Source: an uncultured Gammaproteobacteria bacterium | Lineage (GTDB): Bacteria; Patescibacteriota; Patescibacteriia; S139-126 | Direction of reading: 5' to 3' | DNA: 64,000 bases | NCBI GenBank assembly: GCA_964493305.1 | Contig: CAZBLW010000001.1 | Coordinates: 305,484-369,483, forward strand | Part shown: positions 1 to 64,000 of the stretch, piece after piece | Numbering within the stretch: position 1 is the first letter of the stretch | How the letters are laid out: the number at the start of each line of letters is the position of its first letter | The notes under the pieces: model-generated | The model's database searches: none | Told to the model about the DNA's origin: nothing | What the model saw: the letters and a program-made list of their open reading frames with translations, nothing else | Made by a program: the position numbers and the translations under genes

Positions 1-470
1 CTCCAGTAAAGGTTTTAAATTATGCCTGGTATCGAGACGATGAAGGAATCCCGGTTGGTACTGGACCTCTGCCACCAAAAGTCGGACAAAAAACTGTTTT
101 TCCTATTGATTTAACAATTCAGACTAAAACTGATTATGATTCAGTAAACCTGACAGCTTCACTGCCGGCTGATGTAGTTTGGGAAGGGAATCAAGTAGTT
201 GATCAGGGAAATCTAAATTTTGACAGTGTTACCCGTCAACTTAGCTGGCAAATAAATTCACTTACAACCAATGACGGTCAAGTAACAGCCAGATTTTTTG
301 TCAGCTTGACGCCTCAGAGTAGTGATATTGGTAAGGTTAAAATTTTATTGAATTCGCAGACAATTAAATTGTTACAATCAGGTGAAGAAAGTCAGTTAGT
401 TTATCCGTCACTGGATACCAATTTATCGGGCGCAATGTATGATATCAATCAAGGTAAGGTGACCGAGTAA
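1..470 (+). CDS. 3' fragment (last ~155 codons) of an ORF that continues upstream of the window. Thr/Ser/Asn/Gln-rich, beta-strand-like sequence typical of large secreted or surface repeat proteins.
   Basis: Open frame with no stops from position 3 to the TAA at 468-470 (…GQVTARFFVSLTPQSSDIGKV…GKVTE*), followed by a terminator hairpin. Confidence 0.4.
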   Translation, partial: PVKVLNYAWYRDDEGIPVGTGPLPPKVGQKTVFPIDLTIQTKTDYDSVNLTASLPADVVWEGNQVVDQGNLNFDSVTRQLSWQINSLTTNDGQVTARFFVSLTPQSSDIGKVKILLNSQTIKLLQSGEESQLVYPSLDTNLSGAMYDINQGKVTE

Positions 471-473
471 AAA

Positions 474-497
474 AACAACCGTTGTTAAACGGTTGTT
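474..497. terminator. Intrinsic terminator hairpin AACAACCG-loop-CGGTTGTT between convergent genes. An A-run lies upstream, giving a U-run for the minus-strand gene.
   Basis: Perfect 8-bp inverted repeat that overlaps the stop of the 485..1090 gene. Confidence 0.5.
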
Positions 498-1090
498 GAT
501 TGTCTCCACTGATGATTTAAAAGCGACCAAGTCGCCATAATTGTAGCGGGTAATATTAGTAGCATTTCTACTAGATATTGGTTGTTATGGGGATAGAGCA
601 ATAACGCTAAAAATATAAGGATAAATTTAATTTTGCCAATGACATTACTGGGGGTGAGTTTTTTTAAATAAAGAGCAGCGTGGAGGGTATTAATTAGAGC
701 GATGGTATCAATTATAATATAGCAAACAGTTAAGTAAGAAAAATAATTATCAAAATTTAGAAAGAGAATAAGAATTGGTATAGTAAAAACTTTATCAATC
801 GAACGATCCATTATTTTTCCTAGGTCTGTCACCATATTTTTTACTCGGGCTAAAAGCCCATCTAAATAGTCAGTTAGACCAGCGACAGCAATCAAAAAAT
901 TATAGAGTAAAATGTCCTGTAATTTTATATAGACATATAAAATTATACCCAGTAAAATGATACGAGAGCCACTCAACATATTTGGTGTTAACCAATTGGG
1001 AAATTTTTTCAAAGCAGGTCCAAAAATTTTTTGAGAAAATTTATCAAATAGCGTCAAGCCAGTTTGTAACACAGTGAATATTTTTTCCAT
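485..1090 (-). CDS. CDP-alcohol phosphatidyltransferase family protein (PgsA-like phospholipid synthase).
   Basis: Motif DYLDGLLAR…G…DRSIDK matches the family signature DG(x)2AR…G(x)3D(x)3D. Multi-pass hydrophobic protein with an AAGGA ribosome-binding site (RBS). Confidence 0.7.
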   Translation of the reverse strand: MEKIFTVLQTGLTLFDKFSQKIFGPALKKFPNWLTPNMLSGSRIILLGIILYVYIKLQDILLYNFLIAVAGLTDYLDGLLARVKNMVTDLGKIMDRSIDKVFTIPILILFLNFDNYFSYLTVCYIIIDTIALINTLHAALYLKKLTPSNVIGKIKFILIFLALLLYPHNNQYLVEMLLILPATIMATWSLLNHQWRQSTTV

Positions 1091-1116
1091 TTTTTATTTC
1101 CTTTTTAATTTACAAG

Positions 1117-2244
1117 ATGTTTAAACTTTATAGAAAATCTAGAAAAAGTCAAGCTAGACTAGGAGTGTTAACGACTAGGCGAGGCCAGATACGAACACCT
1201 TTTTTTATGCCAGTGGCAACTCAGGGAGTAATAAAAACTCTTACCAGCGCTGATATGGAAAAGTTGGGGGCACAAATTTTGCTGGCCAACACTTATCATT
1301 TATTTTTGCGGCCCGGTTTAGGGACTTTGCGTTTGGTTAAGGGTTTGCATAAATTTATGTCTTGGGATAAGCCGATTTTGACCGATTCCGGTGGTTATCA
1401 AATTTTTTCTTTGGCTGGCAATAAACAACAAAAAAATAAATTAGTCAAAATAGAAAAAAATAAAGTTATTTTTAAATCTCATCATGATGGCAGTCAACAA
1501 GTTCTAACACCAATTAAAGCTTTGCAAATTCAACAAACTATTGGTAGTGATATCCAGATGGTGTTGGATGTTTGCACTGCCAACCCAGCTACTTATGAAC
1601 AAGCCAAAAAAGATGTTGATCTAACTTTAGCGTGGGCAAAGCAAGCAAAAAAGTGGGTTGATAAAAATTATTCAAACCAGAACAGCCCTCTAGTGTTTGG
1701 TATTGTTCAGGGTAGTGTATTTTCTGATCTGAGGCAGAGTTGTGCCCAGGAGTTAGTTAAAATGAATTTTGCCGGTTATGCGGTGGGTGGTTTAGCCGTC
1801 GGTGAAACTGCGGATACCATGTATAAAGTATTAGAAAAAGTTTCATTATTTTTACCAACCAATAAACCCAGGTATCTAATGGGAGTGGGTAGACCAGAAA
1901 ATATACTAGCTGCTGTTCAGCGGGGTATGGATATGTTTGATTGTGTGATACCAACTAGGGAAGCAAGACACGGTCGTTTGTATATCTGGCGCCATCATAA
2001 TTTATTGAAAAACAATTTTTATATCAATCTGAATATGAACAGTTCTCAATATCGAAATGATTTAACCCCCCTCAATCCTCATTCAAAATACCCAGAGTTG
2101 CGAGAAAGTTCTCGAGCTTATTTATGTCATCTATTCAAAGCCAATGAGCCAACTGCTCAGCGTTTGGCCACGCTTAATAATCTAGAATTTTACCTGGATT
2201 TTTTACAAGAATTAAGGCGCCATATTTATTTGGGTAAAATTTGA
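1117..2244 (+). CDS. tgt: Queuine tRNA-ribosyltransferase.
   Basis: LGVLTTRRGQIRTPFFMPVATQG, ILTDSGGYQIF and YLMGVGRPENI are hallmark Tgt blocks. The C-terminal SRAYLCHL region aligns to E. coli SRAYLHHL. Confidence 0.85.
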   Translation: MFKLYRKSRKSQARLGVLTTRRGQIRTPFFMPVATQGVIKTLTSADMEKLGAQILLANTYHLFLRPGLGTLRLVKGLHKFMSWDKPILTDSGGYQIFSLAGNKQQKNKLVKIEKNKVIFKSHHDGSQQVLTPIKALQIQQTIGSDIQMVLDVCTANPATYEQAKKDVDLTLAWAKQAKKWVDKNYSNQNSPLVFGIVQGSVFSDLRQSCAQELVKMNFAGYAVGGLAVGETADTMYKVLEKVSLFLPTNKPRYLMGVGRPENILAAVQRGMDMFDCVIPTREARHGRLYIWRHHNLLKNNFYINLNMNSSQYRNDLTPLNPHSKYPELRESSRAYLCHLFKANEPTAQRLATLNNLEFYLDFLQELRRHIYLGKI

Positions 2245-2274
2245 TTTCTTAAACTAGCCATAAAATGTTATAAT

Positions 2275-2300
2275 AAAGCTGTATGTTACAGCTTTTTTTT
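2275..2300 (+). terminator. Rho-independent terminator after tgt.
   Basis: AAAGCTGT-atgtt-ACAGCTTT followed by T8. Confidence 0.7.
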
Positions 2301-2651
2301 AATACTCTTAAATTATTTACTTGGGATTTAGCGGCTAATTTAGGTTATTGGCCGATTTGGTGGTACGGTCGGGGTTTAGCTAATTTTTTTAATTCTTACA
2401 CCAATCAATTAAAGAATGCTTGGCGCAATAGAGCCTTGGATATTTTATTAAAAAATTGGTTTAAACCAATGTATGCTCAGACCGATTGGCAGGGGAGAAT
2501 TTTATCATTTTTTTTCCGCACCCTAATTATTATTTGGCGGTTATTATTTTTTTTCCTATGGGCTTTGTTAATTACTCTAGGTTTGGTGTTGTGGGTCAGT
2601 GTTTTACCCCTTGCCTTATATATGCTTATTAGATTATTGCTTTTTTCATGA
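2283..2651 (+). CDS. Hypothetical small membrane protein with a hydrophobic C-terminus.
   Basis: 122-codon ORF in an AT-rich genome with a 4-nt ATGA overlap with the downstream Clp gene. Its ATG sits in the loop of the tgt terminator, so the start is doubtful. Confidence 0.35.
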   Translation: MLQLFFNTLKLFTWDLAANLGYWPIWWYGRGLANFFNSYTNQLKNAWRNRALDILLKNWFKPMYAQTDWQGRILSFFFRTLIIIWRLLFFFLWALLITLGLVLWVSVLPLALYMLIRLLLFS

Positions 2652-5305
2652 GTTTAAATTTTCCTGATTTAAATAATTTTAAAGTAGCTTTGACTCCAGC
2701 TGGTGCTCGTTACCAATTTGGCCGGTTATTGTTTGATTGGCCAAAAAGGATTGATGCGGCCGGGGTGTGGCAAAGTAAAATTAATAGTTATTTTAACAAC
2801 GGCGTTAATATTTTTTTGGTTTTAGTTTTTATTCAGGGTTTAACTCGTTTTTTAATTTTGTTTTGGCAAAATAATTGGCAGTGGTCAGTTGATTTTTTAT
2901 ATCTGCCAGAATTATTTGTTTGGTGGGTGGCTTGGTTGGCTCTGAGCTATTTAATTTTTCGTTTAAAATCAAGACAGGTTAAACAATCAGTATTGACACC
3001 AAAGCAAATTGAGCAAAAATTTTTACATAAAGACAAGCCGGAATTACTGGATATTTCCGCTGGCTTTAGGATGGACGCCATCTTATTGATTGAAAGATCG
3101 TGGCAGATTGCCAAAAATTTCAATCAACTGCAGGTAAATAATTGGAGTTTATTGTTTTCTATTTTAGAAAGTAAAAAATTGGTCGGGGTTTTAGCCAGAT
3201 TGGGCGTAGGTCGTGATGATGTTTTACTGAGGTTAAAAAATGTAATGAAAATAAATGAGACCAATAAAAATCTTCCCCAAGTTAGTCAGGAAGTTTTTAC
3301 GGTTTTATTTAAAAGTTATTTTTTAACGGCCAAACGTCGCCAGGCTTGGGTGGGAGTTGCTCAAATTTTGGAAGCTTTAGTGATGAGTGATGATAAAATT
3401 CAAGACTTATTTAATGATTTATCAATTAGCGCTGAGCAATTACACCAAGTGATTGATTGGATAACAGTCAATGATCAGTTGTGGGAAAGTTATCAACGCC
3501 AACGTAGGTTATCGCGTTATAAGCCAAAGAATTCTATGAACAAGTCAATGACTGCTGTCGCTACACCGTATTTAGATAAATTTGGTTATGATTTAACTTT
3601 AGCCGCCAAGTACGGTAATTTAGAAATTTGTGTGGGCAGAGAAAAAGAAATTGAAGAAGTTTTTCGAGTGGTTGAAGCTGGAAATGATTCGGTGGTGTTA
3701 GTTGGTTTTCCTGGTGTTGGTAAGACCACCATAATTCAAGGTATTGCTCAGTTGATGGTGACTGAGGATGTACCAGATAGTTTACGGGATAAGCGGATGG
3801 TGTCATTATCACTGCCTAGATTGGTGGCGGGGGCTGGTTCGCCAGGTATGTTGGAAGAAAGAATTTTAAGAATACATCATGAAATGATTAGAGCTGGCAA
3901 TGTAATCTTGGTAATAGAAAATATTCATGATATTTATGGTATCAATACACAGAGTGGGGAGGGTTTGGATTTATCAGAAGTAATGGCTGATTTGATTGCT
4001 GATAATCGATTTTTGGTTTTGACTACTTCCAATCCGAATGATTATCGCACAAGTATTGCCGGTAAAGCATTGGGTAATAAATTACAGAAAATTGAAGTCA
4101 ATGAAACTAATCCCGAACAAACGATGGCCGTATTGATTGCCAAGGTAAATTTTTATGAATATAAATACAAAGTATTTTTTTCCTTAGGGGCCTTGCAAAA
4201 AGCCATTGAGTTATCCAATCGTTTTATGCACGAGTATTATTTGCCTGAAAAAGCGATTAAGATTTTGGAAGAAGTAGCTGTTTATGTTTTAAAACAAAAA
4301 GGAGAAAAAAGTTTGATAGCTAGTGAAGATGTGGCCAAGTTGGTTTCACAAAAAATAAATATTCCGTTGACAAAAATTACTCAAGACGAATCAACTAAAT
4401 TGTTAAATTTGGAAGAAGAAATCCATCAGTATATAATCAATCAAGCCGAAGCGGTCAGAGCCGTGGCTTCTGCTTTACGTAGAGCGCGGACTGAGTTACG
4501 CGATGAGAAAAGACCAATTGTTAATTTATTGTTTTTAGGTCCGACCGGAGTAGGTAAAACGGAATTGGCAAAAACGGTAGCTTTGACCTATTTTGGTAGT
4601 ACCAACGATATGGTGAGGTTGGATATGTCTGAATATCAAAATAAAGATTCCGTAGGGCGGTTAATCGGTACGGAGCAAAACACTACCGGCGGATTATTGA
4701 CTGAAAGTATTAAACAAAATCCCTTTGCTGTTTTATTACTCGATGAAATTGAAAAAGCTCACAGTGATATTTTAAATATATTTTTACAAGTAATGGATGA
4801 TGGTCGATTGACTGATTGGTCAGGTCAGGTGATTGATTTCACTAATGTAATTATTATTGCTACTTCCAATGCCGGTTCACAGTTTATTCAAGATCAATTA
4901 CGAGCCGGAACTCAGGTAGCAGTGATTAAAGAAATGTTGTTGGTAGAAAAATTAAAAGAAGTTTTTCGGCCAGAATTTTTGAATCGGTTTGACAATATTG
5001 TTGTTTTTACCCCGTTGACAGAAGATCATATATTAGAAATTGCAAAACTAATGATAAAAAAATCACAAAATCGTTTGTTACAAAAGGGGATTCATTTGGA
5101 AGTTACTCCCACCGCTTTAGCAGAATTAGCCCAGAGCGGATTCGATCCTTTATTTGGTGCCAGACCAATGCGTCGGGTGATTCAAGAACAAATTGATGAT
5201 GCTTTAGCAAAGTATCTTTTATCAGGAAAAATTAGTCGACGGGATATTGTGGTATTTGATAGTGGCGGCAAAGTAAGTATTAAAAAAGCTCAACAGTATA
5301 TATAA
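2648..5305 (+). CDS. Clp/Hsp100-family double-AAA+ ATPase (ClpA/ClpC-like, no long M-domain) with an N-terminal extension containing two predicted transmembrane (TM) segments, followed by a Clp_N-like region.
   Basis: D1 Walker A is GFPGVGKTT. D1 Walker B reads ILVIENIHD (degenerate compared with the IDELH form). D2 has LFLGPTGVGKTELAK, LLLDEIEKAH, sensor ATSN and the RFD motif. The N-terminal stretches VNIFLVLVFIQGLTRFLILFW and LFVWWVAWLALSYLIF are hydrophobic. Confidence 0.8.
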   Translation: MSLNFPDLNNFKVALTPAGARYQFGRLLFDWPKRIDAAGVWQSKINSYFNNGVNIFLVLVFIQGLTRFLILFWQNNWQWSVDFLYLPELFVWWVAWLALSYLIFRLKSRQVKQSVLTPKQIEQKFLHKDKPELLDISAGFRMDAILLIERSWQIAKNFNQLQVNNWSLLFSILESKKLVGVLARLGVGRDDVLLRLKNVMKINETNKNLPQVSQEVFTVLFKSYFLTAKRRQAWVGVAQILEALVMSDDKIQDLFNDLSISAEQLHQVIDWITVNDQLWESYQRQRRLSRYKPKNSMNKSMTAVATPYLDKFGYDLTLAAKYGNLEICVGREKEIEEVFRVVEAGNDSVVLVGFPGVGKTTIIQGIAQLMVTEDVPDSLRDKRMVSLSLPRLVAGAGSPGMLEERILRIHHEMIRAGNVILVIENIHDIYGINTQSGEGLDLSEVMADLIADNRFLVLTTSNPNDYRTSIAGKALGNKLQKIEVNETNPEQTMAVLIAKVNFYEYKYKVFFSLGALQKAIELSNRFMHEYYLPEKAIKILEEVAVYVLKQKGEKSLIASEDVAKLVSQKINIPLTKITQDESTKLLNLEEEIHQYIINQAEAVRAVASALRRARTELRDEKRPIVNLLFLGPTGVGKTELAKTVALTYFGSTNDMVRLDMSEYQNKDSVGRLIGTEQNTTGGLLTESIKQNPFAVLLLDEIEKAHSDILNIFLQVMDDGRLTDWSGQVIDFTNVIIIATSNAGSQFIQDQLRAGTQVAVIKEMLLVEKLKEVFRPEFLNRFDNIVVFTPLTEDHILEIAKLMIKKSQNRLLQKGIHLEVTPTALAELAQSGFDPLFGARPMRRVIQEQIDDALAKYLLSGKISRRDIVVFDSGGKVSIKKAQQYI

Positions 5306-5345
5306 ATAATTTTTATTTTTGGATTTTGATTTTTAAACTATTTTT

Positions 5346-5525
5346 ATGTGTTTTCAGTTACCAAAAAAAGTTATTGGGATTCGTGGCCATAAAGCCAAAC
5401 TAGCAGATGGCAGTTGGGTTGATTTGAGTTTAATGACCGAAGAGTGTGTAGTCGGTGATCATTTATTTGTAGCTGATAAATTTGCTGTTTCCAAAATAAG
5501 CAACCAAACAATAATTAATCAATAA
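5346..5525 (+). CDS. hypC: Hydrogenase maturation factor HypC (HupF/HypC family), 59 aa; too short for the ORF track to list it.
   Basis: Hand translation gives MCFQLPKKVIGIRGHKAKLADGSWVDLSLMTEECVVGDHLFVADKFAVSKI… The N-terminal MC(x)2(L)P and the GDhhhVh.hFA core match HypC. Confidence 0.7.
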   Translation: MCFQLPKKVIGIRGHKAKLADGSWVDLSLMTEECVVGDHLFVADKFAVSKISNQTIINQ

Positions 5526-5540
5526 AATTAATAAAAAAAT

Positions 5541-6437
5541 ATGCAGTTCAATACACGAGGTTGGATATTAGTAACTTTGACAGCTTTGATTAGCGGGTTG
5601 TCAATCTTTTTAAATAAATTTGGTGTTAGTACAATCGATGCAACTTTATTTACTGGTTTAAAAAATATTACTGTTGGAATTTTGTTTGCTGGTTTGATAT
5701 TTTATTCACCCCAACAAATTAATTGGCGAAATATTACCAAATCCCAGTGGGTAAAATTATTTTTTTTAGGTTTAATCGGTGGTAGCATACCCTTTGTATT
5801 ATTTTTTCACGGATTAAAATTGACATCTAGTTTACACGCAGGTTTTATTCATAAAACGCTATTTATTTATGTAGCTTTATTGGCTGTAATATTTTTAAAA
5901 GAGAAATTAACAAAATATTATGGATTTACCTTGCTGGCCATGTTGTTAGGTTTATTGGTTTTTTCTCAAGTTAAACCATTTATTTTAAATTATGGAGATT
6001 GGTTGGTTTTATTGGCCACGCTACTGTGGTCAATAGAAATTATTATTGCCAAAAAATTATTACATGATTTACCGGCCAATGTTGTAGCTTTGGCCAGAAT
6101 GTTTCTGGGTGGTATTTTGATTTGGTTTTATTTAATTGGACAAGGTGGTTATGAACAAATATTTAGTTTGAATTTTGTAGAATGGCGCTGGGTAGTTATT
6201 ACCTCGTTGTTATTGTTTGGTTATGTATACACTTTTTATCACGGTTTAAAATATATACCAGCTTCAGTCGCAACGGTTATCCTGACCATAGCGGCACCAA
6301 TTACCGCACTACTTAATTTTGGTTTTTTTAGTTCGATTATTAGTTCAGGTCAATGGTGGGGATTAGTAATAATTTTTATCAGTTTTTATTTGCTTAGCCG
6401 TCGTTATTTGACCAAGCAAATTTATGAACTCAAATAA
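5541..6437 (+). CDS. EamA/DMT-superfamily permease (10 TM, two EamA repeats).
   Basis: Two ~140-aa hydrophobic repeats of 5 helices each. Tightly packed between hypC and downstream genes. Confidence 0.75.
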   Translation: MQFNTRGWILVTLTALISGLSIFLNKFGVSTIDATLFTGLKNITVGILFAGLIFYSPQQINWRNITKSQWVKLFFLGLIGGSIPFVLFFHGLKLTSSLHAGFIHKTLFIYVALLAVIFLKEKLTKYYGFTLLAMLLGLLVFSQVKPFILNYGDWLVLLATLLWSIEIIIAKKLLHDLPANVVALARMFLGGILIWFYLIGQGGYEQIFSLNFVEWRWVVITSLLLFGYVYTFYHGLKYIPASVATVILTIAAPITALLNFGFFSSIISSGQWWGLVIIFISFYLLSRRYLTKQIYELK

Positions 6438-7182
6438 AATCGAAGTTTTACAAAAGATAAGACGACTTACTTTTCCCACCTATGATCAAATCACGCTTGA
6501 TCGGAAAGGTTTACAGGTTATCAATTATTTATTTTTAAATCCTGATTGCCAAGCGGATATTAAATTGGCAAGTCTAACAGGACCAATTATAAAATTGGCA
6601 TCACTGGGGCAACATATTATTACTGCTGCGCCTTCAACTTTAGCTAAATATGCTCAGAAACATAATATTAACCACTTACAGACGGGGGATATTTTACATT
6701 GTTTTGCTTTGGAACACGCACATGATCTTTCTGCAAATAAAATTGATATTAAATATAAACCGCATTATGCTTTAGCTCATTTACTTAATTTTTCCCAAGT
6801 AAAAAAGATAGACAGGTTGGCAAAACAAAGACTCGCCACCTTAGAAAGTAGATTGCCCTGGGGGAAAATTATTTTCAAGAAAGTATTTATTCCCAATGAT
6901 TTAAAAATCAGTGTTCAGGATTATGTTTACCATCATTTTGGGGTAGTAGTTGCCCGGGACGATAAATCTGAGTTAGCGCAGAAAATTTATCAAGAGCAAA
7001 TTAATCATTTACAAATTGCTACTTGGTTAAAAGAGACAATTAAAAAAAGTATTGTGATTGATTTTTCCAATGTAAATATTTTCCAACAAAATGTAGTTGA
7101 TAATATAATTCATCCACAAAAAGTTAAGCTGATCAGTAATCCCCAAGATATAGCTCAAGGTAAAATTAAATTTAAGAAATGA
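6424..7182 (+). CDS. Hypothetical protein (252 aa) with His/Cys-rich patches (HCFALEHAH, YHHF).
   Basis: Start overlaps the EamA gene by 14 nt and the stop overlaps the hycI-like gene by 4 nt, so it is translationally coupled into the hydrogenase accessory operon. Confidence 0.55.
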   Translation: MNSNKIEVLQKIRRLTFPTYDQITLDRKGLQVINYLFLNPDCQADIKLASLTGPIIKLASLGQHIITAAPSTLAKYAQKHNINHLQTGDILHCFALEHAHDLSANKIDIKYKPHYALAHLLNFSQVKKIDRLAKQRLATLESRLPWGKIIFKKVFIPNDLKISVQDYVYHHFGVVVARDDKSELAQKIYQEQINHLQIATWLKETIKKSIVIDFSNVNIFQQNVVDNIIHPQKVKLISNPQDIAQGKIKFKK

Positions 7183-7553
7183 AAATTTCAGTTTTTGGCA
7201 ACCCCAATTTACCCCAAGATTCATTGGCTTTTCGTTTGGTGCCTCATTTACAGCAATTAATCCCTGGTGCTGAATTTATTCATCAAGATCCTCAAGAGCA
7301 GATTATGCCATCTGACGAGCCAGTGTGGTGGATTATTGATGTTGTAAAAGGTATTGCACAAGTTAAGGTTATAGAAAATTTGGATGAGTTAAAAGATAAA
7401 CGGCGAGTTAGCATGCATGATTATGATTTATCTACTGAACTAAAATTAATCAAAAAAATATATCCTCAGCTGGTATTGAGGATAATTGGCGTTCCAGAAA
7501 AAGGGGATATTAAGTTATTAGCCAAGCAAGTAGCTACTATTCTAACCAGTTGA
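7179..7553 (+). CDS. Hydrogenase maturation endopeptidase (HycI/HybD/HoxW family).
   Basis: MKISVFGNPNLPQDSLAFRL aligns to the HycI N-terminus (LLCVGNSMMGDDGAG). WWIIDVVKG corresponds to the conserved Asp block, and SMHDYDL to the His block (THNMPL). The 3' end converges on and overlaps the large-subunit gene. Confidence 0.6.
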   Translation: MKISVFGNPNLPQDSLAFRLVPHLQQLIPGAEFIHQDPQEQIMPSDEPVWWIIDVVKGIAQVKVIENLDELKDKRRVSMHDYDLSTELKLIKKIYPQLVLRIIGVPEKGDIKLLAKQVATILTS

Positions 7554-8829
7554 CCTCCAAAAAATGCGAGGCACAACTCATACAAGGATCATAAGCCCTA
7601 ATGATTTTTTCGCACGCTAGAGCTAATTCTTTTTTTGGTTGCTTGAGGTTTTTTTGTATATATTCGGCTATATCCAACTCAATTGTTATTTGATTTTGTC
7701 CAGTAGGAACAATAACCTCACCTGTGGTTACTATACCTTTGTCGTCGATAGTAAGTTTGTGATATAAGGTTCCTCTGGGAGCTTCTACGACTCCCACTCC
7801 AGTAGCTGCTCGTAGTTCTAGTTTATCTGGTTTGGCTGGTTGAAAATTATTGGTTTTTAAAATACTGATCGTATCGTCGATTGAATGTAAGATTTCAATA
7901 GCTTGCGCTAGATTATTATGATAGGCATTATCTGAGGGAAAAACTTTTAAAGCTTGGGCGCAATCTTTTTTGGTACGATCATTTAGCGCTTGTCGGTTGA
8001 GATTGATTCTAGCTAGAGCCCCGACTCGATAAGGTTGTCCAGCAAAAGTATAGGCTGAGGCTTGAGAATAGGGTAGTACCACATGCTCTAAATGATTACG
8101 GAATTCTGCTTCCTCAGCGATTACGCCATTCATATCACAGAGTTTTCCTTCTAAGTAAGAATAGTCATCATTTTTTAAGGCGGCATAATTAGTCGGTCTA
8201 ATTAATTGGTCAGGTGCATTTAAAAACAATTCAATTAGTCTCAACACGGCTGGTCTCACTTTTTCCATTTCCTCTATTAGGGCGGTTTTACCGTTGTTAT
8301 CAGGGATTTTTAAAAATCCACCCGGAACTGGAAAAGGTGCGTGGACACTACGCCCGGCGGTGTATTTGGCCAAATTATTTCCCGCACTTTTTACGGCAAA
8401 AGTGTCATGAAGAAGTTGATGTTGTAATTTGTCGTGTTCATCAAATTCCAGTAGGGAATCTTTTTGAAATAAGTCTGGTAAAACAAATACATAGAGATGT
8501 AAAGCGTGATCTCTAATGATCAATCCATGATAAGTCAGAGTGCGAAGTATTTTAGTTTGTGCGGAGGGCACATAGTTTAAGGTTTTTTCTACCGCTTCGA
8601 TACTGGCGATTAAATGGGCGATGCTACAAGTACCACAAATTCTGGATAATAACTGAGGAACAGCCGCGATAGGTTTTCCTTGAATTGCCTGAGTATAAAA
8701 TCTTTTATAATCTTGAACTTTAAATTTTACATATTCAACTTTACCATTAGTTACTTTGACATCCAATCCAGCGGAACCCTCCACTTTGGTGATTTCATTG
8801 ATATTAAGATCAAAGTCAATAAGGTGCAT
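7537..8829 (-). CDS. [NiFe]-hydrogenase large (catalytic) subunit.
   Basis: N-terminal L1 motif RICGTCSIAH (RxCGxCxxxH) and C-terminal L2 motif DPCMSCASH (DPCxxCxxH), with 8 residues after the His. 430 aa. Confidence 0.85.
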   Translation of the reverse strand: MHLIDFDLNINEITKVEGSAGLDVKVTNGKVEYVKFKVQDYKRFYTQAIQGKPIAAVPQLLSRICGTCSIAHLIASIEAVEKTLNYVPSAQTKILRTLTYHGLIIRDHALHLYVFVLPDLFQKDSLLEFDEHDKLQHQLLHDTFAVKSAGNNLAKYTAGRSVHAPFPVPGGFLKIPDNNGKTALIEEMEKVRPAVLRLIELFLNAPDQLIRPTNYAALKNDDYSYLEGKLCDMNGVIAEEAEFRNHLEHVVLPYSQASAYTFAGQPYRVGALARINLNRQALNDRTKKDCAQALKVFPSDNAYHNNLAQAIEILHSIDDTISILKTNNFQPAKPDKLELRAATGVGVVEAPRGTLYHKLTIDDKGIVTTGEVIVPTGQNQITIELDIAEYIQKNLKQPKKELALACEKIIRAYDPCMSCASHFLEVNWLE

Positions 8830-9327
8830 TTATTTAATATTAAATTGTTTAAACATTTGTTCTACTAGTTCAATAAACTTTTGTTCATTCATGGGACAAC
8901 CTGGTACCTTAGCATCAACCTTTACTATCTCCTCTAATTTTCTTACTTTTTCACCATAATTGAATTTTTCCAATAAGAAATCAATTGATTTTCTTACTTC
9001 CTGAGGAAATTCGTTGCGTTGGGCTGATGGCATACCAGTTACTGCACACGCTCCAACAGCCACCAATACTTTAGCTTTAGCTCTAATTTTTTTTAATTCT
9101 TTAGCTTTGGCCTCAGAAGCAATAGCTCCTTCCACAAAAACCACATCCATATCAGTCAGGGAGTTTTTTGATTGTAATACTTTGGCATGTTTAAAGTCCA
9201 AATAGGGCAACCAGTCTTGCCAATGTTCATTTAAAATTTCAGTAAATAAAACCGTACTATCCTCACAACAACTAAATGTAAACCAGCCAACCCTAAGCTT
9301 TTTAGTTTTTGCAGAAGTTTTTTTCAT
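8830..9327 (-). CDS. [NiFe]-hydrogenase small subunit, minimal form with a single proximal [4Fe-4S] cluster.
   Basis: Cysteine pattern FSCCEDS…GACAVTG…PGCPM. Only 165 aa, with no medial or distal cluster cysteines and no Tat signal. The stop abuts the large-subunit ATG (TAAATG). Confidence 0.8.
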   Translation of the reverse strand: MKKTSAKTKKLRVGWFTFSCCEDSTVLFTEILNEHWQDWLPYLDFKHAKVLQSKNSLTDMDVVFVEGAIASEAKAKELKKIRAKAKVLVAVGACAVTGMPSAQRNEFPQEVRKSIDFLLEKFNYGEKVRKLEEIVKVDAKVPGCPMNEQKFIELVEQMFKQFNIK

Positions 9328-9334
9328 TGTTTAT

Positions 9335-9363
9335 ATTATAACATTTTATACTGACTATGTCAT
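9335..9363 (-). promoter_or_regulatory. Sigma-70-like promoter for the hydrogenase operon. The -10 lies 7 nt from the ATG, suggesting a leaderless mRNA.
   Basis: On the minus strand: ATGACA-17 nt-TATAAT-ataaaca-ATG. There is no Shine-Dalgarno sequence. Confidence 0.4.
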
Positions 9364-9438
9364 TGACAAAATGTTTTATTTTTGCCAGTATGTATGATTA
9401 ATAGTTATTTAGCAAATAAAAAAAATGAGGAGGAGAAT

Positions 9439-9798
9439 ATGTTAAGAATAGAAAATCTAATCAAAGCATTACCAACTGCAACTTATACTGGTTATATGTC
9501 TATTACCAATATTTCCCAAGCCAGTTGGAAAAATTATTTTTCTAAACCATTAGATGTCGATATATTAGGTGAATTACTATATTTGATAGCAATAGATATG
9601 CACGAGGTAGCTGCCCAAAAAGTAGAAGAAGGAGAAATGTATAGTTATTTACAGAAAGGAAAAGAGTTATTGGATAAATTGGCTGATATCGGAAAATCAT
9701 TTGGTTTGGTGATTGATAAATATCACAATAAAATAATTTTTTGTGCACTTCTAGGTGAACAACCTTTTCGGATAGACAATATTCAGTGGCACAGATAA
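9439..9798 (+). CDS. Hypothetical protein. The likely start is the internal Met preceded by GGAGGAG; the track ORF starts at 9382.
   Basis: Strong RBS aggaggagaatATG; divergent from the hydrogenase operon. Confidence 0.5.
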   Translation: MLRIENLIKALPTATYTGYMSITNISQASWKNYFSKPLDVDILGELLYLIAIDMHEVAAQKVEEGEMYSYLQKGKELLDKLADIGKSFGLVIDKYHNKIIFCALLGEQPFRIDNIQWHR

Positions 9799-9817
9799 TT
9801 CTGTGCCGCTTTTTTTA
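9785..9817 (+). terminator. Rho-independent terminator.
   Basis: AGTGGCACAG-ataatt-CTGTGCCGCT (10 bp including one GU pair) plus T7. The stop codon lies in the loop. Confidence 0.65.
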
Positions 9818-9828
9818 TTTACTCAGAG

Positions 9829-10968
9829 ATGTACAATATAATTATGCAACCATTAGCGGATAAAATAAGACCACAAAATTTGACTGATTTTTATGGTCAA
9901 GAACATTTGGTGGGCATAGGCAAACCATTGCGGGTGGCCATAGATAAACGACATTTATTTTCGTTTATTTTATGGGGGCCACCGGGGGTAGGGAAAACCA
10001 CCTTAGCTCGTATTTATACTCAAGCTGTAGCTGCTCAATTATTTGAGTTGTCAGCTGTTTCAGCTGGTAAAGAAGATATTAGAAAAATTATAGCTACCCC
10101 TAGCGATCAGCCTAAAGTTTTATTTTTGGATGAAATTCATCGTTTTAACAAATCACAACAAGATTTTTTATTGCCATTTGTCGAGAGCGGACAGTTAACA
10201 CTAATTGGTGCTACTACCGAGAATCCAAGTTTTGAAGTTATTGCCCCGCTGTTATCTCGTTGTCGGGTTTTTGTACTACAAGAATTAACCGATAAAGATA
10301 TGATAAAAATTGTAGGGCGCACCGGTTATAAATTGAAAAAATCTGAACTAGACTGGTTGTTAGGCATGGCCAATGGTGATGCTCGTCAAGCAATTTCCAT
10401 GATTGAAAATACCGCACGTCTCTACCAAACAATCAATTTAGCCAACTTAAAAAATACTTTACAAGGAAAATTTTTACGCTACGACAAACAAGTCGAGGAA
10501 CATTATAATACTATTAGTGCTTTTATAAAAAGTTTGCGTGCCGGGCAACCCAATGCCGCCCTTTATTATTTAGCTCGCATGATTGAAGCTGGTGAGGATC
10601 CCAAATTTATTGCTCGGCGTATGGTCATATTTGCCAGCGAAGACATTGGCCTGTCTCAACCAACGGCTTTGGTGGTTGCTAATGAAGTTTTTCGGGCAGT
10701 GGAGATTATTGGCTTACCGGAGTGTGCTATCAATTTGGCTCACGCAACTGTTTATTTAGCGACTTGCAAAAAAGATAGACGTGCTTATGAAGGCTTGTTG
10801 GCTGCTACCGATGATGTAAAAAAGTACGGCAATTTACCAATTCCTTTGAAAATAAGAAATGCCTCTACTAAATTAATGAAGGATTTAAATTATGGGCGAG
10901 GATATGATAAGTATGATAGCGATGACTATTTACCGGAAAAGATTAAAGGAAAAAAATATTTAAAGTAA
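9829..10968 (+). CDS. rarA: Replication-associated recombination protein A (MgsA/RarA AAA+ ATPase).
   Basis: [30 protein letters not shown] and TTENPSFE are RarA blocks. Confidence 0.85.
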
Positions 10969-10993
10969 AACGGTACTAAGGAGTACCGTTTTT
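10969..10993. terminator. Bidirectional terminator between rarA and the pilin gene.
   Basis: AACGGTACT-aagg-AGTACCGTT followed by TTT, with an A-run on the other side. Confidence 0.6.
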
Positions 10994-11480
10994 AGTTTGA
11001 ATATTGAAAATAAATTGTTGTGTTATTTGGTCCGTTACTAGTCGCTTGTAAAACACCCTGTCCGCCACCAGGAGTAGGTGAGTTTAAACTGGGTAAGGTG
11101 ATTGGTTCCGCTTGATTTTCCAGATTGGCATAGAGTGCACATTTTTTATCAACGGCTGAATATTGATAGAAATAATAAGTTTGAGTGTCCGTACCGATTT
11201 TTGGATCACGCGGTGCTCGCGCTAAATAAGTTTGAGCTTGGGGAAATTTTATTTTTATTTCCTCTATTAAATCAGCTAGATCATAAGTGCCGTTGCCACC
11301 ATCCGGTTCATAACACGACAAAGCTAAAAATCTACCGATTTGGGCAATATCATTTTTTCTTTTAGTGTCCCTGGCTTTTTCCCTGACGCCATTTAAAGCT
11401 AAGTAAACTATACTACTGATTACACCGATTATGGCAATAGTAGTCAGCAATTCAATTAGTGAAAAACCTTTATTTTTCAT
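10992..11480 (-). CDS. Type IV pilin / pseudopilin-like protein with an N-terminal prepilin methylation motif.
   Basis: MKNKGFSLIELLTTIAIIGVISSIV: class III signal (GFSLIELL) followed by a hydrophobic helix. Confidence 0.75.
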   Translation of the reverse strand: MKNKGFSLIELLTTIAIIGVISSIVYLALNGVREKARDTKRKNDIAQIGRFLALSCYEPDGGNGTYDLADLIEEIKIKFPQAQTYLARAPRDPKIGTDTQTYYFYQYSAVDKKCALYANLENQAEPITLPSLNSPTPGGGQGVLQATSNGPNNTTIYFQYSN

Positions 11481-11504
11481 AAATCTATTATAACATAATT
11501 TCAG

Positions 11505-11532
11505 TTGACTTTGTTTAGCGTATTATTATAAA
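11505..11532 (+). promoter_or_regulatory. Candidate sigma-70 promoter for the helicase gene.
   Basis: TTGACT-16-TATAAA, then an AAAGGAG RBS before the ATG at 11578. Confidence 0.45.
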
Positions 11533-11577
11533 CTATTATATTAATTTTGTACTTTAAAAAAATAAAGGAGAATAAAA

Positions 11578-13518
11578 ATGCCTAGAAGAACCAAATATCG
11601 TCAAGCTCTGATGGCTGGTACACCCGATATGTTTACTATTAATTTTTCTAGCCGATTTCGAAATTTAGAGCCGCGTTCTACGCAGGAAAAAATCGTTCAT
11701 TGGTTGACACAAGATGACAAAAATTATGGTTTTGTTTGTTTAACTTCATTTGGCAAAACTATTATTGACCTAATGTTAGTTGATTATTATCTCAATCTGG
11801 GATTTAAAAAAATACTAGTTACTGCGCCAACCGAGGAATTAAACGCTCAGATTTTTCAAGATTTTAAAAACTATTATAATTTTTCTGAAAATGAAATAGT
11901 TTTATTGGCTGGAGTAAATAAAGTTAAACGCCAAGAATGGTGGCGACAAGATAGTTGTCGTGTTTATATATCCACCCCCCACAATGTAGCTAATGATTTA
12001 GCTAGACGAGTTATTTTGCCGAATTATTTTCAGTTAATAATTATTGATGAAGCCCACCATGGTATCAAGAAATTTCCGTATACTGATATAACTGCCCGTT
12101 GTCATAATTTTGCCAAAATTATTGCGCAAACAGCTGTGCCTGGCACTAGTTCCGATCGAGAACAATCAGCTCAGTCTTTGTGTTTGAACGGTGGTTGGTG
12201 GACGACAACTCAGACTGAACAATTAGCTTGGCAGCAACCGATGAGTAGAACAATTATCGATATCATCAGTGATGATTGGTGGCAACAAGTTTGGAAACAA
12301 ATGTATGACCGCTCCGGTATGTATTATGACAATTTAGTTGATAATTTTTATCAGGCCAATTTAGAAAATCTATTATTCCAAAGATTCAAATTGCTGTCCC
12401 AAAAAGACTCCAAAAATATTGTAAACAAGATTAAAGAGTTGCGAGCAGTTGATAATTTACAAGGGTTAAAAGCTCTACATAACTTTGCTTGTGTACAAAA
12501 AATGTTACATCTAATGCGACAACTTTTTCAAAATTCGTTTGAAATGTTTTTTTCTTATTTTGATCGCTTAGCAGTGGGCAGTAGTAAATCTAGTCTGAGA
12601 TTGGCCAAAGAAAATAAACAATTATATCTGGACATTGAGCATTATTGTGGTTGGGATAAAGTCTTAAAAAGACCAAAAAAAATTCATCCTAAATTATCTC
12701 GTTTAAAAGAATTGCACGAAATTTTTTCTTCACAACAAACTGCCATTTACCATTCTTCAATTGAAATGTTGCAAGTTGCTAGTCATTATTTAACCCAATG
12801 GGGGAGTGAAAACAGTTTATTGATTGGAAAAAGTCATACCAATTTGCAACACACAAAAGATAGAAAAAAAGTTAGGCAAGAATTTAACCATCGTTTTGAC
12901 GGAATATTGCAAATATCTTCAGTCGGAAGCGAAGGTTTGCATCTGAAAAATTTACAGAATTTAGTCATGTATGGTCAACCCAATACGCCTAATTTTTTGG
13001 CTAATGCCGAAGGTCGAGTTGGTCGTGATAATCCCGGTCAGGTTTGGCATTTATTATTTTCTCAATTTGATCATAGTATGTACTATGCCAATGAGGCCAA
13101 ACGCGAACAAATGTACAAGCAAATTAAAATTATTCCTGATGTATATGTGCCCAATAAAGTTACCAAAAAACATAATGTTGATTTGCTCAAGCCAACTAAA
13201 AAGTTAGCCGATTGTCACAATAGGGTAATTAGAGAAATATTTTCTATACAGCAAGCCGCAATAGTAGAAATTACTAAGCAAGGTAAAGTGGTTGGTTACA
13301 AATTTATTGGCCAGGGACTCAAAGACGCAGAGGTAGTAAATGTTGAGAAAATTTTACCAGTTAGTGAGACCGAAGAGGTTGATAAATTAAAAGAATTAGT
13401 AGGTAAACAAGTTATTATTTCTGGCAAAGTAGTAGTAGAGGATTGGTTACAAGAAAAACTTATTAAAGTAATAGTTTCCAATTTGACTGAAAAACAAGGT
13501 ATAGTACCAATAAATTAA
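11578..13518 (+). CDS. SF2 DExH (DEAHH) helicase of the Hef/FANCM/RIG-I/Dicer clade with a ~140-aa C-terminal non-helicase domain.
   Basis: PRSTQ (PRxYQ-like), GKT (TSFGKT), TAPTEEL (Ia), TPHNVAND (Ic), DEAHH (II), TAVPGTS (III). A ~200-aa insertion precedes motifs IV-VI (VGSEGLHL, AEGRVGR), as in the Hel2i insertion of RIG-I/Hef. Confidence 0.75.
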   Translation: MPRRTKYRQALMAGTPDMFTINFSSRFRNLEPRSTQEKIVHWLTQDDKNYGFVCLTSFGKTIIDLMLVDYYLNLGFKKILVTAPTEELNAQIFQDFKNYYNFSENEIVLLAGVNKVKRQEWWRQDSCRVYISTPHNVANDLARRVILPNYFQLIIIDEAHHGIKKFPYTDITARCHNFAKIIAQTAVPGTSSDREQSAQSLCLNGGWWTTTQTEQLAWQQPMSRTIIDIISDDWWQQVWKQMYDRSGMYYDNLVDNFYQANLENLLFQRFKLLSQKDSKNIVNKIKELRAVDNLQGLKALHNFACVQKMLHLMRQLFQNSFEMFFSYFDRLAVGSSKSSLRLAKENKQLYLDIEHYCGWDKVLKRPKKIHPKLSRLKELHEIFSSQQTAIYHSSIEMLQVASHYLTQWGSENSLLIGKSHTNLQHTKDRKKVRQEFNHRFDGILQISSVGSEGLHLKNLQNLVMYGQPNTPNFLANAEGRVGRDNPGQVWHLLFSQFDHSMYYANEAKREQMYKQIKIIPDVYVPNKVTKKHNVDLLKPTKKLADCHNRVIREIFSIQQAAIVEITKQGKVVGYKFIGQGLKDAEVVNVEKILPVSETEEVDKLKELVGKQVIISGKVVVEDWLQEKLIKVIVSNLTEKQGIVPIN

Positions 13519-13524
13519 ACTTAA

Positions 13525-13556
13525 AAACTCCGAAATTATTTCGGAGTTTATTTATT
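13525..13556 (+). terminator. Rho-independent terminator after the helicase.
   Basis: 11-bp stem AAACTCCGAAA…TTTCGGAGTTT followed by a T-rich tail. Confidence 0.7.
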
Positions 13557-13605
13557 GACTAAAAAATATTTTTGTGTTAAGGTGGCCAAAAAATAGGAGT
13601 CAGAT

Positions 13606-13995
13606 ATGAATACTAAAGAGTATCAAATTAGTTTGCAGAAAGTAATTTCCCAGTTCCTTAAAAACCAACCCACCCAAACAATAGCTGGTAAAAAATATGT
13701 TACCAGCGGTAAAATTTTATGGCAAAGTATCGCCAAACAACAAAGTTTATTTTATATTCAACGTCCATTTGTTCACGCTACCAATTACAAACTGTATTTT
13801 GCTTATTCAATTTATAGCTATGTTGGTCAGATGGTTAGACCAGAAAAATTATTTTGTAGTCAAGCTACAACCTTACAACCGCTAGTTTGTCGGGCGGAAA
13901 TATTACCTAAGGGTATTAAATTTATTTTATCAAACCAAATCATAAATGAGAGTTTAAAAGTTTATTTTACAATTTATCAACCAAAACAGGAGTAA
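13606..13995 (+). CDS. Hypothetical protein (129 aa).
   Basis: Has an AGGAG RBS and a TTGACT-17-TAAGGT promoter at 13555-13583. First gene of a two-gene unit. Confidence 0.5.
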   Translation: MNTKEYQISLQKVISQFLKNQPTQTIAGKKYVTSGKILWQSIAKQQSLFYIQRPFVHATNYKLYFAYSIYSYVGQMVRPEKLFCSQATTLQPLVCRAEILPKGIKFILSNQIINESLKVYFTIYQPKQE

Positions 13996-13999
13996 TGTT

Positions 14000-14542
14000 A
14001 TGTCCGAAGAAAAATATATCCGAAAGATTTTTACCCCAGCTGATTTAGCCCGCCTGATCAAACCATCTCAACCTAAGTTTTCTCTAAGTCAGAATCAATC
14101 TGTAGTTTTGTCGGTTTTAATGAATACTGTCATTTTACATTTTATAACCGAGGTAACCAATCAACCGTTCAAATACGGATTAAGCAAAGTTTTAGATTTA
14201 GTACCCCAGTATAAACATACTAGACGCGGGATATTACAAACCGACCAAGCCAACAGCGACATTGTTTATTTTATGAATTACCAGGATTTACTTTATGGAT
14301 TGAATACAGAGACTACTCAAAAAAGTTTTTTTATAGTGGTAGAATTCGGTTTATCCGGTGAGGCCCAGGCGGTCAATAAATTTTTTAAATACTTACGCAG
14401 TTATGTAAAACAGAGAAATTTTACCCGCTGGTATAAAAAAGCCACCAGCTGGCTGACTAGTCAGCCTAATTATCAACTTTTATCTGCTGATGTAAAAAAT
14501 TTTTTTCATTGGAATAGTTTAAAAATGGGTGTTAAAGCATAG
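14000..14542 (+). CDS. Hypothetical protein (180 aa).
   Basis: 4-nt spacing from the upstream ORF; its own terminator follows. Confidence 0.5.
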   Translation: MSEEKYIRKIFTPADLARLIKPSQPKFSLSQNQSVVLSVLMNTVILHFITEVTNQPFKYGLSKVLDLVPQYKHTRRGILQTDQANSDIVYFMNYQDLLYGLNTETTQKSFFIVVEFGLSGEAQAVNKFFKYLRSYVKQRNFTRWYKKATSWLTSQPNYQLLSADVKNFFHWNSLKMGVKA

Positions 14543-14568
14543 CCACCAATCGGGTGGCTATTTTTTTT
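14541..14568 (+). terminator. Rho-independent terminator.
   Basis: AGCCACC-aatcg-GGTGGCT plus T8. Confidence 0.75.
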
Positions 14569-14613
14569 AGCATTTGCTAAAAGCCTTAAAAATTATTATA
14601 ATAACTAAGATTT

Positions 14614-16011
14614 ATGAATAATAAAGCCAAAGCCAACGAGCAAAATAAAATGGATAAATTGGTGGCGCTACTTAAGCGGCGCGGTTTTATTTTTCCTTCT
14701 TCAGAAATATATGGCGGACTGCAAGCAGCTTATGATTATGGACCATTGGGAGTGGAATTGAAAAATAATATCAAACGCGCTTGGTGGCGAAGATTTGTCC
14801 AAAGTAGATTGGATATGGTTGGTCTTGATGCTTCAATTATAATGCATCCTAAAGTTTGGGAAGCCTCAGGACATGTTCAGAATTTTACTGATCCGTTAAT
14901 TGATTGCAAACAGTGTAAAAAAAGATTTAGAGCCGACCATTTGTTGCCAGCCAATACTATCAGCCCAGGTTATGATAAGGAAAAACCTTTTTTTGTAGGT
15001 GATTATAAATGTCCAGATTGCGGCGGAGAACTTACTGAGGTTAGACAATTCAATTTGATGTTTAAAACTTTTATGGGACCACTAGAAGAAGCAGCGGCTA
15101 AAGTTTATTTACGTCCCGAAACAGCCGGAGGTATTTTTGTGAATTTCAAAAATGTGGTTGACAGTATGCGACTACGAGTACCTTTTGGTATTGGCCAAAT
15201 TGGCAAAGCTTTCCGCAATGAAATAACGGTAGAAAATTTTATTTTTCGTACCAGAGAATTTGAACAAATGGAAGTTGAATATTTTGTCCATCCCAAAGTT
15301 TGGGAAAAACATTTTGCTGATTGGTTGGAAGTCATGAAAGAGTGGTGTAAATTTTTAGGTATCAAAGAAAGTAATTTATATTTACACGAGATTGACGAAA
15401 AGGAGAGAGCTTTTTATTCAAAACGAACAGTAGATTTTGAATACGAATATCCTTTCGGTCGTAAAGAGTTGTATGGTTTAGCTTACCGAACTGATTATGA
15501 TTTAAAACAACACCAGAAATTTAGCGGTCAGAATCTGGAATATACCGACCCCCTTAGTAAAGAAAAATTTATTCCCCATATAATTGAACCATCGTTGGGT
15601 GTTGATAGGTCGTTTTTAGTTGTTTTGCTTGAAGCTTATACAGAAGTTGACGGTGGCCGTACTACTACCACCGCCGCCACCAAAGAAACCGAAGTTATTT
15701 TGCAATTGCCTTATGAATTAGCACCTATAAAGATTGCGATTTTACCTTTGTCAAAAAAAGAACCACTACTATTAGCAGCTCAGAAGATTGCTCAGGTATT
15801 AGGTACTAATTACACCATTCAATATGACGAGACTGGTTCGATTGGTCGGCGTTATAGAAGGCAAGATGAAATCGGCACTCCTTATTGTATTACCGTCGAT
15901 TTTGAAACAGTCGATGACCAAGCAGTTACTATCAGGGATCGTGACACTATGCAACAAGAGCGGGTAGCTATCAATCAGTTGACTGATTATTTCAAAAATA
16001 AATTTGTTTAA
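14614..16011 (+). CDS. glyQS: Glycyl-tRNA synthetase, alpha2 (archaeal/eukaryal-type) form.
   Basis: KRRGFIFPSSEIYGG…YDYGPLGVELKNNIKRAWW. The true start may be the Met at 14650. Confidence 0.85.
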   Translation: MNNKAKANEQNKMDKLVALLKRRGFIFPSSEIYGGLQAAYDYGPLGVELKNNIKRAWWRRFVQSRLDMVGLDASIIMHPKVWEASGHVQNFTDPLIDCKQCKKRFRADHLLPANTISPGYDKEKPFFVGDYKCPDCGGELTEVRQFNLMFKTFMGPLEEAAAKVYLRPETAGGIFVNFKNVVDSMRLRVPFGIGQIGKAFRNEITVENFIFRTREFEQMEVEYFVHPKVWEKHFADWLEVMKEWCKFLGIKESNLYLHEIDEKERAFYSKRTVDFEYEYPFGRKELYGLAYRTDYDLKQHQKFSGQNLEYTDPLSKEKFIPHIIEPSLGVDRSFLVVLLEAYTEVDGGRTTTTAATKETEVILQLPYELAPIKIAILPLSKKEPLLLAAQKIAQVLGTNYTIQYDETGSIGRRYRRQDEIGTPYCITVDFETVDDQAVTIRDRDTMQQERVAINQLTDYFKNKFV

Positions 16012-17279
16012 TGTTTTATACCTATAAATATAACAATGGTTTGACTGCCATTATTAGTCCTCAAGTTGGTACTGATGCCGTCACTGTTTTGGTGATGGTT
16101 AAAGTCGGTTCTCGTTATGAAACAAAATCATTTAATGGCATTGCTCATTTTACCGAGCATCTATTGTTTAAAGGTACAAAAAAGAGACCTTCAACTTTGT
16201 TAATATCCCAAGAACTAGACAGTATCGGTGCTGATTATAATGCTTTTACTGGTAAGGAATATACTGGTTATTATATAAAATCAGCTGCAAAAAATTTAAC
16301 TCTTTGTTTGGATATTTTATCAGACATGTTAAGTAATTCTTTATTTGCTGCTCAAGAAATAAATAGAGAAAAAGGTGTTATTATTGAAGAAATTAATATG
16401 TATGAGGACGCACCAATGATGATGTTGGAAGATGAGTTTGATTATAGTGCCTATCCTGACAGTCAATTAGGCAGAAATATTGCCGGTACCAAAGAATCTG
16501 TTAGTGCTTTGGTTAGAGATGATTTTATCAAGTTTACCAAGCGTTATTACACGGCCAATAATATGTTGGTAGTAATTACCGGTCAGGTGGATCAGGATTT
16601 GGTACAAAAGCAGATTGGGCAAATGTTTAATAGAATAAAAACCGGTCAAGTTAAACCTCCTTCCAAAGTTATCTCTAAGCAAGCAAAACCCAAAATATAT
16701 AATAAAGAAAAAAATACCGAACAGATTCATTTGGCTTTAGGTTTTCTGGCAAATATCAACCATCGTTCGCCTCAAACCTTACCTTTAAAAATTGCCAGTG
16801 TGGCTTTTGGCGGTAATATGAGTTCGCGTTTATTTATCAATATCAGAGAAAGACAAGGAATGTGTTATTACATCCGCTCACGGGTCAATACTTATTTTGA
16901 TACTGGTAGTTTGGTAGTTTATGCCGGACTTGATAAAACCAGGCTGAACCAGGCAGTGAAATTGATAATTGCTGAATTTAAAAAATTGAAAAGTCAGGGT
17001 ATATCAAAAAATGAATTCAACAAAGCGAAAGATTACATTCAAGGTAAAACAATTTTAGCTTTGGAAGATAGTTCTCAGATTGCCCAGTGGTATGCTGATA
17101 GATGGTTAAATCAGCAAAATATAGAAACGCCAGAACAATATTTTAAACGCTTACAAAAAATTACTCTAGCTGAGGTTAATACTGCCCTTAACAAGGTGAT
17201 TCAAATAAATAAATTAAACTTGGCAATTATTGGTCAGTCGATTGATAAATCAAAATTAAATAAACTTTTAAGTTTTTAA
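16011..17279 (+). CDS. M16-family zinc peptidase (pitrilysin-like).
   Basis: HFTEHLLFKGT carries the inverted zinc motif HxxEH. The start overlaps the glyQS stop (TAATG). Confidence 0.8.
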   Translation: MFYTYKYNNGLTAIISPQVGTDAVTVLVMVKVGSRYETKSFNGIAHFTEHLLFKGTKKRPSTLLISQELDSIGADYNAFTGKEYTGYYIKSAAKNLTLCLDILSDMLSNSLFAAQEINREKGVIIEEINMYEDAPMMMLEDEFDYSAYPDSQLGRNIAGTKESVSALVRDDFIKFTKRYYTANNMLVVITGQVDQDLVQKQIGQMFNRIKTGQVKPPSKVISKQAKPKIYNKEKNTEQIHLALGFLANINHRSPQTLPLKIASVAFGGNMSSRLFINIRERQGMCYYIRSRVNTYFDTGSLVVYAGLDKTRLNQAVKLIIAEFKKLKSQGISKNEFNKAKDYIQGKTILALEDSSQIAQWYADRWLNQQNIETPEQYFKRLQKITLAEVNTALNKVIQINKLNLAIIGQSIDKSKLNKLLSF

Positions 17280-17289
17280 TATCAATTAT

Positions 17290-18366
17290 ATGAACGGTGA
17301 AAACAAACAACCTATAGTCGTAAATGTTTCTACTTTGACTTTTTTCAAAGTCATAGCCGTTTTATTGATCTTAGGTTTTGTCTGGATTGTTAGAGACATT
17401 TTATTTTTATTGCTAATAGCTATTGTTTTAGCAGCCGCTTTTGATCCGTGGGTGGATTGGTTTCAGACAAAAAAGATTCCTCGTTCCATTAGTATTTTGG
17501 GTATTTATATTGTGTTGTTAAGTATTTTTTCTTTAGCTATTGGTTTGATGGTGCCAGTTGTTTTGGAACAGGCCAATGAATTGATTAAAAATTTACCAAA
17601 TTTTATCAATCAATTTACCCAATGGTTGACTAATATTCGATCAACTGCTGTGGGTTATGAAATTATTGATAATCTAAAAATAGCTGTATCCGGCTGGCAA
17701 ACTGAAATTGGTAAAAGTTCTGGTAGTGTTTTGTCCGTAGTAGGTGGATTTTTTGGAGGTATTATTTCACTTTTTTCCGTATTAGTCATGACATTTTATA
17801 TGATTATTGAAGAAAATAATACCAAAAAATTTATTACTTCAATAAGTCCTAAAAAATACCAGATATACTTGGTTGAATTGATGGATAGAATCTCTTTGCG
17901 CATGGGGCAGTGGTTAAGAGGTCAAATTATATTAAGTTTTGCAGTCGGTTTGTTGGTGTACATTGGATTAAAAATTTTAGGAATCAAATATGCTTTTGTT
18001 CTAGCTTTGATCGCCGCTATCACCGAGATTATTCCCTATGTTGGTCCTTTCTTGGGAGCTTTGCCAGGGGTACTTATAGGTTTTACTATTTCACCCTGGA
18101 CAGGAGTTTTTACAATTTTGCTTTATTTTATTATCCAACAAATGGAAAATAGTTTTCTTACTCCCAAAATTATGTCCAAGGCAGTTGGTTTAAATCCGGT
18201 AATTGTAATTTTAGCTATTCTTATCGGCGCTAAAATTGGCGGTCCGGTCGGGGCGATTATTTCCATACCTGTTGCTATTATTTTGAGTATTTTTTTGAAG
18301 GATTTTATGGATTATCCTTGGCAGTATAAAGGTACTAGCCAAACAGACAATAAAGACAGCCTATGA
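17290..18366 (+). CDS. AI-2E family transporter (PerM-like permease).
   Basis: 8-TM architecture with the characteristic C-terminal block …ILLYFIIQQMENSFLTPKIM…. Confidence 0.75.
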   Translation: MNGENKQPIVVNVSTLTFFKVIAVLLILGFVWIVRDILFLLLIAIVLAAAFDPWVDWFQTKKIPRSISILGIYIVLLSIFSLAIGLMVPVVLEQANELIKNLPNFINQFTQWLTNIRSTAVGYEIIDNLKIAVSGWQTEIGKSSGSVLSVVGGFFGGIISLFSVLVMTFYMIIEENNTKKFITSISPKKYQIYLVELMDRISLRMGQWLRGQIILSFAVGLLVYIGLKILGIKYAFVLALIAAITEIIPYVGPFLGALPGVLIGFTISPWTGVFTILLYFIIQQMENSFLTPKIMSKAVGLNPVIVILAILIGAKIGGPVGAIISIPVAIILSIFLKDFMDYPWQYKGTSQTDNKDSL

Positions 18367-19043
18367 ATTTTTATGTAATTGCTACGCCCATTGGCAATTT
18401 AGAAGATATTACCATTCGAGCATTAAAGGTGTTACAAAGTGTTGATATTATTGTTTGTGAAGATACTAGGGTTACTAAGAGGTTGCTAGATCATTATCAA
18501 ATAAATAAACCGCTTTTAAGTTATCATCAACATTCGGGCAATCAGGTAATAGTTAAGATACAAGCACTACTAAAAAAAAATAAAAACGTGGCTTATTTAT
18601 CAGATGCTGGCACTCCTGGCATTTCTGATCCCGGTGGTAAGTTAGTCGCACAGTTAGCTGAAACACTTGATGATAATTTAAAAATTATACCCCTACCTGG
18701 TCCGTCAGCGATTTTGGCGGCTTTATCTGTAAGCGGATTTCCGACCGATAACTTCTTGTTTATTGGTTTTGTGCCCCATAAAAAAGGTAGGCAGACTTAT
18801 TTAAAACAGCTAGTTGATCTCAAAGTAACTGTCGTTTGTTATGAGTCAGTTTATCGGATCGAAAAATTATTAAATGAATTAAATATTCTTATGCCCCAAC
18901 GACAGCTGATGGTGGGCAGGGAACTAACTAAAAAGTTTGAATGTATCTATCGTGGTCAGCCACAAGAAATTTTGGTTAAATTGAAAAACGATAAAGTAAA
19001 AGGGGAGTTTGTAGTAGTATTTGCTCCCGTTAATTTCCAATAA
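18363..19043 (+). CDS. rsmI: 16S rRNA (cytidine1402-2'-O)-methyltransferase.
   Basis: MNFYVIATPIGNLEDITIRALKVL…VCEDTR is a hallmark RsmI N-terminus. Confidence 0.85.
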   Translation: MNFYVIATPIGNLEDITIRALKVLQSVDIIVCEDTRVTKRLLDHYQINKPLLSYHQHSGNQVIVKIQALLKKNKNVAYLSDAGTPGISDPGGKLVAQLAETLDDNLKIIPLPGPSAILAALSVSGFPTDNFLFIGFVPHKKGRQTYLKQLVDLKVTVVCYESVYRIEKLLNELNILMPQRQLMVGRELTKKFECIYRGQPQEILVKLKNDKVKGEFVVVFAPVNFQ

Positions 19044-19044
19044 A

Positions 19045-20499
19045 ATGTCCAAAAATATTTATATCACTACAGCTATAGATTATGTCAACTCTCAGCCCCA
19101 TTTGGGACATGCTTTAGAAAAAATCCAAGCCGATGTTTTGGCTAGATTTTGGCGTGCTCAGGGTCAACCGGTATGGTTTTTAACTGGTACTGATGAGCAC
19201 GGTACCAAAAATTGGGAAAGCGCCAAAAAATTAAATATGGATCCGCAAGACTTTGTGGATAAAAACGCCGAGAAATTTAAAGAGTTGGTTAAATTGTACA
19301 ATATTTCCAATGACGATTTTATTAGAACAACTGACCAAAAAAGACATTGGCCGGCGGTTGTTAAAATGTGGCAGCAGTTGATGGACAATGGTGATTTATT
19401 TAAAGATAGCTATGAAGGTTTATATTGCGTTGGTTGTGAGGAATTTAAATTACCCAAAGACTTAATTGATGGTAAATGCCCTGATCATAACCGCGAGCCA
19501 GAATTGTTGCGCGAAGAAAATTATTTTTTTAATCTTGGTAAATATACCCCAAAAATCATTGAAAAAATTACCAACGGTGAATTGGAGATAATCCCTCAAA
19601 GTCGTGCCAATGAAATTCTCAATATTTTAGAAGCAGGTTTTGATCGGGTTAGTTTTTCTCGTCCGAAAACAAAACTAAATTGGGGAGTGCCAGTGCCTGG
19701 AGATGATAGTCAAGTGATGTATGTCTGGTGTGATGCGTTGACCAATTATATTTCTGCTTTGGGGTACGCTCAAGAAAGTGAAAAATACCAACAGTTTTGG
19801 CAACAAGGAGAAGTCACTCACGTTATTGGTAAAGGTATTTTGCGATTTCATGCTGCCATCTGGCCGGCGATGTTGTTGGCAGCGGGTTTAAAATTGCCTC
19901 AGAGAATATTTGTTCATGGTTATATAACTATTGAAGGTAAAAAGATGTCAAAATCGCTTGGTAATGTAGTTGATCCTTTAGTTTTAGCCGAGCAGTACGG
20001 TGTCGATCCGTTACGTTATTATTTATTGAAAGAAATACCAGCGGTTGGTGACGGTGATTTTTCCGAAAAAAGATTTAAAGAAATTTATAATTCCGATTTA
20101 ACCAATGGTTTAGGTAATTTGGTTTCGCGCACCACCAATATGATTGCTAACTATTTACAAGGAGTAGTTGATTGGAAGGTTACCACTGATTTTCACTGGT
20201 TAAGAGTGGAGGAGTATACAAAAAATTTACAGTATGATAAAGCATTAATAGAAATAAATAAAATAATTGATCAATTAAATAAGCTGATCGATGATGCTAA
20301 ACCCTGGCAACTGGCAAAATCAGATAAAGAAGAAGATTTGAAAAAAATAAAAAATATTTTATCTATTCTAGCCGTCGCCATAAAGGAATTAAGTTTTTAT
20401 TTGCAACCCTATTTACCACAAACTGCAGCTAAGCTGAAAGAAATTATCTTGGCGGAAAAAATTGTCAAAGCCAATCCATTATTTCCTCGATTAAATTAA
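19045..20499 (+). CDS. metG: Methionyl-tRNA synthetase (short form).
   Basis: HLGH and KMSKS class I motifs. The start is taken at MSKNIYITTAIDY, just after the rsmI stop; the track ORF begins at 19021. Confidence 0.85.
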   Translation: MSKNIYITTAIDYVNSQPHLGHALEKIQADVLARFWRAQGQPVWFLTGTDEHGTKNWESAKKLNMDPQDFVDKNAEKFKELVKLYNISNDDFIRTTDQKRHWPAVVKMWQQLMDNGDLFKDSYEGLYCVGCEEFKLPKDLIDGKCPDHNREPELLREENYFFNLGKYTPKIIEKITNGELEIIPQSRANEILNILEAGFDRVSFSRPKTKLNWGVPVPGDDSQVMYVWCDALTNYISALGYAQESEKYQQFWQQGEVTHVIGKGILRFHAAIWPAMLLAAGLKLPQRIFVHGYITIEGKKMSKSLGNVVDPLVLAEQYGVDPLRYYLLKEIPAVGDGDFSEKRFKEIYNSDLTNGLGNLVSRTTNMIANYLQGVVDWKVTTDFHWLRVEEYTKNLQYDKALIEINKIIDQLNKLIDDAKPWQLAKSDKEEDLKKIKNILSILAVAIKELSFYLQPYLPQTAAKLKEIILAEKIVKANPLFPRLN

Positions 20500-20504
20500 A
20501 TTAT

Positions 20505-21023
20505 ATGTCATTATTGGAAATTTTTATTGTTTTTATAATACTGTATTATACCTGGGCTGGTTTTAAATCTGGTTTTATTCGTACTTTAGGTGGGATTATT
20601 GGGTTGTTGGTCGGAATATTTTTTGCTAGTCGTTACTTTTCACCTTTGGCCGAGACCTGGCAGTGGCTTTTTTTTGGAAATGTAACTTTTGCTAAATTTT
20701 TTATATTTATTTTTTTGTTAATTGCAGTCAGTAAACTTTTTAAATTAGCTACTTATATTTTAGACAAAGCTTTCAATTTATTGCGTTTTATACCTTTTAC
20801 TAAAACACTAAACAAAATCGCCGGAGGAATTTTTGGTTTATTGGAAGGTAGTTTAATTGTTGGCTTGGCTTTGTATTTTTTTGTTAGAATTCCTTTTAGT
20901 CAATCTTTATTACTAAAAATAGAAGGTTCGGAAATCGCTAAGCAGTTGTTAAAATTTGCTGAAATACTTACTCCGCTTTTACCCGCAGCTATTGATAAAA
21001 TGAAGGCTTTGATCAATTTCTAA
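20505..21023 (+). CDS. CvpA-family membrane protein.
   Basis: 4-TM small membrane protein with CvpA-like topology. Confidence 0.55.
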   Translation: MSLLEIFIVFIILYYTWAGFKSGFIRTLGGIIGLLVGIFFASRYFSPLAETWQWLFFGNVTFAKFFIFIFLLIAVSKLFKLATYILDKAFNLLRFIPFTKTLNKIAGGIFGLLEGSLIVGLALYFFVRIPFSQSLLLKIEGSEIAKQLLKFAEILTPLLPAAIDKMKALINF

Positions 21024-21024
21024 T

Positions 21025-21864
21025 ATGTTGATTGATACTCATTGCCATGTGAATTTTTCTGCTTTTGCTGATGACTTTGACGAAGTTATAGCCGATTGCT
21101 TGGCAGATGATATCTGGTTAATTAACGTAGGCAGTCAATGGTCAACTTCTGAGCGAGCAGTTAATTTAGCTAGTAAATATGAACAAGGTGTTTATGCAGT
21201 AGTTGGACTTCACCCTATACATTTATACGAGATTGCAGTTGACGAATCAGAGCAAGCAATTCGTTTCAAATCTCGAGCAGAACAGTTTAAACGAACAGAG
21301 TATTTAAAATTGTTGAAAAATTCTAAAACAGTCGGCATTGGTGAAATGGGAATTGATTATTTTCATTTACCAGAAAATGAAGAACCCGCACAGGTTAAAG
21401 AATTTCAAAAACAAGTTTTTTTATCAGGCATTGAATTGGCCCAAGAGGTGCAGAAGCCAATTGTTATACACACTCGTCCAACCCAAGGAACAACTGATGC
21501 CTATGATGAGGTTATAAAAATTTTAGACCAGGTGGGTTATTATAATGGAGTCATACATTGTTTTGGTGGAACTCTAGACCAAGCCAAAAAATTTATTGAA
21601 CGTGGTTTATTGGTTAGTTTTACTGGCATAGTTACTTTTAAAAATGCTCATGATTTACATCAAATTGTCAAAGTTTTACCCTTGGAAAAAATAATGATTG
21701 AAACAGACTCGCCTTATTTGGCACCTGAACCTTATCGAGGTAAAAGAAATAAACCAAATTATGTGCGTTTTGTTGCAGAAAAGATTGCCGAACTTAAAAA
21801 CATTAGTTATGCTGAAGTAGCCGAGACTACTACCTATACCGCTAGAAATTTTTTCAATATTTAA
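21025..21864 (+). CDS. tatD: TatD-family metal-dependent DNase.
   Basis: MLIDTHCHVNF… with the conserved His/Glu/Asp blocks. Confidence 0.8.
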   Translation: MLIDTHCHVNFSAFADDFDEVIADCLADDIWLINVGSQWSTSERAVNLASKYEQGVYAVVGLHPIHLYEIAVDESEQAIRFKSRAEQFKRTEYLKLLKNSKTVGIGEMGIDYFHLPENEEPAQVKEFQKQVFLSGIELAQEVQKPIVIHTRPTQGTTDAYDEVIKILDQVGYYNGVIHCFGGTLDQAKKFIERGLLVSFTGIVTFKNAHDLHQIVKVLPLEKIMIETDSPYLAPEPYRGKRNKPNYVRFVAEKIAELKNISYAEVAETTTYTARNFFNI

Positions 21865-21866
21865 AT

Positions 21867-22904
21867 ATGTCAACCGAATTTATATTTATCCTTATTTTAC
21901 TGGTAGCTGGTTTTGCTGTAATGTTTTGGTTGTTAACCAAACAAAAGAAAGATTCATCGCAAGATCAAGCTCTGTTGATGCTGCAAAATCAAATTAACGA
22001 AGTTACTAAGACTCTTGATAACAAGTTAGGGGAGTCAGCCAAAATGTTTCAAAACCAGTTTTCAGAATCGTCTAAGATTATACAGCATGTTACCGAGAGA
22101 TTGACCAAGTTGGATGATACTAACCGGCAAGTGGTAAATTTTGCCGACCAATTAAAAAATTTACAAGATATTTTAAAAAACCCTAAACAGAGAGGAGTGC
22201 TAGGTGAATTTTATTTAGAAACAGTTTTAAAAAATGTACTACCACCCAAAAGCTATCAGATGCAATATGGTTTTACTGACGGGTCAATTGTTGACGCAGT
22301 AGTATTTGTGAAAGATAAAATTATTCCTATTGATAGTAAGTTTTCCTTGGAAAATTATGAAAGAATTTTAGGTGCGATTGATGATGCGGATAAAGAAAAA
22401 TTGGAGAAAGCTTTTAAACAAGATCTTAAAAATCGTATTGATGAAACTGCAAAATATATCAAACCAACCGAAGGCACTATGGATTTTGCTTTTATGTTTA
22501 TTCCTTCGGAAGCAATATATTATGATCTTCTAATAAATAAAGTAGGAGCCGTGCAAGTTTCTACCCAGGATTTGATAGAATATGCTTTCAAGGATAAACA
22601 CGTAATTATCGTCTCGCCCACATCATTCTTGGCTTATTTACAGACTGTACTACAAGGGCTGCGTGCTTTACAAATAGAAGAGTCTGCTAAAGATATAAGA
22701 AAAAATGTTGAGGCTTTGCAAAAACATTTAGTCAACTACAATGAGTACATGAAAAAAATTGGTACTCAGTTAGGTACAGTAGTCAATACTTATAATGTTG
22801 GTTACAAGGAATTTAAAAAAGTAGATAAAGATGTTACTAAAATAACTGGGCGGGAAACAAATATAGATATTTTGGAGTTGGAAAAACCGAAAAACGAAGA
22901 ATAA
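21867..22904 (+). CDS. rmuC: DNA recombination protein RmuC.
   Basis: N-terminal TM, coiled-coil region and the C-terminal RmuC domain block …VSPTSFLAYLQTV…. Confidence 0.7.
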   Translation: MSTEFIFILILLVAGFAVMFWLLTKQKKDSSQDQALLMLQNQINEVTKTLDNKLGESAKMFQNQFSESSKIIQHVTERLTKLDDTNRQVVNFADQLKNLQDILKNPKQRGVLGEFYLETVLKNVLPPKSYQMQYGFTDGSIVDAVVFVKDKIIPIDSKFSLENYERILGAIDDADKEKLEKAFKQDLKNRIDETAKYIKPTEGTMDFAFMFIPSEAIYYDLLINKVGAVQVSTQDLIEYAFKDKHVIIVSPTSFLAYLQTVLQGLRALQIEESAKDIRKNVEALQKHLVNYNEYMKKIGTQLGTVVNTYNVGYKEFKKVDKDVTKITGRETNIDILELEKPKNEE

Positions 22905-22925
22905 TATCGCCATATAACTAAAATA

Positions 22926-22950
22926 TCCCACTACTAGTAGGGATTTTTTA
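22926..22950 (+). terminator. Candidate terminator after rmuC.
   Basis: ATCCC-loop-GGGAT followed by T6. Confidence 0.4.
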
Positions 22951-23029
22951 GTATTGACAAACTGACTATTTTGTCTAAAATAATGTTGTTCTAGTTAATT
23001 GACAATTTATCAAACAAAAAGAGGTCTGT

Positions 23030-23476
23030 ATGGAAAAACATTATTATTCTTGGGTTGAGTTAAACCTAAGACAACTTTTTATTTTTTTACTGGTAACTTT
23101 AATTTATCTTTTTTTCGAATGGAGCGGGATCAAGCTATTTGTTAGCAATGAAAAACAAAGTTTAATTATTGTTACTGGCGTTACCTTGTGTTTTATCTTA
23201 TTTTCCAAATACCAATGGTTTGACAGATTACCATACCTTATAACCATTACTGGTTTAATGTTTGCTATTATTACCCGTCATCATATGGCTAGTCACGATC
23301 TGGCCGCTTTATTTGGACTGGCAATGGTAGCCGCTTTAGTGCTTGGTGTAAGTAGTATTTTATATATAGAAAAGCATCAAGAAAGTATAAAAAATTGGAA
23401 AATGTGGTTTACCATCATTGGATATTTATTATCAGTTTGGCTAGTGTATAGCTTTCTTTTGCCTAACCTATTTTAA
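23030..23476 (+). CDS. Hypothetical membrane protein (148 aa, 4 TM).
   Basis: A TTGACA (22955-22960) lies upstream and there is an AGAGG RBS. Confidence 0.5.
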   Translation: MEKHYYSWVELNLRQLFIFLLVTLIYLFFEWSGIKLFVSNEKQSLIIVTGVTLCFILFSKYQWFDRLPYLITITGLMFAIITRHHMASHDLAALFGLAMVAALVLGVSSILYIEKHQESIKNWKMWFTIIGYLLSVWLVYSFLLPNLF

Positions 23477-23500
23477 GATATTTTTATCCAATTTATATTT

Positions 23501-23528
23501 CCTTCGTCATTGTGACGAAGGTTTTTTT
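23501..23528. terminator. Bidirectional terminator between convergent genes.
   Basis: CCTTCGTCA-ttg-TGACGAAGG (9 bp) followed by T7. Confidence 0.75.
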
Positions 23529-23548
23529 AATTTTTTATTGATTGGAGG

Positions 23549-24052
23549 TTAGAAGGGGATGTTGATTAAACCCAAGGTTAATATACTGACAATTATCCCA
23601 GCTATTAGTACGCCAATAAAAATTGCTCCTAATGATTTTTTTAGAGGTAGACCGAAAATCCAAGCTGCCAATGCTCCAGTCCAAGCACCGGTATTGGGTA
23701 AGGGGATAGCCACAAAAATAATTAATCCCCAAGTGCCATATTTGTTTATTTTGTCAGCAGTTTTTTTTCGGGTGCGTAAAATTAACCAAGTAAAAAATCG
23801 ATTAAATAATTTTGATTTTTGGTTAAGCCAGGTAGAAATTTTTGGTAAGAGATATAAAATAATTATTGGCGGTAACATGTTACCTAAAATTGATACTAGA
23901 TATACTTGCCACCAGGGAAGCTTAAAAGTACCCAGTCCCAAAGGAATAGATAGTCTTAATTCACCAATCGGTGTTAGGGCGCTTAAAAAAACTTTAATAA
24001 TTTCTTCCATATAAAGTAAATTGTAACATATTTTAGGTATTAAATAAATCAT
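23549..24052 (-). CDS. Membrane protein, possibly of the small multidrug export / COG2426 family.
   Basis: 4-5 TM segments. The IGELRLSIPLGLG…LGNMLPP blocks resemble that family; the overlapping + strand ORF is spurious. Confidence 0.45.
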   Translation of the reverse strand: MIYLIPKICYNLLYMEEIIKVFLSALTPIGELRLSIPLGLGTFKLPWWQVYLVSILGNMLPPIIILYLLPKISTWLNQKSKLFNRFFTWLILRTRKKTADKINKYGTWGLIIFVAIPLPNTGAWTGALAAWIFGLPLKKSLGAIFIGVLIAGIIVSILTLGLINIPF

Positions 24053-24099
24053 CTTAAAATATATTTTTGGCTAAAATAAGGTAAAAAAAATATAAACCC

Positions 24100-24128
24100 T
24101 TGAATAATTATTTGATTTTTAATATAAT
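24100..24128 (+). promoter_or_regulatory. Sigma-70 promoter of the ATP synthase operon.
   Basis: TTGAAT-17-TATAAT. Confidence 0.5.
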
Positions 24129-24207
24129 TGTTGTTCAGTGGGTTAAAAAAAATTAAACCTAGATTATTTTTTGTGTAATTTTAGTTCTTTTTTTAAAATA
24201 ATATCCT

Positions 24208-24492
24208 ATGGATAAACCAAAAAAAATTGATCCTTGGTGGGGACCAGGTTTAGCTGTATTTGCTGAGGTCACGGGTTGGATAGTAGGGCCAATTATAGTT
24301 GCTCTGTATTTAGGGCGCTATTTTGATACTAAAAACAATTCAGAACCTTGGTTTTTTCTTAGTTTTACTGTTTTTGCCTTTTTTATATCTACTTATGGCA
24401 TTATCAAAATAGCCAATCGGTTTATCAAGGCAGCAGAAGAAGAAATTAAAAAAAGAAACAACAATAACGACAATAAAAATAAATCACAATAA
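24208..24492 (+). CDS. AtpZ/AtpI-like small membrane protein preceding the F-ATPase genes.
   Basis: 94 aa with 2 TM, located immediately upstream of atpB. Confidence 0.45.
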   Translation: MDKPKKIDPWWGPGLAVFAEVTGWIVGPIIVALYLGRYFDTKNNSEPWFFLSFTVFAFFISTYGIIKIANRFIKAAEEEIKKRNNNNDNKNKSQ

Positions 24493-24497
24493 ATTTA

Positions 24498-25424
24498 ATG
24501 ATTGAAAGTATAGACAACAATCAAGCAAATCATGAAAGCGTAACCAACACTACAGTTGGTGATACTAATACAGATCAAGCTAGTGACCATCAGGTAGGTG
24601 AAACAAAAGTTGCTGACGAACACGTTAGTCATGAAATTACCCTTTATGCCGAGCCAATATTTCAAATTGGTAAGTTTACGGTTACCAATTCTTTATTGTC
24701 TTCTTGGTCAGTGGTGATTGTTTTAATTATTATCGCTATAGTTTTAGGCAAAAGTATAAAAAAAATCCCCCAAGGCTTACAAAATGTTTTTGAAATGATT
24801 ATTGAAAAAGCGGTGGAAATGATGGATTCGGTAACTCATGATTCCAATAAATCAAAAAAGATTTTTCCTTTTGTTTTTACAATTTTTATATTTATTCTCT
24901 TAAATAATTGGTTAGGATTAATTCCCGGAGTTGGGTCAATCGGTTTTATTGAAACAAGTCACGGTCATAGTGCTTTTATACCTTGGTTTAGAGGTGCTAC
25001 AGCTGATTTGAATACTACTTTGGCTTTGGCAATATTTTCCGTAATCGCTGCTAATTTTTTTGGAGTTTTGACAGTTGGCGGTTGGAATTTTTTGAATAAA
25101 TTTATTAACTTGAAAGCTTTGGCCGAAATTCCCGGTAAAGTTGTTAAAGAACCGGCTATCGTATTTGTTAACCCAATAAAATTTTTTGTTGGTTTAATTG
25201 AAGTAGTGGGTGAAGTAGCCAAAGTCGCATCCTTATCATTTAGGTTGTTTGGTAATGTGTTTGCCGGAGAAGTATTACTTGCTTCCATGGCAGCTATTTT
25301 TGCCTTTGCAGTGCCAATCCCTTTTATTTTTTTGGAAATTATCGTAGGCATAATTCAAGCGCTGATTTTTGCCATGTTGACATTGGTTTATTTTACGATT
25401 GCCTCAACAGCTGAGGAACATTAA
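24498..25424 (+). CDS. atpB: ATP synthase Fo subunit a.
   Basis: Carries the conserved Arg block SLSFRLFGNVFAGEVLL. Confidence 0.85.
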   Translation: MIESIDNNQANHESVTNTTVGDTNTDQASDHQVGETKVADEHVSHEITLYAEPIFQIGKFTVTNSLLSSWSVVIVLIIIAIVLGKSIKKIPQGLQNVFEMIIEKAVEMMDSVTHDSNKSKKIFPFVFTIFIFILLNNWLGLIPGVGSIGFIETSHGHSAFIPWFRGATADLNTTLALAIFSVIAANFFGVLTVGGWNFLNKFINLKALAEIPGKVVKEPAIVFVNPIKFFVGLIEVVGEVAKVASLSFRLFGNVFAGEVLLASMAAIFAFAVPIPFIFLEIIVGIIQALIFAMLTLVYFTIASTAEEH

Positions 25425-25499
25425 TTTTATAAATAATTATTAATAATTAATTTGTTTATTGTCACCGACTATAAATAAAAAATAAATTAAGTCGAGTAG

Positions 25500-25736
<237 letters not shown>

Positions 25737-25745
25737 TTTTTTATC

Positions 25746-25774
25746 GACGAAAGATTGATTTTTCAGTCTTTCGT
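25746..25774 (+). promoter_or_regulatory. Stem-loop between atpE and atpF with no U-tract; possible processing or attenuation structure.
   Basis: ACGAAAGA-12 nt-TCTTTCGT. Confidence 0.3.
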
Positions 25775-25808
25775 AATTAAAAAATTATTTTTTAAATAAA
25801 ATTATTTT

Positions 25809-26303
25809 ATGGAAGAATTAGTAAAAACATTTTATATTGATTGGAAATTATTATTGGCCCAACTAGTAAATTTCTTTATCGTGTTGGGAGTTTTATGGAA
25901 ATTTGCTTTAAAGCCATTGCGTCAAACTATGGATAAGAGAAGCGCCGAGATTGCTAAAAGTTTAGATCAGGCTAAAGAAATTGAACAAAAACTTAGTGAG
26001 GCGGATAAAACCAAAGTAGAAACAATACTGCAAGCCAAAAAAGAATCACAAACAATTATTGAACAAGCCCAAAAAGACGCGGACGTTTTACGTGCTAAGA
26101 AAATGACTGAGTTGAAAGTGGAAATGGAAAAAATCGTAGTCCAAACAAAAGCCAGTTTAACCAGTGAAAAAGAACAGATGTTACGAGATATAAAATCAGA
26201 AGTGGCTGATTTGGTTATTGCCGCCAGCAGCAAAATTTTAGAAAAAAACATTACTGGTGAGGATAATAAAAAAATAATTAAGTCGATTATTGAGAAAGTC
26301 TAA
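25809..26303 (+). CDS. atpF: ATP synthase Fo subunit b.
   Basis: N-terminal TM followed by a long charged helix; operon position. Confidence 0.8.
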   Translation: MEELVKTFYIDWKLLLAQLVNFFIVLGVLWKFALKPLRQTMDKRSAEIAKSLDQAKEIEQKLSEADKTKVETILQAKKESQTIIEQAQKDADVLRAKKMTELKVEMEKIVVQTKASLTSEKEQMLRDIKSEVADLVIAASSKILEKNITGEDNKKIIKSIIEKV

Positions 26304-26310
26304 ATAGATT

Positions 26311-26712
26311 ATGAAACAGATTGCCCCTAAAAAATATGCCATAAGTTTGTATGAAGTACTCGAGAGTACTGATGCCTCCCAACAGCAAGCTATACTAGCT
26401 TCTTTTGTTCAATTATTAGTTAGGCACAAAATGTTAGCTAAGCTTGATAAAATTATTAATTATTTTAAGTTATATGCTGATGAGCAGGCTAATATCAAAA
26501 CAGTAAAGTTAAATGTAGCTCAGCCACTTGATCAGACGTCTCGTCAGAATATTATTAATCATTTAGAGAAAATATTGAAATATAAAATTGAGATTGTTGA
26601 GGAAACACAGCCCGATTTAATCGGCGGAGTAATGATTGAATATGATGATATTCGTATTGATGGGAGTATCAAAAAACAACTAACAGTAATGACTAACCAA
26701 TTTAAATCATAA
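26311..26712 (+). CDS. atpH: ATP synthase delta (OSCP) subunit, short form (133 aa).
   Basis: Operon position; the C-terminal block LIGGVMIEYDDIRIDGSIKKQL is typical of delta. Confidence 0.7.
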   Translation: MKQIAPKKYAISLYEVLESTDASQQQAILASFVQLLVRHKMLAKLDKIINYFKLYADEQANIKTVKLNVAQPLDQTSRQNIINHLEKILKYKIEIVEETQPDLIGGVMIEYDDIRIDGSIKKQLTVMTNQFKS

Positions 26713-26742
26713 ATAAAAATTTTTAAATAATAAAATTATTTT

Positions 26743-28284
26743 ATGTCGAATAAAGATTATATTATCGATCAACTAAAAAAACAGATTATTGATTTTAAAA
26801 GCGCCGCTATCAAAGAGAAAGTTGGCACCGTTGAAGAGATCGGTGACGGTGTGGCTAGAATATCTGGTCTTTCCGAAGTTATGGCTTCAGAAATGATTGA
26901 ATTTTCTGGTGGTAAATACGGCGTAGCGTTGAATTTGGAAAATGATACTATTGGCGCTATTGTGTTGGGTGAATCAGAAAGTATCAAAGAGGGTGATACA
27001 GTAAAAAGCACTGGTAGAATTTTAGCCGTGCCAGTAGGTGAGCAATTGATTGGCAGAGTAGTAGATCCCTTGGGTCAACCGATTGATAATAAAGGTGAGA
27101 TTAAAACCGATCATTATTATCCGGTAGAAAAAATCGCTCCTCGGGTTATTACCCGTCAAAAAGTTAGTACGCCACTACAAACAGGCGTCAAGTCAATTGA
27201 TTCGATGATTCCAATTGGTCGGGGACAAAGAGAATTGATTATTGGCGACAGACAAACCGGAAAAACTGCTTTAGCCATTGATACAATTATTAACCAAAAG
27301 GGTAAAGGGGTGATATGTATTTATGTGGCTATAGGACAAAAAGAATCTAAAATTGCTCGTATTGTTGCTGATTTAGAAAAATATGGAGCAATGGATCATA
27401 CTATCGTGGTTTTAGCTGGAGCGTCTGATTCGGCTTCTTTGTCATTTATTGCTCCTTACGCTGGTTGCGCGATGGGTGAATATTTTATGGATCAAGGTAA
27501 AGATGTCTTGGTAGTATATGATGATTTATCAAAGCACGCTTGGGCTTATCGTCAGATTTCTTTACTGTTAAAAAGGCCACCAGGACGTGAAGCTTACCCT
27601 GGAGACGTATTCTATCTTCATTCACGCTTATTGGAACGAGCAGCTAAATTAAATAAAGATTATGGAGGCGGATCTTTGACTGCTTTACCAATAATTGAAA
27701 CTCAAGCGGGTGATATTTCTGCTTATATTCCAACCAATGTAATTTCTATTACTGATGGTCAGATATTTTTGGAGTCAGATTTATTTTATCAGGGTATAAG
27801 GCCGGCATTAAACGTTGGTTTGTCAGTTTCTCGAGTTGGTAGCGCCGCACAAATTAAAGCCATGAAAAAAGTGGCTGGAAAATTGAGATTAGATCTGGCT
27901 CAATATCGAGAATTGGCGGCTTTTGCTCAATTTGGTTCGGATTTAGATGAGGTGACTAGAAATCAAATTGAACGAGGTAAAAGATTGACGGAAATTTTGA
28001 AGCAAGGCCAATATGAACCGATGCCAGTGGCTAATCAGGTAGCGATTTTATATGCCGCAGTAAATGGTTTACTTGATGATGTTTCAGTTGAAAGAATAAA
28101 AGAATTTGAAGGAGCTTTCCATACTTTTATGAATAATTCTCATAGTAAATTGTTGGAGTCGATTGTAAAAATTGGAGAAATAACTGAAGACATTGATCAA
28201 CAGTTACGTCAAGCTATAGAAGATTTTAAAAAAATGTCTGACTTTAGTGTCTCGGCTACAGAAGACGAAGCAGTAATTAATTAA
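26743..28284 (+). CDS. atpA: ATP synthase F1 alpha subunit.
   Basis: [10 protein letters not shown]-loop, plus the DDLSKHA and [32 protein letters not shown] blocks. Confidence 0.95.
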
Positions 28285-28304
28285 TTTGGTTTTTAATTTT
28301 ATTT

Positions 28305-29228
28305 ATGCCTTTAGCAACTAGAGAAATAAAAAGAAGAATTCGTTCAGTTTCTAGTACTCGCAAAATCACCAAAGCGATGGAATTGGTAGCTGGTGCTAAA
28401 ATGCGACGAGCAGTTAAGGCGGTATTGCAAACCCGAAGTTATGCCAATGCAGCTTGGGAGGTAGTAAAAAATTTATCTGATAAAACTGATACCAGTAAAC
28501 ATCCACTTTTGCAGAAGAGGGAACGCGTGAAAAAAGTAGGAGTAATTTTAATAGCATCCAATCGTGGCTTGTGTGGTAGTTTTAATCGGGAAATTGTTGA
28601 GGTGGTGGCTAATTACATAAAAAATCATAAAAATGAAAATATTAATATTGAGGCTGAGGTGTTTTTGATGGGTAATCGCGGTAAAGATATTATGTTTCGT
28701 CATGGCCATGAGGTAGTTGCGGAATTTACTAAATTTGATGTAACTACTAGGGTAAGCGAAGTTACGCCCTTGGCACAAATGGCGATACAGGACTATATTT
28801 CTGGCAAGTACGACAAAATTGTTATGGCTTATACAGATTATAAATCAGCTATTGTCCAAGAACCCCGTATTCGTAAATTACTACCAATTGATCGACAAGA
28901 TGATGAATTGGGTTATGTCGGTAAAAATGATAAGAATGCATTTCTGGCAGACCAGATAGCTTTTGAAAAAAATGAGTATTTATTTGAACCATCACCTGAT
29001 GTGGTGTTGGAACAGATGTTACATCGTTTAGTAGAATTACAGATTTATCAAGCTTTGTTGGAATCAAATGCTTCGGAACACAGTGCTAGAATGATGGCTA
29101 TGCGTAATGCCTCTGATGCAGCACTTGATATGATTGATAGTTTGACTATGACTTTCAACCGCGCCCGACAACAAAATATAACCACTGAACTGGCAGATAT
29201 TTCAGCCGGTCGCGCAGCAGTTGAATAA
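28305..29228 (+). CDS. atpG: ATP synthase F1 gamma subunit.
   Basis: IKRRIRSVSSTRKITKAMELVAGAKMRRA and the C-terminal ITTELADISAGRAAV. Confidence 0.9.
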   Translation: MPLATREIKRRIRSVSSTRKITKAMELVAGAKMRRAVKAVLQTRSYANAAWEVVKNLSDKTDTSKHPLLQKRERVKKVGVILIASNRGLCGSFNREIVEVVANYIKNHKNENINIEAEVFLMGNRGKDIMFRHGHEVVAEFTKFDVTTRVSEVTPLAQMAIQDYISGKYDKIVMAYTDYKSAIVQEPRIRKLLPIDRQDDELGYVGKNDKNAFLADQIAFEKNEYLFEPSPDVVLEQMLHRLVELQIYQALLESNASEHSARMMAMRNASDAALDMIDSLTMTFNRARQQNITTELADISAGRAAVE

Positions 29229-29236
29229 TTTTATAA

Positions 29237-30652
<1,416 letters not shown>

Positions 30653-30677
30653 TTATTGCCAGTAGCTATTTATAGTT

Positions 30678-31112
30678 ATGAAAAAAATTAAATTTGAAAT
30701 AATCACTCCCGAAAGAGTTGTCTATAAAGCTGAAGTTGATAGTATTACTATTCCTACCTCAACCGGAGAAATTACTGTTTTGCCAGATCATATTCCTTTA
30801 ATTTCTTTGTTGGTGCCAGGCGAGTTACATGTGAAAATTGGCAATGAAGAAGAATTAATGGCAGTGTCTGGGGGATTTATTGAAGTTCGCAAGGATAAAG
30901 TGGTAATTCTTTCTGATACCGCTGAACTGGCTCACGAAATTGATTTAGCAGCCGTGGAGGAAGCAAAAGCTAGAGCAGAAAAATTATTGCGAGAAAAACA
31001 GACTGAAAAGATTGACTATGTAGCCTTGGCAGCTAATTTAGAAAGAGAATTAGCTCGCCTCAAAGTGGGCAATAAATATAAACGTATTAGACGGCAAAAA
31101 CCAACCGAATAA
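30678..31112 (+). CDS. atpC: ATP synthase F1 epsilon subunit.
   Basis: Beta-sandwich domain plus helical hairpin, and operon position. Confidence 0.85.
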   Translation: MKKIKFEIITPERVVYKAEVDSITIPTSTGEITVLPDHIPLISLLVPGELHVKIGNEEELMAVSGGFIEVRKDKVVILSDTAELAHEIDLAAVEEAKARAEKLLREKQTEKIDYVALAANLERELARLKVGNKYKRIRRQKPTE

Positions 31113-31184
31113 ACCATTGACAAAAACTTTAAAAAGTTTATAATAATCTATCAACGAACATTAATATATAAAAAAGGAGAAAAT

Positions 31185-31613
31185 ATGTCTCATCAAGAAG
31201 TAGAAAACATTCATGTCATTTGTACGGATCCCAGGATCCAAAAGTTATACCACGAATGGTTGGTTAAAAATGATTTATTTGGGAAGTTTGATACTATCCA
31301 ATTTGAAAATCCAATTCTTTCGTTTTTATATCCTGCCACTAGGCAAGCTATGCTAGCTCGTCTTGGAGCCTATATTAAACTTCACGGACCACATACCGTG
31401 GTACTTATTGATCACTTTGATTGTGGCGCTTATAAGTTGTCAGGATATTCATTTGTTGATTTTACAGTAGAAGCAAAAAAACACGAAGAAAATAACAAAT
31501 TAGTAAAAGAAATTATTCAAAATGCATACCCTCAGCTCAAGGTAGATATTAAATATATTAATATTACCGGTGATTCATGTGAATGGATTGAGAATATTCA
31601 AGATTACTATTAA
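31185..31613 (+). CDS. Small beta-class carbonic-anhydrase-like protein (142 aa).
   Basis: Both zinc-ligand signatures of the beta-CA family are present: ICTDPRI (CxDxR) and IDHFDCGA (HxxCG). Strong RBS AAAGGAG. The protein is shorter than typical beta-CAs. Confidence 0.4.
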   Translation: MSHQEVENIHVICTDPRIQKLYHEWLVKNDLFGKFDTIQFENPILSFLYPATRQAMLARLGAYIKLHGPHTVVLIDHFDCGAYKLSGYSFVDFTVEAKKHEENNKLVKEIIQNAYPQLKVDIKYINITGDSCEWIENIQDYY

Positions 31614-31632
31614 TTCTACTTTTATAAATAAT

Positions 31633-31668
31633 AAACCGCTTGCTTGTTAGGCGGTTTTATTTTTTTTA
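31633..31668 (+). terminator. Rho-independent terminator.
   Basis: AAACCGC-11 nt-GCGGTTT followed by T9. Confidence 0.7.
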
Positions 31669-31721
31669 AAAAAATCCCACTTAGTTAAAGTGAGGTTATT
31701 TTATTTAATTTGAATGAAAAA

Positions 31722-31743
31722 GCCTACCAAGTTTGGTAGGCTA
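31722..31743 (-). terminator. Terminator for the 31750..32043 gene.
   Basis: AGCCTACC-aagttt-GGTAGGCT, with T5 following on the minus strand. Confidence 0.5.
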
Positions 31744-31749
31744 AAAAAA

Positions 31750-32043
31750 TTATTTTTGGCCGCGGATAAATGTTCCACGGAAATTCTTTTTCTTTTTATT
31801 TTTTTCGTGTATCGCTTTATAAGCGATGAATAAAAAGGAAAACCCAGCTGCAACATAAACAATTGTCGGATTTTCTTTATTAAAAAGAAGAAAAGAATTA
31901 ATTGCATCCCCCATAAAGAGGGAATTGGTGGTACCCAGGAGAGCCCAAGCAACTACTGCAAAGATAATTAAAAGTATTATCATTAGATAGGCTATACTTA
32001 TTAGCCCAAAAATAATCACTAGAGAAAGAATTATATCTTTCAT
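31750..32043 (-). CDS. Small membrane protein (~98 aa, 2 TM). The start is taken at MKDII, preceded by AGGAAC; the track ORF is longer and an overlapping alternative frame was rejected.
   Basis: Hydrophobic ORF with its own promoter and terminator. Confidence 0.5.
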   Translation of the reverse strand: MKDIILSLVIIFGLISIAYLMIILLIIFAVVAWALLGTTNSLFMGDAINSFLLFNKENPTIVYVAAGFSFLFIAYKAIHEKNKKKKNFRGTFIRGQK

Positions 32044-32088
32044 TTTTTTGTTCCTTTTTTTATTGATTTTAAATAACACTAACTACTA

Positions 32089-32117
32089 ATGATAGCACAT
32101 TTTTGGGATTTTGTCAA
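32089..32117 (-). promoter_or_regulatory. Sigma-70 promoter, copy 1 of a duplicated promoter cassette.
   Basis: On the minus strand: TTGACA-aaatcccaaaaatgtgc-TATCAT. The spacer is near-identical to that of the promoter at 57377-57405. Confidence 0.55.
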
Positions 32118-32139
32118 TCCTACCTGGAATTAAAATAAC

Positions 32140-32168
32140 AAGAATAAAACCTCGTTTGTTAAAACGAG
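32140..32168 (-). terminator. Terminator of the 32159..32587 gene; the hairpin overlaps its stop.
   Basis: AAACCTCGTTT-gtta-AAACGAGGTTT (11 bp) with U-rich flanks. Confidence 0.6.
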
Positions 32169-32587
32169 GTTTGTTTAATATTTTTTAAAATATTAATTAT
32201 TACTATAAGGGCTATTATTAAGACAGTGGGAATAAAGGAAAAATAACTTTTTGTTATTTCTAGAATAGCAGTACAAACAATTATTGAGGGAAACAAAGCT
32301 AAAACAAGAATAGTAGAAATTATAGCCAAATATTCTTTTTGGCTGGATTTGAATTTTTTTCTGATAATCAGATAATATCTGATAAAAAATGTGACACCTA
32401 CTATACCTAAAGGTATAGATAAAAACCAAAAGTTTAAAATTATATTAATAATATTTATAGATCTGTTTATGGAGGGAAAGGTTTTATAACCAAAAATATA
32501 AAAATATAAACTTGTAGTTATTAGGCAAAGAAAAAAGCCAAAGCTCCATATAAGATTAGCCGGCTGGCTTAAATTGATTTTTTTCAT
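32159..32587 (-). CDS. Hypothetical membrane protein (~142 aa, 4 TM). The start is taken at MKKINL, preceded by AGGTG.
   Basis: The longer track ORF would begin inside its own promoter. Confidence 0.5.
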   Translation of the reverse strand: MKKINLSQPANLIWSFGFFLCLITTSLYFYIFGYKTFPSINRSINIINIILNFWFLSIPLGIVGVTFFIRYYLIIRKKFKSSQKEYLAIISTILVLALFPSIIVCTAILEITKSYFSFIPTVLIIALIVIINILKNIKQTSF

Positions 32588-32632
32588 GATTACACCTGAA
32601 TTTATTTGATTGTTAATGATAGGAATAAGATA

Positions 32633-32660
32633 ATTTATCATAAAAATAAAGTTTTGTCAA
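32633..32660 (-). promoter_or_regulatory. Sigma-70 promoter with an extended -10.
   Basis: On the minus strand: TTGACA-16-tgATAAAT. Confidence 0.45.
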
Positions 32661-32689
32661 TCATATCTAAGGATGTTAAAATAAGTATT

Positions 32690-35600
32690 ATGGAGATAAA
32701 TCTAGATAATTTAAATAATGAGCAAAAACAGGCAGTGACTCATGGTGATGGCCCCTTGTTAATCGTTGCGGGCGCTGGCACTGGTAAAACCACAGTCATT
32801 ACTCAACGGATAAACTGGTTGATTCAAGAAAAAAAAATAGCCACTGATCAAATATTAGCTTTGACTTTTACGGAAAAAGCCGCTGGAGAAATGGAAGAAA
32901 GGATTGATAAGGCTTTACCTTATGGTTATGTGGAATTATGGGTTTCAACTTTTCATGCTTTTTGCGAAAGGATTTTGCGATTACACGCTCTTGATATCGG
33001 ATTGTCAACAAATTTTAAATTACTAGATCAAACTCAAGGGTGGTTGCTGATTAAAAAAAATTTGGAAAAATTTGCACTTGATTATTATCGTCCTTTAGGT
33101 AATCCGACTAAATTTATCCATGCCCTATTGCAACATTTTTCACGATGTAAAGATGAAGAAATATACCCCCAAGATTATTTGCGTTATGCTGAGGAGTTGA
33201 AAATAAATCTTGATGATATGGAGGGAAGTAAAGGAAATTCTAGAATTAAGAATAAAGAATTAAGAATTAAAGGTAAAAACAATGAGATTAGTGAACAAGA
33301 AATTGATAGGTTGAATGAAGTGGCCAATGCTTATCACACTTATCAACAAATATTGTTGGCAAATAATTCATTGGATTTTGGTGATTTGATAAATTACACT
33401 TTAAAATTATTTAAAACCAGACCGCAAATTCTTCAAAAATATCAGCAACAATTTAAGTATGTTTTAGTTGATGAATTTCAGGATACCAATTGGGCGCAAT
33501 ATGAATTGATTAAATTGTTAGCCAGACCTAAAAACAATATCACCGTAGTCGGTGATGATGACCAATCTATTTATAAATTTCGGGGAGCATCAGTTTCCAA
33601 TATTTTAAATTTTAAAAAAGATTTTCCTAAGGCAAGGGAGGTATTTCTCCAAACCAATTACCGCAGTGGGCAAGAAATTTTAGATTTAGCATACAATTTT
33701 ATCCAACTCAATAACCCCGACAGGTTGGAAATAAAACTCTCTACTCGTAGTCAGAAATTATCCAAACAACTGCTAGCTTATCATCAGCCAGTCAGTATGG
33801 TTAGTTATGATTTTTATGATTCATTGGAGCAAGAGGTAGAAAAAGTGGTGGATAATATTATGACCTTAAAAGAACAAGACCAAGAAACAAGTTGGAATGA
33901 TTTTGCTATCTTGGTGCGAGCTAATGATAGTGCTACTGAATTTATTCAGGAATTAGAGAATCGACAAATACCTTTTCAATTTTTAGCTTCCCGGGGGTTA
34001 TATTTTAAGCCGGTTATTTTGGATATAATCAATTATCTCCGTTTACTTGATGATTATCGGGAATCACCCTCGTTGTATCGCATACTGAATTTACCGGTTT
34101 TGAAAATTACTGAACAACAAATAATAAATTTAAATTATTGGTCCGGTCGCAAAGCCTGGTCTTTATTTGAAACCTTGCGTAATATTGCCACTATCAACAA
34201 CGTCAGCCCAGAAACCATAAAGGAAGTAAATAAATTGTTAGCTTGGATAGATAGACACACCAAATTAGCCAAGGATAAACCAGTAACCAAAGTAATAATG
34301 TCTTTTTTAGAAGACACTGGTTACAGTCAATATTTATCTAAACTTGAACCCAACAAAGCTCAAAATGCGATTGGTTATTTGAATCAGTTTTTAACTAAAG
34401 CCCGAGACTTTGAACGCAGTTTAGTTGATAATAGGGTTAGTGATTTTTTGGATGAGTTGGAAATGGAATTGGAAGCTGGGGAGCAAGGTAGTTTGTCTTG
34501 GCAGTTTGATACCGGACCAGAAGCTGTAAGTATAATGACTGTTCATGGAGCTAAAGGTTTGGAATTTAAGTATGTATTTATACCCAATTTAGTTGATAAA
34601 CGTTTTCCGACAATTGAGAGAAAAGAACCAATTGCCTTGCCTGATAAATTGATTAAGGATATTTTGCCCGAGGGGGATGCTCATATACAAGAAGAAAGAC
34701 GTTTGTTGTATGTGGCTATCACCCGAGCCAGGAGTGGTTTGTTTTTGTCAGGTGCCAAAGATTATGGGGGAGTGCGTGAAAAAAAACCCAGTCAGTTTTT
34801 GTATGAGTTAGGCATGGTCAGTAATCAAAACCAGACAAATAAAAAAGATACAAAAAAAACAGTAAGTAAGGTTAATAAAAATAGCTCCTCAAATTCGCCA
34901 GTAAGATCTTACGAACTACAACTACCTAAAACTTTTTCTTATAGTCAAATTAGTTCTTTTTTAGCCTGTCCTTTACAATATAAATTTGCCTATATTTTAA
35001 AAATACCGGTAAAAGGTAAATATACTTTTAGTTTTGGCAGTACAATTCATCAGACTTTGCAAAGGTTTTTTGAGCTGGTAAAATCCAGCGTGACTTTAAA
35101 ACAAACAGATTTATTTAATAAATCGGAAAATAACGCCAATAAATTACCTACCCTTGATGATTTAAGGCAAATTTATGAACAAGCCTGGATTGATGATTGG
35201 TATGATTCTAAATTACAACAGGAACAGTATAAGAAAAAAGGCAAATTAGCTTTAGAAAAATTTTATCAAGATTGGGCAAAAGAAAAAAATATTCCTGAAA
35301 GATTGGAAAACAGATTTAAATTGCAAGTGGGCGAGTTTGTTTTATCTGGTGCCATTGACCGGGTTGATAGATTGGCCGACAATAGTTTAGAAATAATTGA
35401 TTATAAAACTGGCAGTGCTAAGGAAAAATTGGAAACAGACAACAAGCGGCAGTTATTGATTTATCAGCTAGCGGCTAACCAGCATTTAAAAGAACAGGTA
35501 GGAAAACTTACTTATTATTATATCGAAGAGGGGAAAAAACTTTCCTTTTTAGGCAGTGATCAGGATTTAACAGATCTTAAAGAAAAGATTGTTACCACTA

Positions 35601-35701
35601 TTAAGGAAATGAAAAAAAGTGACTTTGCTCCCACTCCCAGTCCTCAGTTGTGTAAGTTTTGCGATTTCAATAAAATTTGTGAATATTCACAGGCGAAGTG
35701 A
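32690..35701 (+). CDS. UvrD/PcrA-type SF1 helicase fused to a C-terminal RecB/Cas4-like PD-(D/E)XK nuclease with a four-Cys cluster (AddA-like helicase-nuclease).
   Basis: AGAGTGKTT, VLVDEFQDTN, VVGDDDQSIYKFRGA, TVHGAKGLEF, VAITRAR. C-terminus has GAIDRVD…EIIDYKTG and Cys at FLACP plus CKFCDFNKIC. The start is taken at MEINLDNL; the track ORF begins at 32606. Confidence 0.85.
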   Translation: MEINLDNLNNEQKQAVTHGDGPLLIVAGAGTGKTTVITQRINWLIQEKKIATDQILALTFTEKAAGEMEERIDKALPYGYVELWVSTFHAFCERILRLHALDIGLSTNFKLLDQTQGWLLIKKNLEKFALDYYRPLGNPTKFIHALLQHFSRCKDEEIYPQDYLRYAEELKINLDDMEGSKGNSRIKNKELRIKGKNNEISEQEIDRLNEVANAYHTYQQILLANNSLDFGDLINYTLKLFKTRPQILQKYQQQFKYVLVDEFQDTNWAQYELIKLLARPKNNITVVGDDDQSIYKFRGASVSNILNFKKDFPKAREVFLQTNYRSGQEILDLAYNFIQLNNPDRLEIKLSTRSQKLSKQLLAYHQPVSMVSYDFYDSLEQEVEKVVDNIMTLKEQDQETSWNDFAILVRANDSATEFIQELENRQIPFQFLASRGLYFKPVILDIINYLRLLDDYRESPSLYRILNLPVLKITEQQIINLNYWSGRKAWSLFETLRNIATINNVSPETIKEVNKLLAWIDRHTKLAKDKPVTKVIMSFLEDTGYSQYLSKLEPNKAQNAIGYLNQFLTKARDFERSLVDNRVSDFLDELEMELEAGEQGSLSWQFDTGPEAVSIMTVHGAKGLEFKYVFIPNLVDKRFPTIERKEPIALPDKLIKDILPEGDAHIQEERRLLYVAITRARSGLFLSGAKDYGGVREKKPSQFLYELGMVSNQNQTNKKDTKKTVSKVNKNSSSNSPVRSYELQLPKTFSYSQISSFLACPLQYKFAYILKIPVKGKYTFSFGSTIHQTLQRFFELVKSSVTLKQTDLFNKSENNANKLPTLDDLRQIYEQAWIDDWYDSKLQQEQYKKKGKLALEKFYQDWAKEKNIPERLENRFKLQVGEFVLSGAIDRVDRLADNSLEIIDYKTGSAKEKLETDNKRQLLIYQLAANQHLKEQVGKLTYYYIEEGKKLSFLGSDQDLTDLKEKIVTTIKEMKKSDFAPTPSPQLCKFCDFNKICEYSQAK
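33238..33275. repeat. Heptad-repeat element inside the UvrD-like helicase coding sequence (TCTAGAA TTAAGAA TAAAGAA TTAAGAA TTAAAGG, translating to SRIKNKELRIKGK).
   Basis: Same (C/G)TAGAA(TTAAGAA)n structure as the other copies. Lies in a variable surface region between helicase motifs. Confidence 0.55.
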
Positions 35702-35745
35702 AGTTAGTATAAAGTATTAAGAAGTAAGTATTAAGTATAAAAATA
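35702..35745. repeat. Diverged heptad array (…AGTATTA AGAAGTA AGTATTA AGTAT…) immediately after the UvrD-like stop codon.
   Basis: Period-7 units related to the 56731 array. Confidence 0.35.
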
Positions 35746-35757
35746 AACTATAAAAAA

Positions 35758-35786
35758 ATCCCGCTTACTAAGCGGGATTTTTATTT
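35758..35786. terminator. Bidirectional terminator between the helicase and the antiporter gene.
   Basis: ATCCCGCTT-act-AAGCGGGAT flanked by an A-run and a T-run. Confidence 0.7.
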
Positions 35787-37240
35787 TAGACAGCTGATTG
35801 AGAATTTTCCATTGGTTCCGGAGAGGTGGGTTTATCCATTTTTTTCAGCAGGTAATTTAGGATTGGGGGAGTAGCCAGGGTGGTGAGTATTACCATAATG
35901 ACAATTACCGAAAAGACCTCTTCTGATACTACACCTAAACCGCGACCGATCACGGCAAAAATTAAACCAACTTCGCCTCGGGGTACCATACCAAAGCCAA
36001 CTAACCACTTGTGCACTTTGCCTGCGGCTAGTCCTGCTACAATCTTACCAATAAAAGCGACCAAGGTAATACCCAGTGCTACCATAAGGACAGGTAAGTT
36101 AAACATTGTTTGCAAGTTGACATTAATTCCAGTATGAACAAAAAATAGTGGTACTAAAAAGAAACCAATCGGTTCAATCAAATCTTCAATATGACGATGA
36201 GAATGATGTTCCAGAGCTTTGTTCATTTTTTCTTTTAAGTTTTGGTCAGGATATTCATTGATAACTTCTTTGACATCCTCAACAACTTGAGGGTCTTTAA
36301 AATATTTAAAATGAACCGGATCAAGGATAAGACCAGCGGCAAAAGCACCGACAATGGGTGCTAAACCAATCATTTGTGCTAAAAAGGCTAAAAACAAGCC
36401 AAAAGAGATAGCTAGGGTCAATTTCATACCTACACCAGTTTGGATTTTGGCAAAGAATTTACCCAAGTACGGCGCTAGGATTTGGCCAATAATAATTGAC
36501 AAAGCTAAAAACAAAATTGCTTTAGCTGTAATCCAAGTAATTACCCCCAAGCCCACAGAACCGACAGTTACAATCGCGGAGACTACAGCCAAAATAATTA
36601 AACCTAAAACGTCATCAATAACTGCTGCTCCCAAAACAATTTGTGCTTCTGGTATTTGCAATTTATTTAAATCTTTGAAAACTCTGGCAGTAATACCAAC
36701 TGAAGTAGCAGTTAAAGTAGCTCCTAAAAATAAATAAGCATTACTGGTTAAGCCCGGTAGTATCCAAGGACCAACCACATAGGTTCCTAAAACAAATGGA
36801 GCAACAACACCGACCATAGCTACCAAAAAAGCTCTCAGTCCCACTTGCTTCATCTTGGCAATATTTGATTCGAGGCCAATTTGAAAAAGCAAAATTACTA
36901 CACCTAACTCTGACAAGAAAGTTATAATCGGATCTGATTTTATCGGTTCAAACCAATGGATACCAATCAAGGCAAGGTTACCTAGGATGACACCAATGAC
37001 TAATTCTCCCAAAACTGATGGTTGGCCAAATTTTTCGACCAAGTTGGAGATTTTAGCCGCTATCAACAAAACCGCAATCCACAAGAAAGTAAAAGCAGCT
37101 GAGTGACCAGCCCCGCCTTCTTCAGTAGCCGCTTGGGCAATAGAAGTAATTGCTAGAGCTATAATCGGAGTTAAGCGCCAAAATAAGCGATGAGCCAATA
37201 TTTTACCAAAGGTTTTTTTGGTATTAGAATAATTCAGCAT
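35786..37240 (-). CDS. Cation:proton antiporter (CPA-family Na+/H+ exchanger) with a ~60-aa hydrophilic insertion.
   Basis: ~12 TM, with Na_H_exchanger-like blocks …GRGLGVVSEEVF… and …LFLGATLTATSVGITARVF…. Confidence 0.75.
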   Translation of the reverse strand: MLNYSNTKKTFGKILAHRLFWRLTPIIALAITSIAQAATEEGGAGHSAAFTFLWIAVLLIAAKISNLVEKFGQPSVLGELVIGVILGNLALIGIHWFEPIKSDPIITFLSELGVVILLFQIGLESNIAKMKQVGLRAFLVAMVGVVAPFVLGTYVVGPWILPGLTSNAYLFLGATLTATSVGITARVFKDLNKLQIPEAQIVLGAAVIDDVLGLIILAVVSAIVTVGSVGLGVITWITAKAILFLALSIIIGQILAPYLGKFFAKIQTGVGMKLTLAISFGLFLAFLAQMIGLAPIVGAFAAGLILDPVHFKYFKDPQVVEDVKEVINEYPDQNLKEKMNKALEHHSHRHIEDLIEPIGFFLVPLFFVHTGINVNLQTMFNLPVLMVALGITLVAFIGKIVAGLAAGKVHKWLVGFGMVPRGEVGLIFAVIGRGLGVVSEEVFSVIVIMVILTTLATPPILNYLLKKMDKPTSPEPMENSQSAV

Positions 37241-37433
37241 AATTAATTAAAAATTAGAAAATAAAAGACCTATCCTGATAACCAGGATAAATCTATAAAA
37301 TTATACTTATATTTTGTAAAAATAGCAATGGTTTTTTTATTTTTAGATGTGGAAATCTGGTTGGTTAAATGGTTTGTCAAAAAATAATAATAAAGCTAAG
37401 ATAACTTAGTATTATTGGACAATTTGTATTTTT

Positions 37434-37733
37434 ATGTCTACATTTTCAGCTTTTAAAGATTTATTACCAAAACATATAAAAAGCAAAGGTTTAGCCGCCA
37501 AAGTCGAGGCTACTTTGATAGTAGAAGAGTTTGATAAAATTGTGCCTAAAATCTGGGATCAAACGATGTCGCCTTATATGAAAGCGGTTTATTATAAAAA
37601 TAAAGTTTTGGCCGTGGCGGTTTTACACCCAACCGTAGCACAAGAAATCAAGCAAAAAAAATTATTGATAATAACTGAAATAAACAGAAAATTTGGTGCT
37701 GGTAAAATAATCGATATTAAAATTATGATTTAA
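37434..37733 (+). CDS. DUF721-like (DciA-like) small protein.
   Basis: 99 aa with N-terminal KDLLPKHIKSKGL…, central AVLHPTVAQEIK and C-terminal …IIDIKIMI, resembling DUF721. Confidence 0.35.
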   Translation: MSTFSAFKDLLPKHIKSKGLAAKVEATLIVEEFDKIVPKIWDQTMSPYMKAVYYKNKVLAVAVLHPTVAQEIKQKKLLIITEINRKFGAGKIIDIKIMI

Positions 37734-37857
37734 AAATATTTTAGCTAATATTAAATAAAAAAAATATATATTTATCCCCAAAATTCGGTTTGAAAATTAG
37801 GATAAAAAATGGTAAAATATAACACAGGGTAAAACCTGTTTTGTATTTTTTTTATTT

Positions 37858-38244
37858 ATGACCTTACGAAAATACTTAATGCTTATGAGTATGGCTAGCT
37901 TGGTTTGTTGGCTGGCTTTTTTTATGGTGGTGTTTTATATGAATCCTTTCTCTACCGGGTTGATTGCGGTTATTTTCTTTTATACAAGTTTATTTTTAGC
38001 GGTAGTAGGAACTTTGGCTATTGTTGGTTTTGCCTTGAGACGTAAATTTTTACAAGGTGAATTGATATTTCGTCAAGTTGCCGTGACTTTTCGCCAAGCT
38101 TTTTGGTTTGGTCTGTTGGTGGTATTAAGTTTATGGTTACAAAGAGTAAACCTTTTTACTTGGTACAATGCACTTTTATTGGTTTTAGCTTTAGCTACTT
38201 TAGAGTTTTTCTTTTTATCGACTAAAAGAACCAAAATAAATTAA
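37858..38244 (+). CDS. Hypothetical membrane protein (128 aa, 4 TM).
   Basis: Hydrophobic ORF immediately upstream of pheS. Confidence 0.45.
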   Translation: MTLRKYLMLMSMASLVCWLAFFMVVFYMNPFSTGLIAVIFFYTSLFLAVVGTLAIVGFALRRKFLQGELIFRQVAVTFRQAFWFGLLVVLSLWLQRVNLFTWYNALLLVLALATLEFFFLSTKRTKIN

Positions 38245-38245
38245 T

Positions 38246-39256
38246 ATGTTAAAAGACGATTTTAAAAATTTATTGAAACAGGTACAGGTTGATATTAAAG
38301 CCAATATGACTAAAGACGATTGGTTGGCTTTGGAAAAGAAATATTTAGGTCGTAAAGGGGAGTTGAGTAAATTGATGGATAGTTTAAAGGTAGTGGCTGT
38401 TGAAGAAAAAAAAGAGTTAGGTCAATTGGCCAATACAGTGAAACAAGAATTGGATGTTTTTTTTAAAAAACAAAAAAATATTTTTCAGACTGATATTGAT
38501 AATAATCTTAAAATCGATTTAACTCTGCCCGGGAGAAAGTCAAAGTTGGGGACTTTACATCCAATTACTCAGATACAATATGAGTTGGAGGATATTTTTA
38601 CTGGACTAGGTTTTATAGTTGAGGATGGACCGGAAGTGGAATCAGAATATTATAATTTTGATGCACTGAATATTGCCCCTTATCATCCGGCGCGCGATAT
38701 TCAGGATACTTTTTTTACCAGTGAAGGCAATATATTGAGAACCCATACTTCGCCAGTACAAGTTAGAGCTATGGAAAAATATGGTGCGCCTTTGCGAGTA
38801 GTTGCTCCTGGTAGAGTGTTTCGCAACGAAGCTACTGACGCTTCCCATGAGCACACTTTTTATCAATTAGAGGGTTTGATGATTGATAAAAATATTAGTA
38901 TTAGCAATCTTATTGCGGTGATGAAAGAATTGTTGCAAGGTATTTTTAAACGTGAAGTAACAGTGAGATTACGACCTGGATATTTTCCTTTTGTCGAACC
39001 AGGTTTTGAATTGGATATCAAATGTTTAATTTGTCAGGGTAGGGGTTGTAGTGTTTGTAAACAAAATGGTTGGTTAGAATTGTTACCTTGTGGGTTGGTA
39101 CATCCCAATGTTTTACGAGCGGGTGGTCTAGATCCCAATGAGTGGAGTGGTTTTGCCTTTGGTTTGGGACTAACTAGATTGGTTATGATGCGTTACGGCA
39201 TTGAAGATATCAGGTTATTGTTGGGTAATGATCTTAGATTTTTAAAACAATTTTAA
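38246..39256 (+). CDS. pheS: Phenylalanyl-tRNA synthetase alpha subunit.
   Basis: FRNEATDASHEHTFYQLEG and GFAFGLGLTRLVMMRYGIEDIR. Confidence 0.9.
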   Translation: MLKDDFKNLLKQVQVDIKANMTKDDWLALEKKYLGRKGELSKLMDSLKVVAVEEKKELGQLANTVKQELDVFFKKQKNIFQTDIDNNLKIDLTLPGRKSKLGTLHPITQIQYELEDIFTGLGFIVEDGPEVESEYYNFDALNIAPYHPARDIQDTFFTSEGNILRTHTSPVQVRAMEKYGAPLRVVAPGRVFRNEATDASHEHTFYQLEGLMIDKNISISNLIAVMKELLQGIFKREVTVRLRPGYFPFVEPGFELDIKCLICQGRGCSVCKQNGWLELLPCGLVHPNVLRAGGLDPNEWSGFAFGLGLTRLVMMRYGIEDIRLLLGNDLRFLKQF

Positions 39257-39259
39257 GTT

Positions 39260-43722
<4,463 letters not shown>

Positions 43723-43828
43723 TCAGTCTTACCACAGTCGCAAATTAGCTTTAAATAATTTGGATTTTTAGTAATTTTTGTAATAAAAATTTAGCTTTAT
43801 CGTGGCAAAATGTATCCTTAGTTAAGAC

Positions 43829-43856
43829 TTGCAAAATCTGGTAAAGTTGATATAAT
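43829..43856 (+). promoter_or_regulatory. Candidate promoter upstream of secE-nusG-rplKA.
   Basis: TTGCAA-16-TATAAT. It is followed at 43871-43894 by the hairpin AAAAGCCC-8 nt-GGGCTTTT. Confidence 0.4.
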
Positions 43857-43929
43857 ATATTTAGTTTTATAAAAGCCCACGACCAAGGGCTTTTAAAAAA
43901 GCTTAAATTTATTTAATATTAGCCAATTT

Positions 43930-44118
43930 ATGGCAAATAAACTTATTCAATATTTTATTGATTCTAAGGCCGAACTCAAAAAAGTTACTTGGCCGACCAA
44001 ACAAGAAACTATTCGTAGTTCAGTTTTGGTAATTGTCATTTCTTTATTAACAGCGGTATTTTTAGGGGCGGTTGATTTGGCATTGAACTATGGTTTAGAA
44101 AAAATTCTTAGTATTTAA
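43930..44118 (+). CDS. secE: Preprotein translocase subunit SecE.
   Basis: 62 aa: KAELKKVTWPTKQETIRSSVLVIVISLL. Confidence 0.8.
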   Translation: MANKLIQYFIDSKAELKKVTWPTKQETIRSSVLVIVISLLTAVFLGAVDLALNYGLEKILSI

Positions 44119-44128
44119 GTTTTAGGTT

Positions 44129-44674
44129 ATGGCTAAACAACAACTCAATCAAGGAAAACGCTGGTATGTTTTACATACCTATTCTGGTTATGAAGAAAAT
44201 GTAGCCAGGAATTTAAGACAAAGAATAGAGTCCATGGATATGGAAGATAAAATTTTTGATATTATGATTCCTACTGAAACCAAGATTAAAATCAAAAATG
44301 GTAAACGCAAAACTGTACGAGAAAAGATATTTCCAGGTTATGTGATGGTTAGTATGATTGTCACTGATGATTCTTGGTATGTGGTAAGAAATACGCCCAA
44401 CGTAACTGGTTTTATAGGTGCTGGCAATGTACCAACCCCAATCTCCGAAAAAGAAATTCAAGAATTACAGAAACGAATGGGCGTAGAAGAACCAAAATAT
44501 AAAATTGATGTTAGTGTTGATACCCCAGTAAGAATAGTTGATGGACCATTTAAAGATTATGAAGGTAAAATTGCGGAAATTGATGAAGCAAGAGGTAAGG
44601 TCAAGGTATTAGTGTCAATTTTTGGTCGTGAAACACCGGTTGAGTTAGACTTTTTACAAATCAAGAAAATCTAG
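44129..44674 (+). CDS. nusG: Transcription termination/antitermination factor NusG.
   Basis: WYVLHTYSGYEENV… and the KOW domain FKDYEGKIAEIDEARGKVKVLVSIFGRETPVEL. Confidence 0.9.
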   Translation: MAKQQLNQGKRWYVLHTYSGYEENVARNLRQRIESMDMEDKIFDIMIPTETKIKIKNGKRKTVREKIFPGYVMVSMIVTDDSWYVVRNTPNVTGFIGAGNVPTPISEKEIQELQKRMGVEEPKYKIDVSVDTPVRIVDGPFKDYEGKIAEIDEARGKVKVLVSIFGRETPVELDFLQIKKI

Positions 44675-44819
44675 TTTAATTCATAATTATTAATTATTAA
44701 ATAATTTTAAATTTTTAAATACCGCTTCTAATCCCATCATATAGTTGTTAATATTTTTGCTTATACATTTTGGATTTATTTAAAAATTACAAAATTACCA
44801 AATTTTAAATTTATATTAT

Positions 44820-45245
44820 ATGGCTAAACCAGTTAAAGCAATTATAAAATTACAAATTCAAGCTGGTCAGGCAAATCCAGCGCCACCAGTTGGTCCGGCT
44901 TTAGGTCAACACGGTGTGGCAATTCAAGATTTTTGCACCCGTTATAATGAAGCTACCAAAGATAAGATGGGCAGTGTTTTACCGGTAGTTATTACTGTTT
45001 ATGAAGATAGAAGTTTTGATTTTGTAGTAAAAACGCCACCGGCAGCTGAGTTATTAAAAAAAGCAGCCGGAATTCAAAAAGGTTCTGGTAGTCCCTTGAA
45101 AGATAAGATCGGTACTATTACTCAAGCCCAACTAGAAGAAATTGCCAAAACCAAGATGCCTGATCTAAACGCTAAAGATTTGCCAGGTGCCAAGCAAATT
45201 ATTGCTGGCACTGCCCGGCAAATGGGTATTGTAATTAAAGATTAA
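44820..45245 (+). CDS. rplK: 50S ribosomal protein L11.
   Basis: [25 protein letters not shown]. Confidence 0.95.
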
Positions 45246-45294
45246 TCATTAACTAGTGGGAGACTTTAATAGTCGTTATTACCACCAAAAATTT

Positions 45295-45975
45295 ATGAAA
45301 ACAGGAAAAAAATATTTAGCTGCTGCGCAGCTAATTGAAAAGGGTAAAAACTATTCACTTGATGAAGCTATTGATTTGGTATTAAAAACTGCCGTAACCA
45401 AGTTTGAGTCATCAGTCGAATTGCATTTACATTTGAATATTGATCCCAAAAAAGGCGAGCAACAAATAAGAGGTACGGTTGTTCCACCCCACGGCAGTAG
45501 TAAAAAGAAATCAATTGCCGTTTTTACCGAAGGCAAAGCGGCAGATGAAGCAAAACAGTTAGGAGCTAAGTTAGTCGGAGGAGCAGAGTTAATCGAAGAA
45601 ATTAGAAAAACTGGCAAAGTAGATTTTGATATTGCCATTGCTACACCTGATATGATGAAAGAGTTGGCAAAAATCGCCAAAGTTTTAGGTCCTAAAGGTT
45701 TAATGCCTAATCCAAAATCAGAAACAGTCACTGCTGATATAGTTAAAACTATGAACGAATTAAATAAAGGTAAAATTTCTTTTAAGAATGATAAAAATGG
45801 TAATATTCATTTGGCTTTAGGTAAAGTCGGTATGGGTGCAGAAAAAATAAAAGCCAATTATTTAGTTGTGATGGATGAAATCAAAAGATCTAAACCAGAA
45901 GATATTAAAGGTAGTTATATTAAATCTATTACCTTGGCTACCAGTATGGGACCGGGTGTTAGAGTTAAAATTTAA
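45295..45975 (+). CDS. rplA: 50S ribosomal protein L1.
   Basis: MKTGKKYLAAAQLIEKGKNYSLDEAIDL… The start is taken at MKTGKKY; the track ORF starts at 45256. Confidence 0.9.
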   Translation: MKTGKKYLAAAQLIEKGKNYSLDEAIDLVLKTAVTKFESSVELHLHLNIDPKKGEQQIRGTVVPPHGSSKKKSIAVFTEGKAADEAKQLGAKLVGGAELIEEIRKTGKVDFDIAIATPDMMKELAKIAKVLGPKGLMPNPKSETVTADIVKTMNELNKGKISFKNDKNGNIHLALGKVGMGAEKIKANYLVVMDEIKRSKPEDIKGSYIKSITLATSMGPGVRVKI

Positions 45976-46058
45976 TTGATGATAGATAATGATCCCGTTA
46001 TTTATGGGATCCCATTTATCATTAATTATCGCACATTAAATTATCAAGGAGGTCAGAT

Positions 46059-46448
46059 ATGCCAGCTACGCATCGTAAGATGATAATCGTGGCCTATTTT
46101 TCGCCACAATGTTTCACTAAAAAATTTCATCATTTGCATATTATTTTGCCCGCTAAAAAAAACTTCCGTCATACCAATCTTATTATTCAAGCAGATTTTA
46201 CCAATGAAGAAATGCAAGTTTTCTCTGAAACTAGTTTATTGAAAAAAATCAACGGAAATAAAAGCAAAAGAAAGGTGATGAAATTTAGAGAAAAAAATAT
46301 TCATTTTATTGATTTATCGCAAAATCAACATATTGATTTTCCCCAAGTGGAAGAATTGGAAATTTTTTTTCCGACTAGAACAGGTGATTATAATATCGAC
46401 AGAGATGAAGTTATGGAACATTTAGAAAGAATTTTTCAGAGAGGTTAA
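46059..46448 (+). CDS. Hypothetical protein (129 aa).
   Basis: Strong RBS AAGGAGG and its own terminator at 46438-46461 (AGAGAGGT-taaat-ACCTCTCT followed by T's). Confidence 0.5.
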   Translation: MPATHRKMIIVAYFSPQCFTKKFHHLHIILPAKKNFRHTNLIIQADFTNEEMQVFSETSLLKKINGNKSKRKVMKFREKNIHFIDLSQNQHIDFPQVEELEIFFPTRTGDYNIDRDEVMEHLERIFQRG

Positions 46449-46518
46449 ATACCTCTCTTTTAATTTGCTTCAAAATAGATAAACAGTTAAAATAAAGAAA
46501 ATATTGTGTATAAATATT

Positions 46519-47025
46519 ATGGCTAAACAAAATTTGACCTGGGATGAGTATTTTATGGGGTTGGCTATTTTTACCTCTTTTCGGAGTAAAGATCCATCTT
46601 CCAAAGTCGGTGCTGTTATAGTAGATGCTAACAATCATATTATTGGTACTGGTTACAATGGTTTTGTGGCTGGGATTGATGAAACTAAGCTGTCCTGGTC
46701 TAGAGAAGGTGATTTTATGAATACTAAATATCCTTATGTAGTTCATGCTGAGGCCAACGCCATATTGAACGCGACCAAATCTGATTTGACCGGTTGTCGT
46801 ATTTATATAACTCTTAGTAGTTGCAATGAGTGTGCTAAATTGATTGCTCAAAAAGGAATCAAAGAAGTATATTATTTGTTGGATAAGTATCCTGATCTAG
46901 ATACTTTTAAAGCAGCTAAGAAAATTTTTGCCTTAAAAAATATTGTCAACCAACAGCTGAAGATGGAAAATTTACATGATATTTTAGATACTTTTAAACA
47001 ATTTTACCCTGATAATATAAAATAA
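46519..47025 (+). CDS. dCMP deaminase (deoxycytidylate deaminase, ComEB-like).
   Basis: HAEANAIL and SCNECAKLIAQKGIKEVYY give the zinc-binding H(A)E…PCxxC pattern of the CDA fold. The antisense ORF 46411..46851 is spurious. Confidence 0.8.
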   Translation: MAKQNLTWDEYFMGLAIFTSFRSKDPSSKVGAVIVDANNHIIGTGYNGFVAGIDETKLSWSREGDFMNTKYPYVVHAEANAILNATKSDLTGCRIYITLSSCNECAKLIAQKGIKEVYYLLDKYPDLDTFKAAKKIFALKNIVNQQLKMENLHDILDTFKQFYPDNIK

Positions 47026-47393
47026 TGTTATTCTCACCAAAATTTTGGCAGTTTTATGCTAAGGGAGTGATTTGGAGCGGTCTAGTTTTTTTACCTTTAT
47101 TTTTATTGCAGAACTTTTTAGATAGTAAAAATCTTGTCGTGCCGTATTTGTCTGAAACCATCGCTACCTTATTTAGTCTCGGTAGTTTGGTGGTTGGAAT
47201 TGTTTGTGAGTTTTCCAGTATCTGTTTAACTCAGGGTATGTCACGTTGGGAAGCGTCTTTTTTTGCTTATTTTATTTCTATTTTAATTTTTGGTTTTGTG
47301 GTGGGTTTGTATTTAACTTGGACCTGGATGCCCAATAAAGAAAAAGCAGAGAAAATTTATAAAAAAGATGATGATACAATCGAATTCGAATAA
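47025..47393 (+). CDS. Hypothetical membrane protein (122 aa).
   Basis: Three hydrophobic segments; overlaps neighbouring genes at both ends. Confidence 0.45.
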   Translation: MLFSPKFWQFYAKGVIWSGLVFLPLFLLQNFLDSKNLVVPYLSETIATLFSLGSLVVGIVCEFSSICLTQGMSRWEASFFAYFISILIFGFVVGLYLTWTWMPNKEKAEKIYKKDDDTIEFE

Positions 47394-47958
47394 AATTATA
47401 GCCATAGTAGGTATGTGTGGCGCTGGTAAAAGTCAGGTAGCTGATTATTTAGTTGCCCAGGGTTATAGTTATTTGCGTTTTGGTCAAATTACCTTGGATT
47501 TAATTAAAACCCAAGGTTTAGAAGTCAATGAAGTAAATGAAAAAAAAATTCGAGAAGGACTCAGAGAACAACACGGTATGGGAGCATATGCCGTAGTTAA
47601 TATCCCCAAAATTGATGAATTATTGCAAGTGGGACCAGTGGTAGTAGACGGTTTGTATTCTTGGACTGAGTATAAAGTGTTAAAAGAAAAATACTCAGAC
47701 AATTTACGCGTGTTGGCCGTATATGCTCCTCCCCAAGTGAGATACGATAGATTAACTCAGCGTCAACATAATGCTCAAACCGATCAAGCTGTGCGTTTTA
47801 GAGCCATGACTAGAGAGCAGGCTGAAAAAAGAGATTACGCTGAAATAGAAAATATTGAAAAAGGGGGACCAATTGTGATGGCTAACTATACAATTGTCAA
47901 TGATGGTGATTTTGCTAAACTTTATCAACAAATTGACAATTTTTTAAAACTAAATTAA
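47368..47958 (+). CDS. P-loop nucleotide kinase resembling phage T4-type deoxynucleoside-monophosphate (dNMP) kinase.
   Basis: IIAIVGMCGAGKS P-loop. The C-terminal …YTIVNDGDFAKLYQQIDNFLK parallels the T4 gp1 C-terminus …LVITNDGSLEELFSKIKNTL. Confidence 0.45.
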   Translation: MMIQSNSNKIIAIVGMCGAGKSQVADYLVAQGYSYLRFGQITLDLIKTQGLEVNEVNEKKIREGLREQHGMGAYAVVNIPKIDELLQVGPVVVDGLYSWTEYKVLKEKYSDNLRVLAVYAPPQVRYDRLTQRQHNAQTDQAVRFRAMTREQAEKRDYAEIENIEKGGPIVMANYTIVNDGDFAKLYQQIDNFLKLN

Positions 47959-47964
47959 TAATCT

Positions 47965-48378
47965 ATGAATTTTGTTAGTTTAGATATTGTAATTAAATTA
48001 GTAGTAGCAATTTTTCTCGCTGGTATTGTTGGTTGGCAGAGAGAAAAAACTAAAACTCCAGCCGGGTTACGTACTCATATGTTGGTAGCCTTGGGTGCTA
48101 CTGTTTTTACAGTGATTGCTTATGAACTTGGTTTAGGTGCAATTGATACCACTAGAATTACAGCTGGAATTGTTACCGGGGTAGGTTTTTTGGGAGCCGG
48201 TACTATAATTCACCAATCAGACACTGTACGCGGACTTTCTACTGCCGCTTCAATCTGGACTGTTGCGGCTGTAGGAATGGCTGTTGGTTATGGAATGTAT
48301 TTTTTGGCCGTAGTTGGCTCGATTTTGACTTTTTTAATTTTGATGTTAGAAGGAGTAGAAAAGAAATTAATTAAATAA
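47965..48378 (+). CDS. MgtC/SapB-family membrane protein (N-terminal membrane domain only).
   Basis: LAGIVGWQREKTKTPAGLRTHMLVALGATVFT is the MgtC signature. Confidence 0.65.
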   Translation: MNFVSLDIVIKLVVAIFLAGIVGWQREKTKTPAGLRTHMLVALGATVFTVIAYELGLGAIDTTRITAGIVTGVGFLGAGTIIHQSDTVRGLSTAASIWTVAAVGMAVGYGMYFLAVVGSILTFLILMLEGVEKKLIK

Positions 48379-48381
48379 TCA

Positions 48382-48807
48382 ATGAAAGTAAAAATAAAAT
48401 TAGTTGATAAGTCTTTACCTCTACCGCAATACCAAACTTCAGGCGCGGTAGCTTTTGATTTATATGCTCGAGAGCAACTAGTAATTAAGCCTAAAAGTAT
48501 TTGTAAAATTCCAACAAACTTAATTATTCAAGTTCCAGAAGGCTATATGTTGCAATTAAAAGATCGTTCGTCAACCGCACAAAAAAAAGGTTTAATGATG
48601 GTTGGTGGAGTGATAGATCAAGATTTTCATGGGCCTGATGATGAGATATGTTTTCAAGTTTATAATTTTACTGATCAGGCAGTTACCGTTACTAGAGAAG
48701 AAAGAATCGGTCAAGCTATGTTTATTAAAATTGATCAAGCTGAATGGGAAGAGGTGACTACAGATATTAAGTCAGCAAGTCGAGGTGGCTTTGGTAGCAC
48801 AGGTTAG
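48382..48807 (+). CDS. dut: dUTP diphosphatase.
   Basis: GAVAFDLYA, DRSSTAQKKGL, GVIDQDFHG, RIGQAMF and the C-terminal SRGGFGSTG are dUTPase motifs 1-5. Confidence 0.85.
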   Translation: MKVKIKLVDKSLPLPQYQTSGAVAFDLYAREQLVIKPKSICKIPTNLIIQVPEGYMLQLKDRSSTAQKKGLMMVGGVIDQDFHGPDDEICFQVYNFTDQAVTVTREERIGQAMFIKIDQAEWEEVTTDIKSASRGGFGSTG

Positions 48808-48830
48808 TAAAATTTCTTAATTTTTTATTC

Positions 48831-48869
48831 GTAACTCGTAATTCCTAATTCTTAATTCTTAATTCTACC
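48831..48869. repeat. Array of 5 tandem heptanucleotides (GTAACTC GTAATTC CTAATTC TTAATTC TTAATTC + TACC). Reverse complement is GGTAGAATTAAGAATTAAGAATTAGGAATTAC…. Sits immediately 5' of the thyA ATG.
   Basis: Strict period 7; near-identical to the elements inside miaA and the UvrD-like gene. Confidence 0.6.
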
Positions 48870-48873
48870 ATCA

Positions 48874-49746
48874 ATGCAAGCCTATCTTGATATCGTAAAA
48901 AATATTTTAGAAAATGGTCAACAAAAAACCGATCGAACTGGTACCGGTACTTTAGCTATTGCTGGAGCTATGTTTCAACACGACATGAGTAAAGGTTTTC
49001 CCTTACTGACGACTAAAAAAATCCCTTTTCGTTTAGTAGCATCAGAGCTTGAATTTTTTATCAAAGGAATTACTGATAAAAAATGGTTGCAAGATAGGAA
49101 TAATCATATTTGGGATGAATGGTGCACACCGCTTAAAGTACCTTATGCTCATGATAAGGAAACCAAAGAAAAAATGTTAGCAGAAAGAGATTTGGGAACT
49201 ATTTATGGCTGGGAATGGCGTCACTTTGGGGCAAACTATCAGGATTATCAAACCGATTATACCGGACAGGGTGTTGATCAACTCACAAGAGTAGTGGAAA
49301 CACTTAAGACCAAACCTGATAGCCGGCAAATGGTAGTGGTAGCTTGGAATCCGATGGATATTGATAAAGCGATTCCGCCTTATTGTCATTATGCTTGGCA
49401 GGTAACTGTTATTAACAATCGCCTTAATTTATTTTGGAGTCAACGTAGTGTTGATGTGGCCTTGGGATTGCCGTTTAATATTGCCAGTTACGCTACCTTA
49501 TTGCATTTGTTAGCAAAAGAGACTGGTTTTGCTGAAGGAATATTAACCGGGTTTTTAGCTGATACTCATGTTTATTTAAATCATATTGACGGCTTAAAAG
49601 AACAATTGTCTAGAGATCCAAATAAATATAAATTACCACAGATTAAAACCGATAATTTTAATTCCATTTTTGATTGGCAGTATACAGATAGTGAAATTAT
49701 AGGTTACGAAAGTTATCCAACTATTAAATTTGATATTGCGGTATGA
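48874..49746 (+). CDS. thyA: Thymidylate synthase (ThyA type).
   Basis: DRTGTGT…, the catalytic-Cys region PPYCHYAWQV and the RSVDVALGLPFNIASYA block. Confidence 0.9.
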   Translation: MQAYLDIVKNILENGQQKTDRTGTGTLAIAGAMFQHDMSKGFPLLTTKKIPFRLVASELEFFIKGITDKKWLQDRNNHIWDEWCTPLKVPYAHDKETKEKMLAERDLGTIYGWEWRHFGANYQDYQTDYTGQGVDQLTRVVETLKTKPDSRQMVVVAWNPMDIDKAIPPYCHYAWQVTVINNRLNLFWSQRSVDVALGLPFNIASYATLLHLLAKETGFAEGILTGFLADTHVYLNHIDGLKEQLSRDPNKYKLPQIKTDNFNSIFDWQYTDSEIIGYESYPTIKFDIAV

Positions 49747-50225
49747 TAAATATTATTGCGGCGGTGGCCAAAAACAATGTGATTGGTCAAGGTAATGATT
49801 TACCTTGGCATATCCCTGAAGATTTAAAGCATTTCCAAAATTTAACCAATGGTAAAACCGTACTAATGGGGAGCAATACTTTTGAATCAATTGTTAAACG
49901 ATTAGGAAAACCATTGCCCAATCGTCGTAATATTGTTGTTACTTTAAACAAAGATTATCAAGTACCACCGGGCGTGGAAGTATATTATTCGTTAGTTGAA
50001 GCAGTACAAAATTTAAAAAATGAAGAAATTTGGGTTATTGGTGGAGCTAGTATTTATCAACAAATGATGCCTTGGGCAAACAAATTATATATTACCGAGG
50101 TTGATATCGAACCTTTAGGAGATACTTACTTTCCCGTGATTAATAAAGATTATTGGCAAGAGATTGCTAGACAAAAAAATCAAGGTTTCGATTTCGTAGA
50201 ATATGAAAGGATAAATTATGAATAA
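49743..50225 (+). CDS. folA: Dihydrofolate reductase.
   Basis: MINIIAAVAKNNVIGQGNDLPWHIPEDLKHF…VLMGSNTFESI. Confidence 0.85.
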   Translation: MINIIAAVAKNNVIGQGNDLPWHIPEDLKHFQNLTNGKTVLMGSNTFESIVKRLGKPLPNRRNIVVTLNKDYQVPPGVEVYYSLVEAVQNLKNEEIWVIGGASIYQQMMPWANKLYITEVDIEPLGDTYFPVINKDYWQEIARQKNQGFDFVEYERINYE

Positions 50226-50895
50226 AGGAAAATTAATAGTTATTGATGGTGGCGATGGATCAGGTAAATCTACCCAGGTTGATTTGTTAATTGAGCGCTT
50301 ACAAGCTGAAGGTAGGCAAGTGGCAAAAATAGATTTTCCTAGATATTCTCAACCATCAGCCTGGTTTGTTGAGAGTTATTTAAATGGTCAATTTGGTAGT
50401 TTAGATGAAATTGGTCCTTATCAGGCATCGGTTTTTTATGCTTTAGATAGATTTGCCATAAAAAAACAGATAGAGCAGATGTTAAAGGAAGGTACTTTGT
50501 TAATAGCCAATCGTTATGTTTCTGCAAATATGGGTCACCAGGGAGCTAAAATCAAGGATAAAGAGGAAAGATTAAAATTTTTTAATTGGTTAGATGATTT
50601 TGAGTTTAATATTTTAGGAATTCCCCGCCCTGATGCCACAATAATTCTGCACGTTCCCGCTCAAGTTGCCCAAGATTTAGTAGATAAAAAAGGTCATCGC
50701 GATTATATTGGTGGAATTAAGAGAGATTTGCATGAAAGTAATTTAGAACACTTGCAAATGGCAGAAAAAGTTTTTTTGGAATTAGCTCGGCAGTTTGAAA
50801 ATTTTTATACGGTTGAGTGTTATGAAGCGGGGAGTTTATTGACAAAGTCGGAAATAAATCATAAAATTTATCATATTTTAAATAAAATTATTTAA
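50218..50895 (+). CDS. tmk: Thymidylate kinase.
   Basis: LIVIDGGDGSGKSTQ P-loop and the DRF block (ALDRFA). Confidence 0.85.
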   Translation: MNKGKLIVIDGGDGSGKSTQVDLLIERLQAEGRQVAKIDFPRYSQPSAWFVESYLNGQFGSLDEIGPYQASVFYALDRFAIKKQIEQMLKEGTLLIANRYVSANMGHQGAKIKDKEERLKFFNWLDDFEFNILGIPRPDATIILHVPAQVAQDLVDKKGHRDYIGGIKRDLHESNLEHLQMAEKVFLELARQFENFYTVECYEAGSLLTKSEINHKIYHILNKII

Positions 50896-50914
50896 CAATT
50901 TATTAGGAGGTAAT

Positions 50915-51208
50915 ATGTTCTTTGATTTAAATAGTTGTTTTCAGTTTGAGACGGTTGTTGAAAAAGAATTTGATTTAGATCAAGAGATTGATTCCCTGGC
51001 TATGGCCATAAAAATTCGTACTTTAGTAGTACCTTTAGGACAAAGATGCCCTGTTATTTTGGAGAATTTTCTTGCCAAAGAGGAAAAATATAGACAAAAA
51101 TTAAAACAAATATTTTTTTATCGCCATCACCACAAGGGATTCAAGGAAGCCAATCTTTGGCTTAAAAATTTTTTTTATCACCGTTGGCAACTATTGCAGC
51201 AATTTTAA
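50915..51208 (+). CDS. Hypothetical protein (97 aa).
   Basis: Strong RBS TAGGAGG and a terminator immediately downstream. Confidence 0.5.
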   Translation: MFFDLNSCFQFETVVEKEFDLDQEIDSLAMAIKIRTLVVPLGQRCPVILENFLAKEEKYRQKLKQIFFYRHHHKGFKEANLWLKNFFYHRWQLLQQF

Positions 51209-51213
51209 ATATA

Positions 51214-51237
51214 GGGTTCAAACAGAACCCTTTTTTT
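51214..51237 (+). terminator. Rho-independent terminator.
   Basis: GGGTTC-aaaca-GAACCC followed by T7. Confidence 0.75.
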
Positions 51238-51278
51238 ATTATTTTTGATGTGATAAAATAAATAATAATTATTTTATT

Positions 51279-52778
51279 ATGCAATTAGAACCAGTTATAG
51301 GTTTGGAAATTCATGTGCAACTGAAGACAAAAACCAAGATGTTTTGCGCTTGCGCTAATGAATTTGATATCAACATCCCCAATAAAAATATTTGTCCAAT
51401 CTGTACAGGTCACCCGGGTGTTTTGCCTACGGTCAATGAACAGGCAATTAATTTAGCAGTTAAAGCTGCTTTGGCTTTAAATTTGCATGTTAATGAACAT
51501 TCAAAATTTGATAGAAAAAGTTATTTTTATCCTGATTTACCTAAAGGTTATCAAATATCTCAATACGAGCAACCTTTAGCTGCCAATGGTTATTTAGAAA
51601 TTTTATTAAATGATGGAGATCGAAAATTTGGTATAGAAAGATTACATTTAGAAGAAGATGCTGCAAAAAATTTTCATCAAGAAGATTATGCGTTAATTGA
51701 TTTTAATCGTGCTGGCACACCTTTGGCTGAAATCGTCACTCGGCCGGATTTTAAATCTCCCACAGAAGCTAAAATATTTTTACAAGAGTTAAGGTCGATT
51801 ATGAGATTATTGAACGTATCCGACGCTGATATGGAGAAAGGACAACTTCGTTGTGATGCCAATATTTCTTTACGCCCGGCTGGTGATACAAAACTTTATC
51901 CTAAAACGGAAATAAAGAACTTAAACTCATTTCGGTCAGTTGAGCGAGCGTTAGAATACGAAATAGTTAGACAGACAAAATTATGGCAAGACAATAACAG
52001 GCCAGACAGCCAAAGTACCAGAGGTTGGGACGAACAAGCAGGTATCACAGTTGAACAACGTGTAAAAGAAGAGGCTAGTGATTATCGTTATTTTCCTGAG
52101 CCAGATTTGCCACCCCTGATATTGAATCAGGATTATATCGATAAAATTAAAAAACAATTGCCTGAATTACCAAATTCAAAACGGCATCGTCTAATTGCTG
52201 AATATGGCTTTAAATTGGCAGAAGTAAATATTTTTATATCCCTACCGGGTTTTGATTTATATGCAGAACAGGTGCATTCCGAATTTTTAGCTTGGTTGGA
52301 GTCTGGTGATGAAGTCATAGGCACTGCGGGAGAAATTCACGATCAGTATAAAGATAAGATTGCTAAATTAGTAGCAAGTTGGTTGCTGAACAATTTGTTA
52401 CAACTCATGAATAAATCAGGTGAAACAATCGATCAGATAAAAATTACGCCAGAAAATATGGCAGAATTTTTGCGTCTAGTTTTTACTAGGAGGGTTAATT
52501 CTACTGCTGCTCAAAAAATTTTAGAAATCATGTATGATACCGGGGGCGACCCTTCAAATATTATGGAAGAGTATGATCTACAGCAAACCAACAGTGCTGA
52601 TATTGAAGATTTAGTCAAAGAGGCAATAGTTGAAAATGAAAGTCAAGTAATACAATATCAGCAGGGGAAAGTAGCAGTAATTAAGTTTTTAATTGGGGCG
52701 GTAATGAAAAAATCCAAAGGGAAGGCTGACCCCCAGGCGGTGGAAGAAATGCTTATTAAATTTTTAAAAACAGACTAA
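51279..52778 (+). CDS. gatB: Asp-tRNA(Asn)/Glu-tRNA(Gln) amidotransferase subunit B.
   Basis: EPVIGLEIHVQLKTKTKMFCAC…CPICTGHPGVLP. gatC and gatA are not adjacent. Confidence 0.9.
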   Translation: MQLEPVIGLEIHVQLKTKTKMFCACANEFDINIPNKNICPICTGHPGVLPTVNEQAINLAVKAALALNLHVNEHSKFDRKSYFYPDLPKGYQISQYEQPLAANGYLEILLNDGDRKFGIERLHLEEDAAKNFHQEDYALIDFNRAGTPLAEIVTRPDFKSPTEAKIFLQELRSIMRLLNVSDADMEKGQLRCDANISLRPAGDTKLYPKTEIKNLNSFRSVERALEYEIVRQTKLWQDNNRPDSQSTRGWDEQAGITVEQRVKEEASDYRYFPEPDLPPLILNQDYIDKIKKQLPELPNSKRHRLIAEYGFKLAEVNIFISLPGFDLYAEQVHSEFLAWLESGDEVIGTAGEIHDQYKDKIAKLVASWLLNNLLQLMNKSGETIDQIKITPENMAEFLRLVFTRRVNSTAAQKILEIMYDTGGDPSNIMEEYDLQQTNSADIEDLVKEAIVENESQVIQYQQGKVAVIKFLIGAVMKKSKGKADPQAVEEMLIKFLKTD

Positions 52779-52784
52779 TTTTGT

Positions 52785-52812
52785 TTGACTTTTTATATTG
52801 GCAGAGTAAAAT
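52785..52812 (+). promoter_or_regulatory. Candidate promoter.
   Basis: TTGACT-16-TAAAAT, then AGGAGG-GTG. Confidence 0.45.
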
Positions 52813-52850
52813 ATTAACTTAGTTATTTAACAATTAAATTAGGAGGAAAT

Positions 52851-53264
52851 GTGCGCACCCTGGTGCTTTTTTTTATTTACATATTGGTTGATAATATTTA
52901 TTGTCAACACAACCAGTCATTAACTAGTGGCCAAATTCAAGATTTCTCCCAAAAACTGTATTATAGTATTTGGCAAAAGGATCTTGACTGGCTAGTCATT
53001 AATTTGCCGGATTCATTTTTAGTTGGGGAAGCCTATTCAGAGGCTTGTTATTGTCCTAGAGAAAAAGTTTTAAGTTGGTTTAGTGCTGAAAATTCTCATT
53101 TACCGTCACCAACAGAAATAAAATTGACTGTTTGTTCAATAAGTGATTTAGAAAAAATATTAATTTTTTCTTACCACAACAATTTATTATTTACTTTTGT
53201 AATTCAAAACCAGTCGGCTAATATTATTAGCTTAGGAGTAGGTAAATATTTACTATCACCTTAA
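52851..53264 (+). CDS. Hypothetical secreted protein (137 aa, N-terminal signal peptide, 5 Cys), with a GTG start.
   Basis: AGGAGG lies 5 nt upstream of the GTG; the N-terminus is hydrophobic. Confidence 0.5.
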   Translation: MRTLVLFFIYILVDNIYCQHNQSLTSGQIQDFSQKLYYSIWQKDLDWLVINLPDSFLVGEAYSEACYCPREKVLSWFSAENSHLPSPTEIKLTVCSISDLEKILIFSYHNNLLFTFVIQNQSANIISLGVGKYLLSP

Positions 53265-53266
53265 TC

Positions 53267-53291
53267 GGCAGTTTAAAAAACTGCCTTTTTT
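53267..53291 (+). terminator. Rho-independent terminator.
   Basis: GGCAGTTT-aaa-AAACTGCC followed by T6. Confidence 0.7.
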
Positions 53292-53296
53292 AATAC

Positions 53297-53325
53297 TTGA
53301 CAAAAGAATAGAAATTAGATATATT
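53297..53325 (+). promoter_or_regulatory. Sigma-70 promoter.
   Basis: TTGACA-17-TATATT. Confidence 0.5.
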
Positions 53326-53387
53326 TAGCAGTCATTTATTGACTTGAGTTTGTATCTTAAAAATTTATTAATAATCACGGAGGTGTT

Positions 53388-54404
53388 ATGGAACCCATTT
53401 TAATACATACCAAAATAAATGGTATTATTGGGTTTGCCATTCAACCTTTTTTAAAATATATTGAGTTAATTGAATTGATTAAATTTATTTTACTCAACGA
53501 TATTAAAAAGGTTGCACTGGTAGATTTAGGTCCCAGCAATGAAATTGTAAATTTTATCAAGATGTTAATTTTATTTGGTATAGATGTGGTTTATGTTGAC
53601 CATCATGAAAACCAAGAAAAAAATCTTGATAATTATCAAATCATTTATTCTTTATTAGGAGAAAATACACATATTTTACCTACAAAATATGCGCCCTCGG
53701 CTACCAGTATGGTAGCAATTGGTCAATGGTTAAAAGACGATATTGATTTAGTTTTTTTTCATGATGACCTTGATGGTTATCTAGCTTATCTCAAAGGTTG
53801 TTTTGAACAAAAGTTATATAATGAGTTAGATAATGATGCCAATAAATTTGAAGGCCAAGCCAATGGTTTGATTTATTCTAAATTGGCACAAATTTATTTA
53901 CAAGGGATCTATTTAGGTCCTAGTTATTTCATAAATCCACCCCGACGACAAGAGAATAGGCAAGTTCTTTATGATAAGTTAAAAATATGGATTGCAGGCG
54001 ATCAAAATGATAACTTGATAGCTGATTACTTAACTACTCTGCAAACAGAGTATGTAAAAAATAAAGAACTAACTTTTGGTTTATTTTCTCGTATTGAAAA
54101 ATTTATCGGTTTAATTTATATCGATATCATCGCTGAATACAAAAAGGAAATTAAACCAAATTTAGGATTATTGAAATCAGAAATGTTCAAACAAGGCAAT
54201 AACGAATGTGTTATAGCTATCCGGTTAGTCGGAAAATTTGGTGATCAGGTAAGTTTGTTCACCCCAAACAATTTTAAAAAACATTTTAAGTTGTTTGAGC
54301 TTCTACCTTTTGAAGAAAAAAACGACTGGCACCGCGAAAGCCGCTTGCATATTAAATATGAAGATTTTGAATTTTTTAAACAAAAAATTCAGAAATTTTA
54401 TTGA
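53388..54404 (+). CDS. Hypothetical protein (338 aa) with a VDHH motif, possibly a diverged DHH-type phosphoesterase.
   Basis: VVYVDHHEN resembles DHH motif III, but motif I (DxD) is not evident. RBS is GGAGG. Confidence 0.45.
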   Translation: MEPILIHTKINGIIGFAIQPFLKYIELIELIKFILLNDIKKVALVDLGPSNEIVNFIKMLILFGIDVVYVDHHENQEKNLDNYQIIYSLLGENTHILPTKYAPSATSMVAIGQWLKDDIDLVFFHDDLDGYLAYLKGCFEQKLYNELDNDANKFEGQANGLIYSKLAQIYLQGIYLGPSYFINPPRRQENRQVLYDKLKIWIAGDQNDNLIADYLTTLQTEYVKNKELTFGLFSRIEKFIGLIYIDIIAEYKKEIKPNLGLLKSEMFKQGNNECVIAIRLVGKFGDQVSLFTPNNFKKHFKLFELLPFEEKNDWHRESRLHIKYEDFEFFKQKIQKFY

Positions 54405-54412
54405 AAAATTTT

Positions 54413-54431
54413 GGGAGCAAATGTTGCTCCC
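54413..54431. terminator. Bidirectional terminator at the strand-switch point.
   Basis: GGGAGCAA-atg-TTGCTCCC followed by a T-rich stretch. Confidence 0.65.
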
Positions 54432-54432
54432 T

Positions 54433-55377
54433 TTAATTTTGTAAAAAATTTTTTATTAATTTTTCCGCGGTTTGAAAATTTTTTATCCAAATAATATTTT
54501 TATCTCGTCTAAACCAAGTGAGTTGGCGTTTGGCATAATGTCTAGTTTCAGTTTTTATAATTTCAATTGCTTGAGCTTTGTTTATTTGTTTATTTAAATA
54601 CATTTGTAGCTGTTTGTAGCCAATCCCAGACATTGACGGAAGTGAAGTTGAATAAGTTTTAGTTAATTTTTTAGTTTCTGAAATTAGACCATTTTTTATC
54701 ATTTTATCAACTCGTTGGTTTATTCGTTGGTAAAGTTTTTCTCGGGGTATATCCAAACCAATTTGTAAAAATTGATAAGATTGTTTTTTATTAGTCTTGG
54801 GTTCAAAAACACGTTGATTGGTTAAAATATATTCCAAGGCCCTGATAATTTTTCTTTTATTTTTTTTGTCAATGATTTGGTAAGTATTGGGATCAAGATT
54901 TTTTAGTTGACGGTTTAGTTTTGGTAAAGTTTGTTGGGCTAATTTTTTTCTTAAAATCAAATCAAGTTTACCTTGGGGTAAATCATAATTATTAACCAAA
55001 GCCGAAATATAAAGTCCAGTACCACCACAGATTATTGGAATTTGAAATTTAGAATTTAGAATTTTTGAGTTTAATATTTTTTTAGTTATTTGCAACCAAT
55101 CTGCCAAAGTAAACGATTTATTTGGTTTAGAATAGTCCATTAAAAAATGAGGTATGCCTTGGACATAGTAAATATTATTATGCAATTCCTTAATTCTTAA
55201 ATCTAACTTCTTAATTCTACCCTTAGGTTTGGCAGTGCCAATATTCATACCTTGATAAATCTGTCTTGAATCAGCTGAAATTATGTAACCTTTGAATTTT
55301 TTGGCTATTTTTAAAGCCAGTTCAGTTTTACCCGAGGCCGTAGGACCTAAAATAACCACAATTTTTTGTTTAGTCAT
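54433..55377 (-). CDS. miaA: tRNA dimethylallyltransferase, carrying an in-frame repeat-encoded insertion.
   Basis: VVILGPTASGKTELALKIA P-loop and QIYQGMNIGTAKP. The next conserved block (GIPHFLMD) is separated by the extra peptide KGRIKKLDLRIKELHNN. Confidence 0.85.
   Translation of the reverse strand: MTKQKIVVILGPTASGKTELALKIAKKFKGYIISADSRQIYQGMNIGTAKPKGRIKKLDLRIKELHNNIYYVQGIPHFLMDYSKPNKSFTLADWLQITKKILNSKILNSKFQIPIICGGTGLYISALVNNYDLPQGKLDLILRKKLAQQTLPKLNRQLKNLDPNTYQIIDKKNKRKIIRALEYILTNQRVFEPKTNKKQSYQFLQIGLDIPREKLYQRINQRVDKMIKNGLISETKKLTKTYSTSLPSMSGIGYKQLQMYLNKQINKAQAIEIIKTETRHYAKRQLTWFRRDKNIIWIKNFQTAEKLIKNFLQN
55186..55222. repeat. Heptad-repeat element inside the miaA coding sequence. Coding strand reads GGTAGAA TTAAGAA GTTAGAT TTAAGAA TTAAGGA ATTGCAT, which translates to GRIKKLDLRIKELH.
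   Basis: Near-identical to the intergenic array at 48831-48869; period 7 with reading frame maintained. Confidence 0.55.
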
Positions 55378-55378
55378 A

Positions 55379-56695
55379 TTATTTTATTTTAGTACCGGTT
55401 AATCCCCAAGCACCAGTTTCTTTTATTTTAACCGTAACAAAACTTCCTATTAATTTTTTGGCACCTATAAATTGTACGGTTTTAAATTCTCTATTTTTTC
55501 CGTGGAGTTTTTTATTCTTTATCCCATCAACCAATACTGTAGTAATTTGATCATTAAATTTTTGGTTGTATTCTTTAGCGGTTATTTTTAAAATTTCGTT
55601 TAAATATATTTCCCGACGTTTTTTTTCTTCAGCTGGCACGGAGTCCTGATATAAACGATTGGCTGAGGTACCGGGGCGAGGGGAGTATTGGGCAATATAG
55701 GCCATATCGTATTTTGCTTGTTGCATTAGTTTAGCTGTATCTAAAAACTGTTTTTCAGTTTCACCAGCAAAACCAACTATTATATCAGTAGAAATGGAAA
55801 TCCCGGGAATTTTTTTTCGGACACTGGCTAGTCTTTCCAAATAGTGTTCTACCGTATAATAACGGTTCATTTTTTTTAGAATCGAATTATTGCCTGATTG
55901 CACCGGAAGATGTAAATATTCGGCTAAATGTTTTTTTTCAGTCATGACACTAATTAAATCATCTGACATATCATAAGGGTGGGAGGTAACAAAACGCAAC
56001 CAAAAGTCACCCCGCCAGGAGTTCAGTTGATGTAGTAATTCAGCAAAAGATAACATTTTCTTTTTATAATTGGGACTACGAGTGTCTTTATTATCAAGGC
56101 CATATGAGTTTACATTCTGGCCCAATAGAGTAATTTCTTTGTAACCATTGTTAATAAGTTGTTTTATTTCCGAAAATATTTCTTCAGCCGGGCGGGATAT
56201 TTCTGGACCCCTGGTGTAGGGTACGGCACAATAAGTACAAAATTTATTGCAGCCAGTCATTATCGGAACATAGGCTTTAAAATTTGATTCATAACTAGGT
56301 TTAATTTGTAAATATGAAGTAGCGGGGATAAAATCACCAAAAGTTGCTTGGCGAATTTTTAGTTCTTGAGGTAGTTTTTGAATATCTTTCATATCCAGCA
56401 GAATATCAAAATCATATTTTAGTTTATCTTTATCGTGTTTTAGTACACAGCCGGTTAGTAGGGTAATAAGAGGGCGAGATTCTTTCATCAAATTCCAACG
56501 TCTAATTTTTCCATAGATTCTGTCCATAGCTTTTTGTCTAACTGTACAAGAAACCACACCGATAAAATCGGCGTCTTCTTCTTGGTTGGTTTTAATATAG
56601 CCAATTGATTGTAAAATAGTTTCTAGTCTTTCCGCATCAGATAAATTCATTTGACAACCAATGACAAATAAGTAATATTTGAGTTTTTTTGTCAT
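55379..56695 (-). CDS. miaB: tRNA-i6A37 methylthiotransferase (radical-SAM MTTase).
   Basis: N-terminal MTTase Cys triad (IGCQMN…), radical-SAM CNKFCTYCAVP, and a TRAM C-terminus. Confidence 0.85.
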   Translation of the reverse strand: MTKKLKYYLFVIGCQMNLSDAERLETILQSIGYIKTNQEEDADFIGVVSCTVRQKAMDRIYGKIRRWNLMKESRPLITLLTGCVLKHDKDKLKYDFDILLDMKDIQKLPQELKIRQATFGDFIPATSYLQIKPSYESNFKAYVPIMTGCNKFCTYCAVPYTRGPEISRPAEEIFSEIKQLINNGYKEITLLGQNVNSYGLDNKDTRSPNYKKKMLSFAELLHQLNSWRGDFWLRFVTSHPYDMSDDLISVMTEKKHLAEYLHLPVQSGNNSILKKMNRYYTVEHYLERLASVRKKIPGISISTDIIVGFAGETEKQFLDTAKLMQQAKYDMAYIAQYSPRPGTSANRLYQDSVPAEEKKRREIYLNEILKITAKEYNQKFNDQITTVLVDGIKNKKLHGKNREFKTVQFIGAKKLIGSFVTVKIKETGAWGLTGTKIK

Positions 56696-56730
56696 AAATT
56701 CGTGCTTTGTATTATATAGAATAAAGAAGT

Positions 56731-56767
56731 AAGAAGCAAGAATTAAGTATTAAGTATTTTGATTGGT
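56731..56767. repeat. Diverged heptad array (AGAAGTA AGAAGCA AGAATTA AGTATTA AGTATTT) in the miaB upstream region.
   Basis: Period-7 tandem units sharing the AAGAATTAAG core. Confidence 0.4.
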
Positions 56768-56811
56768 GAATAATAATAGTCTTAAGAAAAGATTAATTTA
56801 ATAAAATGAAA

Positions 56812-56834
56812 AGGACAGCTTAATTAGCTGTCCT
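56812..56834 (-). terminator. Terminator of the 56841..57323 gene.
   Basis: AGGACAGCT-taatt-AGCTGTCCT with U-rich flanks. Confidence 0.65.
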
Positions 56835-56840
56835 ATGTTT

Positions 56841-57323
56841 TTATCTTACAATCTCTTGGCAAACAATTTTACCAATTGCTTTGCCTTCCAGGCAAATTAA
56901 AGGACCGAGGTCCTTATTTTTTGTTGGTTTTTCAGTAATGATTTTTAAATCAAACTTACTTTGTGAAGAAGATTGTGGTTTTATGTCCAATATGAATTGG
57001 ACACGGCCGTCAGTATAAATTTTTTTAAAAAGAATAACTTTGGCATTAATTGTTTTTCCCAAAAATTCTTGGGAGATGTAGAAGTGACGGTACATAATTA
57101 ATTTTGTTCCTGGAAACAGGAACCCGTGAACATAATGTCCGGGAATAAAAGTTGTTTTTCCATTTAAGCTGATTTTATGCGCTTGATCATAACGCATATA
57201 TTTTCCCATTAAAGGGATTTTGACTGCGACGTTGTCGCATTCAAACATGTGACGGTATTCAGCTTCTACCACCTTAGCTAAATTTGTTGAAGATTTTTCA
57301 ACAGTTGCAACATTTGCGTTCAT
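56841..57323 (-). CDS. Hypothetical protein (160 aa).
   Basis: Its own strong promoter, a GGAG RBS and its own terminator. Confidence 0.55.
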   Translation of the reverse strand: MNANVATVEKSSTNLAKVVEAEYRHMFECDNVAVKIPLMGKYMRYDQAHKISLNGKTTFIPGHYVHGFLFPGTKLIMYRHFYISQEFLGKTINAKVILFKKIYTDGRVQFILDIKPQSSSQSKFDLKIITEKPTKNKDLGPLICLEGKAIGKIVCQEIVR

Positions 57324-57376
57324 TACTTATTACTCCATTGATTGTTTAAATAAATTTTTAATATTACGAACTATAA

Positions 57377-57405
57377 ATAATAGCAAATTTTTGTGATTTT
57401 GTCAA
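57377..57405 (-). promoter_or_regulatory. Sigma-70 promoter, copy 2 of the duplicated cassette.
   Basis: On the minus strand: TTGACA-aaatcacaaaaatttgc-TATTAT. Confidence 0.55.
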
Positions 57406-57410
57406 TCATA

Positions 57411-57438
57411 AAACAAACCTCTAGATTGAGGTTTGTTT
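57411..57438 (-). terminator. thrS terminator.
   Basis: AAACAAACCTC-tagatt-GAGGTTTGTTT (11 bp), U-rich. Confidence 0.7.
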
Positions 57439-57455
57439 TATGAGATTAATTTAAT

Positions 57456-59216
57456 TTATTGTCGTTCGTTTATTTCTAGTAACAAGCGGTCAATAAATTC
57501 TTTTTTTCCAATTGTTAGTAGTTTTTCTTGTCCGCGTACCCTGACTATAAGTTGGTCTGATTTTATTTCTTTGTCGCCAATTACCAGAATATAGGGGATT
57601 TTGTTGTGACTGGCTTTGCGAATTTTATTACCTACAGTCTCATTGGCATCATCTACTTCAACCCGGATATCGAATTTTTTAAATTCTGCAGCTAATTGGT
57701 GACAGAAATCATGATGTTCTTTGCCCACAGAAATAATTGCTACTTGTACGGGCGAAAGCCAGATTGGCCAGACACCAGCGTAGTGTTCGATTAGAAAAGC
57801 CATAAATCTTTCGTGGGTTGATAAAGGTGCACGATGAATTACAAAAATTTCTTGGTTATCTTGGCCTTTATCATTAGTATAATTTAGGTTAAATTTAGAT
57901 TTGGCAACAAAATCAAGTTGAATAGTGGACATAGTTTCTTCTCGGCCGATTACTGATTCAAATTGCACATCAATTTTTGGTCCATAAAACGCTGCTTCAT
58001 CATCAGCTTCAACAAAATCAACTTTATTGTCTTGTAGAACTTCACGCAAAATATTTTGCGAATACTCCCAATTGCTTGGTTCATCAATATATTTTTCTTT
58101 GTGATTTGGATCCCACTTTGAGAGTCTAAACCAAAAATTGTTTAATTGAAATATTTTAAACAACTGTAAATTGAGAGTGATTACTTTATTGACTTCATCT
58201 TTGATTTGATCGCGTCGACAATAAATATGGGCATCATTCATCTGTAAAGATCGTACCCGTAATAACCCCGCTAAGGTACCGGAAAGTTCGTTGCGATAAA
58301 CTGTACCGTATTCAGCAAGTCTGACAGGCAAATCGCGATAGCTTCTGGGTTTGGATTTGAAAACAAGATGATGGTGGGGGCAATTCATGGCTTTTAAGTA
58401 ATAAGTTCCATCATCCATCGACATAGCTGGATACATCGAATCTTGATAATAAGGTAGGTGACCAGATGTAAGATACAATTCTTCTTTGGCTAAATGCGGT
58501 GTAGAAATTCTTTGATAACTGAATTCATTTTCAAGTTTAATCGCCAATTTTTCTATTTCGTTTTTAATAATCGTTCCTTTAGGTAACCACATGGGCAAAC
58601 CCTTGCCCACTAAGGAATCAAAAAAGAACAACTCTTGTTCCTGACCAATTTTTCTATGATCACGTTTTTTGGCTTCTTCAAGTTTAGCTAAATAATCATT
58701 CAATTCTTTTTGAGAAAAGAAGGCCGTGCCGTAAATACGGGTTAGCATATTATTTTTTTCACTACCACGCCAGTAGGCGCCTGCCAAAGATAAAAGTTTA
58801 AAATATTTTAGTTCTTTGTTAGGTTTAGCAACATGACCACCTCGGCACAGATCAGTGAATTGGCCCGAATGGTATAAACTCAAAGTTTTACCTTCGGTGG
58901 CAAACTGTTCAATTAATTCTAATTTATACTGATTATCTTGATAAGTTTGTTGAGCTTTTTTAAGATCAATTTCTTCACGTTTGAATTCATCCCAAGTAAC
59001 AATTAATTCTCGCATTTTATTTTCAATTGCGGGTAAGTCATTTTCTGAAATAGGTTGTTTAAATTCAAAATCATAGTAGAAACCATTGGCAATTGCTGGT
59101 CCAATAGTATTTTTTGTTCCGGGCCATAATTCTAATACCGCTGCAGCCAAAAGATGGGCAGCAGAATGGCGTAACGCATCAAGTTCATTTTGGTTTGTTT
59201 TTTTGAATATTGACAT
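57456..59216 (-). CDS. thrS: Threonyl-tRNA synthetase, lacking the N-terminal TGS domain.
   Basis: LRHSAAHLLAAAV editing-domain block, class II motifs (…FRNELSG…, …GLLRVRSLQMNDAHI…) and an anticodon-binding C-terminus. Confidence 0.9.
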   Translation of the reverse strand: MSIFKKTNQNELDALRHSAAHLLAAAVLELWPGTKNTIGPAIANGFYYDFEFKQPISENDLPAIENKMRELIVTWDEFKREEIDLKKAQQTYQDNQYKLELIEQFATEGKTLSLYHSGQFTDLCRGGHVAKPNKELKYFKLLSLAGAYWRGSEKNNMLTRIYGTAFFSQKELNDYLAKLEEAKKRDHRKIGQEQELFFFDSLVGKGLPMWLPKGTIIKNEIEKLAIKLENEFSYQRISTPHLAKEELYLTSGHLPYYQDSMYPAMSMDDGTYYLKAMNCPHHHLVFKSKPRSYRDLPVRLAEYGTVYRNELSGTLAGLLRVRSLQMNDAHIYCRRDQIKDEVNKVITLNLQLFKIFQLNNFWFRLSKWDPNHKEKYIDEPSNWEYSQNILREVLQDNKVDFVEADDEAAFYGPKIDVQFESVIGREETMSTIQLDFVAKSKFNLNYTNDKGQDNQEIFVIHRAPLSTHERFMAFLIEHYAGVWPIWLSPVQVAIISVGKEHHDFCHQLAAEFKKFDIRVEVDDANETVGNKIRKASHNKIPYILVIGDKEIKSDQLIVRVRGQEKLLTIGKKEFIDRLLLEINERQ

Positions 59217-59293
59217 AAGTTTATTATTAATTTATATTATATTGATATTTAAATTAGTAGTTCATTTTTAAAATAAATCGCAAGGAGAAAAGA

Positions 59294-59593
59294 ATGGTAA
59301 TCGAATCTGTATCTGCAACTGAAAACGGTTGGACATTTGCTTTGGGTGATAATTTACCCACCAGTTTAATGGTATGGGAAGCTATAAAAAAGTGTATAAT
59401 CACCAATATACCAAATGCAATTGTAAAAGTTTTACCTGGCCCCAATCTGACAACCGACAATGATATAATTGAAATAAGTTTTAACCAAGCTGTGATCCAC
59501 ACTGTTAGTGCTATTCAAAACATCATTGCTGATATTTCCATCAATAAATACTGCCAAGTATTTTATAAAGAACAAATTGTAACCCCTGATTAA
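59294..59593 (+). CDS. Hypothetical protein (99 aa).
   Basis: RBS AAGGAG; two tandem terminators downstream (59581-59607 and 59621-59647). Confidence 0.5.
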   Translation: MVIESVSATENGWTFALGDNLPTSLMVWEAIKKCIITNIPNAIVKVLPGPNLTTDNDIIEISFNQAVIHTVSAIQNIIADISINKYCQVFYKEQIVTPD

Positions 59594-59607
59594 TTTCAGG
59601 GGTTTTT
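59581..59607 (+). terminator. Rho-independent terminator; the stop codon lies in the loop.
   Basis: AACCCCTGA-ttaatt-TCAGGGGTT followed by T5. Confidence 0.7.
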
Positions 59608-59620
59608 AAAAATAAAAAAT

Positions 59621-59647
59621 CCCCAAAGCACATAGCTTTCGGGGTCC
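59621..59647. terminator. Second hairpin terminator; usable on either strand.
   Basis: CCCCAAAGC-acata-GCTTTCGGGG followed by TCCTTTT; an A-run upstream gives ATTTTTT on the minus strand. Confidence 0.55.
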
Positions 59648-59650
59648 TTT

Positions 59651-59850
59651 TATAATGATAAGGACGGTTCCACCCGAATTTCTCAAAATTGAGACACTCA
59701 TTGTTGTTTATTTTTACTGCTGTAAGCAGAACCTAGGTGGTATAGTGTGTTGACCTGGCCTTGTGAAAAAGCTCTCAGCCTCGGCTTTTTCTCTCTGGAT
59801 AAGGAGTGTCAGACTACATGTCCTAGTAGTTTTATACTAGGACATTTTTT
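59651..59850 (+). ncRNA. Candidate structured small RNA (~190 nt; strand and identity uncertain). It is GC-enriched relative to its flanks and ends in a strong terminator.
   Basis: TATAAT at 59651-59656. Internal hairpins include CTGC-GUAA-GCAG (59718-59729), CCACC/GGTGG pairing, and AAAAAGC-11 nt-GCTTTTT. 3' terminator GTCCTAGTA-gtttta-TACTAGGAC plus T6 (59820-59850). No ORF. Confidence 0.3.
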
Positions 59851-59869
59851 ATTATAATGTCAAATCGTT

Positions 59870-61018
59870 TTATTTTATTATTTTAATATCTACATGATCT
59901 TCAAGTGGCGGTACAGATTTTACCCAGCTGGGAAAAAAGTTAACTTGGACGTTGGTGGTATGAAACTTATTTTTGAAATATTCCAAAATATCTTGTTCCG
60001 AATAACCCAAGATCTCTTTTTTATTGAAGTCATCTAATATATCAGCTACCGCCGTCCCTTGAATAAAAGCTTTAATAGTTGCAGATGGGGGAGTAAGATT
60101 GTAATCGATTAATTCATAATGCAAAGAAGCCGGATCATGATTCAGATAAGATTGTTTATCAGGTAAAGAATTCTTCAAATTATTTACTGCCAAGTTTTCT
60201 AAATCATTTTTGGTAAAAGCGATAATATCTACCTTGGCCGTTATTTTCATTTCGTAACTATCAACTTCTGCTCCCACTGGTTGACTGGTGCTGGTAGAAA
60301 TTAAAGATATATGATTGGTAATAAAATAATCATCACTTTTAATAATTTCATTTTTTACTTTTTGCTCTAATTCGTTTAGTAAATCTTCTTTAGCCAACTC
60401 TAAGTCTTGGGGGGTGATAGCCTTGGTTGAGTAGGAAAGTTTTTTAATTGGCTGTTCCGCTACCGCATAAATCTGGTCTTGTAAACCTTCCCATAAACCC
60501 GGGATGGTAAAATTGGTCGGACCTAATTCGTAGTTATCACCATCTTGATCAGCAATAATATTTACCGTTACACTGCTGCCAGCAGGGACGACCACTGTTT
60601 CAGTAGTTCGATAAAGAAAGTTCTGAGGAGACAGTAATCTGGTTGTAGCCACAAGAGTTTGATTGCGCGAATAGTTGTTGATGATTTTTACTATACCGCC
60701 TGCTTTATTTTCAGTAATAGTTTTTTCGGTTGGTGTAAATTTTTTCTGACTACTTAAAATGGTGGAGGTTACTAGGCCAGGTAAGATATTTGAACTTGTC
60801 AGAGTAGAAGTAACTTCTGGCAAAATTTGTAATTCAGCACTAGTTTCCAGTGGATATAGTTCCGGAGTTATATAAATTACTACTCGTGATAAAGAAAAAT
60901 AGGCGATGATTATTACTAAAGTTATGGTAACCAAAACAAAACCGACAGTGATTTGTCGATTAACCTTGGAAATAGAAGGTTTAGATTCTTTTATTCTTTT
61001 TGGAGTTTTGTTAGCCAT
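59870..61018 (-). CDS. Hypothetical membrane-anchored extracytoplasmic protein (382 aa, N-terminal signal anchor, Thr/Ser-rich).
   Basis: Overlaps the dnaE stop by 8 nt. TM segment ITVGFVLVTITLVIIIAYF. Confidence 0.55.
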   Translation of the reverse strand: MANKTPKRIKESKPSISKVNRQITVGFVLVTITLVIIIAYFSLSRVVIYITPELYPLETSAELQILPEVTSTLTSSNILPGLVTSTILSSQKKFTPTEKTITENKAGGIVKIINNYSRNQTLVATTRLLSPQNFLYRTTETVVVPAGSSVTVNIIADQDGDNYELGPTNFTIPGLWEGLQDQIYAVAEQPIKKLSYSTKAITPQDLELAKEDLLNELEQKVKNEIIKSDDYFITNHISLISTSTSQPVGAEVDSYEMKITAKVDIIAFTKNDLENLAVNNLKNSLPDKQSYLNHDPASLHYELIDYNLTPPSATIKAFIQGTAVADILDDFNKKEILGYSEQDILEYFKNKFHTTNVQVNFFPSWVKSVPPLEDHVDIKIIK

Positions 61019-64000
61019 AGGTTTGCCACGCTAGTTCAATTTTTTGTTTAACAGTTTCATTATAACTAATTGAGAAATTAGTGGCAATTTTTCTAGTTTG
61101 TTTAGCTTGTTTGACAACCAGCATTACCTGTTTTTCACCGGGATGATTTAAAAATATGTTTTTTAACTCAGTAATCAATTTAGCCTTGGTTTTGATAGGT
61201 AATTGTAAAAATATTTTTCCATCTGACTGACTAATTTGTAAAGCTGTCTGGGTTTGCTGGTCGCTAGAAGTTTTTTTATTGATTGGGTAATTTCTTTTTA
61301 AATTATCAATATCTAGTTTTCTTATTTCTTCGGCTATAACTTTAATTTCATTGTCTTTATTAGAAACTTTACCTTTGACCAGTATAATTTGACCTTCTAA
61401 CCAAAGTTCACGAGTAGTTTTATATAAATTTGGGAAAACAATAATTTCAGTAGAAGTGGTATAATCTTCAAGACTAACAAATAACATTGTCTCTCCTTTG
61501 CGCGTTATGATTTTTTTGATTTTATCGATCACCCCTACCAATTGGACTGGTTGGTTTAAAAATTTTGGCAATTCTTTACAAGTTATGACTTTAGTTTGTT
61601 GGAGATAAGGAGCTAAACTTTTTAATGGATGAGAGGTAATATATAAACCCAGTAATTCTTTTTCCCAGGATAAATTTTTAGCCTCGCTATTTTTTTCGGC
61701 TGGTTCTAATTTTAAAGTCGGGGCGGATTTAGTTGTGAGACCAAAAATACTAGTTTGTTTTGAACTTTCTGATTTTTTGGCGTACTTATTATATTGTAAT
61801 AATAAATCTAGATTGCTAAGTAATTGACCGCGTTCACCTAGGGTATCAAGAGTACCGGATTTGATAAGTGATTCCAATGATTTTTTATTTAAATCCTTAT
61901 GGTGTACACGAAATAAGAAATCAGCTAAAGACAAGTAGTGTCCATTTTCTTTTCTTTCTTTGATAATTGCTTTAACAATACTCAAACCTACGTTTTTGAT
62001 AGTAGCTAATCCAAAGCGAATACGAGGAGAGTCTGCGGCAATTGTTTTGGCCACAACAGTAAAAGTAGAAAAACTCTCATTGATATCAGGTGGTAAAACT
62101 TCTATACCAATTTTTTTGCATTCCTCAATCTCGGCGGCAACACGATCAAGGTTATTTTGGTTGGCAGTTAGTAGTGCAGCCATAAATTCAGTTGGATAAT
62201 TGGCTTTGAGGTAGGCGGTTTGATAGGCAATCATGGCATAACAGGCAGCATGAGCGCGATTAAAACCGTAACGAGCAAAAGGTAATATAAATTCCCATAT
62301 TTTTTTAGCAGTTTTTTCATTGCAACCGTTATTAATTAGACCATCGATCATTTTCTTTTCTTGTGTATCCAATAATGATTTTATTTTTTTACCTACTGCT
62401 TTTCTTAATACATCAGCTTCAGCGTATGAAAAACCAGCTAACTCTCTGGCGATTTCCATAATTTGTTCTTGGTAGACAGCAATGCCATACGTTTTACTAA
62501 GAATCGGCTCTAAGCGTTTATCTAAGTAGGTAATTTTCTTTTGTCCATGTTTACCCTTGATATAATCATCGATAAATTCCATTGGCCCCGGTCGATACAA
62601 AGAAACCATCGCAATAATATCTTCCAATTCAGTCGGACTGAGAGATTTTAAGTAACGTCGCATCCCGCTTGATTCCAATTGAAATACTCCAGTAGTGTCA
62701 CCGGCTTGTAAAAGTCTGAAGGTTTTTTCGTCACCAATAGGTATTTTTTCAATATCGATTTTATGGTTATGTATTTTTTCAATAATTTCTATCGCCGCTT
62801 CAATCAGAGTTAAATTTTTCAAACCCAGAAAATCCATTTTTAAAAGACCCAGATCTTCCACAGCGTGTAGTGAATATTGAGTAACAATTGTTTTGTCATC
62901 AGAAGCAGCGTGTTGTAATGGTAAATAATTTACTAGTGGTTTAGGGGTTATTACTACGCCACAGGCATGAGTTGAGGTATGACGGGAAATACCTTCCAAT
63001 TTCAGAGCCGTATCAATAATTGTTTTAGCATCTTCTTCGTTGTTGTAAATTTCTTTTAGTTCTGAGACTTCTTGTAGAGCTTCAGTTAAAGTAGTAAACA
63101 TTGGTACCATTTTTGCTAAACGGTCGCAGTAATTGTAAGGAAAACCAAGTACCCGGCCCACATCTCTAATAGCTACCCTGGCAGCCATAGTACCAAAAGT
63201 GATTATTTGGGCGACGTGATCATGACCGTATTTATTTTCCACATAACGTAACACCTCATCACGTCTGGTGTCAGTAAAATCAAGATCAATATCAGGCATG
63301 GAAATACGATCAGGGTTTAAAAACCTTTCAAATAATAAATTGTAGGCCAGGGGGTCGATATTGGTAATATTGGTCAAATAAGCCACAATTGAACCAGCGG
63401 CTGAACCCCGTCCTGGTCCTACGATAATCCCGTTGTTTTTTGCCCAATTTACAAAGTCTTGAACAATCAAGAAATAAGAAGCAAAGCCAGTCTTGTTGAT
63501 GATAGATAATTCATAATTCATTCTGGCTAGTATTTTTTCATCATTTTCTTTTTGCGGGTAACGTTTACTAAGTCCAGCTAAACATAATTTTTTAAGTTCT
63601 GCTTCTGGTGTTATTCCGTTGTCTAAGGCGTAATGGGGGAGTAAGTATTCTCCCATGGGAATTTCCAAATCGCATTGTTCAGCAACCAGTAGAGTATTTG
63701 TAATCACCTCGGGATGATCCCTAAAATCCTGTTTCATTTTTTGAGGTGAGCGAAAAGAAAAATCATCATGTAAATATGAGATTCTATTTTGATCAAATTT
63801 TTTACTTTTGGTTTGTAAACAAATCAATGTGTCATGAGCTTCAGCATCAGCTGTTTCTAGATAATGAACATCATTGGTAGCCACCGCCCTCAAACCATAT
63901 TGATTGGCTAGTTTGTATATTATTTGATTGACTTTGGCTTGGTCCGGTAGACCAGGGTGGTGTTGCACCTCTAAATAATAATTTTCTTTTCCAAAAACGT
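61011..64000 (-). CDS. dnaE: DNA polymerase III alpha subunit; the 5' end (PHP domain) lies beyond the window edge.
   Basis: …GKENYYLEVQHHPGLPDQ… continues open to position 64000. Also GPGRGSAAGS, the polymerase core, and an OB/tau-binding C-terminus. Confidence 0.9.
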   Translation of the reverse strand, partial: VFGKENYYLEVQHHPGLPDQAKVNQIIYKLANQYGLRAVATNDVHYLETADAEAHDTLICLQTKSKKFDQNRISYLHDDFSFRSPQKMKQDFRDHPEVITNTLLVAEQCDLEIPMGEYLLPHYALDNGITPEAELKKLCLAGLSKRYPQKENDEKILARMNYELSIINKTGFASYFLIVQDFVNWAKNNGIIVGPGRGSAAGSIVAYLTNITNIDPLAYNLLFERFLNPDRISMPDIDLDFTDTRRDEVLRYVENKYGHDHVAQIITFGTMAARVAIRDVGRVLGFPYNYCDRLAKMVPMFTTLTEALQEVSELKEIYNNEEDAKTIIDTALKLEGISRHTSTHACGVVITPKPLVNYLPLQHAASDDKTIVTQYSLHAVEDLGLLKMDFLGLKNLTLIEAAIEIIEKIHNHKIDIEKIPIGDEKTFRLLQAGDTTGVFQLESSGMRRYLKSLSPTELEDIIAMVSLYRPGPMEFIDDYIKGKHGQKKITYLDKRLEPILSKTYGIAVYQEQIMEIARELAGFSYAEADVLRKAVGKKIKSLLDTQEKKMIDGLINNGCNEKTAKKIWEFILPFARYGFNRAHAACYAMIAYQTAYLKANYPTEFMAALLTANQNNLDRVAAEIEECKKIGIEVLPPDINESFSTFTVVAKTIAADSPRIRFGLATIKNVGLSIVKAIIKERKENGHYLSLADFLFRVHHKDLNKKSLESLIKSGTLDTLGERGQLLSNLDLLLQYNKYAKKSESSKQTSIFGLTTKSAPTLKLEPAEKNSEAKNLSWEKELLGLYITSHPLKSLAPYLQQTKVITCKELPKFLNQPVQLVGVIDKIKKIITRKGETMLFVSLEDYTTSTEIIVFPNLYKTTRELWLEGQIILVKGKVSNKDNEIKVIAEEIRKLDIDNLKRNYPINKKTSSDQQTQTALQISQSDGKIFLQLPIKTKAKLITELKNIFLNHPGEKQVMLVVKQAKQTRKIATNFSISYNETVKQKIELAWQTYG

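What the first reader, a model, noticed from the sequence alone, without database searches (positions are those of the whole stretch)
5346..9363. Compact two-subunit [NiFe]-hydrogenase locus with a minimal small subunit and no adjacent electron-transfer partner
The minus strand encodes a 165-aa small subunit followed by a 430-aa large subunit. The small subunit has only the proximal-cluster cysteines (FSCCEDS…GACAVTG…PGCPM). The large subunit has both NiFe-binding motifs (RICGTCSIAH and DPCMSCASH) and only an 8-residue C-terminal tail. The two genes abut as TAAATG. A HycI-like maturation protease gene converges on this pair with a 17-nt 3' overlap. Upstream, in one tightly coupled unit, lie hypC, a DMT/EamA permease and an unknown His/Cys-patch ORF. 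No diaphorase (HoxFU, Hyd beta/gamma, MvhD/G-type) subunits, no ferredoxin-like medial or distal clusters, and no hypABDEF are present in the 64 kb window. A single-cluster small subunit is the HoxY / group 4 style, yet the membrane subunits of group 4 are also absent. The physiological electron partner is therefore not evident from this window.
Basis: partly seen in the sequence, partly recalled or inferred. Interest (0 to 1): 0.72.

Follow-up and report, generated by a model that had tools for sequence, protein, structure and literature searches.

The report
CPR 'hyd2' two-subunit NiFe hydrogenase
This is a real, strongly conserved two-gene nickel-iron hydrogenase with its helper genes from an ultra-small (Patescibacteria/CPR) bacterium; it belongs to a clade described in 2020 ('hyd2'), whose electron partner and maturation route are still unproven.

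Summary
These are the 165-aa small subunit with four Cys, the 430-aa large subunit with intact L1/L2 motifs and an 8-residue tail, the TAAATG junction, the convergent protease with a 17-nt overlap, and the coupled hypC-EamA-unknown-protease operon. The 64 kb holds no hypABDEF, diaphorase or ferredoxin gene.

The locus is not new in kind. It matches the CPR-specific, group-3b-related 'hyd2' clade of Jaffe et al. 2020 (truncated small subunit of about 164 aa, no co-located beta/gamma subunits, hypC nearby, function uncertain). At least 593 species representatives in the genome collection carry a relative.

The follow-up added four points.
1. In many relatives a single-cluster ferredoxin gene and a rubredoxin-reductase-type FAD/NAD(P)H oxidoreductase gene sit directly upstream of the small-subunit gene, often translationally coupled. 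A 2-oxoacid:ferredoxin oxidoreductase and an ADP-forming acetyl-CoA synthetase are often adjacent. Ferredoxin is therefore the likely electron partner.
2. The 124-aa ORF has the HycI/HybD endopeptidase fold.
3. The 252-aa unknown ORF is a new N-terminal domain fused to a HypC-like domain. It occupies the gene slot that DUF6390 fills in relatives, always paired with the EamA permease.
4. The proximal cluster is bound by a conserved tandem Cys-Cys, as in complex I cluster N2.

Some relatives carry canonical hypCDEF, so the family is a genuine [NiFe] enzyme.

The parts
8830..9327 (-). Small subunit (165 aa) carrying only the proximal [4Fe-4S] domain. The ligands are C20, C21, C94 and C144. The tandem-Cys motif is FTFSCCEDS.
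   Evidence: PF01058 at E 3.5e-21. It aligns to residues 3-144 of the 261-aa SHI delta subunit 9nez_A. In 65 relatives the four Cys are the only conserved Cys, the motif is F[ST]F[ST]CCED[SN], and the median length is 167 aa.
7537..8829 (-). [NiFe] large (catalytic) subunit of 430 aa, related to group 3b. L1 is RICGTCSIAH (63-72) and L2 is DPCMSCASH (414-422). The 8-residue C-terminal tail is FLEVNWLE.
   Evidence: PF00374 at 97 bits. The best solved relatives are Thermococcus/Pyrococcus SHI alpha (5yxy_A E 2e-56; 9nez_D). The best NCBIfam families are ShyA and HydA. L1, L2, E17-G18 and A350-P351-R352-G353 are invariant in 20 relatives. dN/dS is 0.02-0.04.
7179..7553 (+). Divergent HycI/HybD-type maturation endopeptidase (124 aa). 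It is convergent with the large-subunit gene and overlaps its 3' end by 17 nt.
6424..7182 (+). 252-aa accessory protein found only in Patescibacteria. It has a new helical N-terminal domain (1-120), a HypC-like OB domain with helix (122-208) and a short tail. Invariant Cys/His residues are C42, C93, H98, H119 and H171.
5541..6437 (+). EamA/DMT-family permease (298 aa), translationally coupled to the 252-aa ORF.
   Evidence: PF00892 at E 6e-34. It is found near hyd2 in 51 of 81 loci. It lies directly upstream of DUF6390 in 35 of 35 metagenome loci centred on DUF6390.
5346..5525 (+). Divergent HypC-type chaperone (59 aa). It starts MCFQLP, so Cys2 is present, but the His51-equivalent is absent.
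   Evidence: PF01455 at E 1.1e-5, 25.9 bits against a cut-off of 28.5. TIGR00074 at E 6e-5. Orthologs at the head of the same operon in relatives hit PF01455. The His51 position is Ala here; it is Q/A/T/V in the 11 other HypC of this cluster type.
9335..9363 (-). Sigma-70-like promoter (ATGACA-17-TG-TATAAT) immediately upstream of the small-subunit start codon.
   Evidence: 11 of 12 consensus matches with an extended -10, the best site in the region. This is a consensus match only, and the total number of sites did not exceed the shuffle controls.

Best explanation
The locus encodes a member of the CPR/Patescibacteria-specific 'hyd2' clade of group-3b-related cytosolic [NiFe]-hydrogenases.

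Shown:
- The enzyme is a heterodimer. The 430-aa catalytic subunit has all four Ni-Fe cysteines, the proton-relay Glu and the active-site Arg.
- The 165-aa small subunit is a group-3b delta subunit cut back to its proximal [4Fe-4S] domain.
- In that domain the usual CxxC pair is replaced by a conserved tandem Cys-Cys (C20, C21), which together with C94 and C144 gives four ligands.
- The convergent operon supplies four helper proteins: a HypC-type chaperone, an EamA permease, a fusion protein with a HypC-like domain, and a HycI/HybD-fold endopeptidase.

Inferred, maturation:
- The endopeptidase removes the 8-residue tail after His422 once nickel is in place.
- The remaining Hyp functions (HypD/E/F and nickel insertion) are supplied from elsewhere in the genome, or partly by the permease and fusion-protein pair.

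Inferred, function:
- With only one cluster, the small subunit must pass electrons directly to a soluble carrier.
- The best candidate is a small single-cluster ferredoxin. In many relatives this ferredoxin is encoded with a rubredoxin-reductase-type FAD/NAD(P)H oxidoreductase in one operon with the hydrogenase, beside a 2-oxoacid:ferredoxin oxidoreductase and an ADP-forming acetyl-CoA synthetase.
- The enzyme would then vent electrons from 2-oxoacid fermentation as H2. Through ferredoxin and its reductase it could also equilibrate H2 with NAD(P)H, which would functionally replace the beta/gamma subunits of classical group 3b.
- In this genome the partner genes are not linked to the hydrogenase.
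For: Identity of the enzyme:
- The best solved relatives are the SHI alpha and delta subunits. The best NCBIfam families are ShyA/HydA and HydD.
- L1, L2, E17 and the APRG Arg are invariant in the family.
- The features Jaffe et al. give for hyd2 are all met. The host is a CPR bacterium, with the closest relative a Ca. Paceibacter at 93% identity. The small subunit is 165 aa against their mean of 164. No beta/gamma subunit is co-located. A hypC-like gene lies nearby.

The enzyme is functional:
- dN/dS is 0.02-0.05.
- The large subunit is the most conserved protein of the syntenic neighbourhood, at 91-93% identity against 47-93% for its neighbours; one neighbour reaches 93% in L011.
- Canonical hypC-hypD-hypE-hypF genes lie adjacent to hyd2-type enzymes in L015, L020 and L094.

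Electron partner:
- The FAD oxidoreductase (Pyr_redox_2 plus Rubredoxin_C; best PDB matches are rubredoxin, putidaredoxin and ferredoxin reductases) lies within 10 kb in 32 of 79 loci.
- The single-cluster ferredoxin (Fer4_15) lies within 10 kb in 24 loci, OFOR in 17 and ACD in 16.
- The gap from the reductase gene to the small-subunit gene is -8 to +7 nt in 9 loci. The gap from the ferredoxin gene to the reductase gene is -32 to +18 nt in 11 loci.
- L094 carries the complete string Fd-FdR-small-large-protease-hypCDEF.
- No polyferredoxin motif (CxxCxxCxxxC) occurs in any ORF of about 85 loci.

Protease. The two-Asp-plus-His triad matches the description in PMC12134894.

Tandem Cys: conserved in about 56 of 60 relatives. 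A tandem pair ligates complex I cluster N2 (PMC8042128).
Against: - No ferredoxin, reductase, OFOR, ACD or Fe-S assembly gene lies in this 64-kb window or next to the three closest relatives L011-L013. For this organism the partner is therefore extrapolated from relatives at 54-59% identity.
- The ferredoxin/reductase link rests on synteny only, and Jaffe et al. judged similar observations inconclusive.
- HypD/E/F were not found in the window. A contig-length cross-match of the best 120 HypD homologs gave no hit to the source contig, which is inconclusive.
- The direction of catalysis (H2 evolution or uptake) cannot be read from sequence.
- The equivalence of the tandem Cys-Cys to the N2 cluster is by analogy only. 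Ligation by both Cys is not shown.
Confidence: 0.62

Rival explanations
1. The permease, the HypC-like fusion protein (DUF6390 in most relatives, the 252-aa protein here) and the His-less HypC form a lineage-specific maturation module. It would replace part of the canonical Hyp machinery: either Fe(CN)2CO assembly by HypD/E/F or nickel delivery by HypA/B. On this view genomes like this one mature the enzyme without those genes.
For: - eamA lies directly upstream of DUF6390 in 35 of 35 loci centred on DUF6390. A hyd2 large subunit lies within 10 kb in 25 of 35, and HypD/E in none.
- The 41 DUF6390-type and 5 unk252-type hyd2 loci never have hypD/E within 10 kb. The four hydrogenase loci in genomes known to have hypDEF (L015, L020, L094, L176) never have DUF6390 or EamA nearby.
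- The stand-alone HypC lacks the His51-equivalent in 12 of 12 clusters of the permease type, counting the window's own. It keeps that His in 3 of 3 hypDEF-type clusters.
- The HypC-like domains of DUF6390 and of the 252-aa protein keep that His. They carry a Cys (DUF6390) or a His (H119 here) at the position of HypC Cys2.
- Both proteins have invariant Cys/His sets.
Against: - Whether HypD/E/F are absent from the whole genome was not tested. hyp genes can lie 27 kb away.
- Only four hypDEF-positive cases were seen.
- Neither protein resembles HypD in profile-profile comparison.
- No known chemistry makes cyanide and CO ligands without HypE/F.
- The module could simply be an extra nickel-uptake and chaperone system working alongside canonical Hyp proteins.
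Confidence: 0.13
2. The enzyme is a classical tetrameric group-3b (sulf)hydrogenase whose beta and gamma subunits are simply encoded elsewhere in the genome.
For: The large subunit is closest to the SHI/SHII alpha subunits. CPR 'hyd1' enzymes do have beta/gamma subunits (PMC7304191).
Against: - The small subunit lacks the whole C-terminal domain of about 100 residues, which in the SHI delta subunit carries the further clusters leading to beta. This truncation is conserved at a median of 167 aa.
- No ORF with a CxxCxxCxxxC motif lies within 10 kb of about 85 relatives.
- Many relatives have a different NAD(P)H module, ferredoxin plus a rubredoxin-reductase-type flavoprotein, in the operon.
Confidence: 0.05
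3. The enzyme is an H2-sensing or regulatory hydrogenase, or a decaying relic. In either case it would need no metabolic electron partner.
For: No partner genes and no hypDEF lie in 64 kb. The small subunit is minimal.
Against: - Purifying selection is very strong and conservation exceeds that of neighbouring housekeeping genes.
- A dedicated protease and chaperone are conserved.
- No kinase or regulator is adjacent in the window or recurrent in relatives.
- Operon coupling to ferredoxin/reductase genes and adjacency to OFOR/ACD point to metabolism.
- From general knowledge, known sensory (group 2b) enzymes keep three clusters.
Confidence: 0.05
4. The hydrogenase passes electrons directly to the FAD/NAD(P)H oxidoreductase, or to another non-ferredoxin acceptor such as thioredoxin-like proteins, polysulfide or O2-detoxifying rubredoxin systems. 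Ferredoxin would not be the mediator.
For: The reductase gene, not the ferredoxin gene, is the one translationally coupled to the small-subunit gene. Some loci have the reductase without a detected ferredoxin. The reductase's closest solved relatives include NAD(P)H:rubredoxin oxidoreductases.
Against: Ferredoxin lies immediately upstream of the reductase gene in 11 or more loci. The adjacent OFOR is a ferredoxin-reducing enzyme. Neither the ferredoxin nor the reductase gene is in this window.
Confidence: 0.12

Closest known systems
[quoted passage not shown] 2020, BMC Biol 18:69, PMC7304191)
   Same: The host is a CPR bacterium and the large subunit is related to group 3b. The small subunit is consistently truncated (their mean 164 aa; 165 aa here). 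No beta/gamma subunit is co-located. A hypC-like family lies nearby. In a subset of loci a PF07992 flavoprotein and a small Fe-S protein lie nearby.
   Different: Nothing essential differs; this locus is a member. Not described in that paper: the tandem-Cys motif, the protease, the obligatory EamA plus DUF6390/252-aa pair, the translational coupling of the reductase gene, and the OFOR/ACD neighbourhood. This particular subclade has the 252-aa protein instead of DUF6390 and has no linked ferredoxin or reductase gene.
Pyrococcus/Thermococcus sulfhydrogenase SHI/SHII (group 3b; PDB 5yxy, 9nez)
   Same: The catalytic subunit has the same length and aligns end to end (E 2e-56). It has the same L1/L2 motifs and a short C-terminal tail. 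The small subunit aligns to the proximal-cluster domain of the delta subunit.
   Different: No beta or gamma subunit. The delta subunit's C-terminal cluster domain is missing. The CxxC of the proximal cluster is replaced by CC. NCBIfam equivalog cut-offs are far from met (226 against 700 bits).
HoxY-type single-cluster small subunits (group 3d) and group-4 small subunits
   Same: The small subunit carries a single [4Fe-4S] cluster.
   Different: The sequence is closer to the group-3b delta subunit than to HoxY (E 1.9e-12 against 4.9e-10 and 1.7e-7). No HoxFU diaphorase and no membrane subunits are present.
Complex I subunit NuoB/PSST/NDUFS7, cluster N2
   Same: Both belong to the same superfamily (PF01058). 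Both have a [4Fe-4S] cluster bound by a tandem Cys-Cys plus two distant Cys (PMC8042128).
   Different: Here the domain partners a true Ni-Fe catalytic subunit, not a quinone site. The flanking motif is CCED[SN], not the motif recalled from memory for NuoB (CCxxE). Ligation by both Cys is inferred, not shown.
HycI/HybD hydrogenase maturation endopeptidases (PF01750; PDB 2e85, 1cfz, 5ija)
   Different: The protein is shorter (124 aa against 148-162 aa). The window protein has no Pfam hit, and a family profile did not reach any solved protease by sequence.
HypC/HybG/HupF chaperones (PF01455)
   Same: The 59-aa ORF has the MC-x-x-x-P start and an OB-fold-sized body. The 252-aa protein and DUF6390 each contain a HypC-like domain with the GD[WY]V..H.G strand.
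   Different: The 59-aa protein lacks the His51-equivalent and scores below the Pfam cut-off. In the fusion proteins the HypC-like domain is internal, behind a new N-terminal domain. The Cys2 position is His in the 252-aa family.

Membership tests
[NiFe]-hydrogenase large subunit (PF00374) | Score above the Pfam gathering threshold | tested here: met
   97.1 bits against 25.8.
[NiFe]-hydrogenase large subunit (PF00374) | Four Ni-Fe cysteines in L1 (RxCGxCxxxH) and L2 (DPCxxCxxH) | tested here: met
   RICGTCSIAH at 63-72 and DPCMSCASH at 414-422. They are invariant in 20 relatives and align to the SHI alpha motifs.
[NiFe]-hydrogenase large subunit (PF00374) | Bound Ni-Fe(CN)2CO cofactor and H2 turnover | not testable with these tools
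   Indirect only. Canonical hypCDEF genes lie next to hyd2-type enzymes in L015, L020 and L094.
Group 3b (NADP-coupled / sulfhydrogenase) | Large subunit closest to characterised group-3b alpha subunits | tested here: met
   SHI alpha gives E 2e-56. The next groups give 5.6e-44 (3c), 6.4e-37 (3d) and 9.5e-31 (3a). The top NCBIfam families are ShyA and HydA. No full phylogeny was run.
Group 3b (NADP-coupled / sulfhydrogenase) | Tetramer with a beta (Fe-S) subunit and a gamma (FAD/NAD(P), 2Fe-2S) subunit | tested here: not met
   Neither subunit is in the window. No CxxCxxCxxxC ORF lies within 10 kb in about 85 related loci. Whole genomes were not searched.
Group 3b (NADP-coupled / sulfhydrogenase) | Delta subunit of about 240-260 aa with clusters beyond the proximal one | tested here: not met
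   165 aa with four Cys only. It aligns to residues 3-144 of the 261-aa delta subunit.
CPR hyd2 clade (Jaffe et al. 2020) | CPR/Patescibacteria host | tested here: met
   The closest loci are Ca. Paceibacter and other Patescibacteria MAGs. The window has 30-37% GC and typical CPR gene content.
CPR hyd2 clade (Jaffe et al. 2020) | Small subunit consistently truncated (mean 164 aa) | tested here: met
   165 aa here, with a median of 167 aa over 65 relatives.
CPR hyd2 clade (Jaffe et al. 2020) | No co-located beta/gamma subunit; a hypC-like family nearby | tested here: met
   for beta/gamma. hypC lies at 5346-5525.
CPR hyd2 clade (Jaffe et al. 2020) | Placement inside the hyd2 branch of their large-subunit tree | not tested
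   The supplements held as text carry no hyd1/hyd2 labels. One genome of their set (Uhrbacteria RIFCSPLOWO2_02_FULL_49_11, locus L033) has a relative at 59% identity with the same architecture.
HycI/HybD endopeptidase (PF01750) | Sequence match to the family model | tested here: inconclusive
   The window protein has no Pfam hit. NF045519 gives E 0.005. 20 of 32 relatives hit PF01750, best E 4e-5. The family profile found no solved protease.
HycI/HybD endopeptidase (PF01750) | Alpha-beta-alpha fold of the family | tested here: met
HycI/HybD endopeptidase (PF01750) | Two Asp and one His as metal ligands | tested here: met
   D14, D54 and H80 are invariant in 61 sequences. The criterion comes from PMC12134894. 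Positional equivalence to the HybD ligands Glu16, Asp62 and His93 is inferred from motif spacing.
HypC (PF01455) | N-terminal Met-Cys and a score above threshold | tested here: inconclusive
   The MCFQLP start is present. The score is 25.9 bits against a cut-off of 28.5, and 22.8 against 48 for TIGR00074.
HypC (PF01455) | Conserved His51 (E. coli numbering) | tested here: not met
   The position is Ala in 'VGDHLFVAD'. All 12 HypC of permease-type clusters, the window's included, lack it. The 3 of 3 HypC beside hypDEF have VLVHVG. The criterion comes from PMC12134894.
DUF6390 (PF19927), for the 252-aa ORF | Match to the family model or profile | tested here: not met
   No Pfam hit. hhalign gives only a weak local match in the HypC-like strand, E 0.002-0.003 and probability 10-14%. 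The gene slot is the same.

The most novel reading that the evidence does not exclude
Ultra-small CPR bacteria may mature their hyd2 hydrogenase with a lineage-specific module. The module consists of a His-less HypC, an EamA-family permease and a fusion protein with a HypC-like domain (DUF6390, or the 252-aa protein here). It would substitute for canonical HypD/E/F or HypA/B functions, giving a previously unknown route for building or loading the Ni-Fe cofactor. The tandem-Cys proximal cluster would make this minimal enzyme the hydrogenase closest in design to the complex I N2 module.
Probability: 0.13. Interest if true: 0.8.

Novelty: new member of a known kind. Interest (0 to 1): 0.4.

Why it matters
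hyd2-type enzymes occur in at least 593 species representatives of the genome collection. They are among the few redox enzymes of CPR bacteria, so their partner decides whether these symbionts make or consume H2.

The comparative evidence points to a three-part system of ferredoxin, ferredoxin reductase and hydrogenase next to OFOR and ACD. That is a fermentative H2 valve, and it can be tested with recombinant proteins.

If the permease/DUF6390/252-aa module really replaces part of the Hyp machinery, it would change the view that HypA-F are universally required. It would also give a minimal set for heterologous [NiFe]-hydrogenase production. As it stands, the locus is a well-preserved example of a published but biochemically uncharacterised clade.

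Tried and rejected
- Pfam scans of the 124-aa and 252-aa ORFs gave no hits, even at E 10.
- A profile of the protease family searched against PDB sequences gave nothing. The fold search then settled the question.
- BLASTP and hhalign of the 252-aa family against DUF6390 gave no convincing homology. I do not file the 252-aa ORF under DUF6390.
- hhalign of both families against a HypD alignment gave nothing. The idea that they are HypD-like is rejected.
- A structure search of the 252-aa model gave only OB-fold and HypC matches. The N-terminal domain had no match. The afdb50 library was unavailable.
- I tried to find hyd1/hyd2 labels in the Jaffe supplements; none are held as text.
- I tried to detect HypD in the source genome by matching contig lengths among the 120 best HypD homologs. 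There was no match to 557,988 bp, which is inconclusive because the list stops at 57% identity.
It was redone with library hits.
- Literature searches for DUF6390 and for hyp genes in CPR found nothing relevant.
- The group-4 and group-3d readings were rejected. No membrane or HoxFU genes are present, and the best similarity is to group 3b.

Full report
**Observation.**

ORF listing confirms the architecture. On the minus strand lie a 165-aa ORF (8830-9327) and a 430-aa ORF (7537-8829), joined as TAAATG. On the plus strand, converging on them, lie four coupled ORFs:
- a 59-aa ORF at 5346-5525;
- a 298-aa ORF at 5541-6437;
- a 252-aa ORF at 6424-7182;
- a 124-aa ORF at 7179-7553, whose last 17 nt overlap the 3' end of the large-subunit gene.

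Pfam assigns PF01058 to the small subunit, PF00374 to the large subunit and PF00892 (EamA) to the permease.

The small subunit has exactly four cysteines: C20, C21, C94 and C144. The large subunit has RICGTCSIAH and DPCMSCASH, followed by eight residues.

The rest of the window is housekeeping: ATP synthase, aminoacyl-tRNA synthetases, DnaE, ThyA/DHFR, a ClpB-like ATPase and others. It holds no Hyp signature motif and no CxxCxxCxxxC motif in any frame. It also has no tblastn match to the partner families found in relatives.

**What the enzyme is.**

The large subunit aligns end to end with the alpha subunits of Thermococcus/Pyrococcus sulfhydrogenase I (5yxy_A E 2e-56; 9nez_D). The match is clearly better than to group 3c, 3d or 3a enzymes. 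The best NCBIfam families are ShyA and HydA, far below their equivalog cut-offs.

The small subunit aligns only to residues 3-144 of the 261-aa SHI delta subunit. It is therefore a group-3b delta subunit reduced to the proximal-cluster domain.

In 20 relatives at 56-79% identity, L1, L2, the VEG glutamate and the APRG arginine are invariant.

**It is a known clade.**

Jaffe et al. 2020 (PMC7304191) describe two CPR-specific group-3b-related clades.
- 'hyd1' has co-located beta/gamma subunits.
[quoted passage not shown] It has no co-located beta/gamma subunit, has a hypC-like family nearby, and its 'function remains uncertain'.

The window matches each of these criteria. A scan of one genome per species found at least 593 relatives. 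The best 80 are nearly all Patescibacteria, and the closest is a Ca. Paceibacter MAG at 93% identity. Their tree labels were not available as text, so placement in their tree is untested. I therefore call this a new member of a known kind.

**The enzyme is functional.**

Against the three closest genomes, dN/dS is 0.02-0.05 for both subunits and 0.13-0.20 for the four accessory genes. The large subunit is 91-93% identical, while syntenic neighbours are mostly 57-85% identical and one reaches 93% in L011.

In other hyd2-bearing Patescibacteria, canonical hypC-hypD-hypE-hypF genes lie beside the hydrogenase (L015, L020). The fullest case is a 478-kb Pacebacteria contig (L094). It reads SufB-NifS-NifU-...-ferredoxin-FAD oxidoreductase-small(166 aa, FSFSCCEDST)-large-protease(convergent)-hypC-hypD-hypE-hypF. 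The family is therefore a genuine [NiFe] enzyme.

In GCA_964436855.1, hypCDEF lie about 27 kb from the hydrogenase on one contig. Their absence from this 64-kb window therefore says little about the genome.

**Electron partner.**

I called ORFs in 80 related loci with 10-kb flanks and clustered them. The recurrent neighbours are:
- the small subunit, in 65 loci;
- the protease, in 53 loci, convergent;
- EamA, in 51 loci;
- DUF6390, in 41 loci;
- a 415-aa flavoprotein, in 32 loci;
- an 89-aa ferredoxin, in 24 loci;
- NifU and NifS, in 21 and 20 loci;
- a two-subunit 2-oxoacid:ferredoxin oxidoreductase, in 17 loci;
- an ADP-forming acetyl-CoA synthetase, in 16 loci.

Pfam identifies the flavoprotein as Pyr_redox_2 plus the Rubredoxin-NAD+-reductase C-terminal domain, and the ferredoxin as Fer4_15/Fer4_13. 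The flavoprotein's best solved relatives are rubredoxin, putidaredoxin and dioxygenase-ferredoxin reductases.

The flavoprotein gene ends -8 to +7 nt from the small-subunit start in nine loci. The ferredoxin gene abuts the flavoprotein gene in eleven loci. No ORF with a polyferredoxin motif occurs in any locus.

The simplest reading is as follows. The single-cluster small subunit exchanges electrons with a soluble ferredoxin. That ferredoxin is reduced by OFOR during 2-oxoacid fermentation, and the acetyl-CoA synthetase then conserves ATP. The ferredoxin is linked to NAD(P)H by the flavoprotein. This would be a modular substitute for the beta/gamma subunits.

Jaffe et al. had noticed a PF07992 family and a small Fe-S family near some hyd2 loci but left the matter open. 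The coupling distances and the OFOR/ACD context strengthen the case.

For this window's own subclade (window, L011-L013), none of these genes is linked to the hydrogenase. For this organism the partner is therefore an extrapolation.

**Accessory genes.**

1. *The 124-aa ORF.* It has no Pfam hit, and a family profile did not reach any solved protease by sequence. Three lines of evidence still identify it.
   - 20 of 32 relatives hit PF01750 weakly.
   - G7, D14, D54, H80 and D81 are invariant in 61 sequences.

   Two Asp and one His are the proposed nickel-sensing ligands of these proteases (PMC12134894). The family has 537 representatives at 50% identity.
2. *The 59-aa ORF.* It is a HypC-type protein with Cys2 but without the His51-equivalent.
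3. *The 252-aa ORF.* It belongs to a Patescibacteria-only family of 33 clusters, none with a functional name. Invariant residues are C42, C93, H98, H119 and H171.
   - Its model (pLDDT 92.9) has a helical N-terminal domain with no structural match. This is followed by an OB domain plus helix.
   - Profile comparison with HypC (E 4e-4) puts H119 at the position of HypC Cys2. It also aligns QDYVYHHFG with the HypC strand GDWVLVHVG.
4. *DUF6390.* In most relatives the same gene slot holds DUF6390 (PF19927).
   - Its C-terminal part aligns with HypC at E 1e-5 and 82% probability. An invariant Cys sits at the Cys2 position.
   - The two families are not demonstrably homologous outside that strand. 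Neither resembles HypD.
5. *The EamA pairing.* In 35 metagenome loci centred on DUF6390, eamA is always directly upstream. A hyd2 large subunit lies within 10 kb in 25 of them, and hypD/E in none.

Conversely, the hydrogenase loci of the four genomes seen with hypDEF lack EamA and DUF6390. Their HypC is canonical (VLVHVG) in the three cases where it was read. All 12 HypC of permease-type clusters, the window's included, lack that His.

This dichotomy is the basis of the novel reading. It does not prove that hypDEF are absent from permease-type genomes.

**Tandem cysteines.**

Where the SHI delta subunit has S-C-Y-G-C, the window has C-C-E-D-S. The motif F[ST]F[ST]CCED[SN] is conserved in about 56 of 60 relatives, and the four Cys are the only conserved ones.

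A strained tandem Cys pair ligates cluster N2 in the homologous complex I subunit (PMC8042128). The parallel is by analogy only, and its effect on potential or pH dependence is untested.

**Verdict.**

The object is an already published clade of uncertain function.

The most likely mechanism is a ferredoxin-linked, minimal cytosolic [NiFe]-hydrogenase that serves fermentative redox balance. It would be matured by HypC, a dedicated endopeptidase and Hyp proteins encoded elsewhere. A lineage-specific pair of permease and HypC-like fusion protein has an unknown, probably metal-handling, role.

Interest is moderate. The clade is known, but its partner and maturation remain open and are now testable.

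Noticed in passing
window 9335-9363 (-): A strong sigma-70-like promoter with an extended -10 (ATGACA-17-TG-TATAAT, 11/12). It ends 8 nt before the small-subunit ATG at 9327, so the hydrogenase mRNA may be leaderless or nearly so.
   Followed up: no
window 7461-7484 (-): A terminator-like hairpin plus T-run lies 53 nt past the large-subunit stop, inside the coding region of the convergent protease gene. The convergent 3' overlap of the two genes (14-32 nt) is conserved in 26 of 34 related loci.
   Followed up: partly
window 7537-8829 compared with L011-L013: The hydrogenase large subunit (91-93% identity) is more conserved than nearly all syntenic housekeeping neighbours: ClpB-like 75-82%, GlyRS 84-86%, RarA 83-85%. 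The accessory genes diverge much faster (57-69%).
   Followed up: partly
L020, L094, L095 compared with L009, L011, L012, L031, L044, L051, L065, L072, L075, L076, L080 and window 5346-5525: There are two kinds of HypC. Those beside hypDEF keep the canonical VLVHVG histidine. Those heading EamA-DUF6390/252-aa operons have Q/A/T/V there.
   Followed up: partly
L035-L037, L050, L053, L054, L057, L079, L083, L086 (just downstream of the large subunit, same strand): A 140-170-aa ORF related to the HypC-like C-terminal part of DUF6390 sits directly after the large-subunit gene, in most of the loci that also carry OFOR/ACD. It has no Pfam hit.
   Followed up: no
L060 (JAVZBY010000001.1) and the hits: A hyd2-type locus occurs in a MAG labelled Woesearchaeota. 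The nearest relatives of the Patescibacteria HypD include many DPANN archaea. This suggests gene exchange between CPR and DPANN, or binning errors.
   Followed up: no
L012, L013, L016, L020-L022, L051, L072 and others (record titles): Many species-representative MAGs that carry this Patescibacteria-type locus are titled 'uncultured Gammaproteobacteria', 'Bdellovibrionales', 'Methanosarcinales' or 'Oscillospiraceae'. The record titles are not reliable taxonomy.
   Followed up: no
L015 8042-12457 and L020 8938-10281: In hypDEF-type Moraniibacteria loci, a heavy-metal-associated-domain protein (about 445 aa) lies a few kb from the hydrogenase. In L015 a P-type ATPase-like ORF of 1025 aa also lies there. 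Both assignments rest on inspection of the N-terminal CxxC motif only. They are possibly metal supply. They were not scanned against Pfam.
   Followed up: no
window 9382-9798 (+): A 138-aa ORF (TTG start; 134 aa in public gene calls) runs divergent from the small-subunit gene and has a terminator-like hairpin at its end (9785-9810). It has no Pfam or NCBIfam match, and homologs occur only in the two closest genomes at 47-50% identity.
   Followed up: partly
window 24208-31112, 32606-35701 and 35786-37240: A complete F-type ATP synthase operon, an AddA-like UvrD/PD-(D/E)XK helicase-nuclease and a Na+/H+ exchanger share the window. They are ordinary genes. They show that this small genome keeps ion-gradient machinery.
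   Followed up: no

Follow-up and report, generated by a model that had tools for sequence, protein, structure and literature searches.

An EamA-type permease gene and a gene for a protein with a predicted HypC-like domain are linked to NiFe hydrogenase genes in Patescibacteria

According to current understanding, NiFe hydrogenases mature with the help of six Hyp proteins and a supply of nickel. Transporter genes can be set among the hydrogenase structural and maturation genes; the permeases known from such clusters, namely HoxN/NixA (NiCoT family), HupE/UreJ, and NikABCDE, all supply nickel. The genomes of CPR bacteria and DPANN archaea are very small, and nonetheless group-3b hydrogenases are common in them. 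In CPR bacteria, group-3b clusters of two types, hyd1 and hyd2, have been distinguished; the hyd2 small subunit is truncated, with a mean length of 164 aa, and hyd2 has been said to be supported by unknown genes (Jaffe et al. 2020, PMC7304191).

The window, which is the whole stretch of 64,000 nucleotides analysed here and comes from a Patescibacteria (CPR) bacterium with a tiny genome, contains four co-directional genes on the forward strand: a hypC-like gene (positions 5346–5525, 59 aa, beginning with MCFQLP), eamA (5541–6437, 298 aa), the unannotated orf252 (6424–7182, 252 aa), and a hycI-like gene (7179–7553, 124 aa). The same four genes were predicted by an independent gene caller. Their order and overlaps agree in coordinates with an earlier note on this DNA, although its mention of an overlap of 14 nt next to eamA can be read in two ways. 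This overlap exists between eamA and orf252 (6424–6437), not between hypC and eamA, and the hypC-like gene is separated from eamA by a spacer of 15 nt. The overlap of orf252 with the hycI-like gene is 4 nt long (ATGA), which corresponds to start–stop coupling. The hydrogenase structural genes, which the note did not mention, are located on the opposite strand and are convergent with the four-gene operon, the large-subunit gene overlapping hycI by 17 nt. Within the window, the eamA–orf252 pair shares an operon with hypC and the protease gene, not with the structural genes. The large subunit (7537–8829, reverse strand) is group-3b-like and of the hyd2 type (Pfam NiFeSe_Hases, 1.5e-27; ShyA, 6.5e-67); it carries the RICGTC and DPCMSCASH motifs and a C-terminal extension of eight residues. 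The small subunit (8830–9327, reverse strand; Pfam Oxidored_q6, 3.5e-21) is truncated to 165 aa. Directly upstream of its gene, a promoter-like site (9335–9363, reverse strand), ATGACA-17-TATAAT with TG, has 11 of 12 matches and is a consensus match only. The truncated small subunit, the lack of adjacent beta and gamma genes, and the nearby hypC-like family liken the enzyme of the window to hyd2, whereas hyd1-type clusters are found among the related loci.

The small HypC-like protein matches Pfam HupF_HypC with an E-value of 1.1e-5, below the gathering cut-off, and TIGR00074 with an E-value of 6e-5, also below the cut-off. It keeps the N-terminal Met-Cys but has no histidine where the E. coli protein has His51. 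Orthologues are present in most related loci, and none of 21 has a histidine at this position. The hycI-like gene encodes a candidate for a minimal HycI-type endopeptidase. Its family matches are weak and below the thresholds: the window protein reaches E 0.005 with the NCBIfam NiFeSe protease model, and the orthologue from Nanoarchaeota E 0.009 with Pfam HycI (PF01750). The family is marked by an Asp/Asp/His metal triad. The hhalign probability against E. coli HycI is 1.5%, yet the alignment is collinear and places the Asp of IIDVV and the His of SMHD on Asp62 and His90. The gene is present in all eight loci in which the large subunit ends with an HFLEVxW C-terminal extension and absent from all 13 in which it ends at His. 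Genes for HypB, HypD, HypE, and HypF were not found near the cluster by tblastn and motif searches, which covered the 64-kb window as well as 18 loci with flanks of up to 10 kb on each side. A carbamoyltransferase is encoded near locus L023; it is not conserved at the other loci.

When the related loci are compared, a conserved linkage can be noted. EamA is encoded directly upstream of orf252, with a NiFe hydrogenase adjacent, in 17 of the 18 genomes that have an orf252 homologue, as well as in the window; the exception, L006, has an orf252 homologue without EamA or hydrogenase on a contig of 6.5 kb. All ten sampled members of the EamA subfamily belong to clusters of NiFe hydrogenase genes, which show at least four gene arrangements, and eamA paired with a gene for a HypC-like protein stands beside a NiFe hydrogenase at 28 of the 29 related loci examined. 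Of 20 loci, 14 retain the overlap between the eamA and orf252 reading frames. The synteny check suggested in the earlier note thus has a strongly positive outcome, and a widespread occurrence of the pair apart from hydrogenase genes, which the note had named as a refutation, was not found in the sampled loci. The pair is maintained both in hyd2-type loci, where the two-subunit enzyme is convergent with it, and in hyd1-type loci, although the large subunits of hyd1 and hyd2 are no more than about 30% identical. Its position between hypC and the protease gene, described in the note, applies to the six hyd2-type loci (the window and L001–L005); in the 15 four-subunit hyd1 loci with orf252, the pair lies between the gamma and delta genes instead. 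In other arrangements, eamA follows the alpha gene (L027) or is divergent from a fused delta–alpha gene (L028). The adjacency of eamA and orf252 to NiFe hydrogenase genes suggests that they form a helper module, not described before, that takes part in the assembly or the supply of the enzyme.

Such a linkage might be only an inherited gene order without functional meaning in one CPR lineage. All of the loci come from one superphylum and one DPANN lineage, and flanking genes such as those for ClpB, RarA, a histidine kinase, and PGK are common to related genomes, as this explanation would have it. We consider it very improbable, since the linkage outlasts at least four rearrangements, the divergence of the two hydrogenase clades, and the exchange of orf252 for DUF6390 (see below); it is also found in an archaeal lineage, the flanking genes vary among the loci, and orf252 itself is predicted to have a hydrogenase-chaperone fold.

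Homologues of orf252 form 33 full-length clusters with 34–67% identity. These clusters, the independent gene prediction, and the conserved overlap indicate that the four genes are real and not chance ORFs. No Pfam match above the threshold was found in any of 25 family members, and the window protein has no match at all; two of the 25 have weak matches to HupF_HypC (PF01455), the best of which (E 0.012) is below the gathering threshold. Profile searches of NCBIfam and the PDB also gave no match for orf252. The HCFALEHAH and YHHF patches pointed out in the earlier note are present at residues 92–100 and 169–172, respectively. In the alignment, His98 is invariant throughout the family, Cys42 and Cys93 are shared by every member except the most divergent one, and His171 and Gly173 are invariant in 25 sequences. 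Both cysteines are absent from the distant member P0048.

A single-sequence AlphaFold prediction of orf252 was of no use (pLDDT 34), whereas the AF2 model constructed from the family alignment is confident (pLDDT 89.5, pTM 0.87). It divides the protein into three parts, all encoded on the forward strand. The mostly helical N-terminal domain (6424–6786, residues 1–121, pLDDT 85–97) carries the alignment invariants of the motifs NPDC (C42), IITAAPST (65–72), CFALEH (C93, H98), and YALAH (H119); no Pfam, PDB, or fold match was found for this domain. It is followed by a HypC-like five-strand OB barrel (6787–6960, residues 122–179), whose strands comprise residues 122–132, 135–144, 147–156, 167–171, and 174–179 and whose pLDDT is about 95. 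The C-terminal part (6961–7182) includes helices at residues 183–229, a low-confidence linker, and a terminal (G)KIxF motif conserved in the alignment.

In the Foldseek search, HypC was the highest-probability match of orf252 and also had the highest target-normalised TM-score; against HypC of the HypCDE complex (3vyu_A), the probability is 0.94, the TM-score 0.72, and the rmsd 3.3, with the caveat that all E-values exceed 0.05 and that other OB folds score similarly. The hhalign comparison of the trimmed barrel with the HypC profile gave a probability of 87.2% (E 3.8e-6), and that of the full-length protein 30–67% (best 66.8%, E 5.3e-5). In the hhalign register, H119, located just before strand 1, aligns to HypC Cys2, H171 to His51, and G173 to Gly53. 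Hence, of the HypC hallmarks, the five-strand OB barrel (AF2, Foldseek, and hhalign) and the residues equivalent to His51 and Gly53 (E. coli numbering) are found in orf252. The N-terminal Cys2 after Met, which is essential in HypC, is not; the barrel is internal, and the invariant His119 occupies the aligned position.

Given this HypC-type OB-fold domain, orf252 is, according to the model and the alignments, a divergent, multi-domain relative of HypC/HupF and so of the Hyp family. With HypC/HybG/HupF (PF01455) it shares the barrel, the His-x-Gly on strands 4–5, and the location in a NiFe cluster beside a maturation protease gene, and the role expected from this likeness would be the handling of a metal centre or of the unprocessed large subunit. 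HypC proteins are 70–110 aa in length, whereas the 252-aa protein has a helical domain of ~120 residues before the barrel and two long helices after it; unlike HypC/HupF, it co-occurs with a separate small HypC and scores below the Pfam thresholds. The statement in the earlier note that neither protein belongs to a known Hyp family holds for orf252 at the level of Pfam, NCBIfam, and PDB sequence matches, but not for its fold. The suggestion that orf252 is a new accessory factor or metallochaperone fits, as a predicted role, the HypC-like barrel and the invariant His and Cys residues.

Other identities were considered for orf252. As a divergent HypA, HypB, HypD, HypE, HypF, HycI, or HycH, it is not supported by hhalign (less than 6% against each of the E. 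coli proteins). For HypD, the hhalign probability is 0.3%, the PDB profile search is empty although the PDB includes HypD entries, and a test for the HypD marks (CGxHxH, GPGCPVC, GFETT, PxHVSx3G, and the C-terminal 4Fe-4S Cys cluster) was negative in orf252. A loose resemblance of NPDC and TAAPST to the HypD motifs GPGC and ETTMPTT was judged coincidental.

The conserved cysteines and histidines of orf252 might suggest another explanation, in which EamA and orf252 would not serve maturation but would associate physically with the mature enzyme, either as a membrane anchor and adaptor that tether the soluble hydrogenase or with orf252 as an electron-transfer or regulatory subunit replacing beta and gamma in hyd2. 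The hyd2 enzyme, consisting only of the large and the truncated small subunit, has no known electron partner and was considered to need unknown genes (PMC7304191), and in the hyd1 loci structural genes stand on both sides of the pair. Against this, hyd1 enzymes with full beta, gamma, and delta subunits still keep the pair, and in the window it belongs to the hypC–protease operon, whereas the structural genes are on the other strand. The two Cys and three His residues of orf252 are on different secondary-structure elements and match no known Fe–S motif, P0048 has neither Cys, and the barrel resembles HypC, a chaperone fold. We regard this explanation as doubtful and assign it a low probability.

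The slot directly after the hydrogenase-cluster EamA is occupied by orf252 in the window and another 20 related loci, and by a DUF6390 protein (PF19927) in five loci of other CPR lineages (L021, L023, L025, L027, and L028). In the Nanoarchaeota loci, a 157-aa HypC-domain protein adjoins EamA. DUF6390, itself an uncharacterised family, is not mentioned in the literature searched, in which nothing linking EamA or DUF6390 to group-3b hydrogenases was found; the EamA permease and orf252/DUF6390 are also not mentioned in the main text or the examined supplementary files of the description of the CPR clusters (PMC7304191). DUF6390 proteins are similar to orf252 in size (about 240–265 aa), in their position after the same EamA subfamily in CPR hyd1 clusters, often with overlapping frames, and in having an invariant Cys and His set and a HypC-like C-terminal half (hhalign 95.5%, E 1.4e-8); the only PDB matches of this half are HypC. 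Outside the last strands of the barrel, there is no significant sequence relationship between the two; their N-terminal domains are not detectably related, and the residue aligned to HypC Cys2 is still a Cys in DUF6390 but a His in orf252. The identity of orf252 with DUF6390 is not statistically supported (hhalign of the orf252 alignment against a 31-sequence DUF6390 alignment, 5%, E 0.008; domain-trimmed, 12–15%). The two families are treated here as positional equivalents sharing a HypC-like barrel. On the neighbour-joining tree of EamA, the DUF6390-partnered sequences share one region with the two sequences from Nanoarchaeota, and those partnered with orf252 at hyd2 loci form their own clade.

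The EamA protein contains two EamA repeats (Pfam PF00892, 6.2e-34) and about 8–10 TM segments; a simple hydropathy scan gave ~8 hydrophobic segments, which is probably an undercount. Its homologues include at least 384 clusters at E < 1e-20, and, judging by the sampled members, the window protein appears to belong to a hydrogenase-cluster-specific subfamily. In contrast to the known permeases of hydrogenase clusters, EamA is a member of the DMT superfamily, which to our knowledge is not a known nickel-uptake family; it is devoid of the His/Asp-rich nickel signatures, and its cargo is putative. The polar residues invariant in the alignment (H104, K105, K120, E121, E166, K171, and R186) include no HX4DH-like motif of the nickel permeases (NiCoT, HupE/UreJ), and no Pfam family except EamA matches above the threshold. 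No canonical nickel permease was found among the ten predicted membrane proteins of the window. In their character, the invariant residues of EamA resemble those of DMT carriers for organic solutes, which, as a sequence resemblance, counts against a nickel cargo such as the earlier note had put forward as a possibility.

This resemblance is also in accordance with EamA being a common carrier of metabolites, of which a hydroxy-acid, an amino acid, or a sulfur compound would be examples, with a flux tied to NAD(P)-linked redox balance, and with orf252 being a chaperone that merely shares the operon, without handover of cargo. The best curated match of EamA is TIGR00950, a carboxylate/amino-acid/amine transporter (9e-12, far under the cut-off), and genes for Ldh_2, for 2-Hacid_dh and Aminotran_5, and for a PEP-utilizer are inserted within several hyd1 operons; the inserted dehydrogenase and aminotransferase genes fit metabolite transport at least as well as the accessory-module reading. 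However, the pair is also kept in hyd2 loci, which have neither NAD(P)-binding beta/gamma subunits nor dehydrogenase genes. The gene after eamA always encodes a protein with a HypC-type domain, be it orf252, the 157-aa form, or DUF6390, and in most cases the two frames overlap; the EamA tree groups largely by partner type. An ordinary metabolite carrier seems unlikely to us.

On balance, we lean towards the interpretation, with some reserve, that eamA and orf252 form a dedicated accessory module for the biogenesis of the adjoining group-3b NiFe hydrogenase in Patescibacteria. It is based on the observed gene structure, the conserved linkage, the modelled fold, and the conserved residues. Also in its favour, a 91-aa gene with an ArsR-type helix-turn-helix (Pfam HTH_5), a family to which many metal sensors belong, is located between the two genes in five loci, and the window was found to contain no canonical nickel permease. 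According to this accessory-module reading, orf252 would be a cytoplasmic HypC-fold protein in which His119 and His171 fill the metal-ligand positions of HypC Cys2 and His51, and the helical domain would contribute the further invariant residues His98, Cys42, and Cys93. The protein may bind a metal or the metal-free large subunit alongside the small HypC-like protein, which has kept Cys2 and lost His51, and the HycI-type protease would act next, on the large subunit. We infer that the DMT permease, translated from the overlapping frame, may import or remove the cargo handled by orf252. Nickel, iron, or an organic ligand can be considered as the cargo; because of the precedent of HoxN, HupE, and Nik in hydrogenase clusters, nickel or a nickel complex is, by analogy, the most likely candidate.

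The permease and the HypC-fold protein are thus a testable candidate for metal acquisition or active-site assembly in CPR and DPANN organisms, and they bear on the question of which unknown genes support hyd2 with its two subunits, as had been proposed. Their linkage provides the first functional context for the orf252 family (33 clusters) and for DUF6390 (about 700 clusters), and, if the accessory-module reading is true, EamA would be the first transporter of the DMT superfamily with a link to the biogenesis of hydrogenases. A broader and rather improbable scenario is that Patescibacteria and some DPANN archaea mature their NiFe hydrogenases by a reduced, non-canonical machinery. In that case, HypC-fold fusions (orf252/DUF6390) and a His51-less mini-HypC would replace the HypC–HypD scaffold, the HypB/SlyD nickel delivery, or both, and the coupled DMT permease would import either the metal or a finished ligand or precursor taken from the host; if true, the NiFe(CN)2CO site would be made by a new route.

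The window has a G+C content of 30–37% and a gene content of Patescibacteria (CPR), with tgt, a ClpB-like gene, type IV pilin, and GlyRS; among genomes, its closest relative carries the label Candidatus Paceibacter. Four co-directional genes are located downstream of the end of the ClpB-like gene (5305). They encode a 59-aa HypC-like protein beginning with MCFQLP (5346–5525, +; Pfam HupF_HypC, E 1.1e-5, sub-threshold), a 298-aa EamA/DMT permease with two repeats (5541–6437, +; Pfam 6e-34), the orf252 protein, which has no family match (6424–7182, +), and a 124-aa HycI-like protein (7179–7553, +), whose matches to protease families are all sub-threshold. The first two genes are separated by 15 nt. 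The gene order and overlaps described in the earlier note, 14 nt between eamA and orf252 and 4 nt (ATGA) between orf252 and hycI, were confirmed. The gene of the NiFe hydrogenase large subunit (7537–8829, −; ShyA, 6.5e-67), with RICGTC and DPCMSCASH motifs and an 8-residue extension, is convergent with this operon and shares 17 nt with hycI (7537–7553), tail to tail on opposite strands; therefore, convergent transcription must run into the partner gene. It is followed by the gene of a truncated, 165-aa small subunit (8830–9327, −). This hydrogenase matches hyd2, a CPR group 3b enzyme with a truncated small subunit (mean 164 aa), without adjacent beta and gamma subunits and with a hypC-like family nearby (Jaffe et al. 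2020, PMC7304191). The small subunit of the window contains FSCCEDS where homologues of the other type, hyd1, carry TSCxGC; thus, in the proximal-cluster motif, the first two Cys residues are rearranged (adjacent CC, not CxxC). Positions 31185–31613, which immediately follow the operon of the F-type ATP synthase, encode a putative Pro_CA_2 carbonic anhydrase (E 1.2e-8).

Apart from its own 100% cluster, orf252 has homologues in 33 clusters, all of them full length, with 34–67% identity; source names, given for few clusters, are Patescibacteria or Komeilibacteria. With HMMER, an exhaustive search of 1.84 billion representatives revealed only 18 proteins of the family. Thus, the family is small, lineage-restricted, and clearly conserved. 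When one genome per species was scanned, 18 loci (L001–L018) were obtained; in 17 of these, the gene immediately upstream of the orf252 homologue encodes EamA, with NiFe hydrogenase genes alongside. The synteny in relatives that the earlier note had proposed as a check is found in two architectures. The hyd2-type clusters (the window and L001–L005) have the order hypC–eamA–orf252–hycI, convergent on the alpha (large) and delta (small) subunit genes. In the hyd1-type clusters (L007–L018 of the genome scan, plus L022, L024, and L029), the order is beta–gamma–[hypC]–eamA–[HTH_5/ArsR-type regulator]–orf252–[hypC]–delta–[Ldh_2]–alpha–hypA(N-domain), and the eamA–orf252 pair is inside the structural operon. 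Between the two types, the large subunits show only ~30% identity, the EamA proteins 41–48%, and the orf252 proteins 31–39%. In 14 of 20 loci, 8–50 nt are common to the eamA and orf252 frames, and in five of the 20 a 91-aa HTH_5 (ArsR-type) gene is located between them (L007 3021–3293, L010 9657–9926, L012 9652–9927, L018 9704–9964, and L022 8927–9202); inspection of these inserted regulators by eye revealed no obvious alpha3/alpha5 metal-site residues. The exception in the scan is L006, a 6.5-kb contig, where the orf252 homologue (2640–3470) is located between histidine kinase and PGK genes with no EamA or hydrogenase gene nearby. Since the intact clusters of L012 and L022 are also bordered by histidine kinase and PGK genes, this locus is probably a deletion remnant. 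The pair stays linked to hydrogenase genes when the order is rearranged or a partner is replaced, and in both hydrogenase clades, which speaks for a function and against mere inheritance of gene order.

No Pfam match was found for any of 25 members of the orf252 family; NCBIfam and the PDB sequence and profile searches gave none for orf252, and hhalign probabilities against E. coli HypA–F, HycI, and HycH were <6% each. The residues invariant in the 25 sequences include C42 (NPDC), T67, A68, P70, and T72 (IITAAPST), C93, F94, and H98 (CFALxH), H119 (YALAH), and H171, G173, and V174 (HHFGVV). In a more divergent set, H98 and H119 are still invariant, and P0048, the most distant member, is the only one that lacks the two cysteines. 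AlphaFold reached a pLDDT of 34 with the single sequence and of 89.5 (pTM 0.87) with the 16-sequence alignment used for the model. The model comprises a mostly helical N-terminal domain (3–119), a five-strand barrel (122–132, 135–144, 147–156, 167–171, and 174–179), and two long helices (183–207) plus a few short elements and a disordered tail. At the end of the protein (residues 236–252, window 7129–7182), a variable linker of low confidence leads to a conserved terminal (G)KIxF motif, which could be a tethered docking peptide.

A Foldseek search of the PDB with this model gave no full-length match (best E 0.05), and the matches were OB folds throughout. The top probability (0.94) belonged to T. 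kodakarensis HypC from the HypC–HypD–HypE complex (3vyu_A), which also had the highest target-normalised TM-score (0.72; rmsd 3.3 Å, 63 columns). Comparison with a HypC profile of E. coli and 20 CPR/DPANN sequences agrees with this result: the probability was 30% (E 5e-4) and 67% (E 5e-5) for alignments of full-length orf252 and 87% (E 3.8e-6, 57 columns) for the barrel alone. HypC position 5 falls on N122 of orf252, so HypC Cys2 corresponds to the invariant His119; His51 and Gly53 of HypC coincide with the invariant H171 and G173. HypC Cys2 and His51 are conserved residues implicated in iron-group binding, and the placement of His119 and H171 at these positions may serve as a lead to such binding, not as a test of it. 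The earlier statement that neither protein belongs to a Hyp family thus stands for orf252 as regards sequence families and falls as regards its fold, which contains a HypC domain; the proposed structure search identified the barrel and no relative of the whole protein. We consider it probable that orf252 is a HypC-derived hydrogenase accessory protein. As the most likely mechanism we lean, by a little, towards a permease-coupled HypC-fold metallochaperone that would act in hydrogenase biogenesis. No description of the eamA–orf252 module was found in the literature searched.

The EamA subfamily is bigger than the orf252 family and contains at least 384 clusters at E<1e-20. All ten members whose context was examined are in NiFe hydrogenase clusters; together with the 17 orf252 loci, this largely supports the suggestion that the two genes form a hydrogenase-linked accessory pair. 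The gene after EamA encodes an orf252-family protein in L022, L024, and L029 and a DUF6390 protein in L021, L023, L025, L027, and L028. The EamA–DUF6390 pair is located after the alpha gene in L027; in L028, a Microgenomates contig, it is divergent from a 565-aa ORF (3116–4813, −) in which the small and large subunits are fused. Two Nanoarchaeota (DPANN) contigs with identical proteins (L020 7557–10822 and L026) encode a 157-aa protein with a C-terminal HypC domain next to EamA on the opposite strand, along with a HycI-like protein, a 134-aa protein, VIT1 of the iron-transporter family, HypC, and a full HypA with zinc-site cysteines. In a crude NJ tree of EamA without bootstrap, the DUF6390-partnered sequences are in one region together with both Nanoarchaeota sequences, the hyd2 orf252-partnered sequences form their own clade, and the hyd1 orf252-partnered sequences fall into several separate groups.

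DUF6390 includes 703 clusters, CPR almost throughout, a few of which bear the JGI label "hydrogenase maturation factor"; the literature searched does not mention it. Its invariant residues are C20, H123, H124, H127, C150, and H207. The C-terminal half is HypC-like (hhalign 95.5%, E 1.4e-8), HypC proteins are the only PDB matches at E<1, and H207 aligns with HypC His51. C150 is at the start of this half, within CRxGWG, and the hhalign match begins a few residues later; judging by the motif, CRxGWG may recall the N-terminal MC-x-x-x-P-G of HypC. Since the similarity between orf252 and DUF6390 is not significant (full length 5%, barrel 12–15%, N-terminal domains 0.5%), they are treated as analogous or very distant relatives with the HypC-type barrel and the gene slot in common.

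To our knowledge, every characterised hydrogenase-cluster permease (HoxN, HupE, Nik) supplies nickel, a precedent for a metal-related role of EamA. Such a role is also consistent with the HTH_5 regulator adjoining EamA in five loci, VIT1 close by, a P-type cation ATPase of unassigned specificity downstream of the L021 cluster, and the lack of a Ni transporter among the other predicted membrane proteins of the window. Alternatively, EamA may transport a metabolite, as the dehydrogenase and aminotransferase genes inserted in some hyd1 operons would suggest. The invariant or near-invariant polar residues of 36 EamA sequences (H104, K105, K120, E121, E166, K171, and R186) bear no resemblance to the known Ni-permease signatures, which are of the His/Asp type, and would suit an organic or complexed cargo equally well or better. 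Nickel import by EamA itself appears rather doubtful.

All 21 small HypC-like proteins (window 5346–5525, L001–L026) keep Cys2 and have Ala, Gln, Glu, or Thr, never His, in the place of E. coli His51; this His is kept in the larger proteins (orf252, DUF6390, and the 157-aa protein). HypA-like proteins of ~85 aa in hyd1 loci (e.g., L011 13095–13349 and L013 12861–13118) begin with the motif by which the HypA N-terminus binds nickel (MHD/MHE) and, unlike canonical HypA, lack the zinc-binding cysteine domain; the window has no short HypA-like gene. HypB, HypD, HypE, and HypF were not detected by tblastn or motif searches in the 64-kb window and the flanks (up to 10 kb per side) of the 18 genome-scan loci. 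The 124-aa protein is encoded in all eight loci with the HFLEVxW large-subunit extension and in none of the 13 loci where the large subunit ends at the final His. Because its presence tracks the extension, there is good functional evidence that it is a minimal HycI-type endopeptidase.

Unrelated genes inside hyd1 operons (L012 12067–13038, L014 5974–6921, L021 9668–11661, L022 11342–12313, L024 8708–14818, and L029 8654–12841) encode an Ldh_2 dehydrogenase (between delta and alpha), Aminotran_5 with 2-Hacid_dh, a serpin, and several secreted/TM proteins with a PEP-utilizer protein. The flanks of hyd1 clusters (L013, L016, L017, L023, L025, and L027) repeatedly encode a flavoprotein resembling thioredoxin reductase (Pyr_redox_2) and a glutaredoxin-like protein.

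What the first reader, a model, noticed from the sequence alone, without database searches (positions are those of the whole stretch)
33238..33275. Heptanucleotide (TTAAGAA)n repeat element inserted in frame inside a UvrD-like helicase gene
The sequence TCTAGAATTAAGAATAAAGAATTAAGAATTAAAGG (period 7) sits inside the ORF and is translated as SRIKNKELRIKGK, in a variable region between conserved helicase motifs. Near-identical elements occur in the dut-thyA spacer (48831-48869) and inside miaA. This resembles the Rickettsia palindromic elements, which also colonise ORFs in frame.
Basis: seen in the sequence. Interest (0 to 1): 0.66.

Follow-up and report, generated by a model that had tools for sequence, protein, structure and literature searches.

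The report
Heptamer DNA repeat inside helicase gene
A short 7-base tandem repeat, one of a family scattered mostly between genes in this tiny-genome (Patescibacteria) bacterium, is translated as a floppy surface loop of a DNA-repair helicase, and similar repeats turn up in frame in many core enzymes of related bacteria.

Summary
Window 33242-33272 is (AGAATTA)4+AAG, read in frame as RIKNKELRIK inside a UvrD/PcrA-type helicase-nuclease. The peptide falls in a disordered loop between motifs Ia and II.

It belongs to a family of period-7 arrays in this Patescibacteria genome. Period 7 gives 5 arrays against 0.4 expected, and periods 8-11 give none. Six of nine arrays lie in the 7% of the window that is intergenic. 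All strict arrays are within one mismatch of AGAATTA.

The array is not a recent insertion. Four orthologues at 74-81% identity carry it, all with the T-to-A change that removes the in-frame TAA a perfect array would create. The closest relative has (AGGCAAA)4 on the same positions and register. Distant orthologues carry other heptamer arrays there.

The same 30-nt element lies in frame in MiaA. Metagenome contigs show it in LeuRS, IleRS, PolA, RecR, TatD and others, sometimes replacing a native hairpin without changing length.

It is not RPE-like: about 30 nt, no hairpin.

The closest known systems are dispersed heptanucleotide repeats (TAACTGA, STRR). The most likely mechanism is slippage and homogenisation in 7-nt register, tolerated in permissive loops. 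Copying between loci is not excluded. I rate it a new variant of a known kind.

The parts
33242..33272 (+). Coding heptamer array: AGAATTA AGAATAA AGAATTA AGAATTA AAG, 10 codons reading RIKNKELRIK. Codon 5 (AAA, 33254-33256) would be TAA in a perfect array.
32690..35701 (+). Host gene: UvrD/PcrA-type helicase fused to a PD-(D/E)XK nuclease. 1003 aa from Met at 32690; the mechanical ORF starts at 32606. The array encodes aa 185-194, inside the disordered loop 183-199.
35702..35741 (+). Intergenic period-7 array directly after the helicase stop (AGTATAA AGTATTA AGAAGTA AGTATTA AGTATAA). It is followed by a terminator-like hairpin. L083 and L086 have AGAATNT-type arrays at the same place.
48814..48866 (-). 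Intergenic array filling the dut-thyA spacer. On the minus strand it reads AGAATTA x3, GGAATTA, CGAGTTA, CGAATAA, AAAATTA. It ends 7 nt before the thyA ATG. A species about 78% identical (L091) keeps it at the same length; L092 has a different heptamer there.
55188..55218 (-). Coding array in miaA: AGAATTA AGAAGTT AGATTTA AGAATTA AGG, reading RIKKLDLRIK. It lies in a loop absent from solved MiaA structures and has the same four-unit architecture as the helicase copy.
55038..55064 (-). Second miaA array. The coding strand reads AAATTCT AAATTCT AAATTTC AAATTC (KILNSKFQIP), which is the reverse complement of AGAATTT units. The in-frame TAA is replaced by CAA. L092 has (TACCAAM)n at the same site.
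56718..56758 (+). Intergenic array upstream of miaB, which is on the minus strand: AGAATAA AGAAGTA AGAAGCA AGAATTA AGTATTA AGTATTT. It abuts a conserved TATAAT (56716-56711, minus strand) and lies downstream of a terminator hairpin (56834-56812). About 7 units here against about 11 in L091.
44676..44721 (.). Weaker AT-only period-7 array (ATAATTA/TTAATTA) in the nusG-rplK spacer. The spacer is 146 nt here against 73 nt in L083.

Best explanation
The element is a heptanucleotide simple-sequence repeat. It belongs to a lineage-wide population of period-7 arrays whose dominant unit in this clade is AGAATTA and its one-base variants. These arrays live mainly in intergenic spacers.

I infer that they arise, persist and change unit through misalignment of DNA strands in 7-nt register. 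That covers slippage giving +/-7-nt steps, and length-neutral homogenisation of neighbouring units.

Inside genes, selection filters the outcome in three ways:
- only net changes that are multiples of 21 nt (3 units, 7 codons) or length-neutral changes survive;
- only permissive sites survive, such as disordered loops and hairpins whose constraints repeat every 7 residues;
- only copies in which the TAA that a perfect AGAATTA array puts in every frame has been mutated survive.

The helicase copy is therefore an old, tolerated passenger that encodes a basic disordered loop. It is not a mobile palindromic element, and probably not a functional module.

**Shown:** the periodicity; the family; the intergenic bias; presence in orthologues; the stop-removing substitutions; different units at the same site; 7- and 21-nt length differences; the disordered location.

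**Inferred:** the misalignment mechanism and the neutrality of the peptide.
For: **Period 7 is specifically over-represented.**

**Arrays are mostly intergenic.** Six of nine arrays lie in the 7.0% of the window that is intergenic (P = 8e-6).

**Length changes come in unit steps.** The miaB-upstream array has about 7 units here and about 11 in L091, between conserved flanks. The L085 linker is exactly 21 nt longer.

**Same site, different unit:**
- Helicase linker: AGAATTA in the window and L083, L084, L086, L087; AGGCAAA in L085, ungapped and in the same register; CAATTTN in L001; CCGAAAT/AAATMCT in L088; AAATCCA in L089 and L090.
- dut-thyA spacer: GTAGTTG type in L092.
- Second miaA site: TACCAAM in L092.
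- LeuRS hairpin: AGAATTA or TTCCAAT, with no length change.

**Stop removal.** A perfect AGAATTA array has stops in all six frames. Every coding copy is altered exactly at the in-frame TAA: AAA in the helicase, TAC/TAT, TTA, GAA, CAA and others elsewhere.

**Permissive location.** The encoded loop has pLDDT below 50 between two helices. The loop is hypervariable in 34 orthologues.

**Peptide not specially conserved.** It is 75% identical in array-bearing orthologues against 74-81% gene-wide, and it is replaced entirely in the closest relative.

**AGAATTA is not globally special.** (AGAATTA)4 gives 22 viral-contig hits; scrambled units give 18, 22 and 17.

**Literature.** Heptanucleotides are the most abundant long SSR class in many bacterial genomes, and polymerase slippage has been proposed as the cause (as summarised in PMC4679880 and PMC4692102).
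Against: - Unlinked copies share more than a unit. The helicase and miaA copies have the same four-unit length and the same ends (GGT/GCT|AGAATTA ... AGAATTA|AGG). The first 28 nt of the non-coding dut-thyA array in L091 equal the helicase array, including its AGAATAA variant. Independent in-situ slippage does not predict this.
- All five strict arrays in the window are within one mismatch of AGAATTA (P about 1e-5 from composition alone).
- The coding array has kept exactly four units in five species, so it is not behaving as an unstable microsatellite.
- Synonymous differences are fewer in the array than gene-wide: 7 of 39 against 0.42 (P = 0.0013, not phylogenetically independent). This hints at a DNA-level constraint or at conversion.
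- Near-perfect AGAATTA arrays occur in 55-66% GC contigs, where local seeds should be rare.
- No polymorphism data exist. The three assemblies available are identical.
Confidence: 0.55

Rival explanations
1. It is a discrete dispersed element of about 30 nt, (AGAATTA)4AG, that is copied between loci. The copying could be by non-allelic gene conversion or template switching from other arrays, or by an unknown transposition-like process. It then lands in frame in ORFs.
For: - The helicase and miaA copies share ends and have identical four-unit length. There is a 28-nt identity between the helicase array and the L091 dut-thyA array, including the variant unit.
- miaA orthologues without the array are about 10 aa (30 nt) shorter.
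- The same 27 fixed bases are found in frame in at least 10 further protein families in metagenomes, sometimes twice in one protein (L149).
- Unit sharing within the genome is stronger than composition predicts (P about 1e-5).
- Arrays occur in high-GC DNA.
- In L085 one array has replaced another wholesale.
Against: - No terminal inverted repeats, no hairpin and no target-site duplication are visible.
- No associated enzyme gene lies near any copy.
- Array lengths are continuous (4 to 24 units) and not fixed.
- A perfect donor array would bring an in-frame stop into essential genes.
- In LeuRS and PolA the element replaces native residues with no length change, which is not what simple insertion gives.
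- The metagenome hits were selected by the search pattern itself, and scrambled heptamers are equally common in the viral-contig control.
Confidence: 0.25
2. The arrays are functional cis-elements, and the coding copies are incidental or co-opted. They could be binding sites for a protein that reads 7-nt repeats, or promoter, UP-element or 5'-UTR regulators whose unit number tunes expression.
For: - The dut-thyA array is conserved in position and length (66-nt spacer) between species whose proteins are about 78% identical. A different heptamer array fills the same spacer in L092.
- The miaB array abuts a conserved TATAAT and covers the -35/UP region. Its copy number differs between species.
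- Synonymous divergence is reduced in the coding array.
- Precedents exist. TAACTGA repeats just upstream of start codons were proposed as translational regulators (PMC4679880). Heptanucleotide promoter repeats control hmw1A phase variation in Haemophilus (PMC8262952, listed; not read).
Against: - No experimental or expression data are available.
- Promoter-like matches in the region are not above shuffles: 44 against 40.8.
- No Rfam family matches.
- The unit differs between lineages at the same site, which argues against a sequence-specific reader.
- The coding copies sit in unrelated proteins, in loops with no common function.
- The arrays occur in both orientations relative to transcription.
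Confidence: 0.12
3. There is no repeat biology at all. An ancestral lysine/isoleucine-rich loop in an AT-rich genome happens to look periodic because of codon bias.
For: - AGA, ATT, AAG, AAT, GAA and TTA are common codons in a 34% GC genome.
- The loop is basic in most orthologues.
- In LeuRS the native hairpin (RLKDKDEKLR type) already resembles RIKNEELRIK.
Against: - Period 7 alone is enriched.
- The same unit forms non-coding arrays with stops in every frame.
- Orthologous linkers carry other heptamer arrays encoding unrelated peptides.
- The element uses AAG where AAA would be favoured, and is identical over 27-31 nt in unrelated genes.
Confidence: 0.03

Closest known systems
TAACTGA heptamer direct repeats of marine Beggiatoaceae, cyanobacteria and Bacteroidetes (MacGregor 2015, PMC4679880)
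   Same: One heptamer unit in many unlinked short tandem sets. Mostly intergenic, close to gene starts or stops. A minority lie inside ORFs, in variable surface loops. Differences between relatives come in 7-nt steps. Stop codons constrain where copies can sit. No transposition machinery or mechanism is known.
   Different: - The unit is AGAATTA and the host phylum is Patescibacteria.
- AGAATTA has stops in all six frames, so every coding copy needs a substitution. TAACTGA is open in reverse orientation.
- Copies here sit inside core enzymes (helicase-nuclease, MiaA, LeuRS, IleRS, PolA, RecR) and not mainly at protein ends.
- The unit at a given site is replaced by other heptamers in related lineages.
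Over-represented heptanucleotide long SSRs in prokaryotes, with the polymerase-slippage hypothesis (a 2007 survey, known to me only as summarised in PMC4679880 and PMC4692102); cyanobacterial STRR heptamers; GGGAATC repeats of Xanthomonas
   Same: Period 7 is favoured over neighbouring periods. The arrays are enriched in intergenic DNA. Length and sequence vary between close relatives at conserved positions.
   Different: Those surveys report that units divisible by three dominate inside genes. Here 7-nt units are embedded in frame. The units are A+T-rich, not G-rich, so the G-quadruplex explanation offered for the Xanthomonas and Nostoc repeats does not apply.
Rickettsia palindromic elements (RPE)
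   Same: A repeated DNA sequence translated in frame inside unrelated housekeeping genes, at sites compatible with the protein fold. Each copy encodes a recognisable peptide.
   Different: RPEs are about 150 bp and palindromic, and fall into ten sequence families. This element is about 30 nt of direct repeats with no hairpin. Some copies replace native residues and do not add any.
Borg tandem repeats that create disordered regions in proteins (PMC9879509)
   Same: Nucleotide tandem repeats inside ORFs that give low-complexity, disordered peptide segments. They are A-rich, and also occur in intergenic DNA.
   Different: All Borg intragenic repeats have unit lengths divisible by three and are near-perfect and recent. 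Here the unit is 7 nt, the peptide period is 7 aa, and the array is imperfect by necessity and old.

Membership tests
Rickettsia palindromic elements (RPE) | Length of roughly 100-150 bp | tested here: not met
   The array is 31 nt (33242-33272). The coding copies are 30 nt and the longest window copy is 53 nt. RPE size is taken from PMC10969869.
Rickettsia palindromic elements (RPE) | Palindromic sequence able to form a stable hairpin | tested here: not met
   dG is -0.1 to -3.2 kcal/mol and z is -1.8 to +0.7 for four window copies. No inverted repeat lies within the array.
Rickettsia palindromic elements (RPE) | In-frame presence in unrelated ORFs, encoding a conserved peptide | tested here: met
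   RIKNxELRIK is found in the helicase, in MiaA and in at least 10 further Pfam families.
Rickettsia palindromic elements (RPE) | Sequence similarity to one of the RPE families | not tested
   No RPE consensus sequences were available in the tools. The length and the lack of a palindrome already exclude membership.
Heptanucleotide simple sequence repeats (long SSRs) | Head-to-tail copies of a 7-nt unit, three or more copies | tested here: met
   Tandem Repeats Finder gives period 7 with 4.3 copies. The units were laid out in register.
Heptanucleotide simple sequence repeats (long SSRs) | More frequent than chance and than neighbouring periods | tested here: met
   4 arrays against 0 in shuffles and 0 at periods 5, 6 and 8-12. 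5 against 0.40 expected.
Heptanucleotide simple sequence repeats (long SSRs) | Copy-number change in unit steps between relatives | tested here: met
   The miaB-upstream array has about 7 units here and about 11 in L091. The L085 linker is +21 nt. The helicase array itself is constant at 4 units in five species.
Dispersed single-unit heptamer families (TAACTGA type, STRR) | The same unit at many unlinked loci of one genome | tested here: met
   Six window loci have AGAATTA-type units. All 5 strict arrays are within 1 mismatch (P about 1e-5). Only 64 kb of the genome was available.
Dispersed single-unit heptamer families (TAACTGA type, STRR) | Predominantly intergenic, near gene starts or ends | tested here: met
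   6 of 9 arrays lie in the 7% of the window that is intergenic (P = 8e-6).
Dispersed single-unit heptamer families (TAACTGA type, STRR) | Unit identity (TAACTGA; CCCCAGT, TTGGTCA, CAACAGT) | tested here: not met
   The unit is AGAATTA. No paper with this heptamer was found in the library. The STRR units are quoted from my own knowledge.
Phase-variable contingency locus | Strain-level copy-number polymorphism that switches the frame or expression | tested here: inconclusive
   The only same-species assemblies (L081, L082) are 100% identical. Four imperfect units conserved across five species argue against switching.
Borg-type intragenic tandem repeats | Unit length divisible by three | tested here: not met
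   The unit is 7 nt. The frame is kept only because the block is 30 nt.

The most novel reading that the evidence does not exclude
Patescibacteria may have an active mutational or copying process that works in 7-nt register and overwrites both spacers and coding DNA with heptamer arrays, often without changing length. Selection then merely repairs the stop codons. Candidate processes are polymerase transient misalignment with a 7-nt preference, or a dedicated templated mechanism. Under this reading the process is a so far unrecognised driver of protein-loop evolution in core enzymes (helicase-nuclease, MiaA, LeuRS, IleRS, PolA, RecR). It would also explain why one array can be replaced in place by another, as with AGAATTA to AGGCAAA between proteins 85% identical.
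Probability: 0.17. Interest if true: 0.85.

Novelty: new variant of a known kind. Interest (0 to 1): 0.55.

Why it matters
Heptanucleotide repeats are known to be oddly abundant in bacteria, yet nobody knows why the period is 7 or what the repeats do. The usual expectation is that only repeats with units divisible by three survive inside genes.

This locus and its relatives offer a tractable natural series:
- the same loop of one gene carries at least five different heptamer arrays in different lineages;
- one array has been replaced by another in the same register;
- there are 7- and 21-nt length steps;
- stop codons are repaired in several different ways;
- native hairpins in essential enzymes are occupied with no change in length.

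This makes the origin and turnover of heptamer arrays directly testable by comparative genomics and by polymerase slippage assays. It also warns annotators that short lysine/isoleucine-rich "insertions" in CPR proteins may be repeat DNA and not lineage-specific functional motifs.

Tried and rejected
- **Genome-collection scan.** I used exact-protein look-ups instead.
- **Global lag-7 test.** The autocorrelation of intergenic DNA at lag 7 gives only a modest peak, and none in L084 or L087. The signal comes from a handful of arrays, not from all spacers.
- **AGAATTA as a cosmopolitan special unit.** I considered this after the metagenome scan returned at least 120 hits. I rejected it as evidence after composition-matched scrambled heptamers gave equal counts in viral contigs.
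- **Purifying selection on the peptide.** The window and L083 show 13 of 13 identical residues with 4 synonymous changes. This did not hold across all orthologues, where identity is 75% and equal to the gene average, and the closest relative has replaced the peptide.
- **Second miaA array as ordinary sequence.** I first dismissed the array at 55038-55064. I revised that after L092 showed another heptamer array at the same site.
- **Promoter scan.** It was uninformative: 44 matches against 40.8 in shuffles.
- **Known RNA genes.** The Rfam and tRNA scans found nothing.
- **LeuRS homologue search.** It found no close relatives of the element-bearing LeuRS (best 68%), so a true filled/empty pair could not be reconstructed. 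It did show that the site is a native 10-residue hairpin.
- **DNA-level conservation of the LeuRS, IleRS and RecR elements**. I discounted this because the search pattern forces identity.
Full report
**1. The observation**

The reported sequence is present as described. Window 33239-33275 reads TCT AGA ATT AAG AAT AAA GAA TTA AGA ATT AAA GGT A, in the frame of ORF 32606..35701. In 7-nt register it is AGAATTA (33242), AGAATAA, AGAATTA, AGAATTA, AAG. Tandem Repeats Finder reports period 7 with 4.3 copies, and period 14 at 94% match.

The host protein has UvrD-helicase, UvrD_C and PD-(D/E)XK domains. Its real start is probably the Met at 32690, because an identical 1003-aa protein is on record. 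Homologues named by their sources are from Patescibacteria (CPR). The window is 31-36% G+C.

Two assemblies from other sequencing runs are 100% identical over 13-18 kb including the array, so the array is not an assembly artefact.

**2. It is more than chance, and period 7 is special here**

- The 14-mer TTAAGAATTAAGAA with up to 2 mismatches occurs 18 times against 4.2 expected. None of 100 shuffles reached 18.
- With a window of four units and at least 82% self-match, period 7 gives 4 arrays. Periods 5, 6 and 8-12 give none, and shuffles give none.
- With at least 3 units and at most 1 mismatch between neighbours, period 7 gives 5 arrays against 0.40 expected (shuffle maximum 2). Periods 8-11 give 0.
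- All five strict arrays are within one mismatch of AGAATTA, allowing rotation and either strand. Only 5.6% of window heptamers are that close, so P is about 1e-5 for the other four.

**3. The family in the window**

Besides the helicase copy there are the following arrays:
- 35702-35741, directly after the helicase stop;
- 48814-48866, filling the dut-thyA spacer, with the unit on the minus strand;
- 55188-55218 and 55038-55064, both inside miaA;
- 56718-56758, between a terminator hairpin and a conserved TATAAT upstream of miaB;
- weaker AT-only arrays at 44676-44721, 25427-25451 and 5309-5334.

Only 7.0% of the window is intergenic, yet six of nine arrays are there (P = 8e-6). No tRNA gene and no Rfam family matched anywhere in the window.

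**4. Where the coding copy sits in the protein**

In an alignment of 34 orthologues the array lies in a stretch that varies from 0 to about 40 residues. The conserved flanks are ...NLDxME and QEIxRLNEVANAYH.

Against solved PcrA, residues 5-163 align to 9-161 and residues 211-352 to 173-313. The 47 residues in between correspond to about 11 residues of PcrA. They lie between motif Ia (TFT) and motif II (DEFQD).

An AlphaFold model (mean pLDDT 77) has pLDDT below 50 for residues 183-199. Those residues span the array peptide, which sits between helices 160-179 and 197-224.

**5. The orthologue test**

DNA from syntenic loci was fetched by exact-protein look-ups and gave the following:
- Four species at 74-81% protein identity (L083, L084, L086, L087) carry the same four-unit array at the same place.
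- All four have AGAATAA (AAT AAA) or AAT AAT at codon 5. The array is therefore ancestral to this clade and not a recent insertion in this genome.
- Orthologues at 65% identity or below lack the peptide.
- The closest relative (L085, 85% identity) has (AGGCAAA)4. In a pairwise alignment this lies ungapped on the same positions and in the same register as (AGAATTA)4. Its linker is exactly 21 nt longer just downstream.
- L086 has, next to the array, a G+C-rich palindrome translated in frame (dG -17.6 kcal/mol, z -5.3).
- Distant orthologues with long linkers also carry period-7 arrays with other units. Lag-7 self-match is 0.86 in L001 (CAATTTN), 0.86 in L088 (CCGAAAT/AAATMCT), 0.81 in L090 and 0.71 in L089. 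Those with short linkers carry none.

**6. Stop codons explain the imperfection**

A perfect AGAATTA array reads RIKN*EL in every forward frame and *FLILNS in every reverse frame. It therefore cannot be translated in any of the six frames.

Each coding copy departs from the consensus exactly at the in-frame TAA:
- AAA in the helicase (T-to-A at 33254);
- AAG TTA or AAG GTA in miaA of the window and of L091;
- TAT in L092 miaA;
- CAA in the second miaA array.

**7. miaA**

The array at 55188-55218 encodes RIKKLDLRIK. It lies in a stretch absent from solved MiaA structures, between GTAKP and GIPHxL.

Across 34 orthologues this loop is again hypervariable:
- RIKNYELRIK-type peptides, or decayed versions of them, occur down to 54% identity.
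- Orthologues without them are about 10 residues shorter.
- Others carry peptides typical of translated G+C-rich palindromes.

The second miaA array was at first dismissed as ordinary sequence. It sits where L092 has (TACCAAM)n.

**8. Intergenic copies across species**

- The dut-thyA array is kept at the same spacer length (66 nt) in L091. L092 has a GTAGTTG-type heptamer array in the same spacer.
- The miaB-upstream array has about 7 units here and about 11 in L091, between conserved flanks.
- Promoter-like matches in the region are not above shuffles, at 44 against 40.8. A regulatory role is therefore only a possibility.

**9. Copies resemble each other beyond the unit**

The helicase and miaA copies share the same architecture: GGT or GCT, then four units, then AGG, with the same 30-nt length. 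The first 28 nt of the non-coding dut-thyA array of L091 equal the helicase array, including its AGAATAA variant. This is the main evidence for copying between loci.

**10. Beyond this clade**

Eighty loci were returned, holding 83 matches:
- 34 are perfect, stop-containing arrays.
- 21 lie in ORFs of 100 codons or more, as RIKNxELRIK with x = L, E, N, S, Y, Q, C, D or F.

Pfam identifies the hosts as LeuRS, IleRS, RmlD, family-A DNA polymerase, TatD, an HD/CCA-type enzyme, ATP-dependent DNA ligase, a GT1 glycosyltransferase, RecR and a CarboxypepD_reg protein.

This list was selected by the search pattern, which forces 27 identical bases. The high DNA identity of the elements between diverged LeuRS genes therefore carries little weight.

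A control matters here. In viral contigs (AGAATTA)4 gives 22 stretches, and three scrambled units of the same composition give 18, 22 and 17. AGAATTA is thus not globally special. What holds is unit sharing within this clade, and the fact that heptamer arrays do sit in frame in many proteins.

**11. Insertion or replacement?**

An unbiased sample of LeuRS orthologues shows that the segment between G(R/K)SxGAE(I/V)xF and VFTTRPDT is natively 10 residues in 69 of 92 proteins, for example RLKDKDEKLR or KIKDSSEIIK. RIKNEELRIK there is therefore length-neutral.

Other Patescibacteria have PISNFQFQIK-type peptides in the same 10 positions. In L292 (51% G+C) the DNA reads TTCCAAT TTCCAAT TACCAAT TTCCAAT TCC, with lag-7 self-match 0.75.

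The native hairpin needs hydrophobic residues at positions 2 and 9. Those are 7 residues apart, which is 21 nt or three units, and a heptamer array satisfies that spacing automatically.

In PolA the element likewise adds no length relative to the Pfam model. In RecR, TatD and MiaA there is a net gain.

**12. Mechanism**

I favour in-register misalignment, combined with the selective filters set out in the best explanation. It would work as slippage in 7-nt steps, plus length-neutral homogenisation of adjacent units.

This accounts for the period preference, the intergenic bias and the unit-step length differences. It also accounts for the same-site, different-unit pattern, the in-place array replacement in L085 and the length-neutral cases.

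It does not by itself explain the shared ends, length and variant unit among unlinked copies. Nor does it explain the arrays in high-GC DNA. Copying between loci is therefore kept as a serious rival, at 0.25.

A functional role for the spacer arrays remains possible but untested. For the peptide:
- Amino-acid identity among array-bearing orthologues is 75%, the same as the gene average.
- The closest relative has replaced the peptide altogether.
- Synonymous differences are fewer than gene-wide, at 7 of 39 against 0.42 (P = 0.0013). These comparisons are not independent, and codon bias is strong.

**13. Comparison with what is known**

- **Heptanucleotide SSRs.** They are reported as the most abundant long SSR class in many bacteria, with polymerase slippage proposed as the cause (as summarised in PMC4679880 and PMC4692102).
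- **TAACTGA repeats.** This is the closest described system. It has 169 sets in one genome, mostly just upstream of start codons. Ten sets lie inside ORFs in the stop-free orientation, including one in a variable surface loop. Strains differ by 7-nt indels, and no mechanism is known.
- **RPEs.** These are about 150 bp palindromic elements. The present arrays fail on both length and hairpin.
- **Borg intragenic repeats.** All have unit lengths divisible by three.
- **Literature gaps.** No paper in the library mentions the AGAATTA heptamer, or heptamer repeats in Patescibacteria.

**14. Verdict**

The feature is real and is correctly described at sequence level. It is a member of a dispersed heptanucleotide repeat family and not an RPE-like mobile palindrome.

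It is a new variant of a known kind. The new aspects are:
- the phylum;
- a unit with stops in all six frames;
- in-frame, partly length-neutral occupation of core enzymes;
- turnover of units at fixed sites.

Interest is moderate, at 0.55.

Noticed in passing
L086 1-9318, compared with window 25809-31112: A close relative (helicase 81% identical) has a V/A-type ATPase operon (V_ATPase_I, AC39, F, A, B, D subunits). It sits at the syntenic position where the window, L084 and L087 have the F-type atp operon.
   Followed up: no
L086 about 10595-10650; L089 helicase linker; MiaA loops of P0162, P0189, P0215, P0240: G+C-rich palindromic inserts are translated in frame in the same permissive loops, giving peptides such as SNSSHPPLKIRGGEGGVM and LPLLGGVRGG. 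The L086 insert folds at -17.6 kcal/mol (z -5.3). This is a second class of ORF coloniser and is closer to RPE or REP elements than the heptamer arrays are.
   Followed up: partly
L120, L136, L168 (metagenome contigs, 55-65% G+C): Near-perfect (AGAATTA)4-5 arrays lie just downstream of stop codons. Each is paired with an inverted copy 25-50 nt away, forming AT-rich inverted-repeat islands in G+C-rich DNA.
   Followed up: no
L084 13028-15489; L087 13011-17968: Two to four tandem genes with PEP-utilizers domains are inserted between the helicase and the Na+/H+ exchanger in two relatives. They are absent from the window.
   Followed up: no
window 48000-57500: Intrinsic-terminator-like hairpins are far above expectation, at 27 against 6.0 in shuffles. 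One example is 56834-56812, upstream of the miaB array. Sigma-70-like promoter matches are not enriched, at 44 against 40.8.
   Followed up: no
window 1-64000: No tRNA gene and no Rfam family at gathering threshold was found in 64 kb of a gene-dense (93% coding) region.
   Followed up: no
L017 2200, 2257, 15322 (minus strand): Another CPR genome has three dispersed copies of TGAATTATGAATTAAG. The same 14-mer lies in the dnaE gene of the window (63520, minus strand) and of L091.
   Followed up: no
L149, L160, L164, L158, L148 (metagenome ORFs): Host proteins that carry RIKNxELRIK often contain further heptamer-like peptides, such as IQNSKFKI, KIKNQKSKIKITNQNLKI and a second RIKNDEVRIK. Single proteins may therefore be hit at several sites.
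   Followed up: no
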